Part shown: one piece after another, positions 1 to 34,366 of the stretch
Layout: every line of letters starts with the position of its first letter
Position numbering within the stretch: the first letter of the stretch is position 1
From: Planctomycetaceae bacterium
GTDB lineage: Bacteria > Planctomycetota > Planctomycetia > Pirellulales > Pirellulaceae
Assembly (NCBI GenBank): GCA_022614795.1
Contig: JAKEHX010000154.1
Coordinates: 1 to 34,366, forward strand
Direction of reading: 5' to 3'
DNA length: 34,366 nucleotides
Made by a program: the position numbers and the translations under genes
Notes under the pieces: model-generated
Seen by the model: only the letters and a program-made list of their open reading frames with translations
What the model was told of the DNA's origin: nothing
The model's database searches: none

Positions 1-1585
1 ATTCCAAGGGGCCGCCTCCCTGCACCGCGCCGCTGGCCACGTCGCGGATGAACTGGCCGAACAATCCGAGCACCGCGGCCGAGAGGGTCGCCATCATCGC
101 GACGCTGCCGTTTAGGAACGTGCTGAACGTGACGCCGAATGCCGTGACCAGCAGCATTTGCAGCCAGATGCTCAGGTAGGCCTTCGCGAAGTTGAGCTCG
201 AAGGTGCTGTCGCTGGAGCGGAGATAAACGTCCGCCTGGGCAACGCCGAAATACTGGGCCGCTTCGACACAGCGGATCTCGACCTCGACGCGGCCGTCGG
301 ACGAAACCAGGTCGCGGAACAGATCGAGCTTGCCCCCCCTGCCTGCGCCGGTTTCCGAGTTCAATTCGCGTTTAATCAGCTCCTGCTGCGACGTGTATTC
401 CTTCGATTCAAACAGGATCGGGCCGCTGCGCTTGATCGGGGCGGCTGGATCGGGATTGCGGATCACGATTTCGCCCAGGATGCCCGATTCGATATCGCCC
501 TTATAGCTGCGAAACACCCGCAGGTTCATCTCCAGAGGCAAGCCATCGGGATACCGCTGGGGCGTAATCCCTTCGAACGTCCAGATGGCGGCCGCTTTCG
601 ATGCTCCACCGGCAGGCCCCCCCTCGATAAAGCCGCGATACATCCATTCGTTGCCGACGTTGATCCCTTGTCCCGGCTTGCCCTCGCGGTCGAGGATGAC
701 CAGCTTGCCGAAGGTCGGCGCGCGGGCGATGAGCTGTTCGACCGGCGGACCGACGCGGACGGTCGCGCTGGCTCCATCGCCGATCAGCTCGACATCGTGC
801 CGGTGGCCATTGACGACGTTGGTCTGCCCTTTGCCGTCGGCGTCAATGGTCACCGTGTGGCGATGAAAGTTGTCGAAACTCGTCGCGCCGCGGCGGACGG
901 CGCCGTCGGGCGTAGTTTCCTCGACCAGGTCGGCCGCGACTACCACGTGGTCGTGCGATAGCCCTCGGCGTACGAAAATATAGCTGATCAGGCCCATCCC
1001 CAGCAGCATCGCTGTGCCAACCGCGATAAAGCCGAGCGAGCGCCCCAGGACAATTTCGCCTGCGCGGATCGGCTTGGTGACGACCGTGTAAATCGTGCGA
1101 TTCTTGATGTCGTTGGGAATACTGAAGGTGCTGAGGATCAAGGCCATGAGCAGCGCCAGGTAGTTCGTTGCTCCGAGGACGAAGCTCACGTACACGCGGG
1201 CCGGATTGCTGTTCTTCACGTCCAAAAACAGGCCCGCGAAGAGCAGCAGCACGATAAACACCCCAAAGCCGAAAAGCACGCGATTGCGAATGGCCTCTTG
1301 CACGGCCAGGCGGGCGACGGCCAGGGTGCGGAGGAACGAGAACCGCGGCAGATCGTCGGTGACGGCCGAAAACAGGGCCCGGTACACGTAGTAGAATGCT
1401 TCGCTCGGCCCGTAGCGGAACGACGCGATGATAAAGCACAAAAACGGCACGACCAGGAGGATCAGGAAGCAGATGGCGATCGTGCCCCACAGAAATCCCC
1501 AGGTCTCGGGCTGAAAGAAGGTCTGCTTGACGGTGTCGCCCACCAACCAGGTCCAGAAGTTCGGAATGCCGCGTTCGAGAGTCAT
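1..1585 (-). CDS. ABC-2-type transporter permease with a large extracytoplasmic loop (partial; C-terminus lies beyond the left window edge)
   Basis: Absent from the ORF track because it has no in-window stop. My reverse-strand translation from ATG 1585-1583 reads MTLERGIPNFWTWLVGDTVKQTFFQPETWGFLWGTIAICFLILLVVPFLCFIIASF... and stays open to position 2. Hydrophobic helices sit at both ends (e.g. YLSIWLQMLLVTAFGVTFSTFLNGSVAMMATLSAAVLGLFGQF) around a soluble loop of about 300 aa. It lies 105 nt downstream of the ABC ATPase on the same strand. Confidence 0.75.
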   Translation of the reverse strand, partial: MTLERGIPNFWTWLVGDTVKQTFFQPETWGFLWGTIAICFLILLVVPFLCFIIASFRYGPSEAFYYVYRALFSAVTDDLPRFSFLRTLAVARLAVQEAIRNRVLFGFGVFIVLLLFAGLFLDVKNSNPARVYVSFVLGATNYLALLMALILSTFSIPNDIKNRTIYTVVTKPIRAGEIVLGRSLGFIAVGTAMLLGMGLISYIFVRRGLSHDHVVVAADLVEETTPDGAVRRGATSFDNFHRHTVTIDADGKGQTNVVNGHRHDVELIGDGASATVRVGPPVEQLIARAPTFGKLVILDREGKPGQGINVGNEWMYRGFIEGGPAGGASKAAAIWTFEGITPQRYPDGLPLEMNLRVFRSYKGDIESGILGEIVIRNPDPAAPIKRSGPILFESKEYTSQQELIKRELNSETGAGRGGKLDLFRDLVSSDGRVEVEIRCVEAAQYFGVAQADVYLRSSDSTFELNFAKAYLSIWLQMLLVTAFGVTFSTFLNGSVAMMATLSAAVLGLFGQFIRDVASGAVQGGGPLE

Positions 1586-1648
1586 GCGAGGGCTGTCTGT
1601 CGGTCAGAAAGATGGATTAAGTGAGCTGCGGGAGCGGGCTTGATGAAC

Positions 1649-1707
1649 TGTGCCCAGCCTATATTGTGCCCAGCCTATATTGTGCCCAGCCTATTTGTGC
1701 CCAGCCC
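1649..1707. repeat. Tandem direct repeat, about 3.7 copies of the 16-nt unit TGTGCCCAGCCTATAT
   Basis: Read directly: 1649-1664 and 1665-1680 are identical. 1681-1695 lacks one base and 1696-1707 is a partial copy. The array spans the ATPase stop codon (1691-1693) and the ATPase-permease spacer. Confidence 0.85.
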
Positions 1708-2617
1708 GGCGGCCCGGACGGGCTTCGCTGTCGCGAACGATATTGAGGAACAGCTCTTCCAGCGAGAGCGTCGGATGATCGACGGCGACGACTTCGCCCC
1801 CATGCCGCGCGATGACGGCCCGGATCTCTTCTTCGCAAGCTTTGCTCAGCCCTTTGGCCTTGAACTGGGTGACATCTTGCACGGTGAGCAGTTCTTCGAC
1901 GCGGCCGAGCTCTTTCAGCTCGCCCTGGTGGAGAATCGCGATGCGGTCGCAAACGTCTTCGACGTCGCCCAGCTGATGGCTGCTCATGACGATCGTTTTG
2001 CCCTGGGCGCGCAGCCTCAGGATCATGTCCTTCATTTCGCGGATGCCGATCGGGTCCAGGCCGGAGGTGGGCTCGTCGAGAAGGATCAGCTCGGGATCGT
2101 TGATCAGGGCCTGGGCCAGGCCGATGCGGCGGGTCATGCCCTTGGAATATTCGCGGAGCTGGCGGCGGCGGGCCCAATTGAGGCCGACCATTTCAATCAG
2201 CTCGTTGGCCCGCTCCCGGCGTGTGGCGGCCGACATGTCGAACAGCCGGCCGTAGAAATCGAGCGTTTCCTCGGCGTTCAGGAACTTATAGAGGTACGAC
2301 TCTTCCGGGAGATAGCCGATCCGCTCGTTCTTGCTGACCTCGGTGGCCTCTTTGCCGAAGACCAGGGCCTGGCCGTTGGTCGGAAAAAGCAAGCCGAGCA
2401 GGAGCTTGATCGTGGTCGATTTGCCCGAGCCGTTGGGACCCAGAAGGCCGAAGATCTCGCCGCGGCGGACTTCGAGGTCGAGGGCGTTGAGGGCCCGCAC
2501 TTTCTGGCGGCCCCAGAAGTCGCGGTAGATTTTTGTCAGGCTGCGGGTCTCAATCACGACATCCGTCGATGCTTTGACGGATGTGGGTGATGCCGGCTCG
2601 GCAAATGTGGTGGCCAT
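1691..2617 (-). CDS. ABC transporter ATP-binding protein
   Basis: 308-aa ORF with Walker [10 protein letters not shown], an ABC-signature-like [15 protein letters not shown] and Walker [16 protein letters not shown] start at 2617. Confidence 0.95.
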
Positions 2618-3576
2618 GCGTAACGGACGAGATGAGGGAACGAGGATTTATGAACTGAAAAAATGCAACCCGATGCAGTAGCCGGTGCGACCAGCGATAA
2701 GGTACGGCTGGATAAGCCTTTGCGCAGCCCGCCGCCAGCAAGCACTGCGCAGCATTTACGAGCTACTACTCCCAGCGCCGGCGACTGTCACTACGCCGGT
2801 GTCCGGGGGGAGGTTCAAGCTGGGTTGTAATTTCTCCAAGTCCGGCTGGCAGGATGGAAAACCGACAATCCAGCCGAATTCACCACTATAAGGGCCGTTG
2901 GCGGACCATGCAAGGATCGCCGTAAGTGGTTGCAGCGGAAGGAGCTACGGCGAGGCGCTGGCAACATCGAGCCGGGCCGCAAGCGATGGACAGCTCCTGA
3001 CAAGCCTTGTCGTACCCGGGAAAGAGTTACAACGCACGGGCCTGTGCCAGAGCCGTGGAGTTGTCGGCTTTTGAATCCGCAGGCAATGCTGCAACCGACT
3101 GGCCGACAATGACTTACGCACTCGTCACGCCGTTGACAGGCATCCTAGAACGACACTTTGGCACGGTGGTTGCTTTAAGGTCTGTCAGCGACGGACGGCT
3201 GAGAGGCAGCCGTCAGGATGGAACCGCGATCCCACGTCAGCAAGGAGGTATGCCTATTTGCAGACAACCGTCCGCCCAACGAGGCGAGACGGACCATCTT
3301 GGCCGCGATTGGGTAGAGTTGCGGCCTGGATTCCCGCCCAATTTCCTTCCCGCCTGGATGGGGCCGCACGGATTTCCCGCTTCCGCGCGGCCCTCTCTTT
3401 TTCTTGGGGTCGCCATCGCCATTTTCGCTGGCGTACCAAGCTCGCAGCGCTCCGGGCGGGTGTTGGCTTTCGCTGAGAGGCCGGCGTTCCGCGGTCTGAT
3501 GACTCAAGAACCTTCACGATTTGCCCGATGCGGTAGAGGGACCTGGGTTAGTATGTGTGGTGAGGAGGGAGACCTC

Positions 3577-4107
3577 ATGAGGCGACGACGGTTCGCAGAC
3601 GGCTGCTTGGCCGTACTGGCTGTGGGTTTGGTGGCGTGTCAGGCGGTGGCCGCCGAACAGCCAGCAACGCCGGTCCAGACGCACGAGCGGCTGCTGGGAT
3701 TGATCAACAAATCTCGCTCCTCCGGCCCTGCCAGTCTCACCTCCGACGAGATGGTGGAGTTGTATTCCGCCGAGCAATCCCTTGATCCCAGCGGCATCGG
3801 CTATTTCGACGAGCTGATGTGGTGGTGGGCAGCCCAGAGCGGACTTGACGAAGTGGCCGCCGCTAGCAAGTTGACGACCTCATTTGAGCAGAAACTGGGT
3901 GCGGCGCCGGCAGGCTTTCGAGAGCGGTTAGTCCTCGCCTTGAATGGTCTGCCGGCCACTGGCCGTACTGTCTATTTGCCGCCGGCCTATGTAGTTTCCG
4001 GTCCGGCCTACCGCGTGCGGCCTGTCCTGGTTCCGGGAAAATCCAGGTTTGGAATCACGGAAAAGGACGGCATCAGCCGGCGCAGCATTTTCCAACCAGT
4101 ACCTTAG
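3577..4107 (+). CDS. Hypothetical exported protein, probable lipoprotein
   Basis: Internal ATG of track ORF 3007..4107, preceded by GAGGAGGGA 7-8 nt upstream. The N-terminus MRRRRFADGCLAVLAVGLVAC has a basic n-region, a hydrophobic core and a lipobox-like LVAC. The upstream 190 codons of the track ORF do not look protein-like. Confidence 0.6.
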   Translation: MRRRRFADGCLAVLAVGLVACQAVAAEQPATPVQTHERLLGLINKSRSSGPASLTSDEMVELYSAEQSLDPSGIGYFDELMWWWAAQSGLDEVAAASKLTTSFEQKLGAAPAGFRERLVLALNGLPATGRTVYLPPAYVVSGPAYRVRPVLVPGKSRFGITEKDGISRRSIFQPVP

Positions 4108-4252
4108 CGGGTCGAAACCGGGTTGCCCTTAATGGTTGCAATGATTGGATGAAGTCTGCTGATCCGGCGGACCGATGCTCGCCAATAGCGTCCCTGTTCC
4201 CATTGTCTGAAGGGCTTGGGCGGGGGAGCTGGCTGCGCGCTGGGGGGCGCCA

Positions 4253-5893
4253 ATGGGTCATTCAATGGGGAGGGGCCTGCGGCCTCCGCCGACAAGCGCC
4301 TGGATGTCGCCCTGCCTGCTTGTCGCGCTAAGCATGGCGGCCATCGTCGCTCCGGTACGGGCCGATGAACTGGGTGCGCAAGCGGCACAGCCGCCCGCTC
4401 AGCCGTCGTTGGCCCAAAGCCTGATTGACTCGCATAGCGACATCGCGTGGCGGACGCTCAGCCGGGGGAACCTGGAGCGTGCCGAGGCGATGTTTCGGGA
4501 CATCTTGCAGCGCGATCCAGATCGGCCCCGTGAGATCGCGGGCCTCTCCGCGGCGCTGGCACGGCAAGGCAAGTTTGAAGATGCCATCGGCGTGCTGGAC
4601 GCAGGCGTCGCGAGATTTCCAAATAGCGCGCTGCTCGCGTCGGCGCTGGGCCAGGCCTATCTTCAGTCCCAGGACAATCAGGCGGCCATGCATTGGCTCG
4701 AGCGGGCCTACGACCTGGACCCGGCGGCGCCTGACGTGCCGTATTTCCTGGGTTCGTCCTACCTGCGATGCGAGTTGCCGCTATCGGCTTTGGACGTGCT
4801 CTGCGGCGCCGAGACGTCGCGCCAGGAGATGGCCTGGTCGCAAGACCTGGCCATCGGGACCGCCTTCAGCCAGTTGGGCCTGGAATGCCAGGCGAGCGGG
4901 TATTTCATGGGCGTTTATGAGGAGGCGCGGGACACGCCGCTGGCCGAGCGCGCCATGCAGCTTCAGGACCAAATGGACGATGCGCTCCTCGGGCGGCCGT
5001 ATTGGCGCGGCTCCCTGAAGGTGACGGAGCGCTACGACGACAATCCGGGCATCGTCCCGGTTGCGGATGCGATGAGTGTTCCACTCTCCAGCCAGCCCTC
5101 GGCGGGCAATCTGTACGCACTTGACCTGGCGCACGATCTGGTCCGCGAGTACAACTACGACCTCACCGCGGGTTACTCGTTCCTGCACACCAATAACTAC
5201 GTGGCACACCAGTTCGACCTGGTCGATAACGGCCTGTACCTGGCCTCGGTGCGGCGCGGCTATTGGCGGGGGCGGCCGACGCAGACGGGCGTCCGTCTGG
5301 ACTACGACCACATGTTCCTGGGTAGTGAAGATTTCCTCCAGCGGCTGATTGTCACCCCGTCGCTGACGCTGATCGAGTCGGATTGGGATGCGACCGTCCT
5401 CATGGTGCGCTATACGCTGTTCGATTTTCTCGGGCAGGGAGCGTTGAACGGAACGCCCTTCGACCTGGACGGCGATACGCTCCTCTTGGGCATCGACCAG
5501 CGGCGCCAGCTTGCCGGCCGCAATATGACCCTGATCGCGGGCTACCACTTCGACCAGCATTTCTCGGAGGGTTCCAACTACGACTACAGCGGCCACATGC
5601 TGCGGACTGGCGCCGAGTGGGAAACGCCGCTCCACGGCCTGCGGATCAACCTGCTGGGTGAGATCTACTTCCGCTCGTACGAAAACCCCAACAGCATCTT
5701 TGGCATCTTCCGGGACGACGAGGAATATCAGGCCCTGGTGCAGATCGTGTATCCGCTCGGCGACCGGTGGCGCTTGTCGGTCGAATGGGTTTTCGACCGC
5801 AACGACTCGAACCTGGTCACCAACGATTTCCGCCACAACGTGATCGACGCCGGCATCGAATACAATTGGCTGGGCGGCTGCGATGCAGACTAG
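4253..5893 (+). CDS. Outer-membrane protein with an N-terminal TPR domain and a C-terminal beta-barrel (Slam/DUF560-like architecture)
   Basis: Signal peptide CLLVALSMAAIVAPVRA/DE. TPR-like helices span residues ~60-190 (AEAMFRDILQRDPDRPREIAGLSAALARQGKFEDAIGVLDAGV..., NQAAMHWLERAYDLDPAAPDVPYFLGSSYL). The last ~300 aa show alternating hydrophobic/aromatic strand patterns (YALDLAHDLV, YDLTAGYSFLH, LYLASVRRGYW, TGVRLDYDHMF, MTLIAGYHFDQ, RLSVEWVFDRN, IDAGIEYNW). The start could instead be ATG 4304. Confidence 0.75.
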   Translation: MGHSMGRGLRPPPTSAWMSPCLLVALSMAAIVAPVRADELGAQAAQPPAQPSLAQSLIDSHSDIAWRTLSRGNLERAEAMFRDILQRDPDRPREIAGLSAALARQGKFEDAIGVLDAGVARFPNSALLASALGQAYLQSQDNQAAMHWLERAYDLDPAAPDVPYFLGSSYLRCELPLSALDVLCGAETSRQEMAWSQDLAIGTAFSQLGLECQASGYFMGVYEEARDTPLAERAMQLQDQMDDALLGRPYWRGSLKVTERYDDNPGIVPVADAMSVPLSSQPSAGNLYALDLAHDLVREYNYDLTAGYSFLHTNNYVAHQFDLVDNGLYLASVRRGYWRGRPTQTGVRLDYDHMFLGSEDFLQRLIVTPSLTLIESDWDATVLMVRYTLFDFLGQGALNGTPFDLDGDTLLLGIDQRRQLAGRNMTLIAGYHFDQHFSEGSNYDYSGHMLRTGAEWETPLHGLRINLLGEIYFRSYENPNSIFGIFRDDEEYQALVQIVYPLGDRWRLSVEWVFDRNDSNLVTNDFRHNVIDAGIEYNWLGGCDAD

Positions 5894-5921
5894 CCGCTTC
5901 CAGCCGCGGCACGATCGGGAA

Positions 5922-6848
5922 CTATTTGCTGAGCTTGAGCCCCGTCATAGCGCGGGCCCCACCGGCCAGGCCGCCGGTCGTGCGGAGTGCCATCGTGGCG
6001 CCGCCGACTTGCTTCGAGCGAATCGAGCTGCCCAGATTCAGGTGGCTCATGCCGGTGAGTCCGCCGGCCGGCGCGGTCCTGAGTCCCTTCATGGAACCAC
6101 CGGAGCCGGCGCCCATCAGGGGGCCCATCAGGGTGAACGAGTTCTTCCGCCACGCGGGATTCACTAGCTCGGGCGGACCGGGCATTGCGTCGTCCCAGAG
6201 GCCGCCATCCGAGGGCTTGGAGTCGCCGCCATCGCCGCCGCCGCCCTTTTTCTTACCGTGCTTGAGGCCATCTTTGATTTGCCCCCCCAGCGAGCCGCCG
6301 TTGCCGTCGAAGCCGGGCCCGAGGGGATAGCCGGCCCCCGCCCAAAACTCTTCGAATTCCTTTTGCGGCGAGGCGAACTCGATGCTGCTCGGGCTTTGTC
6401 CGCCCGGGGAGTCGCCGGAAGGGTTGTGCAAGGGGCCGATCCCTTTTCCTTTGGAGGTAAGCAGCGTGCCCAGCGGCGTCTGCTCCACGGCTGGGCCGCT
6501 CAATCCGCCGCCCCCTTTCTGCTTGAGCAGCGCCAGGCGGGAGCCAAAGTCGCCCGGCGCCTCGTCCGGGCCATCCGGACTGGGATTGATGAAGCCGACC
6601 TCCAGCGTATTACCATCTGAGTCGAAGTGCTCCCAGTAAAACTGGTCGAAGTCCGCGTCGTAATACACATTCAGAAAAGTACCGTCATCGAAGCTTGCTT
6701 GATAGATGGGCGTCTCCGCCATCGCGTGCTGCGGCGCGGCCGCCAACGTTAAAGCAAGCATCGCGCCGCAGGCCACTTGCGCAACCATTCGCCGGCTTGT
6801 CACCAAGGCGAAGCACCACATCAGGTTCTGGAATGTGCTAGTTAACAT
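5922..6848 (-). CDS. Glycine-rich secreted protein, paralog 1 (C-terminal tail TGLKLSK)
   Basis: Start trimmed from track ORF 5922..6959 to ATG 6848 (MLTSTFQNLMWCFALVTSRRMVAQVACGAMLALTLAAAPQHAMA/ETP), with GAGGAG 8 nt upstream. It aligns along its full length with the 6997..7890 product. Shared blocks are L(L/A)KQKGG, TPLG.(L/I)L, P(P/N)PELVNP, (N/K)SF.L and a GLKLS[KR] terminus. Confidence 0.7.
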   Translation of the reverse strand: MLTSTFQNLMWCFALVTSRRMVAQVACGAMLALTLAAAPQHAMAETPIYQASFDDGTFLNVYYDADFDQFYWEHFDSDGNTLEVGFINPSPDGPDEAPGDFGSRLALLKQKGGGGLSGPAVEQTPLGTLLTSKGKGIGPLHNPSGDSPGGQSPSSIEFASPQKEFEEFWAGAGYPLGPGFDGNGGSLGGQIKDGLKHGKKKGGGGDGGDSKPSDGGLWDDAMPGPPELVNPAWRKNSFTLMGPLMGAGSGGSMKGLRTAPAGGLTGMSHLNLGSSIRSKQVGGATMALRTTGGLAGGARAMTGLKLSK

Positions 6849-6985
6849 GGCGAGTCTCCTCGTCGGCAGGGAGTGATCTTTAGGCCGCGCGACGGCCGAA
6901 CGTCGCTGCATTGCTCGCACTGGCCGCACCCGCAATCGGCCTTTCCCTGCCGAGCGCACGAATCCGAAGTTTGTGACATCACTCG
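6849..6985 (-). promoter_or_regulatory. Conserved 5' leader, copy 1 (upstream of paralog 1)
   Basis: Shares identity blocks with 7997-8120: AACATGGCGAGTCT(C/T)CTCGTCGGCAGG, ACGGCCGAACGTC, GCACCCGC, CCTTTCCCTGCC, GCGCACGAA and GTGAC. It contains a 6-bp hairpin (6889-6906). A long-range pairing CGGCAGGGA/TCCCTGCCG abuts the SD. Confidence 0.5.
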
Positions 6986-6996
6986 TCGAGGCGCTC

Positions 6997-7890
6997 TTAC
7001 CGGCTCAACTTCAGGCCGGTTACAGGACGTGCGGCGCTGCCGATGTTGAGGCCGCCGCTAGACCGGAGGGCCGACGCACCGTGCATCGTTGTGGCAGAGC
7101 GGCCAACCCACTTGGTCTGGCTAAATCCGCCGGAGCCGAAGGTCATTTTCGCGCTTAGGCCCTGGGAGGCTCCGCGAGGACTGACGGCCATCGTGGGCGG
7201 CACAAGTATGAAGCTCTTTTGAATGGGCACCGGATTCACCAGCTCCGGGTTGGCGGGATATTGGCCGTCATAGAAGCCATGGTCTTCCTTGTGGCCATCG
7301 TCGCCACCGCCGTTATTGTTATTGCCGTTGCCGTGGTTCGTTTTAATCTGCTCCGAGAGCGGGCCGCCGTTGGGATCGATGGAGCCCCCGCCTGCGCCGC
7401 CCCCTTCCCAGCCGGCATCGCGAAACACGTCGGCCGGATTCCAATGGGAAACGATCGTCCCGCCTTGACGGATCAGAATGTCGCCCAGCGGCGTCTTGAA
7501 CGCGTTGGGTCGGAATTCGAATTGCCCCCCCTTCTGCTTGGCAAGCTGGAGCAAGCCGTCCCGATCGCTGGGCCCCTCGGTGCCGGTGCCGTACACCGGG
7601 TCGGCCGGATTATCGACATCTTCGATCGGATACCAGACGTAGAACTCGTCCGACTCATACTTGACAACATACCACCAGGTGTGGCTGCCGTCGTCCTCTT
7701 CATACTCGACGACAGCGTGCGTCTTCTCGCCATCGTTCATCTGCCACCAGACGGTTGTGTCCGCCGCAACATCGCCGATCGGAAACGCGAGCAGCACAAC
7801 AGCCGCCAAGGCGCATAGAGCGGATGACCGAAACGCGAGGTGGCTCGCCCGGCGGCGTGACGAAATCGTGATTGTGTGGTCCCTAAACAT
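6997..7890 (-). CDS. Glycine-rich secreted protein, paralog 2 (C-terminal tail TGLKLSR)
   Basis: 297-aa ORF with ATG at 7890. Signal peptide RRRASHLAFRSSALCALAAVVLLAFPIGDVAA/DTT. It has an aromatic/acidic N-domain, a Gly/Asn-rich centre (NHGNGNNNNGGGDDGH) and a Gly/Ser-rich C-terminus. Paralogous to 5922..6848. Confidence 0.7.
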   Translation of the reverse strand: MFRDHTITISSRRRASHLAFRSSALCALAAVVLLAFPIGDVAADTTVWWQMNDGEKTHAVVEYEEDDGSHTWWYVVKYESDEFYVWYPIEDVDNPADPVYGTGTEGPSDRDGLLQLAKQKGGQFEFRPNAFKTPLGDILIRQGGTIVSHWNPADVFRDAGWEGGGAGGGSIDPNGGPLSEQIKTNHGNGNNNNGGGDDGHKEDHGFYDGQYPANPELVNPVPIQKSFILVPPTMAVSPRGASQGLSAKMTFGSGGFSQTKWVGRSATTMHGASALRSSGGLNIGSAARPVTGLKLSR

Positions 7891-8120
7891 GCCTCTCTCC
7901 CTTCAACTGCCGGTGGCCCGCGAAAATCTGCCGGCGCACCTGCACTGTGTAGCGCAGCGACGGGTCCAATGTTACTGGGGATTCGCTGGTCAACATGGCG
8001 AGTCTTCTCGTCGGCAGGTAGTTGTTACGGCGCGCAACGGCCGAACGTCACAGCGCCACCCTCGTTCGCGGCACCCGCCAACGACCTTTCCCTGCCAGGC
8101 GCACGAAATCGGCGGTTGTG
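7883..8120 (-). promoter_or_regulatory. Conserved 5' leader, copy 2, including a 37-codon upstream ORF (7883-7996) that overlaps the paralog 2 start codon
   Basis: The region 7988-8120 matches the copy-1 leader, including the ATG TTR ACC AGC (MLTS) codons. Here that ATG (7996-7994) opens a short frame ending at TAG 7885-7883, out of frame with the main ATG at 7890-7888. Confidence 0.5.
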
Positions 8121-8133
8121 ACACGACGCACAA

Positions 8134-8173
8134 GCGAATCGCGACGCGATTCGCCCGCAGCGCAAGCTTGCGC
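8134..8173 (-). terminator. Two GC-rich palindromes downstream of the paralog remnant
   Basis: GCGAATCGCG-A-CGCGATTCGC (8134-8154) and the perfect 14-nt palindrome GCGCAAGCTTGCGC (8160-8173). Both lie immediately 3' (minus sense) of the remnant stop codon at 8176-8178. Confidence 0.4.
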
Positions 8174-8175
8174 CT

Positions 8176-8225
8176 TTAGCGGCTCAACTCCAGGCCGGCT
8201 CGGACCGAGTAGCCCGCAAGGTCCC
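8176..8225 (-). pseudogene. 3'-terminal remnant of a third glycine-rich paralog (reads ...AGLELSR-stop)
   Basis: TTAGCGGCTCAACTCCAGGCCGG at 8176-8198 matches the paralog 2 tail TTACCGGCTCAACTTCAGGCCGG (6997-7019) at 21 of 23 nt. It sits in the same position relative to a leader copy. No long ORF continues upstream. Confidence 0.4.
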
Positions 8226-8325
8226 TCTGTGTGTGGCCAAAAATGCTTGCCAGACACGGCCCTCTCTTTTTCTTGCCGCTGCCGGTACATTCAAGTCTCT
8301 GGCCCCTCTCCTGAATGCGGCGTCC

Positions 8326-9744
8326 ATGAGCCGGCTACTGATCAGCGATTATCCGTCGGCACTTGAGTTCCTACTCGGCCGCATCAACTTCGAGCGGACG
8401 GTGGCGGTCCCCTATCACACGGGGGCCTTCAAGCTCGACCGGATGCGGCGACTCCTTTCCCTGGTGGGCGATCCGCACTTGGGCCTGGCGGCGGTGCATA
8501 TCGCCGGCACCAAGGGGAAAGGCTCGACGGCGGCCATGATCGCCGGAGTGCTTCAGGCGGCGGGAATGCGGACAGGACTCTACACTTCGCCGCATCTGGC
8601 GGCCATCGAGGAGCGGATGGCGATCGACGGCGCGCCGTGCAGCCGCGAAGAGTTCGCCACGCTCGCGGCTGAACTGGAAGAGGCCGTGGAGAAGCTGCCC
8701 CTGTTTGGCACGGCGAAGGAAACGGGCGGGCCGACGTTCTTCGAGGTCACGACGGCAATGGCCTTTCTGCACTTCGCGCGGCGGAAGGTCGATTGCGCCG
8801 TGCTCGAGGTCGGCCTGGGGGGCCGGCTCGATTCAACCAATGTCTGCCAGCCAAAAGTCACGATCATCACCAGCATCAGCTTCGACCACACGCGGCAGCT
8901 CGGCAGCACGCTTGCCGCCATCGCGGGCGAAAAGGCGGGAATCATCAAACCGGGCGTACCGGTGATCTCCGGCGTGGTCAAGGACGAGCCGCGGGAGGTC
9001 ATTCGGCGCGTGGCCCGCGAGCAAGGCGCGCCGCTCTTCGAGCGCGGGAAGGAATTTGACTTCGTCACGGGCCCGGCTGGAATCGATTGCCAGGCGCTTG
9101 ACTATTGCGAACCGGACGACGAGCGCGGGCCGGGCTATGCGGTCCGCGGAGTTCGGCTCGGCATGTTTGGCGCGCACCAGGCGGCCAATGCGGCCGTTGC
9201 GATCTGCGCCGTGCGGCGGCTGGTCGAGCAAGGCTGGGCGATCGACGAGGCGGCACTGCGCAGCGGGCTGGCATCCGCCAAGGTGCCCGCGCGGATCGAG
9301 CTGATCAGCGACCGGCCGGTCGTCATTCTCGATGTGGCCCACAACGTGGCCTCGATCGAGGCCCTGCTCGGCGTGCTGGCCGATCGATTCCGCCCCCGCC
9401 GCCGCATCCTGATTTTCGCCAGCAGCAAGGACAAGGACACGGCCGGCATGTTGCGGCTGCTTTTGCCGCGGTTTGACGAGGTGGTATTGACGCGGTACAT
9501 CGAGAACCCACGAGCGGTGGAGATTGATCAGCTTCAGCAATTGGCTGAAAAAGCACTGGGTGCTGACAGCAGCAACGGCGACGCGCAACCCGCGATTCAC
9601 GCCGCCGCCACACCCGGCGAAGCTTGGCGTATCGCCCGAGGGCTGGCGGGTTCCGACGATCTGATTTGCATTTCCGGCTCTTTCTTTTTGGCAGCCGAGT
9701 TGCGGCCCGTAGTGCAGCTAGCCACACTGGGAAGCGCCAGGTAG
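8326..9744 (+). CDS. folC: Bifunctional folylpolyglutamate synthase / dihydrofolate synthase
   Basis: Mur-ligase P-loop HIAGTKGKGST, SPHL motif, and the N-terminus LEFLLGRINFER typical of FolC. ATG 8326 was preferred over track start 8233, whose extra 31 codons overlap the paralog remnant region. Confidence 0.9.
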   Translation: MSRLLISDYPSALEFLLGRINFERTVAVPYHTGAFKLDRMRRLLSLVGDPHLGLAAVHIAGTKGKGSTAAMIAGVLQAAGMRTGLYTSPHLAAIEERMAIDGAPCSREEFATLAAELEEAVEKLPLFGTAKETGGPTFFEVTTAMAFLHFARRKVDCAVLEVGLGGRLDSTNVCQPKVTIITSISFDHTRQLGSTLAAIAGEKAGIIKPGVPVISGVVKDEPREVIRRVAREQGAPLFERGKEFDFVTGPAGIDCQALDYCEPDDERGPGYAVRGVRLGMFGAHQAANAAVAICAVRRLVEQGWAIDEAALRSGLASAKVPARIELISDRPVVILDVAHNVASIEALLGVLADRFRPRRRILIFASSKDKDTAGMLRLLLPRFDEVVLTRYIENPRAVEIDQLQQLAEKALGADSSNGDAQPAIHAAATPGEAWRIARGLAGSDDLICISGSFFLAAELRPVVQLATLGSAR

Positions 9745-9816
9745 GACGGATTTGCATCCGTTGTGTCGTAGGACGGATTTTCAATCCGTCCAGACGGATT
9801 GAAAAATCCGTCCTAC
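9741..9816. repeat. Twin-hairpin palindromic element (GTAGGACGGATT family), three units
   Basis: Unit a 9741-9762 is imperfect. Unit b 9768-9791 is GGACGGATT-TTC-AATCCGTCC. Unit c 9793-9816 is GACGGATT-GAAA-AATCCGTC. Units b and c are reverse complements of each other. The folC stop TAG (9742-9744) lies inside unit a. Confidence 0.8.
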
Positions 9817-9835
9817 GGGACGCGGGAGCCGCACC

Positions 9836-10312
9836 ATGAACATCCCTCGCCGACGTTTTGCAATCGCCGCCGTGCTGCTGGCCCTCAGCGCGGATCTGGC
9901 GGCTGCGCAGGATCCCCTGCGGACCGTGACCGAGGACGATCTGAAAACGGTCAAGGCCCGCGTAGAGACCTTCTTTCAGTCGCTGACCAATCCGGACCTT
10001 GGTCCCGAGCGGGCGTTTCCGGAGCTTATCGGCAACAGTCCTTTGAAGGAGCGGACCGACGAGATCAAGAAGCTGACCGAGCAAGCGGCGGCGCTCGACC
10101 TGCGCTACGGCGACTACAGCGGCCACGACTTTGCCTCGTCGAAAGCCGTCGGGGCGGACCTCGTCTTCCTCAGGTATCTCTACAAGGGGGAGCGCTTTCC
10201 GGTCGTATTCTGCTTCACGTTCTACCGCGCCGGGCCGATCGGCGGCATCGAGCGCCAGTGGTCGCTCATCGGTCTGCGCTTCGACTCGCGGATCGAGGCG
10301 CTCGAGAAATAA
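9836..10312 (+). CDS. Hypothetical secreted protein
   Basis: ATG with GGGAG 7 nt upstream. Signal peptide MNIPRRRFAIAAVLLALSADLAAA/QD. The 158-aa product has globular-looking composition. No family recognised. Confidence 0.65.
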   Translation: MNIPRRRFAIAAVLLALSADLAAAQDPLRTVTEDDLKTVKARVETFFQSLTNPDLGPERAFPELIGNSPLKERTDEIKKLTEQAAALDLRYGDYSGHDFASSKAVGADLVFLRYLYKGERFPVVFCFTFYRAGPIGGIERQWSLIGLRFDSRIEALEK

Positions 10313-10335
10313 CGTTCAGGCCCCTTCGCTCACGT

Positions 10336-10758
10336 TCAATCCAGATTCAACTCCAGATTGGAATTGGACGAGTCGATTGTGAGCTCGTAAGTGGACTTTC
10401 CACTGCCGTATTTGTCGCAAAGCTCCCTGTAGGCCGGCTCGATGTCGGGGGGCACGGGCGTCTTGCTCCCCATGGCCGCCAGGGGGTCGTCGCAATAGAC
10501 CTTGACCTTGCCGCGAAAGACCCCCGGGGTTGACCCGATGAACATCTCGAATTTCCCGCTCGCATCGGTCACTGCCATGCTCGTGGATTTGGTCGTCAAG
10601 TCATCGGGCTCAAATCGCAGATAGACTCCCGGGATCGGTTTTCCCTTGTAGTTGAGCGTGCCGCGAACCGTGCAGAGATTGGGATCAGATCCGCTGCAAC
10701 CGATAGCAGCCACAAGCAGCGGCGCCAGGAGCCAGTGGAACATTGCTTGCGGTTTCAC
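10336..10758 (-). CDS. Lipoprotein with a carboxypeptidase-regulatory-like beta-sandwich (usual partner of DUF1559 genes)
   Basis: GTG start at 10758 with GGGAG 8 nt upstream; an alternative ATG is at 10743. Lipobox LVAAIGC. CTVRGTLNYKGKPIPGVYLRFEPDD...DASGKFEM resembles CarboxypepD_reg-like folds. It lies 54 nt downstream of the DUF1559 gene. Confidence 0.75.
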   Translation of the reverse strand: MKPQAMFHWLLAPLLVAAIGCSGSDPNLCTVRGTLNYKGKPIPGVYLRFEPDDLTTKSTSMAVTDASGKFEMFIGSTPGVFRGKVKVYCDDPLAAMGSKTPVPPDIEPAYRELCDKYGSGKSTYELTIDSSNSNLELNLD

Positions 10759-10812
10759 GATGCAAACTCCCAGCCGGCGTTTTGACGCGGAAGCTATACA
10801 GGGCCGGTTCGA

Positions 10813-11811
10813 TCACGGCAAGGTGACGACTTCCTGCCCATTGCGGGTGAAAGTTCCGTGCCAGGTTGCCTGAGCGATCGTATTGGGCACGAACCGCACG
10901 CTGCCGTCGCATAGTGACGCTTGAATTCCGCCGGGATGGAAACTCCAAACGGTCCGCCCTACCTGTCCCCACGCATACATCAGGGCGGGAATCGGGTTGG
11001 GCGGCATGGGCCGGCCCGTTCCAACGGCCGCAATGGCCATCCCCTGTGAATGATGGTTCACCCAGACGAAAGGATTGGTTGGCAGCCACTTGAACTTCGT
11101 GCCCGAGGGACCGCGACCGAGTTCGGAGAAGGTGCTGGCCTGTTCCAGATGCATGAAAGTATTGCTCGTCCCGTCGGTGATCTCCGCCATCCGGATGCGG
11201 CTGTTCTTGTGGCCGATGCCGTCGCTCGACAGCGCGCGCTCCGGACAGCAGGCGCTAATGTTGATTCCGCCGCCGGAATTCACGGCATAGTCCTTGTAGC
11301 GGCCAGCGGCGGTCGTATTGGGACTCGAAGGGCAGTTGAAGGTCTTGGGCATTTGTTGGCAGGGTCCTACGTTTTGTGCACCGTGCGTCGTTTCGGGACC
11401 AAACGTGCTGAACCAGACATCGGACCGCTCGGCCACATAGGGGCGCTGGTCCACATTGAACTGGACGAGCAGGTTTCCCCCCTCCATGAATGGCAGGATG
11501 CCGACCGGCCAGCCCCACATGCCGTCATAGAACCCGCCGTTGTTTTCGGCCACACCGCTCCTGTTGTTGGCCCCCACTGACCAGGCATTGGCGGCCAGAT
11601 TGCCCGCGGGAAATTGCAGATACGTGTCGTGATAGTTGTGATAGGCAATCGCCAGTTGCTTCAGATTGTTTCCGCACTGGCTGCGGCGCGCGGCCTCGCG
11701 GGCCGCCTGCACCGCAGGCAAGAGCAGCGCCACCAGGACCCCAATGATGGCAATGACGACGAGTAATTCAACGAGTGTGAACCCCCGCCGCGAACGACGA
11801 GAATCGAACAT
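10813..11811 (-). CDS. DUF1559 (H-X9-DG) protein with a prepilin-type N-terminal cleavage/methylation domain
   Basis: GFTLVELLVVIAIIGVLVALLLPAVQAAREAARRSQCGNNLKQLAIAYHNYHDTY is the family signature. The start was trimmed to ATG 11811 (MFDSRRSRRGFTLVELL), with GGAGGA 7 nt upstream. Confidence 0.9.
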   Translation of the reverse strand: MFDSRRSRRGFTLVELLVVIAIIGVLVALLLPAVQAAREAARRSQCGNNLKQLAIAYHNYHDTYLQFPAGNLAANAWSVGANNRSGVAENNGGFYDGMWGWPVGILPFMEGGNLLVQFNVDQRPYVAERSDVWFSTFGPETTHGAQNVGPCQQMPKTFNCPSSPNTTAAGRYKDYAVNSGGGINISACCPERALSSDGIGHKNSRIRMAEITDGTSNTFMHLEQASTFSELGRGPSGTKFKWLPTNPFVWVNHHSQGMAIAAVGTGRPMPPNPIPALMYAWGQVGRTVWSFHPGGIQASLCDGSVRFVPNTIAQATWHGTFTRNGQEVVTLP

Positions 11812-11996
11812 AGACCGATCCTCCGGCACCGATGAAAAGAAGGAAAAGATGCGCTCATCCTGCTGGTGCGAAGCGCGGAGCGAGCGCGGGAATTGTACTG
11901 CCAGCAAAGTGCCACAAGCAAGCGAATTCGCCGCGCAGTGAACTTTTGCGCTCCTGCTCGGTCCGGACGCCGGTCATGGACGACCGAGCTAAGTGG

Positions 11997-14900
11997 TCAG
12001 CGGTTGAACAAGAACGCCGGGCTGTTGATCAGAGCCCAGGCGAGGTCTTGCACGCCGATCTGGCGGGCGTTCTTGGCGGCGTCGGCGGCCTTGCCAACTT
12101 CGGCCGTCAGGCGCGCGAGTTCGCCGTCGAGCGAGCGATAGTGCGCGGCCAGGGCCGCTGCCTGCTCGGGAGTGCGCTTGTCGGCGGGCACGGCGAGCGC
12201 GGCGGCGATTGCTTCAGGGAGCTTGCTCTCCATCACCGGGCGCTTGGCATCGGTCACGCTGATGCGGAACTTGCCCAACAGGTGCATGCCGTCGGGGAAT
12301 TGCTGCGAAATGGTCAGCGTCAGCACGGAGCCGCCGTCGTGAGCGACGTCGGTCTTGGTCTCGAAGATCGCCGTGTGCGTCTTGCCGAACTGGGGCGATA
12401 CGGCCCACCCGGTATCTTCACTGCCGTCGATCGCGGCCGAAACGTGCCAGCCATCCTGGCTGAAATCGGCGGACGCGTTCGCGAGGCCAATCGCTTCGGC
12501 CTTGGCCGGATCGGCCTTGGGAGCGGCCGAGAGTTTCAGCTCGCTGACGACGAAATTGCCGTTTTGTGCCCGGCCGGGTCCGCCGGCGGCGAGCGCCGGA
12601 TCGGCGATGGCTTCCAGGCGAATAGCGGTAATTCCCTTGAGATCGGTCGGCGCGACGAAGGAGTAAACGTCCTTGCCCGTCGTGCCCGTGGCCACGACAG
12701 ACTTGTCGTCTTGCCTGGCGAGCGTTGCACCAACCGCCGACTTAAGCTCGCTCGGATCGAGCGGCGTCCAGACGAGCGGCTTGCCGATCGAGGCTTCCCA
12801 GGCGGCTAATTTGGCGGGAATGGTCTTCTCATATTCGGCCAGGGCAGCGGCGGCTTTGGCCTGCTCGGCGGCGGCGGCCTGGAGGGCATCGACGCCAAGC
12901 GTCAGCTCCTTCTCGGTCGGCTTGCGGGCCAAAAAGCGGATGAAGACCTCTTCGATGAGCTTCTTATCGTCGGGCTCGCTGGTGGCAAGCTTGTTCAGAT
13001 CGCTGCCGCCGTCGGCCAGGGCGTTGGCGACGGTAGGGCCGTTGACGAGCTTCATGATCGGACCGAGGACCATGCCGCTGGACCGCTCGCATTCGCAGGC
13101 CGATTCGCGCACCGGCTTGCCGAAATCTTCGAGAAACGCGTCGGAAATGCCCGCGTCAGGCAGCTCCGCGGCCCGGAAACCGGCGGGCACACCTGGCAAT
13201 CGCTGTGTCGCGCCGGCGGCCATGTGAATCGCGTCGTAGAGCACTTCCGCCGGCAGCCGGCGGGGAATCGCGTGCGAATAGTTGATCGTGTCGTCCTCAT
13301 TCCATTGGTTGGTGGCGACCGAAGCCTGGTACGTCCGCGATTTGCAGATCGTCCGCAAGATGTGCTGCGCGTCGAAGCCGCTGGCGACGAAATCCTTGGT
13401 CAAGGCGTCGAGCAGCTCGGGGTTGGTGGCCGGGTTGCCGGCGCGGATGTCGTCGATCGGCTCGATAATGCCGGGGCCAAAGAGATAGCCCCAGAGGCGA
13501 TTGACGTAGCTCTTGGCAAAATATTGGTTGTCCTTCGATGTGATCCAGCGGGCGAGCTGCTCGCGGCGGGCCGCTTCGGCGGGGGCCTGGTCGCCGTGGG
13601 CATACGGGAATAACGGCGGCACGACCTGGCCGGTGCGGTCGTGCTTCACGTCGCCGCTGCCCGTGTCGTAGATCGCCTCGACCAGCGGTACGGCACCTTC
13701 GACGGCCGAGCCGCCGATATTCTGCCCGGCAAACTCCGGCAGCGGCTTGCGGCCGACCTGGGCGAAATACTGGGATAGCTGGTAATACTGGTCCTGGGTC
13801 CAGCGCTCGAACGGGTGATCGTGGCACTTGTTGCAGTTGAACCGCACGGCGAGGAAGAGGTGCGTTGTGTTTTCCATGGCGGCGGTCGGGTCGCGCAGCA
13901 CTTTCCAATAGGCCGCCGGCGGATTGTCGAGATTCGACCCGCGGGCCGTCAGCACCTCGTACGCCATCTTGTCATACGGCTTATTGGTGGCGATCGATTC
14001 CTTGATCCAGTTCCGCAAAGCAATCGAGCCTTCCTCGCCCAGGAACTTGCGGTTGACCTGCAAGAGATCGGCCCACTTGTTCGTCCAGTGCTCGACATAC
14101 TCGCGGCTGCCGACAAGCTGATCGACAAGGGCGTCGCGCTTGGCTCGGCTTTCGCCCGGCAAGGCAAGGAAGGCCTTGGTTTGTTCGCTGGTGGGCGGCA
14201 GGCCGGTCAGATCGATATAAACGCGGCGAACGAAATCCTCGTCGGTGCACAGGTCGCTCGGCAGAATCTTGACCTGCTGAAGCTTCTTGTCCACAAGCTG
14301 ATCGATGTAATTGAGCTGCGGCTTCTGCTCCCAGGCAAAGCCGGTGCGGTCGCCCATGACGACGATGGTGGTCGCGGCATACGCTCCTTCATAACGGACG
14401 AGGACCGGGGCCTCACCGCGGCGGAGTGTGGTCAGCACGCCGCTCGTGTTGGCTTCGATGATCTCGATGTTGCCGCTTTCGATGAAGGCCTCGCGGGTCA
14501 CGTCGCGCACCAGGCCATCAGCGTAGGTCGCCATCACGGTGACTTGCTGCTTCATGCCGGGACGGGGAACCGTCGGATTGACCGGCAGCACCTCGATCTT
14601 ACTGACGCGCGGGGCCGCCAGGTCGAGCTTCACCCCCTGGCTGATCCAATCGCGGACGAGGGTGTAATACGGATGATCGACGGTCGTGCGGACGCCGCCG
14701 ACATGCGGAATCGAGCCGGTCGCCTTGAGCAACATCAGGCTCTGGTCGGGTGCCGAGCGGTTGAAGCGGCGGCCGCCGATGTCGTCGGTGAAGGCGCGAT
14801 GGTCATAGAGCGCGTCGTAGCCGCGGAGCGAAAGTTTGAAGCCCGCCTTGCCTTCCTTCGCGCCGTGGCAGGTGCCCGCGTTGCAGCCCATGCGGGAAAG

Positions 14901-15320
14901 GGCCGGCTGCACGTCGCGGACATAGCTGACGGTGTGCGGAGCGGTGAAACCGCTGACGGTCACCGGCACGGCTACCGTGTGGCCGGCGAAGGTGAAGGTG
15001 ACCTGGTCGCTGCCGTCGGCCTTCGCGCGTACGAGGCCATCGTTGGACACCGTAACCGCGCCGCCGCTTTGCGACGGCTTGGCGATCCGCGTCAGATCGA
15101 CGATTTCGCCCGTGTCTAGCTTGCCGGTGACGAGCACCTGGCGATAGTCGAACTTATGCTTCAGCTCGACCGCTTGCGGGTGAGCGGCGATGGACACGAC
15201 GTTCAGTCCATCGGGCAGTTTTTCAGCTGGGGCGTCATCGCCGCGGGCAGAGAGGACCAGGGCCGACAGGGCCAGGGCGGAGATCCAGCAGAGTATGCAG
15301 AGCGGGCGGTTGACGTTCAT
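11997..15320 (-). CDS. PSD1/PSCyt2 (DUF1549 + DUF1553) domain-containing giant exported protein
   Basis: CNAGTCHGAKEGKAGFKLSLRGYD (PSCyt2-like), FVRRVYIDLTGLPPTSEQTKAFL (DUF1549) and RFNCNKCHDHPFERWTQDQYY (DUF1553). Signal peptide MNVNRPLCILCWISALALSALVLSARG. Start set at ATG 15320 (GAAGGTGG upstream); an alternative is ATG 15338. Confidence 0.9.
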   Translation of the reverse strand: MNVNRPLCILCWISALALSALVLSARGDDAPAEKLPDGLNVVSIAAHPQAVELKHKFDYRQVLVTGKLDTGEIVDLTRIAKPSQSGGAVTVSNDGLVRAKADGSDQVTFTFAGHTVAVPVTVSGFTAPHTVSYVRDVQPALSRMGCNAGTCHGAKEGKAGFKLSLRGYDALYDHRAFTDDIGGRRFNRSAPDQSLMLLKATGSIPHVGGVRTTVDHPYYTLVRDWISQGVKLDLAAPRVSKIEVLPVNPTVPRPGMKQQVTVMATYADGLVRDVTREAFIESGNIEIIEANTSGVLTTLRRGEAPVLVRYEGAYAATTIVVMGDRTGFAWEQKPQLNYIDQLVDKKLQQVKILPSDLCTDEDFVRRVYIDLTGLPPTSEQTKAFLALPGESRAKRDALVDQLVGSREYVEHWTNKWADLLQVNRKFLGEEGSIALRNWIKESIATNKPYDKMAYEVLTARGSNLDNPPAAYWKVLRDPTAAMENTTHLFLAVRFNCNKCHDHPFERWTQDQYYQLSQYFAQVGRKPLPEFAGQNIGGSAVEGAVPLVEAIYDTGSGDVKHDRTGQVVPPLFPYAHGDQAPAEAARREQLARWITSKDNQYFAKSYVNRLWGYLFGPGIIEPIDDIRAGNPATNPELLDALTKDFVASGFDAQHILRTICKSRTYQASVATNQWNEDDTINYSHAIPRRLPAEVLYDAIHMAAGATQRLPGVPAGFRAAELPDAGISDAFLEDFGKPVRESACECERSSGMVLGPIMKLVNGPTVANALADGGSDLNKLATSEPDDKKLIEEVFIRFLARKPTEKELTLGVDALQAAAAEQAKAAAALAEYEKTIPAKLAAWEASIGKPLVWTPLDPSELKSAVGATLARQDDKSVVATGTTGKDVYSFVAPTDLKGITAIRLEAIADPALAAGGPGRAQNGNFVVSELKLSAAPKADPAKAEAIGLANASADFSQDGWHVSAAIDGSEDTGWAVSPQFGKTHTAIFETKTDVAHDGGSVLTLTISQQFPDGMHLLGKFRISVTDAKRPVMESKLPEAIAAALAVPADKRTPEQAAALAAHYRSLDGELARLTAEVGKAADAAKNARQIGVQDLAWALINSPAFLFNR

Positions 15321-15339
15321 CCGATGTTCCACCTTCATT

Positions 15340-15420
15340 AGCCGGGACCAAACCTGGTCCCGGTTGTGAGCAATTCGATCTTCCACTGCAAGGCTTCCGG
15401 GACCAGGTTTGGTCCCGGCT
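15340..15420. repeat. Twin-hairpin element (CCGGGACCA stems, AACC / GGTT loops)
   Basis: AGCCGGGACCAAACCTGGTCCCGG (15340-15363) is the exact reverse complement of CCGGGACCAGGTTTGGTCCCGGCT (15397-15420). Each arm is itself a 9-bp hairpin. The spacer is 33 nt. It lies between the WD40 gene stop and the PSD1 gene start. Confidence 0.85.
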
Positions 15421-15428
15421 ATTTGGCT

Positions 15429-16853
15429 TTAGTTCGCGGCCACTGCGGCACGAGTCACCTCGATCGGAGTAAAACGCTTAATCAGCTTGCCGTCGGCGGC
15501 GGAGAGCAGGCGCACGTCGCCGTCGAAGCCGCCTGCCACGACCGTGTTGCCGTCGGGGCTGAAATCGACCGTGTACATGCCCCCTTCGGGCACATCGACC
15601 TGCCACAGCACCGCGCCGTCGTCGGCTTTATACACGCGAATCTGGCCGACCCCGTCGCTGCTCGACCCGGCGGCGATCTTCGTGCCGTCGGCGCTGAACG
15701 CGACGCCGTAAACGCGCCCCGGCATTGCGCCGAACTCGCGAATCAGGTTCGCGTTGTCGCCGATCTGCCGGGCCTGGGTGCGGACCATCTTGAAAACCTT
15801 GGGCGCCCCGTCCGAGCCGCCGCAGAGCAGCTCGTCCTTCGTCGGATGCCGGTCGATCGAGATCAGGCCCCCCTTGAGCGCCCCGGGTGTGATGCTGGTG
15901 ATGTTGTCGATGAACCGCTGCGTGGCCACTTCGACGAGCTTCATCGACATGTCGCGGCTGACGCTGATGACGTGGTCGGAGTTGACGGAGAAGGTCGTGC
16001 CCAAGACCCAGTCGTTGTGGGCCCCGCTGAACAGCACTTGCTTGCCCGTTTCGACGTCGAACGCCCGCGTGGTGTTGTCGGGACAGCCGATGGCGACCAT
16101 TTTGCCGCTGGGCGACCAGCTCGCTCCGTAGCACGTGTCGTAGCCAATCATCAGCGACAGCTTCATCTCGCGCTTCTCGACGTCCCAGATTTGCAACTCG
16201 CCGAAGCGCCCGGGCGAACCGCCGGAGACCGCGAGGAGCTTGCCGTCGGGCGAGAAGCGGGCCGATTCGATCCGCTCCGACTGGCCGACGAGCCGGCCCG
16301 CCAGGCCGCTGCCGTCGGCTTTGTGCAGCAGCACTTCGTGGTAGCCGCTGACCGCGATCATGTCGCCTTTCGGCGAATACTCGACCGACTTGATCACCGG
16401 CGGGGCCATGTAGATCGGCGGATGCTCGGCGTCGTACTGCGGGCGGTTCGAGGCGGGCGTGTCGTCTTTGGCGCCTTGCTCGATCCACTTCGTGATTGTC
16501 GCGATTTCGACGGCGGCAAGCGGCTGCGCGTCCTTGGGCATGTCGGCCTTGCCATCGACCGGCGTGATCTGCTCGATCAGGTAGCTCTTCTTCGGATCGC
16601 CCGGCACGATGGCCGTCGAGCCGCTTTCTCCGCCCTTAAGCAGCGTCGCGAATTCCGTCATGACGTATTCGCCCCCCTTCTTGGCTGGCTGGTGGCAGCC
16701 GGTGCAGTTCTTGGCCCGCAGAATCGGAAGAACGTGGCGAAAATAGCTGACTTCGTCGGGCGGAGCGGCTGCCGGTTCGGCCGCACAGAGCGGCCAAGCG
16801 GCCACGAACGTCAAGGCAAGAGTGATGCAGGCCACGAGCCAAGGCTGTTTCAT
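15429..16853 (-). CDS. Planctomycete cytochrome-c (PSCyt1) domain + WD40 repeat protein
   Basis: FRHVLPILRAKNCTGCHQPAKKGGEYVMT (CxxCH) is followed by repeated WD40-like blades (SPDG..LAVSGG, SWSPSGKMVAIGC, DFSPDGNTVVAGGFDG). Start trimmed to ATG 16853 (MKQPWLVACITLALTFVAAWPLCAA), with GAGGT upstream. Confidence 0.9.
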   Translation of the reverse strand: MKQPWLVACITLALTFVAAWPLCAAEPAAAPPDEVSYFRHVLPILRAKNCTGCHQPAKKGGEYVMTEFATLLKGGESGSTAIVPGDPKKSYLIEQITPVDGKADMPKDAQPLAAVEIATITKWIEQGAKDDTPASNRPQYDAEHPPIYMAPPVIKSVEYSPKGDMIAVSGYHEVLLHKADGSGLAGRLVGQSERIESARFSPDGKLLAVSGGSPGRFGELQIWDVEKREMKLSLMIGYDTCYGASWSPSGKMVAIGCPDNTTRAFDVETGKQVLFSGAHNDWVLGTTFSVNSDHVISVSRDMSMKLVEVATQRFIDNITSITPGALKGGLISIDRHPTKDELLCGGSDGAPKVFKMVRTQARQIGDNANLIREFGAMPGRVYGVAFSADGTKIAAGSSSDGVGQIRVYKADDGAVLWQVDVPEGGMYTVDFSPDGNTVVAGGFDGDVRLLSAADGKLIKRFTPIEVTRAAVAAN

Positions 16854-16990
16854 GGCGACCTCAAACGGCAGGGTCCGCCGGGAGAGGCGGAGGCAGGGGC
16901 AAGGGCGGGGACGGCAGGTCGGAGCCACTGGCAGCGACGCCGTAACTCTAAAGGTAGCAAGGGACTGCGCGGAAAACAACCGGTTTCCAT

Positions 16991-17061
16991 GTACGACAAG
17001 CGTCTCGCTTGTCGCGCCCGTGAAAGTCCTGCCAGGCGGACAAGCGAGACGCTTGTCCTAC
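16991..17061. repeat. Twin-hairpin element (GACAAGCG stems, TCT / AGA loops)
   Basis: CGACAAGCG-TCT-CGCTTGTCG (16994-17014) and GGACAAGCG-AGA-CGCTTGTCC (17038-17058). The closing pair changes C:G to G:C between the arms. The right flank GTCCTACGGG matches the flank of the 9741-9816 element. Confidence 0.8.
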
Positions 17062-17074
17062 GGGCGCAAAGGAA

Positions 17075-17104
17075 GGGCCCGCTGGCAGCAATACCAGCGG
17101 GCCC
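17075..17104 (-). terminator. Probable intrinsic terminator of the 17149..17676 gene
   Basis: An 11-bp GC stem GGGCCCGCTGG / CCAGCGGGCCC with an 8-nt loop, 45 nt past the stop. It is followed on the minus strand by TTCCTTT. Confidence 0.5.
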
Positions 17105-17148
17105 TGGCGGTTTCCGCTAATAGAAGCGGCTTTTGGTAGATGTTGGCC

Positions 17149-17676
17149 TTAGGGCGTCGGAACATTCGGCAGTGGCGGCGGCAACGCTGAGTTCGTTCGT
17201 GGCGCCTCCGCCGGAGTTCGTGGTGCCTCAGTCGGAGTTGTCACGCCGCCGCGAGTAGTCCCTTCCACATTGCTGCGAATGGTCCCACCGCGGTTCAGAT
17301 CCACATTGGCATCGCCCGTCACCGTACCGCCGACGTTGGCGCCTGGAGTGCGGACATTGGCATCCGCCTCGATCCGGGTGGCGGGTGCAACCTGTCCGTC
17401 TACGCGCGTTTCTACGCGGCCGACAGTAGTGCGCTCTATGGGGATCCAGCGGCCGTTGGCATCAAATCTCCCGTACGTGTAAGTGTACCCGTCGCGAACC
17501 ATCACACGATTGCCATTGGCATCGATGTAGGTGTTCGCAGTAACGACGTTGTCACGGCCGAGCATCCTGCGAAACAGACGACGAATAGGCCCCTGGGCCT
17601 CAGCTTCACTCGTCATAAACGCTGAACCGGCAATGACCGCGACAAAAATCAATGCTCTCATCCACATCCGTTGCAT
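17149..17676 (-). CDS. Hypothetical secreted low-complexity protein (paralog A)
   Basis: ATG with GGAGG upstream. Signal peptide MQRMWMRALIFVAVIAGSAFMTSEAEA/QG. Thr/Gly/Asn/Val-rich core and a Pro-rich tail. Shares MQRM.(M/I)RALI, (F/Y)DA(N/S)GR.I and EGT.RGG with 17974..18501. Confidence 0.65.
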   Translation of the reverse strand: MQRMWMRALIFVAVIAGSAFMTSEAEAQGPIRRLFRRMLGRDNVVTANTYIDANGNRVMVRDGYTYTYGRFDANGRWIPIERTTVGRVETRVDGQVAPATRIEADANVRTPGANVGGTVTGDANVDLNRGGTIRSNVEGTTRGGVTTPTEAPRTPAEAPRTNSALPPPLPNVPTP

Positions 17677-17973
17677 AACTACCTCCTGCGGGCCGTCGCG
17701 GGCCCGCGTCCACGTGACAAACTGTCCCTCGCCCTCGAAACGCTATTGAGGGCGACCACTGCGCGAGATCGTCGCAATCAGCGTGCCAGGGAATGACGCC
17801 CAAAGAGTGCTATCAGTGTACAGATGATTAGATTTGTTGCAGAGCACGTAGCTGAAGGCGCCAACGTCAGAAGGGCGCAGTACGGAGAGGCCCACTGGCG
17901 GCCGTGCCAATGGGCCCCAAGCAGCTTCCCGCAAGAAGCGGCGATCCTGGAATGCCAGCCTCGAATTCTCGCC

Positions 17974-18501
17974 CTAGGTTTCCGGCGGCGGTGGCGGCGC
18001 GGCCGGAGTCGGAGCGCGGGGAGTCGGTGCGGCCGGAACCGTCGGGGCCGGCAGAGGCGAGTCCTGGCGCGGCGTAATCGTATTGCCGCGCAGGCTTGGC
18101 GCCGTATCAGCACCGCCCCGAATCGTCCCCTCGACAGCAGGCGCGGTTCGATCGGACGGCGAAATTTGTCCGTTCAACCGAGCGTCAACGCCAGGTGCCG
18201 GTGCGATCAGTCGGCCGCTTGCGTCGTATGTCGCGCCGCCAATGACGCCCGTCGCCGGGGTCTGGTAGCGGACGCCCGGCGCGACGCCCCTGTAGCCGCT
18301 TCTGTAGGTGCCGCCGTAAGTGCCACCGTAGGTGTAGGCGTACTTCCCTCCCGCGTACCCGTACGCGTACCCGTTGTAGTAGCCGCCAGAACTGCCGCAG
18401 CCGCCTCGACGACGGTGTCCTGCCTGGGTGTCGTCGACCACGACGACGGTAACTGCCGCGACCGCGGCGCAAATCAAAGCCCGAATCAACATTCGTTGCA
18501 T
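17974..18501 (-). CDS. Hypothetical secreted Gly/Tyr-rich protein (paralog B)
   Basis: Start trimmed to ATG 18501 (MQRMLIRALICAAVAAVTVVVVDDTQA), with GGAGG upstream. It has a GGYYNGYAYGYAGGKYAYTYGGTYGGTYRSGY segment and a Pro-rich C-terminus APTPRAPTPAAPPPPPET. Confidence 0.65.
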   Translation of the reverse strand: MQRMLIRALICAAVAAVTVVVVDDTQAGHRRRGGCGSSGGYYNGYAYGYAGGKYAYTYGGTYGGTYRSGYRGVAPGVRYQTPATGVIGGATYDASGRLIAPAPGVDARLNGQISPSDRTAPAVEGTIRGGADTAPSLRGNTITPRQDSPLPAPTVPAAPTPRAPTPAAPPPPPET

Positions 18502-19052
18502 GGTCAACCTCCTGCGAGCCTTGCAGCCCGCACCAGTGCACAAGATGCCTACCGCCCTCGAAGCAGTCCACGAAAGGACTGTTCATGGGCGAACGGGAAC
18601 CCAGACTTGGCAAACGACGTGCCAGGGGAGGCTGAGCGAAAAGTGACGGGGCGTGAATAAATGGTCACGCTCGCGCATCAACTACCAGGACACTGTGTGC
18701 CGTTCTGTTAGCGGACCACGCATCGACTGTGCATGTTTGCATAACTTGCATAAAGAAAATGTGCCAATTATTGACGCAACACTCTGCCAGTTATGGACTT
18801 GCGATCTGAATCGTGCGTTGGAAAAAGACTCGGCCAAATATGCATGGCCGGTTGCGCCTATGACGCGGCCACCTGAAAGAGTCGTTTTATTTGACAGTCG
18901 TTTGCCCCCTTCGTTAAACTCCCTTCGCGAGATGCTGTCAGTTGAATTCCATAGTGCCCTTCGTTTCCCAAGCAAGGGCGTGCGGTCGTGGAGCGCTAAG
19001 AGCGGCTTTAGGTCGAGCTCGAAAACCTACCGGCTATATGAGGATTCTGTAG

Positions 19053-21248
19053 ATGCCGTGGAACATTTTGACGCGGACAATTCTGCTGGCGACCGGACTG
19101 GTTGGCGTGCTGGCATGCCTTGTGACAGGCAGGCTCGTCGCACAGGACGCGGGGATCGACCCGAGCCGGTTGCCGGGCATCGTCGTTGACGATTCGCAGG
19201 CGGTGACTGAAGGGACGTGGACCAAGTCGCGCCATACGCGGCCATTCGTCGGCGATTCGTATATCTACAGCCAGGGCGGAGCCGGCCAGACGGTGAAGTT
19301 CCCCGTGGAAGTGAACGAAGCGGGCACTTATCAAGTGCTCGTGTCGTATTCGCCGGGCACCAATCGCACGACGAAGGCGGCGATCATTGTGCCGACCGAA
19401 GATGGCGACAAGACCGTCGTCCTCGATCAGCAGCCGCGGCCGGCTGGGCCCTATAGTTTTCAGCCGCTGGGCGAGTTTCCGCTCTCCTCGGGCAAGTTCG
19501 AGATTACGGTGTCCGGCGCGGGGAGCGAGAAGGGGGTCGTCATTGCCGACTCGGTGCTGCTCCTGTCGCCCGAGGGCTTCGCCCAGTTCAAGGCCGACTT
19601 TGAGAAGAACACGCCCAAGCTGGCGGCCAATTTGAAGGTCGATCCGAATAAGCCCGCCAACAAGCCCGCCAAGCCAGTCGCTAAGCCCGAAGACAAGAAG
19701 CCCGAGCCGCCGCAGGAGACGCCGCCGGCTTTTGTTCGCAAAGCGCCGGCCAAACCGGTGGCGAAGCTAACCGCGGACGAGCTCGATGCCCTGATGGAAA
19801 AGCACGTCGGCGGCATTGCCGATGTGTCGCTGGTCGCCGACGAAGATTACATCCGCCGCGTCACGCTCGACATCATCGGCCGCCAGCCAACGCTGTCCGA
19901 ATGCGACGCCTTTGCCGCCGATGACGCGATGGACAAACGAGCCCGGCTCGTTGAGCGGCTCTTGGCCTCGCCCGAATTTGGCACGAACTGGGGCAATTAC
20001 TACAGCGACGTGATCAGCTACCGCACGCCCGAGCCCGAGCTGACCTTCCTCAACTACACGCCGTTCAAAAAGTGGCTGGCCGACGAGTTTCGTGCCAATC
20101 GCGGCTGGGACGAGATCAGCTACCAGGTGATTACGGCGGTGGGCAAAGTGGGCGACAACCCGGCGGCCACGTATGTCGGCTTCCACCAGGGGGACCGCTC
20201 GCGGCTGGCGTCCGAGACGACCCGCGTTTTCCTCTCGACACAGATTCAATGTGCCGAGTGCCACGACCACAAGTTCGTCGAGATGCCGCAGGAGACGTTC
20301 CATCACGTCGCGGCCTTCTTCGTCCGCGTGCAGGCCAAGCTGCCCTGGAACGATTCGAGCCAGATCGTCGTCTCCAGCAAACCCGCCGGCGAGCACAAGA
20401 TGGACGGCCGCAAGGAAGAGATGAAGCCGATCGCCTTCTCCGAGCGGGAGGTCGATCTGGGCCGGAGCGACGTTTCCCGCCGCGTCGAGCTGGCCGACTG
20501 GATCGTCGGTCCCGACAATCCGTGGTTCGCCAAGGCCTTCGTCAATCGCGTCTGGGCCCGCACGATGGGCCGCGGCTTCTGCGAGCCGGTCGATGAAATC
20601 GGTGAGCTGGGTGACCGCGTGCTCCCCGAAGTACACACCGCCCTGGCCGAGCACTTCGTGGCGAGCCAGTTCGACGTGAAGGACCTGTTTCGCGTTGTCG
20701 CGACCAGCAGGGCGTACCAGCGGCAGCTGCGCGACCCGCAGGATGACACTGAGCGCAAGCCGTTTGCCGTGGTTGCCGCGGGCCGGCTGCGGGGGGACGA
20801 AGTGTTCGACTCGCTGGCCGCGGGGATCGCCCTGCCCAATGTGACGCCGCCGCCGACCCCTGCCACCGACGCGATCCGCTTCCCCCCGCCCCCCAAGAGC
20901 ACGCGCGACCTGGTGAACGAGGCCTTCGGTTTTGACCCGTCATCCGACCAGAGCAACGTGAACCGGACGATGCAGCAGGCGATGCTGCTAATGAACAACA
21001 AGCAGATCCAGGCGCAGATTGACGCCTCGCCCAGCTCCGGCACAATGCTTGCAAAAATCGTCGCCGCCGAATCCGACGACACGGCCGCTGTCACCAAGCT
21101 CTACCAACAAGTCCTGGCCCGCAAGCCGACGCCGAAGGAACTCGACATCGCCCGTGAGCACATGAAGTCGGTCGGCGACCGCAAAACCGGCTACGAAGAC
21201 CTGCTCTGGAGCATGGTGAACAGCGCGGAGTTTTTGTCGCGGAGATAA
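19053..21248 (+). CDS. DUF1549 + DUF1553 (PSD1) protein with an N-terminal carbohydrate-binding-like module
   Basis: Signal peptide MPWNILTRTILLATGLVGVLACLVTG. Lys/Pro linker KPANKPAKPVAKPEDKKPEPP. DEDYIRRVTLDIIGRQPTLSECDAF (DUF1549) and QIQCAECHDHKFVEMPQETFHHVAAFF (DUF1553). GAGGA lies 8 nt upstream of the ATG. Confidence 0.9.
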   Translation: MPWNILTRTILLATGLVGVLACLVTGRLVAQDAGIDPSRLPGIVVDDSQAVTEGTWTKSRHTRPFVGDSYIYSQGGAGQTVKFPVEVNEAGTYQVLVSYSPGTNRTTKAAIIVPTEDGDKTVVLDQQPRPAGPYSFQPLGEFPLSSGKFEITVSGAGSEKGVVIADSVLLLSPEGFAQFKADFEKNTPKLAANLKVDPNKPANKPAKPVAKPEDKKPEPPQETPPAFVRKAPAKPVAKLTADELDALMEKHVGGIADVSLVADEDYIRRVTLDIIGRQPTLSECDAFAADDAMDKRARLVERLLASPEFGTNWGNYYSDVISYRTPEPELTFLNYTPFKKWLADEFRANRGWDEISYQVITAVGKVGDNPAATYVGFHQGDRSRLASETTRVFLSTQIQCAECHDHKFVEMPQETFHHVAAFFVRVQAKLPWNDSSQIVVSSKPAGEHKMDGRKEEMKPIAFSEREVDLGRSDVSRRVELADWIVGPDNPWFAKAFVNRVWARTMGRGFCEPVDEIGELGDRVLPEVHTALAEHFVASQFDVKDLFRVVATSRAYQRQLRDPQDDTERKPFAVVAAGRLRGDEVFDSLAAGIALPNVTPPPTPATDAIRFPPPPKSTRDLVNEAFGFDPSSDQSNVNRTMQQAMLLMNNKQIQAQIDASPSSGTMLAKIVAAESDDTAAVTKLYQQVLARKPTPKELDIAREHMKSVGDRKTGYEDLLWSMVNSAEFLSRR

Positions 21249-21253
21249 GTGGT

Positions 21254-21272
21254 CCGCTCGCTCCGCGAGCGG
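21254..21272 (+). terminator. Small hairpin after the PSD1 gene
   Basis: CCGCTCG-CTCCG-CGAGCGG, 6 nt after the stop codon. No U-tract follows. Confidence 0.3.
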
Positions 21273-21290
21273 AAGCCCTAGGGTAGGAGT

Positions 21291-21908
21291 ATGAAATCGA
21301 CTGAATCAGCAAACGAGGCGAATCCTTGGCTGGCAATGGCAGGTTCGCTCAAGGACAGTCCGCTATTTGATGAATGGAAGGCAGCGGTCGAGGAGTATCG
21401 ACGGCAGTGCGACGTTCGTGATGGTGTTGAGCTTGATCGTCCCTATCCAAAGCCGGAGGGTCGAATGTTGGCAGCAATTTGCGAAGCTGATTTCCAACTA
21501 AATGAGATGTACACCCGCCACGAAATCAACGAGGTTCTCGGCGGGTCCGTTCGATCGTTTCTTCCAACTGTAAATGGCGAGGTTGTGTGCGGTTGCTTCG
21601 ACCCGAGCGACAAAATGAATCCTCATGCACCTGAGGAGATTCTGTTCGGAGAACCGTATCCAACGCCGGTGATCGACAAGGCCGCGACGACCGTCTTTGA
21701 AATGGGACAGCGCGGTGAAGACATTCCCGTCTTCCTTAAACGAGGCTCGAATCAATGGGAGTATATTGGTCGATATTTGTGCATCGGGCTAACTCGCGAT
21801 GCGAGAGTCGTTCGTCGAAAGAGCGAGGAAAGCCCGGATCGTCGGCCCTTTGTCGGAATCCTTCGATTTGAGCGAGTGGGATCTCACCTGTCACCGCTCC
21901 GCGGCTGA
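21291..21908 (+). CDS. Hypothetical protein: antitoxin-like N-terminal motif fused to an unknown ~140-aa domain (possibly PUA/SRA-like)
   Basis: AGGAG lies 5 nt upstream of the ATG. The N-terminus NPWLAMAGSLKDSPLFDEWKAAVEEYRRQCD resembles small stand-alone PIN-partner proteins. The C-terminal part is YTRHEINEVLGGSVRSFLPTVNGEVV...IPVFLKRGSNQWEYIGRY. GC content is visibly lower than the flanks. Confidence 0.7.
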   Translation: MKSTESANEANPWLAMAGSLKDSPLFDEWKAAVEEYRRQCDVRDGVELDRPYPKPEGRMLAAICEADFQLNEMYTRHEINEVLGGSVRSFLPTVNGEVVCGCFDPSDKMNPHAPEEILFGEPYPTPVIDKAATTVFEMGQRGEDIPVFLKRGSNQWEYIGRYLCIGLTRDARVVRRKSEESPDRRPFVGILRFERVGSHLSPLRG

Positions 21909-21935
21909 GGCATTGAAGCATAGCGAGCGGCAGAG

Positions 21936-22412
21936 ATGGCATCAGTTTACCTTGAAACGACAATCCCGAGCTACCTGACGGCGTGGCGCAGTCCCGACCT
22001 CGTCATGGCCGCCCGGCAGCAAATCACGCGAGAATGGTGGGACACAAGACGCGGCGATTTCGATTTGTTCATTTCACAACTGGTCATCGATGAAGCAAGC
22101 GCCGGCGACGCTTCGGCAGCGGCACGCCGGCTGGAGGTTCTCGAAGGGATCACGCTGTTGGAATTTGGAGACGATGCCAACGCCCTTTCCAAATTGCTAG
22201 TTCGCGAACTGTCCTTGCCATTGCGTGCTGAGTCCGACGCAGTCCACATCGCGATGGCAGTGGTGAATGGCATCGATTATTTGCTAACCTGGAATTGCAC
22301 GCACATTGCCAATGCGGCGCTGCGGCCGAGAATTGAACAGGCCTGCCGTGCGTTCGAATACCGAATGCCCGTGATTTGCACTCCCGAAGAACTGAAGGCG
22401 GTACTCCCATGA
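21936..22412 (+). CDS. PIN-domain protein (VapC-family type II toxin)
   Basis: VYLETTIPSYLTAWRSPDLVMAARQQITREWW...ISQLVIDEASAGD...ESDAVHIAMAVVNGIDYLLTWNCTHIAN matches a PIN subfamily common in cyanobacteria and planctomycetes. Confidence 0.85.
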   Translation: MASVYLETTIPSYLTAWRSPDLVMAARQQITREWWDTRRGDFDLFISQLVIDEASAGDASAAARRLEVLEGITLLEFGDDANALSKLLVRELSLPLRAESDAVHIAMAVVNGIDYLLTWNCTHIANAALRPRIEQACRAFEYRMPVICTPEELKAVLP

Positions 22413-22618
22413 AACTTGATCCCGTCCTTGCTGAAATCCGCGCGACGCGCGAAGCGTTTTCCGAGCGCTTTCACGGCGATATCGACGCGATGCTTGCCGA
22501 CTTGCGCAAGCGCCAGGCAGAGGGGGGCCGGAAGTCGGTTCGTTTGTCTCCGAAGCGATTGACCCCGGAAGAGCTTGCACGGCCAATTTACCGTGTGCCC
22601 GTCGCGACCCGATCATAA
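22409..22618 (+). CDS. Small PIN-associated protein (putative antitoxin/partner)
   Basis: The ATG overlaps the PIN stop codon (ATGA at 22409-22412). MKLDPVLAEIRATREAFSERFHGDIDAMLADLRKRQ resembles small helical proteins found next to this PIN subfamily. Confidence 0.65.
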   Translation: MKLDPVLAEIRATREAFSERFHGDIDAMLADLRKRQAEGGRKSVRLSPKRLTPEELARPIYRVPVATRS

Positions 22619-22636
22619 TACTATGGAACGAAAGTT

Positions 22637-23956
22637 ATGCTCCGCACATTCGCATCCGCACACGTTACCGGCGAGGGCGTTGCCAGCCGCCGCGGGTTTT
22701 TGAAGTCGCTGGCCGTGGCAGGCGGGACTGGCGCGATCAGCCTGAGCTGGCGCGATATGTTGCTGGCCAAGGCCGCCGAGCTGAAACAGGCTGGCAAGAA
22801 GATGATTTTGCTGTGGATGGACGGCGGGCCGTCGCAGTACGACACGTTCAATCCCAAGCCGGGGTCGGAGTTTCAGGGGCCGACGCAAGCGATCGATACC
22901 AAGGTGCCAGGGATACAGATTGGCGAGCACTGGCCCAAGACAGCCCAGGTGTTCGACAAGATCGCCCTGATCCGCTCGATGGTTAGCGACGAACGCGATC
23001 ATTTCCGGGCGATCAAGCTCGTGCGGACCGGCTATCCGATCAAGCCCACGATTCCCTATCCGACGTGGGGCAGCGTCGTCGCCCGCGACCGGTTCGATCC
23101 GGGCTTCGACCTGCCTGCGTTCGTGCGGATCGGCAGCCCGCGGATCAAGACCCGCGACGTTAATAGCGGCGTCCTGGGACCGCGGTTCGAATCGTTCAAG
23201 ATCGCCGAGCCGGGCAAGCTGCCCGAGGACGTGCATCCGACCGTGCCGGCCGATGTTTTGCAGCGACGGCTGGCGCTGGCGGCCAGGCTGGACAGCGAGT
23301 TCGCCGCCCGCGGCAGCGCCCGGGCCGCCCGTGAGCAGCGCGAAATCTATGATCGCACCAGCCGCTTCGTCCTGAGCCCCATGCTCGACGTGTTCAACCT
23401 CGACAAGGAAACCGATGCATTGCGCGACGCCTATGGCCGCAATGCTTTCGGCCAGGGGTGCTTACTCGCCCGGCGGCTGGTCGAGGCGGGGGTGAGCTTT
23501 GTCGAGGTCATCAACAGCGGCACGCTCAATGACCAGGGCTGGGACACGCACAAGCGAGGCTTCAAGGAGAACCCGATTCTGGCCGGCGAAACCGACAGCG
23601 GCTATGCGATGCTGCTGACGGATCTTGCCCAGCGGGGCCTCTTGGACGACACGCTGGTCGTGTGGATGGGCGAGTTCTGCCGCACGCCGAAATATGAGGA
23701 CAACGCCGGCGGGCGGAACCACTACAGCGAAGGCTGGCTGGTGGGCCTGTCGGGCGGCGGCGTGAAGATGGGGCAGGCGATCGGTGCGACCGACGCCGAC
23801 AATGTGAAGGTAACCGACCGGCCGATCGGCGTCTCGGACCTGTTCGTCACGTTCTGCCACGTCCTGGGCCTGAATCCGCACGACGAATACACAACCGAAC
23901 TCAACCAGCCGCTGAAGCTGGTCGAGGGGGGCGAGGTGATCAAGGAGTTGTTTTGA
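22637..23956 (+). CDS. DUF1501 domain-containing (sulfatase-like) protein with a Tat signal
   Basis: Twin-arginine SRRGFLKSLAVAGGTGA. The family signature is LLWMDGGPSQYDTFNPKP, IRSMVSDERDH and VWMGEFCRTP. Confidence 0.92.
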   Translation: MLRTFASAHVTGEGVASRRGFLKSLAVAGGTGAISLSWRDMLLAKAAELKQAGKKMILLWMDGGPSQYDTFNPKPGSEFQGPTQAIDTKVPGIQIGEHWPKTAQVFDKIALIRSMVSDERDHFRAIKLVRTGYPIKPTIPYPTWGSVVARDRFDPGFDLPAFVRIGSPRIKTRDVNSGVLGPRFESFKIAEPGKLPEDVHPTVPADVLQRRLALAARLDSEFAARGSARAAREQREIYDRTSRFVLSPMLDVFNLDKETDALRDAYGRNAFGQGCLLARRLVEAGVSFVEVINSGTLNDQGWDTHKRGFKENPILAGETDSGYAMLLTDLAQRGLLDDTLVVWMGEFCRTPKYEDNAGGRNHYSEGWLVGLSGGGVKMGQAIGATDADNVKVTDRPIGVSDLFVTFCHVLGLNPHDEYTTELNQPLKLVEGGEVIKELF

Positions 23957-23958
23957 AG

Positions 23959-24040
23959 GGCGAGCGGAAAGCGTGAGCCTCCCGATGGCGATGAGTAGCG
24001 CCAAGTCGCCCTATCGGGAGGCTTACGCCTCCCGCTCGCC
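23959..24040. terminator. Large nested hairpin between convergent genes (probable bidirectional terminator)
   Basis: Outer stem GGCGAGCGG (23959-23967) / CCGCTCGCC (24032-24040). Inner stem GCGTGAGCCTCCCGAT (23971-23986) / ATCGGGAGGCTTACGC (24013-24028), matching at 15 of 16 positions. Confidence 0.5.
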
Positions 24041-24045
24041 GGAAG

Positions 24046-24888
24046 TCAGTTCATAATCTCGCGCACGCTGCCTTCGATCGTGCGGCAGATATCGTCGAGC
24101 TTCAGGTCGTCCTCGTGGTCGCCGAAAGGGTCCTCGATCTCTTCGGCGATCAATTCCACGCCGAGCATGAAATAGGTGATGAGGGCCATCACGGGTACGG
24201 ACCACCAGTCGAAGTCCTTCACCAGGCCCCAGGGGAGCGTAATGAGGTAGATGGCGATCGACTGGCGGATGAACCAGCGATAGGAGATCGAGATGGGCGA
24301 CTTCTGAATCCGCTCGCAGGCGCCGCAGACGTTCATCAGCGACGACGCGTGCTGATCGAGAAACAAAAGCTCGAAGCCGCCGATCTGCTCGGCTTGCCGC
24401 CAGCGTTCGAGCTGGTCATAGATTTTTTCCGAGAGATACGCGGGGACATGCTGCGGCCGCTCGGTGCTGCTCTCGAAGCCGGGGAGCTGGGCCAGCTCGA
24501 TGCCGCCGCGGAGGTGCCCCTTGAGGGCGTAGGCAAAGTCGATCAGCCACTGGCCGAGCTGGTCCTTTTCGGATTCGTCGGCTTGCACGCACGTTTCGAC
24601 CTTGATGGCCAGGTTGCGGCTGTCGTTGACGAGTTGGCCCCAGAGTTTGCGGCCTTCCCACCAGCGGTCGTAGGAGGTGTTGGTGCGAAACACGAGCAGC
24701 GTGCCGAGCACCAGGCCGAGCACGGCCAGGAACTGCGAGCCGAGCTCGATGAATTCGTCGAAGAACGTGTACTCGATCCAGCAGACCAGGGCGGCATAAA
24801 CGACGGAGACCGCGACGGCGCCCCAAATGCGGGCGGCGATCGGCGTGCTGTGAAGCGACGTGAGGACGGCGACCCAAGGACGAATCAT
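24046..24888 (-). CDS. Bestrophin-family (UPF0187/YneE-like) anion channel
   Basis: FRTNTSYDRWWEGRKLWGQLVNDSRNLA is the bestrophin hallmark, with four hydrophobic segments. Start trimmed to ATG 24888 (MIRPWVAVLTS...). Confidence 0.88.
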   Translation of the reverse strand: MIRPWVAVLTSLHSTPIAARIWGAVAVSVVYAALVCWIEYTFFDEFIELGSQFLAVLGLVLGTLLVFRTNTSYDRWWEGRKLWGQLVNDSRNLAIKVETCVQADESEKDQLGQWLIDFAYALKGHLRGGIELAQLPGFESSTERPQHVPAYLSEKIYDQLERWRQAEQIGGFELLFLDQHASSLMNVCGACERIQKSPISISYRWFIRQSIAIYLITLPWGLVKDFDWWSVPVMALITYFMLGVELIAEEIEDPFGDHEDDLKLDDICRTIEGSVREIMN

Positions 24889-24970
24889 AGGCGATTGGCG
24901 GCAAGCGGTCGGCAAAGTACGGTGAGCGATTGATAGCGTAACCGAAACCGGGCACTTGGGAGAGACGGAC

Positions 24971-25669
24971 ATGGTCCAGCAGCTTGTGGCCGGCGTCCAC
25001 CACTTCAAGCGGCAGGTGTTCCGGCAGCAGCAGGAGCTGTTTGCGCGGCTTGCTCAGGGGCAAAGTCCGCAGACGCTGTTCATCACCTGCTCCGATTCGC
25101 GAATCGATCCGAACCTGATCACGCACACCGATCCGGGCGACCTGTTCGTGATCCGCAACGCGGGCAATATCATTCCGGCTTACAGCGCGGCCAGCGGCGG
25201 CGAGATCGCGTCGATCGAATTCGCGATCATGGGCGTGGGCGTCAGCGACATCGTGATCTGCGGCCATTCGCACTGCGGGGCGATGAAGGGTCTCCTGCAC
25301 CCCGAGTATGTGACCGAAATGCCCGCGGTCGGCCAGTGGCTCGCGCATGCCGAGGCGACGCGGCGGATCGTCAAATCGAAATATGGCCAGCGGGCCGAGA
25401 GCGAGCAGCTCGAAGTGGCGATCGAGGAAAACGTGCTCGTGCAAATCGAGAATCTACAGACCCATCCGGCGGTGGCCGTCGCGCTAGCCGAAGGGAAGCT
25501 GAAGTTGCACGCCTGGGTGTATGACATCGCGACCGGGGAGGTGTTTGCGTACGACGATGATGCCGAGCAGTACGTGCCGCTGGGGGACGTGCGGCCCGTG
25601 GCGCCGGGACCAACTGCCCGGCTGGCGGATGTGAAATCGGGGGATGCGCGGTTTCATGCGGAGACGTAA
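24971..25669 (+). CDS. Beta-class carbonic anhydrase
   Basis: CSDSR zinc and active-site motif, then GHSHCGAM. ATG 24971 with GGGAGAG 6-7 nt upstream was preferred over the TTG track start at 24956. Confidence 0.92.
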   Translation: MVQQLVAGVHHFKRQVFRQQQELFARLAQGQSPQTLFITCSDSRIDPNLITHTDPGDLFVIRNAGNIIPAYSAASGGEIASIEFAIMGVGVSDIVICGHSHCGAMKGLLHPEYVTEMPAVGQWLAHAEATRRIVKSKYGQRAESEQLEVAIEENVLVQIENLQTHPAVAVALAEGKLKLHAWVYDIATGEVFAYDDDAEQYVPLGDVRPVAPGPTARLADVKSGDARFHAET

Positions 25670-25677
25670 CTCGGTAG

Positions 25678-25745
25678 CAGAACTCGCCAGAGTTCTGGCA
25701 CCTGAATTCTGGCGAATTCAGCTACAGGCAGGTTACAAACCTGCC
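25678..25745. terminator. Twin hairpins plus a third hairpin between convergent genes
   Basis: CAGAACTC-GCCA-GAGTTCTG (25678-25697) and CTGAATTC-TGGC-GAATTCAG (25702-25721) have complementary loops and two compensated stem changes. GGCAGGTT-ACA-AACCTGCC (25727-25745) overlaps the dehydratase stop codon. Confidence 0.6.
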
Positions 25746-27706
25746 CTACCTAGCGCCTCGACGATTTTCTCGACGTCGTACACGCAGCCGCCCCAGGTGC
25801 CGCCGCCCACGCGCTGGAGGGCGGCCCAGAGTTTCGTTTCGGCGGGCAAGTCCTTGTCGGGCGCGAGGCCAGGCCGCGGCGGCCGGGCGGCGAGCACCGC
25901 GGCGCCTTCCGCGGGGGAGAAAGTACGCTGTCCATCGCCTACAAGATCCACAGAGCCGGTGAGCTCGTTGCGATCGACGACGATGCGGATCAGGTCGCCG
26001 TCGCGGACCTTGCCGATCGGCCCGCCCGCGAGCGCCTCGGGCCCGACGTGGCCGATGCAGGCGCCGGTGCTCACGCCCGAAAAGCGGGCGTCGGTGACCA
26101 CGGCCACTTCGCGGCCCCACTTGAGGAACTTGAGAGCCGACGTGATCTGATAGGTTTCCTCCATGCCGCTCCCCATCGGACCGCGACCCATCAGCACCAG
26201 CACATCGCCCGGCTTGAGCGGCCGGTCCGATTGCCCCTTGATCGCGGCAATTGCCTCACGCTCGGTCGTGAAGACGCGCGCCGGGCCGATCTTGCGATAA
26301 ACCCCGTCCGCATCGACCACGGCGGGGTCGATCGCGGTGGCCTTAATCACGGCGCCTTCCGGGCATAAGTTGCCGACCGGAAAGCAGACGGTGCTGGTGA
26401 GTCCACGGCGGCGGGCCTGATCAGGCGGGATGATCACGTCGTCCGGATCGATGCCGTCGCGCTCCTTCAGCAAGGCCCGCACCGCCTTTCGCCGCTCGGA
26501 TTTCTCCCACCAGGCGAGCACGTCGTCGAGCGTTTGGCCGGTCACCGTAAGCACGTCAAGGTCCAACAGGCCCAGCTCGCGCAAATGCAACATGATTTCC
26601 GGTACACCCCCGGCCAGGAAGACGCGCACCGTCGGGTGATTCACCGGTCCGTTTGGCAGCACCGAGACGAACCGCGGGACGCGGCGGTTGACCTCGCTCC
26701 ACTGGGCCACGGTCGGCCGCGCGAGGCCAGCCGCAAAGGCGATGGCCGGGATGTGCAAAAGCAGGTTGGTCGAGCCGCCACAAGCGGCGTGAACGACCAT
26801 TGCGTTGCGGACACTCGCCTCGGTCAAGATGTCGCGCATTTTCAAGCCGCGAGCGACGAGCTGGCCCGCGGCGCGGGCGCTATTGGCCGCCAGGTCGAGC
26901 CAAACCGGCTGGCCGCTGGGGGCCAGTGCCGAGTGGGGCAGGGCGATGCCCAGCGCCTCGGCCACCACCTGCGAAGTTGCAGCCGTGCCCAGGAACTGGC
27001 AGCCGCCGCCGGGGGTGCCGCACGCAGCGCAGCCCGCGACTGCGGCCTCTTCCAGCGTGATTTCGCCATGCACATATCGAGCGCCGATCGTCTGCACCTT
27101 GCCCGCGTCTTCGCCTTTGGTCGGCGGCAGCGTCACGCCGCCCGGCACAATCACGCCGGGCAGTTCGCGGGCCGCGGCCAGGGCGATCATCATCGCCGGC
27201 AGGCCCTTGTCGCAGGTAGCCACGCCGATCACAGCCGAACGCTGCGGCAGCGAGCGGATCAGCCGCCCCAGCACGATCGCCGCGTCGTTGCGGTAGGGCA
27301 GGCTGTCGAACATCCCGGTCGTTCCCTGCGTGCGGCCGTCGCACGGGTCGGAGCAGTAGGCGGCAAACGGTACACCGCCCAGGGCTTTCACCTCACGGGC
27401 CGCCGCCTGCACGAGCAAGCCGACTTCCCAGTGGCCCGTGTGGTAGCCGAGAGCGATTGGCGTCCCGTCCTGCGCGCGGACACCTCCCTGCGTGCTCAGG
27501 ATCAAATACTGCGGCCCCAAGAGGTCGGCCGGATTCCAGCCCATGCCGGCCGCTTGCGTCAGGCCGAACAGGTCGCCGCTCGACCAGTTGCGGAGCATCT
27601 CGTCGCTCAGCGGCAGCTTGCCCGCTGGCCCAGCGGCGTGCGTGTGGATTTCGCGCAAAGCGGGCGAGTTGCGTTCGAGCAGATCAGCGAGCGATGCAGC
27701 GGACAT
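25733..27706 (-). CDS. IlvD/Edd-family dehydratase, YjhG/YagF-type D-xylonate dehydratase
   Basis: 657 aa and colinear with E. coli YjhG/YagF as I recall it (655 aa). Shared segments are [88 protein letters not shown] and GGTW.GC.YDV. Confidence 0.88.
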
Positions 27707-27715
27707 GCGGCGGTC

Positions 27716-28408
27716 TCAAGGCAAGTTGGGTTCGTTGACGGGCGAGGGTTTCTGGGAATCTCCAGGGCCCGCCCAAGCGCGAAAGGCGGCGACCATCAGC
27801 ACGGGCAAGGCGATCGCCACGGCCAAGGCCAGCGGCAACGAATGGTACCGCTGGGCCAGCTCGCCGAACAGCGAGTAGGCAAGCGCCAGGCCCAGATTTG
27901 CCAAGAGCACCGGCGGCAGAAACTGCCGCCACGTCAGGCCATGCATGCCAAACAGGAGTACGGTCGCCTCGGCCAGCACAGGTACGCCGCGTCCTAGCAC
28001 CAGGAGCAATGGCCCAAACCGCTCGACCAGGGCGGCGGTGCGGCGCACGTCGCCTTTTCGCGTCAGCCAGCCGGCGAGCCCCGGCCCGTAGCGCCGGGCG
28101 ATCGCAAAGCCCACGATGGCCCCCAGGCTCATGCCCGTCCACGACGCGGCTGTTCCACCCATGGCGCCAAGCTGCGAGCCAGCGAGCGTGCTCACGAGGC
28201 TCGATGGAATTGGAAGAAACACGTCAGTGGCCAGCAGCAGCACGACGGCCGCGGCAACAATAGGAGCAGCGGGCGGGTGATCGCGCCAGGCACCGAGCCA
28301 CGCCTCCACGCGCTCGCCGAAGAGCAAAAACGGCACGATTGGAATCGCCAGAACGACGATCATCGGCAGCATCGGACGAAGCAAATCACGCACGGCCAGG
28401 CTCACCAT
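27716..28408 (-). CDS. TVP38/TMEM64 (DedA-like, SNARE-associated) membrane protein
   Basis: LLLATDVFLPIPSSLVSTLAGSQLG...GAIVGFAIARRYG...VERFGPLLLVLGRGVPVLAE pattern with multiple TM helices. ATG 28408 was preferred; the track start at 28459 is an alternative. The gene ends 9 nt before the dehydratase start. Confidence 0.8.
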   Translation of the reverse strand: MVSLAVRDLLRPMLPMIVVLAIPIVPFLLFGERVEAWLGAWRDHPPAAPIVAAAVVLLLATDVFLPIPSSLVSTLAGSQLGAMGGTAASWTGMSLGAIVGFAIARRYGPGLAGWLTRKGDVRRTAALVERFGPLLLVLGRGVPVLAEATVLLFGMHGLTWRQFLPPVLLANLGLALAYSLFGELAQRYHSLPLALAVAIALPVLMVAAFRAWAGPGDSQKPSPVNEPNLP

Positions 28409-28526
28409 AGTCGCCTTTCGCTCCGCTAACGGCGACACTACCGAATCGGCAAGAAGCACCTATAATCAACCTACTCAGCGAGCAGCCGCCCGTCTCCCCC
28501 CGCTTTCTTGAACGACATCCGCCGCG

Positions 28527-30944
28527 ATGAATCTCGATCGGGCCCTGCATTACATCACGGCCGCTTTGGCGGTCATGGGGGCGCTGTTTCTTGGATTGGG
28601 CCACGAAAGCGTGGTCCTGCCGCTGGCTTTGGGACTGGCCGCCGTGGTGTCGGTGGGCCTGTCCAGACGCTTCCCTTGGCTGCGGCTCAACTGGCTGATC
28701 GCGAATCTGATGGCTCTCACGGCCGTCGTGTGGTCGATGCGGAGTTTTCTCAACAGCCGGATGGAAGATCAGCTCCTGGCGATCGCCGACATGCTCGTCT
28801 ACCTGCAAATTGTGCTTCTGTTTCAGGAGAAGACAGCGCGGGTTTATTGGCAGCTCATCGTGCTGAGCTTGCTGCAAGTGGTGGTTGCCGCGGCGCTGAA
28901 TCTCGGGCCGCAGTTCGGACTGCTGCTTGTGGCCTATATGTTGATGGCCATGTTGGCCCTGGTGCTTTTGTGTTCGTATCGCGAATGGCGAAAGTTCCGG
29001 CCGGCCTTGCCCGACTTGCCAGCCGCGGCCAGCCTGCTGGGCGAGCCGTTGGCAGCTTCGCCGCACTCAGCCGCCGCCGTCGCGGAGGGCACGCGACTGG
29101 CCGCGAAAGTGCGGCAGTCGGCCCTGCTGGGCCTGGCGACGGTCGCCTTTGCCGGTGTGTTCTTTTATGCCACACCGCGAAACCCGCAAGGCGCCTGGTC
29201 CGACTTGCGACGCGGCGCCAGCATCTCGTCCGGCTACAGAAACCAGGTAACCCTCGCCGAGTCGGGCCGGATCCACCTAAGCAACCAGCTTGTGATGCGC
29301 GTCTCGGTTTCGTCGGCATCCACGCGGGAACCTTATGCACTGGTTTCCGAGCCCTATTTTCATGGGCTGGCTCTGTCCGACTACTTGCACGACAGCGCCG
29401 GAGGCCGCTGGATCGTCGGCCGCCTGCCGCGTCCAAATGCCGGGCCACTTCCGCTGAGCCCAGCCAATCAAACCGTCCCGATCGCCAGCCTGGTACGCCA
29501 GGACTATCTGCTCGAGGGGGGAGCGAACCAGTTGTTCGCAATCTTGCCCATTTATTCCGTGGACGGCACACCGAGCGAAATATCGGTCCGCCCCAGTTCC
29601 GGCCGGCTGGTACACAACATGTCGCCGGACGAATCGCGGCCAATGCGCGAATTCCGCTATTCGATCGCCACAAGCAGTCTGCGCAACGGCCGGCAACTCC
29701 GGGGAATCCCGCATCGCGTTCGCAACATCACAGATGGGGACAAGGTCTTCCTCCATAATGAGAGCCTGTTTCTGACGCAATTCGATCAGCAGCGGTTTGC
29801 AGGACTGGCGGCGCTGGCTGACCTCGTGATCCGCGAAGCCGGCGTCGAGCAGGCCGGGCGGCTCGAGCAAGTGCTGGCACTCGAGCGCCACTTTACCGAA
29901 CCGGGGCGCTATCAGTACTCGCTGAACCTTGACTACAAGCGCGATCCCCAGCTCGACCCGATCGAGGATTTCGTCGTCAATCACCGGACCGGCCACTGCG
30001 AGTATTTTGCCAGCGCCCTGGTGATGATGCTTCGCAGCCGCAAGATTCCCGCCCGCATGATCATCGGCTATCGCGGGGGCGACTTTAACACGATCGGCAA
30101 TTATTACCAGGTGCGGCAGCGACACGCCCACGCCTGGGTCGAGGCCCTGCTCCCAGCAGACGAGGTCCCCGAATGGGAACTCGCGGGAACTCCCTCGGGG
30201 GGCGGAACCTGGTATCGGCTCGATCCGACGCCGCCGTCGCTCCGCCTGGCGGTGGCCAGCGACCAGGAGGGCATCGCCGGGCAGGTCATGCAGACATTTG
30301 ACTATGCTGAATTGTTGTGGCGGGATTATGTGCTCAGCCTCAATGCGATGAAGCAGCGCGACTCGATCTACGACCCTGTTTCCAGCCGGGCGCTGAACGC
30401 GCTTCCGGCTTGGGCCGAAACAGCGGGAATGGGCCGCCGGTTTCGCTGGCTCGCGCGGCTGGTTGGCATGAATCCTGACGCGAAGGCGGCGGCCAATTCG
30501 CCCACGCCACGGGCGTTTGACTGGCGGTCGGGCGTGTTGGCGATGGGTTTGGCCCTCATCGCGATCGGCGCGGCAAACGGCATCTACCTCGTGCTCATGC
30601 GGTGGGGGCCGGCGCGGCGGCGCGTCGCGGCAGGCGCTCGTCGCCAGCGCTCGCTCGTGCCGGCGTTCTACCGCCGGCTGGAGTCGCTTCTAGCCTGTTT
30701 GCCGCTGCGGCGAGAGCCGGGGCAAACCGCCCGAGAGCTGGCCGAGCGGGCAGCGGAGCGCCTCGACCACGCCAGCATCGCCGACCCTCTTCTTCACCCG
30801 CACGTCGCCCAGCTGCCGAGGGAGATTGTCGACGCCTATTACCGCGTCCGCTTCGGCGGAGCCGCCCTGGACAGCCACGAACAGGCCGCGATAGAACATG
30901 CGCTGGCGGAATTGACTCCCGCGGTCCAGCAAGCGCAAAGATGA
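28527..30944 (+). CDS. TgpA-like transglutaminase-domain membrane protein (DUF3488-like TM region + transglutaminase core + C-terminal TM/DUF4129-like region)
   Basis: N-terminal multi-TM region. The core is HRTGHCEYFASALVMMLRSRKIPARMIIGY...HAWVEA...WYRLDPTP, which holds the Cys-His-Asp triad context. Confidence 0.88.
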   Translation: MNLDRALHYITAALAVMGALFLGLGHESVVLPLALGLAAVVSVGLSRRFPWLRLNWLIANLMALTAVVWSMRSFLNSRMEDQLLAIADMLVYLQIVLLFQEKTARVYWQLIVLSLLQVVVAAALNLGPQFGLLLVAYMLMAMLALVLLCSYREWRKFRPALPDLPAAASLLGEPLAASPHSAAAVAEGTRLAAKVRQSALLGLATVAFAGVFFYATPRNPQGAWSDLRRGASISSGYRNQVTLAESGRIHLSNQLVMRVSVSSASTREPYALVSEPYFHGLALSDYLHDSAGGRWIVGRLPRPNAGPLPLSPANQTVPIASLVRQDYLLEGGANQLFAILPIYSVDGTPSEISVRPSSGRLVHNMSPDESRPMREFRYSIATSSLRNGRQLRGIPHRVRNITDGDKVFLHNESLFLTQFDQQRFAGLAALADLVIREAGVEQAGRLEQVLALERHFTEPGRYQYSLNLDYKRDPQLDPIEDFVVNHRTGHCEYFASALVMMLRSRKIPARMIIGYRGGDFNTIGNYYQVRQRHAHAWVEALLPADEVPEWELAGTPSGGGTWYRLDPTPPSLRLAVASDQEGIAGQVMQTFDYAELLWRDYVLSLNAMKQRDSIYDPVSSRALNALPAWAETAGMGRRFRWLARLVGMNPDAKAAANSPTPRAFDWRSGVLAMGLALIAIGAANGIYLVLMRWGPARRRVAAGARRQRSLVPAFYRRLESLLACLPLRREPGQTARELAERAAERLDHASIADPLLHPHVAQLPREIVDAYYRVRFGGAALDSHEQAAIEHALAELTPAVQQAQR

Positions 30945-31966
30945 AAATCGGCATCGTCGGCTATCAGGGCTCTGGCAAAAGCACGCTCTTCCATTGGCTC
31001 ACAGGGGTCGCCCCCGACCCGGCATTGGCCCACACGATTCAGTCGGCGATGGCGACCGTGCCCGATGAGCGCATCGAGCCGCTGTGCAAGATTTACATGC
31101 CCAAGAAGATCACTCAAGCGGCAATTGAAATCGTCGATACTCCTGGACTTTCCCGCACCCATGAGGGGAGCGCCGTCAAGCTGGCAATGATCCGCGAGGC
31201 CGGGGCGCTGATCGTTGTGGTCGCCAATTTCGGCGACGCCGACGCGGCCGGCGACCTTCAGAACTTCGAAGACGACCTGCTAATCGCTGATCTGGACATT
31301 CTCACAGGCCGGGTCGAGCGGCTGCGGGATTCGCTCAAAAAGCCGCGGCCCAACCGCGAAAAGGAACAGGAAGAGCTGGACCTGCTGGCGCCGATTCTGG
31401 TGGAGCTGGAGGCGGGCAAGGCAATCGCCAAATTGCCGCTCTCGCTCGAGCAGCGGAAGGCGATCAAGTCGTTTCAGCTATTTAGCGACAAGCCCCGGCT
31501 AGTGATTGTCAACATTGCCGACGATGACGCGGACCCCGGGCGGTTCGCCAAGCTGGCCCCGCCCGGAACAGAGCTGGTGGCGCTATCGCTGACGCTCCAA
31601 ATGGACCTGGCGGCGATGTCCCCCTCCGAGCGGGACGAATTCTGCCGCGAAATGCACGTCGAGCCGTTCGATCGTGACTCGCTGCTGCGGCGGATCATGA
31701 CCGCTTCGGGCCAGATGCTGTTCTTCACCGCCGGCGATAAGGAGGTCCGCACGTGGCTCATCCGGCAAGGGGGCACGGCCCTGGAAGCTGCGGCGGGGAT
31801 TCACACCGACCTGGCCAAGGGCTTTATTCGGGCGGAAACCATGACCGTCGCCGACCTGGTCCGCCTGGGAAGCGAGCGCGAAATCAAAGCCGCCGGTCTG
31901 ATGCGGCAAGAGCCGAAAGATTATGTAATTCGGGACGGCGACATTATTACGATTAAGCATAACTGA
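30941..31966 (+). CDS. ychF: YchF-like (OLA1 family) P-loop NTPase
   Basis: MKIGIVGYQGSGKSTLF P-loop, and a C-terminal FFTAGDKEVRTWLIRQGGTALEAAAGIHTDLAKGFIRAE...DYVIRDGDIITIKHN that matches the YchF DUF933/TGS end. The start is the ATG at codon 114 of track ORF 30602..31966. It overlaps the TgpA stop codon (ATGA). The upstream 113 codons are Arg/Pro/Ala shadow sequence. Confidence 0.88.
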   Translation: MKIGIVGYQGSGKSTLFHWLTGVAPDPALAHTIQSAMATVPDERIEPLCKIYMPKKITQAAIEIVDTPGLSRTHEGSAVKLAMIREAGALIVVVANFGDADAAGDLQNFEDDLLIADLDILTGRVERLRDSLKKPRPNREKEQEELDLLAPILVELEAGKAIAKLPLSLEQRKAIKSFQLFSDKPRLVIVNIADDDADPGRFAKLAPPGTELVALSLTLQMDLAAMSPSERDEFCREMHVEPFDRDSLLRRIMTASGQMLFFTAGDKEVRTWLIRQGGTALEAAAGIHTDLAKGFIRAETMTVADLVRLGSEREIKAAGLMRQEPKDYVIRDGDIITIKHN

Positions 31967-32051
31967 GTCATTTGTCATTGGTCACTTGTCATTAGTCACG
32001 TGCTTGACCTTTACCCCTGACCCTGAACTCTGACCACTGAACCTTGAACCC
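31967..32051. repeat. Simple-repeat spacer: about five tandem GTCAYTN heptamers followed by TGAC/TGAA-rich degenerate repeats
   Basis: GTCATTT GTCATTG GTCACTT GTCATTA GTCACGT, followed by CCCCTGACCCTGAACTCTGACCACTGAACCTTGAACCC. Read directly. Confidence 0.6.
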
Positions 32052-32519
32052 TTGGCCGCAACCAATCATCAACCCGAAGTCCTGCTCTTCACCGACGGTG
32101 CGTGCAGCGGCAATCCCGGCCCGGGCGGCTGGGCGTTCATCATGAAGCACGTTGCCAGCGGCAAAGTACTGGAAAAGTCGGGAGCCGACCGCGAGACGAC
32201 CAATAACCGCATGGAGCTGCAAGCCGTGATCGAGGGGCTCTCGGCCCTCAAGCGGCCGTGCCACTTGGAGCTGTTCACCGACAGCGAATACGTCCGCAAG
32301 GGACTCTCTGAGTGGATGGCCGGCTGGAAGCGCAACGGCTGGAAGAAGCGGGAAAAGGGGTCGCTCAAGCCGATCAAGAATGCCGAGCTGTGGCAGGCCC
32401 TCGACAAGCTGATCGCGCCCCACCAGATCAAATTCACCCGCGTCGCCGGTCACAGCGGCCATCCCGAGAACGACCGCTGCGACGAGCTGGCGGTGGAGGC
32501 GTATCAGCGGTTTCTCTGA
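32052..32519 (+). CDS. rnhA: Ribonuclease HI
   Basis: FTDGACSGNPGPGGW, NNRMELQA, FTDSEYV and HSGHPENDRCDELA carry the DEDD catalytic residues. The start is TTG at 32052. An in-frame TGA at 32031-32033 excludes any upstream ATG. Confidence 0.9.
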   Translation: MAATNHQPEVLLFTDGACSGNPGPGGWAFIMKHVASGKVLEKSGADRETTNNRMELQAVIEGLSALKRPCHLELFTDSEYVRKGLSEWMAGWKRNGWKKREKGSLKPIKNAELWQALDKLIAPHQIKFTRVAGHSGHPENDRCDELAVEAYQRFL

Positions 32520-32525
32520 TCAAAG

Positions 32526-32626
32526 CCCCGACCAGTGGTCGGGGTGATCGCGCGCTCGATCCTCCATCATGAAGTGCTGCCGGCATCGGAGCGTCAATTG
32601 CATGGCACCCTGACCACTGGTCAGGG
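32526..32626. terminator. Twin hairpins between convergent rnhA and birA
   Basis: CCCCGACC-AGT-GGTCGGGG (32526-32544) and CCCTGACC-ACT-GGTCAGGG (32608-32626). Flanks CAAAG / CTTTG are also complementary. One compensated pair change (C:G to T:A). The second hairpin overlaps the last birA codons. Confidence 0.65.
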
Positions 32627-33472
32627 CTTTGGGAGCTGCTCCCACGCATCGATGCTGCCCGCAACGATCGTGCGCTGGCCAAATTCGGTGGCCAGCACCA
32701 GCCCGCCGCAATCGTCGATGCCGCGGCATACGCCGACGACGCGCCGCCCACCCAGATTGGCCGTGACCGCCTTCCCGACGAGCAGGCACCTCTGCCGATA
32801 ATCGGCGGCCAGCGTGCGAAAGCTGGACTTGAGGAGTGTGCTCCAACGATATTCAAACCGATCGAGCACCGCCAGCAGCATTTCGGTCAGATCGCGCGGA
32901 GCGCCGTCGACATCAACCAGCGCGATCGCACCTGGCAAACTGTCCCCCATGCTCCGTCCCGGCTCCTGGCCCCTGACCCCTGGCTCCTGACCCCTGGCTC
33001 CTGTCCCCTGGCTCCCGGCCATCGAGTTATTCGCGTTGATTCCGATCCCCACAATCAGCCGCTCGCTCTGGCCAGGCGCCGATTCACACAAGATGCCGCA
33101 CACCTTGCCGCCATTCAGATAGACGTCGTTGGGCCACTTGACACGCCACTGGGCTCGCGGCGCAAGCGGCTCCAGGGCCTCACACACCGCCAGGCCAGCG
33201 ACCAGTGCGACTTGGGAACGGGTCTCTGGCGGCAAGGCTTCGGCCGGCGCTTCCAAGAGCAGTGAAAAAGTCAAAGCGCCGTCGGCCGACCACCAGCGAT
33301 TACTGCCGCGGCCGCGTCCTCCGGTCTGCCGCTCGGTCAGCACCAAGAGCGGCAACGGCAGCTCATCCCGCGCCGCCAATTCCAGGGCCCGGTCGTTCGT
33401 CGAACCGACGGACTCGTGGTAATCCACGTGCCGTACCAAGCCGGAGCGGGTAATGCGGGAGAGGTCGAACAT
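32621..33472 (-). CDS. birA: Biotin--[acetyl-CoA-carboxylase] ligase, group I (no N-terminal HTH)
   Basis: ESVGSTNDRA, the biotin-binding loop TERQTGGRGRGSNRWWS, KWPNDVYL and GIGINAN. ATG 33472 (MFDLSRITRSG) was preferred over the TTG track start at 33502. Confidence 0.88.
   Translation of the reverse strand: MFDLSRITRSGLVRHVDYHESVGSTNDRALELAARDELPLPLLVLTERQTGGRGRGSNRWWSADGALTFSLLLEAPAEALPPETRSQVALVAGLAVCEALEPLAPRAQWRVKWPNDVYLNGGKVCGILCESAPGQSERLIVGIGINANNSMAGSQGTGARGQEPGVRGQEPGRSMGDSLPGAIALVDVDGAPRDLTEMLLAVLDRFEYRWSTLLKSSFRTLAADYRQRCLLVGKAVTANLGGRRVVGVCRGIDDCGGLVLATEFGQRTIVAGSIDAWEQLPKP
32957..33018. repeat. Intragenic 14-nt tandem repeat (CCCCTGGCTCCTGA-like) inside birA
   Basis: Units at 32977-32990, 32991-33004 and 33005-33018, plus degenerate copies at 32957-32976. 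The array encodes GSQGTGARGQEPGVRGQEPGRS within the loop that follows GIGINAN. Confidence 0.8.
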
Positions 33473-33599
33473 TAGCGTCAAATGTCGAATGTCGAAAGTC
33501 AAATGAAGAATGTACTCGGTCTGTCCCTCATTCGAATGCCGTCACTCGTCATTGATTCGTCATTCAGTTTTCGACATTCGTCATTCGGCTCTCGGCGAG

Positions 33600-34366
33600 T
33601 CACTCCACCCTGAGCAATAAATCCCCCGTCTCCACCCGGCTGCCGGGCTTGACGAACACTTCGGCCACCTTCCCCTGCACTTCGCTCGCCAGCGTCGTCT
33701 CCATCTTCATCGCCTCAAGCGTGAACAGCTTTTGCCCCTTGGAGACCTTGTCGCCGGGCTTGATCGAAACGGTCACGACCATCCCAGGCATGCTCGCCCC
33801 CACCTGCTTTGGGTCGTCCGGATCAGCTTTTACGGCCTTGAGCGTGGTCGCCTCGAGCGAGCGATCGACGACGCTCACGTCCCGCGGCTGGCCGTTGAGC
33901 TCGAAAAACACAGTCCGCGTCCCGTCAGCGTGCGGCTCGCTCACAGTCAGAAACTTGATGATCAGCGTCTTGCCTTCCTCGATATCGACCGAAATTTCCT
34001 CACCTAGCTCCTGGCCGTAGAAAAAGACCGGCGTCGGCAGCCGGCTCGTGTCGGAGTAGTTCCGGACGTGAGTCGTATATTCCTGATAGACCTTCGGATA
34101 CAGCAGGTACGATAGCACGTCGCGCCGTGTCGGCTCGCGGCTGATAAGCGTGGCCACCTTCCCGGCCGCGGCCTCAAAATCAGCCGGGGGCAGGCTGGCG
34201 GCGGCCCGCCCCTTGACCGGCTTGCGGTCGCGGAGAATCCGCTCGAGGACTTTTTTGGGCCAGCCGCCAGGAGGCTGCCCCATCATGCCGGAAACCAGGT
34301 CGATCACGGACTCGGGAAACGCCAGGTCGCGCTCCCCTTCCAGAATGTCCTTACTCGTGAGTCCAC
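33600..34366 (-). CDS. pyc: Pyruvate carboxylase, C-terminal part (PT/tetramerisation region + biotinyl domain); the 5' end lies beyond the right window edge
   Basis: Biotinylation motif EAMKMET. VFFELNGQPRDVSVVDRS, LLYPKVYQEY and LPTPVFFYG are typical of PYC. The frame stays open upstream of the track start to the window edge (...ERDLAFPESVIDLVSGMMGQPPGGWP). Confidence 0.88.
   Translation of the reverse strand, partial: GLTSKDILEGERDLAFPESVIDLVSGMMGQPPGGWPKKVLERILRDRKPVKGRAAASLPPADFEAAAGKVATLISREPTRRDVLSYLLYPKVYQEYTTHVRNYSDTSRLPTPVFFYGQELGEEISVDIEEGKTLIIKFLTVSEPHADGTRTVFFELNGQPRDVSVVDRSLEATTLKAVKADPDDPKQVGASMPGMVVTVSIKPGDKVSKGQKLFTLEAMKMETTLASEVQGKVAEVFVKPGSRVETGDLLLRVE

Follow-up and report, generated by a model that had tools for sequence, protein, structure and literature searches.

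Three neighboring gene families in the window (the whole 34,366-nt stretch of planctomycete DNA that was analyzed), encoding an outer-membrane protein made up of tetratricopeptide repeats (TPRs) and a beta-barrel, a small predicted exported protein just upstream of it (upA), and Gly-rich predicted secreted paralogs convergent to it, are best explained as a self-contained cell-envelope module with an outer-membrane core of the Slam/type 11 secretion system (T11SS) kind, an explanation to which we give an even chance. Our verdict is a module that is Slam-like but divergent and whose candidate cargo is non-canonical; the secretion of that cargo is what we infer, and in this analysis the module was detected in no more than a few lineages of Planctomycetota. 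The strongest of the new evidence comes from synteny, and the tightest partner of the barrel gene is upA, not the paralogs, a relationship that the sequence-only reading had missed.

Partner gene families and their synteny

The open reading frames and coordinates of the sequence-only reading were reproduced by an ORF/translation check of the window. The first gene, upA (3577..4107, + strand), encodes a 176-aa predicted Sec-exported protein of unassigned family and is a real gene, as had been claimed, its HMM finding counterparts in other loci at E-values of 1e-53 or better (median identity of the orthologues 31%), with a WWWAA core and a C-terminal G-x-P-x-FGPxEKNGISRxS region as the conserved parts. 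The LVAC lipobox, for which the gene had been called a lipoprotein gene, is present in the signal peptide (LVAC, then AVAA/EQ), but the signal-region Cys is missing in 4/8 orthologues, and an AxA-type signal peptidase I site is seen in most, so a conserved lipoprotein status of upA is not supported at the level of sequence. No relatives of upA were found in Pfam, NCBIfam or the PDB, and none of the eight orthologues had a Pfam match.

Convergent to the barrel gene (+), with the two stop codons 28 nt apart, lies paralog 1 (5922..6848, - strand; 308 aa when read from the Met codon at 6848, with the frame open as far as a GTG at 6959), followed by paralog 2 (6997..7890, - strand; 297 aa). The two are full-length and homologous (30% identity, E 3e-19), and the features ascribed to them earlier hold: both have a signal peptide (the -1 Ala of its cleavage site being an invariant alignment column), an aromatic/acidic N-terminal part and 13-18% Gly, and a lipobox is absent from them. 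The proposed TGLKLS[KR] tail does end both window paralogs (MTGLKLSK and VTGLKLSR), but it is lineage-specific, the sole tail feature conserved family-wide being the terminal Arg/Lys. In paralog 2, the signal peptide (residues 1-43) is followed by a small beta-sheet near the N-terminus (45-87); its conserved linear motifs are KTPLG, IDPNGGP(L/I)SEQIK and YPANPELVNPVP, and the protein ends in Arg. The AF2 model of paralog 2 has a pLDDT of 40, values dropping under 50 over residues 143-297. By this model, the paralogs are predicted to be mostly disordered, including their C-terminal half, and to form neither the T11SS-like 8-strand barrel nor the beta-signal that had been suggested for that region. 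Pfam domains were found in 0 of the 16 paralogs scanned, the median pairwise identity of which is 27%, as against 53% for the barrel proteins.

What had been taken for the stub of a third copy is a genuine relic of its 3' end (8176..8198, - strand; …AGLELSR and a stop), identical in 21/23 nt to the last 23 nt of the paralog 2 gene (6997-7019), a match attained in 0/100 shuffled controls; however, as there are in-frame stops just upstream and the paralog HMM has no match there, it is a short remnant and not a gene. The start of the FolC-like gene (8233) comes right after it.

In 9/9 informative planctomycete loci (the window, L001/2, L003, L004, L005, L006, L008, L009 and L012), the barrel gene is immediately preceded by upA, and Gly-rich paralogs (1-4 copies) adjoin the pair in 5/7 loci with enough flank: two each in the window, L001 and L005, one (in the other orientation) in L006, and 4/2 in L008/L012, with no adjoining paralog at L003 and L010, both of which have enough flank. 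A reverse search from paralog P0174 arrived at a locus with a barrel gene and upA, meaning that the co-occurrence of barrel and paralog genes across planctomycete loci, which the sequence-only reading had put forward as a check, was found from the paralog side as well. The adjacency is kept across lineages with barrel proteins merely 46-60% identical, and the genes flanking the module differ from locus to locus, those of the window being ABC ATPase, FolC-like Mur ligase, DUF1559 and PSCyt2/PSD1 genes. Glycosyltransferase or polysaccharide-modifying genes numbered zero in the window flanks and zero in the other eight planctomycete loci.

The TPR and beta-barrel protein and its remote relatives

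The 546-aa Slam/T11SS-like protein encoded at 4253..5893 (+ strand) was characterized using Pfam, AF2 and Foldseek. It starts with a predicted signal peptide (residues 1-37, 4253..4363, read from the sequence), the signal-like N-terminus being LLVALSMAAIVAPVRA followed by DE, with a predicted cleavage at …APVRA/DE; AF2 pLDDT is <50 over residues 1-50, and the NCBI start of the gene corresponds to M18, resulting in a 529-aa product. Next comes a putative periplasmic TPR domain of 12 helices (residues 53-246, 4409..4990), or about six helix pairs, modeled at pLDDT >90, in which TPR_14, TPR_19, TPR_16 and TPR_2 exceed their Pfam cut-offs (residues ~60-185) and which structurally resembles MamA and consensus TPR proteins (Foldseek). 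The C-terminal part is predicted to be a 14-stranded beta-barrel (residues 251-539, 5003..5869; 14 DSSP strands in the AF2 model), so that the whole model (pLDDT 84.9, pTM 0.78) runs through 12 helices and then 14 strands. The signal peptide, TPRs and C-terminal strand region recognized earlier are thereby confirmed, and the domain order and strand count expected of Slam are supported by the model; the IEYNW described as the ending does close the last strand but is followed by seven more residues (LGGCDAD). A signature, RYDDNPG(V/I)(I/V)P, occupies the first barrel loop (residues 260-269, 5030-5059), with D262, N264, P265, G266 and P269 unchanged across the aligned orthologues; among 45 distant relatives, D262 never varies, and conservation is at least 90% at Y261 and N264.

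The relationship to Pfam SlipAM (PF04575, DUF560; gathering score 22 bits) is seen through relatives of the window protein, which itself has no SlipAM match at E<=1 in the Pfam scan and reaches 13.7 bits for TPR_Slam (PF24575; cut-off 35.2). SlipAM matches at E<=1 were obtained for 10/15 barrel orthologues (best 1.9e-8), and 3/4 isolated barrel domains scored above the cut-off (P0014 34.6, P0011 27.4 and P0003 27.8 bits), the passing orthologues showing 50-57% overall identity and covering model positions ~150-288 only, i.e., the C-terminal half. The DUF560 threshold is thus reached by three orthologue barrels but not by the window protein. A search with the barrel profile yielded 1577 proteins, most of them ~500-550 aa long with the barrel C-terminal, and reached P0133 at E 1.1e-17, a protein spanning SlipAM positions 1-285 of 288 with 49 bits. 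In the best explanation, to which as a whole we give even odds, the barrel protein would be distantly related to SlipAM/DUF560.

Weak matches were also seen to BBP2_2 (PF10082; 14/15 barrel orthologues) and DUF2860 (PF11059; 9/15), those to BBP2_2 being mostly sub-threshold and limited to the last ~55-75 residues of the 378-position model (15.5-17.3 bits for the window protein, cut-off 23.7, positions 302-375); as both families are without known function, they add nothing on the mechanism. In three distant relatives (L011, L015 and L017), a large protein with a hydrophobic signal-like N-terminus and no Pfam domain is encoded co-directionally just upstream of the barrel gene. When the barrel alone was searched, the best structural matches were CymA and OmpG (TMt 0.52-0.64, Foldseek), and a solved Slam structure was absent among the PDB structure-search matches to the barrel protein.

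Proposed mechanism and rival explanations

Judging from the signal peptides read in their sequences, the barrel protein, upA and the Gly-rich paralogs would be exported to the periplasm by Sec. From the synteny and the T11SS analogy we further infer that the TPR domain would dock upA and the paralogs and that the barrel would let these partners, in a largely unfolded state, through or hold them at the surface. upA would be a fixed 1:1 partner, either an accessory subunit or the primary cargo, as its slot encodes other large, predicted secreted proteins in distant relatives, and the paralogs might be a variable, surface-directed cargo family, as suggested by their 0-4 copies, fast divergence, tandem duplication and decayed copy. 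Recognition would have to proceed via short conserved motifs, the conserved C-terminal Arg/Lys possibly among them, and not via the canonical 8-strand cargo barrel. That Planctomycetota have their own Slam/T11SS branch exporting disordered Gly-rich proteins (perhaps also upA), recognized by short motifs and/or a C-terminal Arg, is a tentative proposal that we would not call probable; if true, T11SS would no longer be confined to Proteobacteria, and cargo would be recognized in a second mode.

Somewhat unlikely, yet the most substantial of the rivals, is a stable envelope complex in which the barrel is a channel or scaffold, upA a periplasmic or plug subunit, and the paralogs TPR-bound structural proteins, located in the periplasm or at the cell wall, that are not translocated; the module would then serve structure or tethering instead of secretion. 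The strict 1:1 pairing of upA and the barrel protein does resemble a two-subunit complex, the paralogs are disordered in prediction and lack a known secretion domain, and periplasmic scaffolding is a common role of TPR domains, in line with other weak NCBIfam matches of the barrel protein (BamD, YbgF, LapB and PilW types). Against this, translocators are what the tested members have proved to be in the family to which the fold and the remote homology lead (PMC8406197), and the copy-number variation, divergence and decay of the paralogs are more easily reconciled with proteins that are exposed or secreted than with fixed structural components.

A synthase-dependent exopolysaccharide porin of the PgaA/BcsC/PelB type with unrelated neighbors, the alternative that the sequence-only reading had itself raised, is at odds with the number of strands, the length of the TPR region and the gene context, and we regard it as improbable. 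Its appeal lies in BcsC giving the top E-value Foldseek matches to the full protein (PelBC further down) and in the NCBIfam scores for PgaA (28.4 bits, cut-off 366.65) and BcsC (17.4, cut-off 858); however, the latter are far under their cut-offs and involve the TPRs only, and the superpositions are poor (TM 0.29-0.41, rmsd 12-18 Å), the structural matches being driven by the TPRs plus a generic barrel. The model has 14 strands and not 16-18, and PgaA/BcsC-type porins carry far more TPRs than the ~6 pairs here. P0133 does have GT87, GT2 and polysaccharide-deacetylase-like genes as neighbors, which implies that the superfamily is not solely protein-secreting, and DUF560 also captures some PgaA homologues (PMC8406197), but no glycosyltransferase gene is found in the window flanks or the conserved parts of the module. 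Even less credible, and very improbable in our view, is the adjacency being a historical accident, with a general diffusion porin next to functionally independent upA and paralogs: while planctomycete genomes are poorly operonic and L003 and L010 lack adjoining paralogs, the adjacency has outlasted the divergence of the barrel proteins, changed flanks and the altered orientation at L006, upA has stayed beside the barrel gene in every informative locus, and there would be no call for ~200 residues of periplasmic TPRs in a general porin.

Comparison with known systems

In Slam outer-membrane proteins, a signal peptide, N-terminal periplasmic TPRs and a C-terminal 14-strand barrel are combined in one protein (PMC5449769), and this domain order and strand number are common to the window protein and Slam/T11SS (Slam1 NMB0313 of N. 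meningitidis, and NilB and HrpB of X. nematophila), as are a length of ~500-550 aa and candidate substrates that are Sec-dependent, encoded adjacently and, in some cases, multi-copy. The orthologue barrel domains above the SlipAM cut-off may count as a further likeness to Slam, whereas the window protein lies under every SlipAM/TPR_Slam threshold. The host here belongs to Planctomycetota, whereas the Slam/T11SS literature concerns Proteobacteria (PMC8406197), the searches in PMC5449769 having been restricted to proteobacterial clades.

Known T11SS cargo are united by an 8-strand C-terminal barrel (PMC5449769, PMC12282271), and, unlike them, the neighbors here are without a TbpBBD/lipoprotein-C 8-strand barrel (the paralogs by Pfam and AF2, upA by Pfam and PDB). 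With the C-terminal half of the paralogs predicted to be disordered, the known T11SS cargo-recognition logic is therefore not transferable. Unlike typical Slam loci, there is no conserved lipobox among the neighbors; a surface lipoprotein neighbor is typical of such loci, not obligatory, and soluble cargo exist.

PgaA, BcsC, PelB/PelC and AlgK/AlgE likewise pair TPRs with an outer-membrane barrel, either in one polypeptide or as cooperating proteins, but the exopolysaccharide porins have barrels of 16-18 strands, TPR arrays that are far longer and glycosyltransferase operons, none of which are seen here. CymA and OmpG, in turn, are 14-strand monomeric channels without a TPR domain and, at 8-11% identity, without a sequence-level relation, their likeness to the window barrel being one of barrel size only. 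A precedent for environmental DUF560-type proteins with candidate neighbor cargo devoid of the canonical C-terminal barrel is the marine T11SS similarity cluster 3, which co-occurs with DUF1194 proteins and not with beta-barrel cargo (PMC12282271), although that cluster is proteobacterial and clearly DUF560, and the partners here match neither DUF1194 nor any other Pfam family. The module may, then, be a divergent version of Slam/T11SS, both exported partner families of which are unlike known cargo.

Fold and family of the TPR-barrel protein

The 546-aa product of the gene at 4253-5893(+), whose N-terminus carries a signal-like segment (…LLVALSMAAIVAPVRA/DE), is a Slam-shaped outer-membrane protein belonging to a family that is remotely homologous to SlipAM (Pfam PF04575, DUF560), the Slam barrel family. 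An AlphaFold2 model built on its 15 close relatives (46-83% identical, every one of them from a metagenome contig or MAG of Planctomycetota type) is confident (mean pLDDT 84.9, pTM 0.78) and bears out the TPR-then-barrel order proposed in the sequence-only reading, with 12 helices (residues 53-246) being followed by exactly 14 strands (251-539), the number sought for a Slam-type barrel; several Pfam TPR families match residues ~60-185 above threshold. The IEYNW that had been taken for the end of the protein does end the last strand, but seven further residues come after it.

When compared with the PDB, the barrel alone best matches the 14-strand channels CymA and OmpG (TM on target 0.52-0.64), whereas BcsC and PelBC rank first by E-value, but with TM values of just 0.29-0.41 and rmsd of 12-18 Å; no solved Slam structure turned up in this Foldseek/PDB search. 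A barrel-only profile found no relative among PDB sequences, the full-length profile found TPR proteins only, and an NCBIfam scan returned generic TPR cross-matches far under the cut-offs. Conservation within the family peaks at the motif RYDDNPG(V/I)(I/V)P in the loop after barrel strand 1 (residues 260-269, nt 5030-5059), where D262 is invariant and Y261 and N264 are at least 90% conserved across 45 distant relatives. This loop, which could act as a gate or plug, is also the least confident region of the barrel model (pLDDT <50 at 269-277).

SlipAM itself does not match the window protein, and BBP2_2 gives it a sub-threshold match over the last strands only. Among the 15 orthologues, however, SlipAM matches 10 (E<=1), BBP2_2 14 and TPR_Slam seven, and three barrel domains scanned alone exceed the SlipAM gathering score of 22 bits (P0014, 34.6; P0011, 27.4; P0003, 27.8), with matches that run from ~150 to 288 of the 288 model positions; those to BBP2_2 are limited to the last 55-75 of 378 model positions. 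Searched against 1.84 billion representatives, the barrel-domain profile recovered 1577 proteins at E<=1e-3, most of them ~500-550 aa long with the barrel at the C-terminus, and SlipAM matched 14 and TPR_Slam 21 of 45 sampled relatives, the named ones including MAGs of Planctomycetota, Candidatus Riflebacteria and one Desulfobacula. One distant relative, P0133, is recovered over the whole barrel (E 1.1e-17) and its match to SlipAM runs the length of the model (positions 1-285 of 288, 49.1 bits). These orthologue and P0133 matches indicate that, as judged by sequence profiles, the barrel family is a remote branch of the SlipAM superfamily, to which the window protein itself would belong only via its relatives.

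A conserved three-family module

All four genes predicted from the sequence of this Planctomycetaceae MAG contig are present as predicted. Upstream of the barrel gene lies upA (3577-4107(+), 176 aa, signal region MRRRRFADGCLAVLAVGLVAC/QAVAA/EQ), and convergent to it lie two Gly-rich paralogs (5922-6848(-), 18% Gly, C-terminus MTGLKLSK; 6997-7890(-), 13% Gly, C-terminus VTGLKLSR), which are indeed homologous (30% identity, E 3e-19). The supposed 3' stub of a third copy holds up as DNA: 8176-8198(-) agrees at 21 of 23 positions with the 3'-terminal 23 nt of the 6997-7890 gene, a second match that occurred in no shuffle, and in-frame stops stand immediately upstream. The paralog HMM gives no protein-level match there, so that this short piece, which the nucleotide match alone supports, is what remains of a third copy now lost.

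Between their stop codons, the convergent barrel gene and first paralog gene leave just 28 nt (5894-5921), in which no terminator-like hairpin was found. The ~960 nt separating upA from a divergent ABC-ATPase gene (2618-3576) hold no convincing ORF, Rfam match or promoter-like site; a long TTG-started ORF (3007-4107) merely extends upA upstream without conservation of the extension. Promoter and terminator scanning of the window did no better than on shuffles, Rfam and tRNA scans were empty, and the proteins scanned included none of mobile elements. Signature genes typical of planctomycetes lie in the flanks of the module at 10813-15386 and 19053-23956 (DUF1559 with an N-terminal methylation motif, two PSCyt2/PSD1 proteins, one of them carrying a Golvesin C-terminal domain, and DUF1501), which confirms the phylum.

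HMMs of the three families were run against all loci fetched from other genomes and metagenomes, the GTDB genome scan having contributed four loci only and the paralog-side metagenome scan two: L018, whose profile scores are identical to those of L008 and which presumably represents either that genome or one very close to it, and a 2.4-kb contig probably carrying P0022. The three families form a conserved module, all products of which bear Sec-type signals. Wherever a planctomycete locus is informative (the window, L001/L002, L003, L004, L005, L006, L008 with L018, L009 and L012), upA stands directly 5' of the barrel gene and co-directional with it, at gaps of 36-234 nt, or with a possible 4-nt overlap in L008 if a TTG start is used. 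The pairing of barrel and paralog genes, which the sequence-only reading had left to be checked elsewhere, recurs as well: two paralogs are adjacent in the window, L001, L005 and L012, four in L008 and one, upstream on the same strand, in L006, with none in L003 and L010. L007 has three in tandem at a contig end, and L004 a truncated convergent ORF (ending …TRIAR and a stop) that the paralog HMM left unscored. A search begun from the paralog P0174 arrived at a locus with a barrel gene and upA. Genes beyond the three families vary between loci, and no fourth conserved member was found; a 130-aa (L001) and a 98-aa (L003) upstream gene were rejected as members, being mutually unrelated and absent from the window. 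L006 additionally encodes, convergent with the main barrel gene and just downstream of it, a second, far more distant TPR-barrel protein (3876-5351(-), 465-aa called product, barrel-profile E 1e-8).

In four loci with barrel relatives of 35-40% identity (L011, L015, L016, L017), the upA and paralog families are absent. Three of these, one being the Desulfobacula MAG, have a different large gene immediately upstream of the barrel gene (L011 6094-7404, L015 2728-4911, L017 5592-6896), encoding acidic or low-complexity proteins of 434-727 aa that are unrelated to upA, lack Pfam domains and carry a hydrophobic, signal-like segment at the N-terminus. These could be lineage-specific cargo, and the pattern fits an arrangement of a variable exported protein followed by its translocator.

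The partner proteins

No relatives of the upA family were found in Pfam, NCBIfam or PDB; what is conserved in it is a WWWAA core and, in the C-terminal part, the stretch G-x-P-x-FGPxEKNGISRxS. It had been read as a lipoprotein gene with the lipobox LVAC; as four of the eight orthologues lack the lipobox Cys and the hydrophobic core is followed by AxA-type sites, upA is not a conserved lipoprotein. The window's copy could itself be one.

The paralogs likewise lack matches in Pfam, NCBIfam and PDB. The 16 compared (those in window 5922-7890 plus L001, L005-L008 and L012), many pairs of which are just 18-30% identical, have in common a signal-peptidase site, a small N-terminal sheet of aromatic/acidic character and the motifs NPxP, KTPxG…GKG, GGFDPNGG…EQ.K and P(E/P)PE(L/I)VNP.P…SFVL. 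The TGLKLS[KR] tail, previously thought to be conserved, is restricted to the window's lineage, although the very last residue is Arg or Lys in 15 of 16 (…LKLSR, …IAGGR, …VKIAR, …SFQPR). A PEP-CTERM-like reading of "PELVNP…R" was discarded: the motif is followed by 75-90 residues that are rich in Gly and Ser and are not a transmembrane helix. An AlphaFold2 paralog model (pLDDT 40) reaches 50-65 only in a sheet of four strands (45-87) and in some short elements, stays below 50 at 143-297 and, at this low confidence, contains no eight-strand barrel. With a median identity of 27% vs 53% for the barrel protein, the paralogs evolve faster.

Possible function and relation to known systems

We infer that the barrel translocates or anchors the products of its neighbouring genes, and favour a T11SS-like translocon, in which the barrel would have upA as its constant partner, serving as accessory subunit or as primary cargo, and the paralogs as a variable family of cargo proteins that pass through it unfolded. 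The reading that competes most closely is an envelope complex without a secretory role. Chance adjacency of the three families is unlikely. An exopolysaccharide porin of the PgaA/BcsC type, the alternative raised at the outset, is likewise improbable, given 14 predicted strands rather than 16-18, a short TPR region of about six pairs, NCBIfam scores confined to the TPR part (PgaA, 28 bits vs a cut-off of 367; BcsC, 17 vs 858) and window flanks comprising an ABC ATPase, a FolC-like ligase and planctomycete signature genes. The SlipAM-positive P0133, however, follows GT87, GT2 and polysaccharide-deacetylase-like genes (L014 1069-6497), a PGA-like context suggesting that part of the superfamily serves polysaccharide export; as some PgaA homologues are also caught by DUF560 (PMC8406197), the superfamily is not uniformly protein-secreting.

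If the T11SS-like reading is true, the phyletic range of T11SS/Slam would be widened beyond Proteobacteria, a natural test case would be at hand of a 14-strand Slam-type barrel selecting and passing substrates without the canonical targeting domain, and three orphan planctomycete families would gain a first hypothesis in a phylum for which outer-membrane protein traffic has been little mapped. The evidence for the proposed planctomycete module comes from predicted structure, remote homology and gene order in a few metagenomic lineages. Automated Pfam annotation has already assigned PF04575 to some of these proteins, so the domain match is not new; what is new is the conserved module with its unusual partners.

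In the literature surveyed, Slam/T11SS is described only in Proteobacteria (PMC5449769, PMC8406197, PMC12282271), the search in PMC5449769 having been limited to proteobacterial clades, and non-canonical cargo has been proposed once, for a marine cluster 3 with DUF1194 (PMC12282271); our literature search found no paper joining Slam, surface lipoproteins and Planctomycetes. The Slam/T11SS systems of the literature are proteobacterial, their cargo sharing a C-terminal eight-stranded barrel, whereas the module seen here is planctomycete and its partners are unrelated to that cargo and predicted to be mostly disordered.
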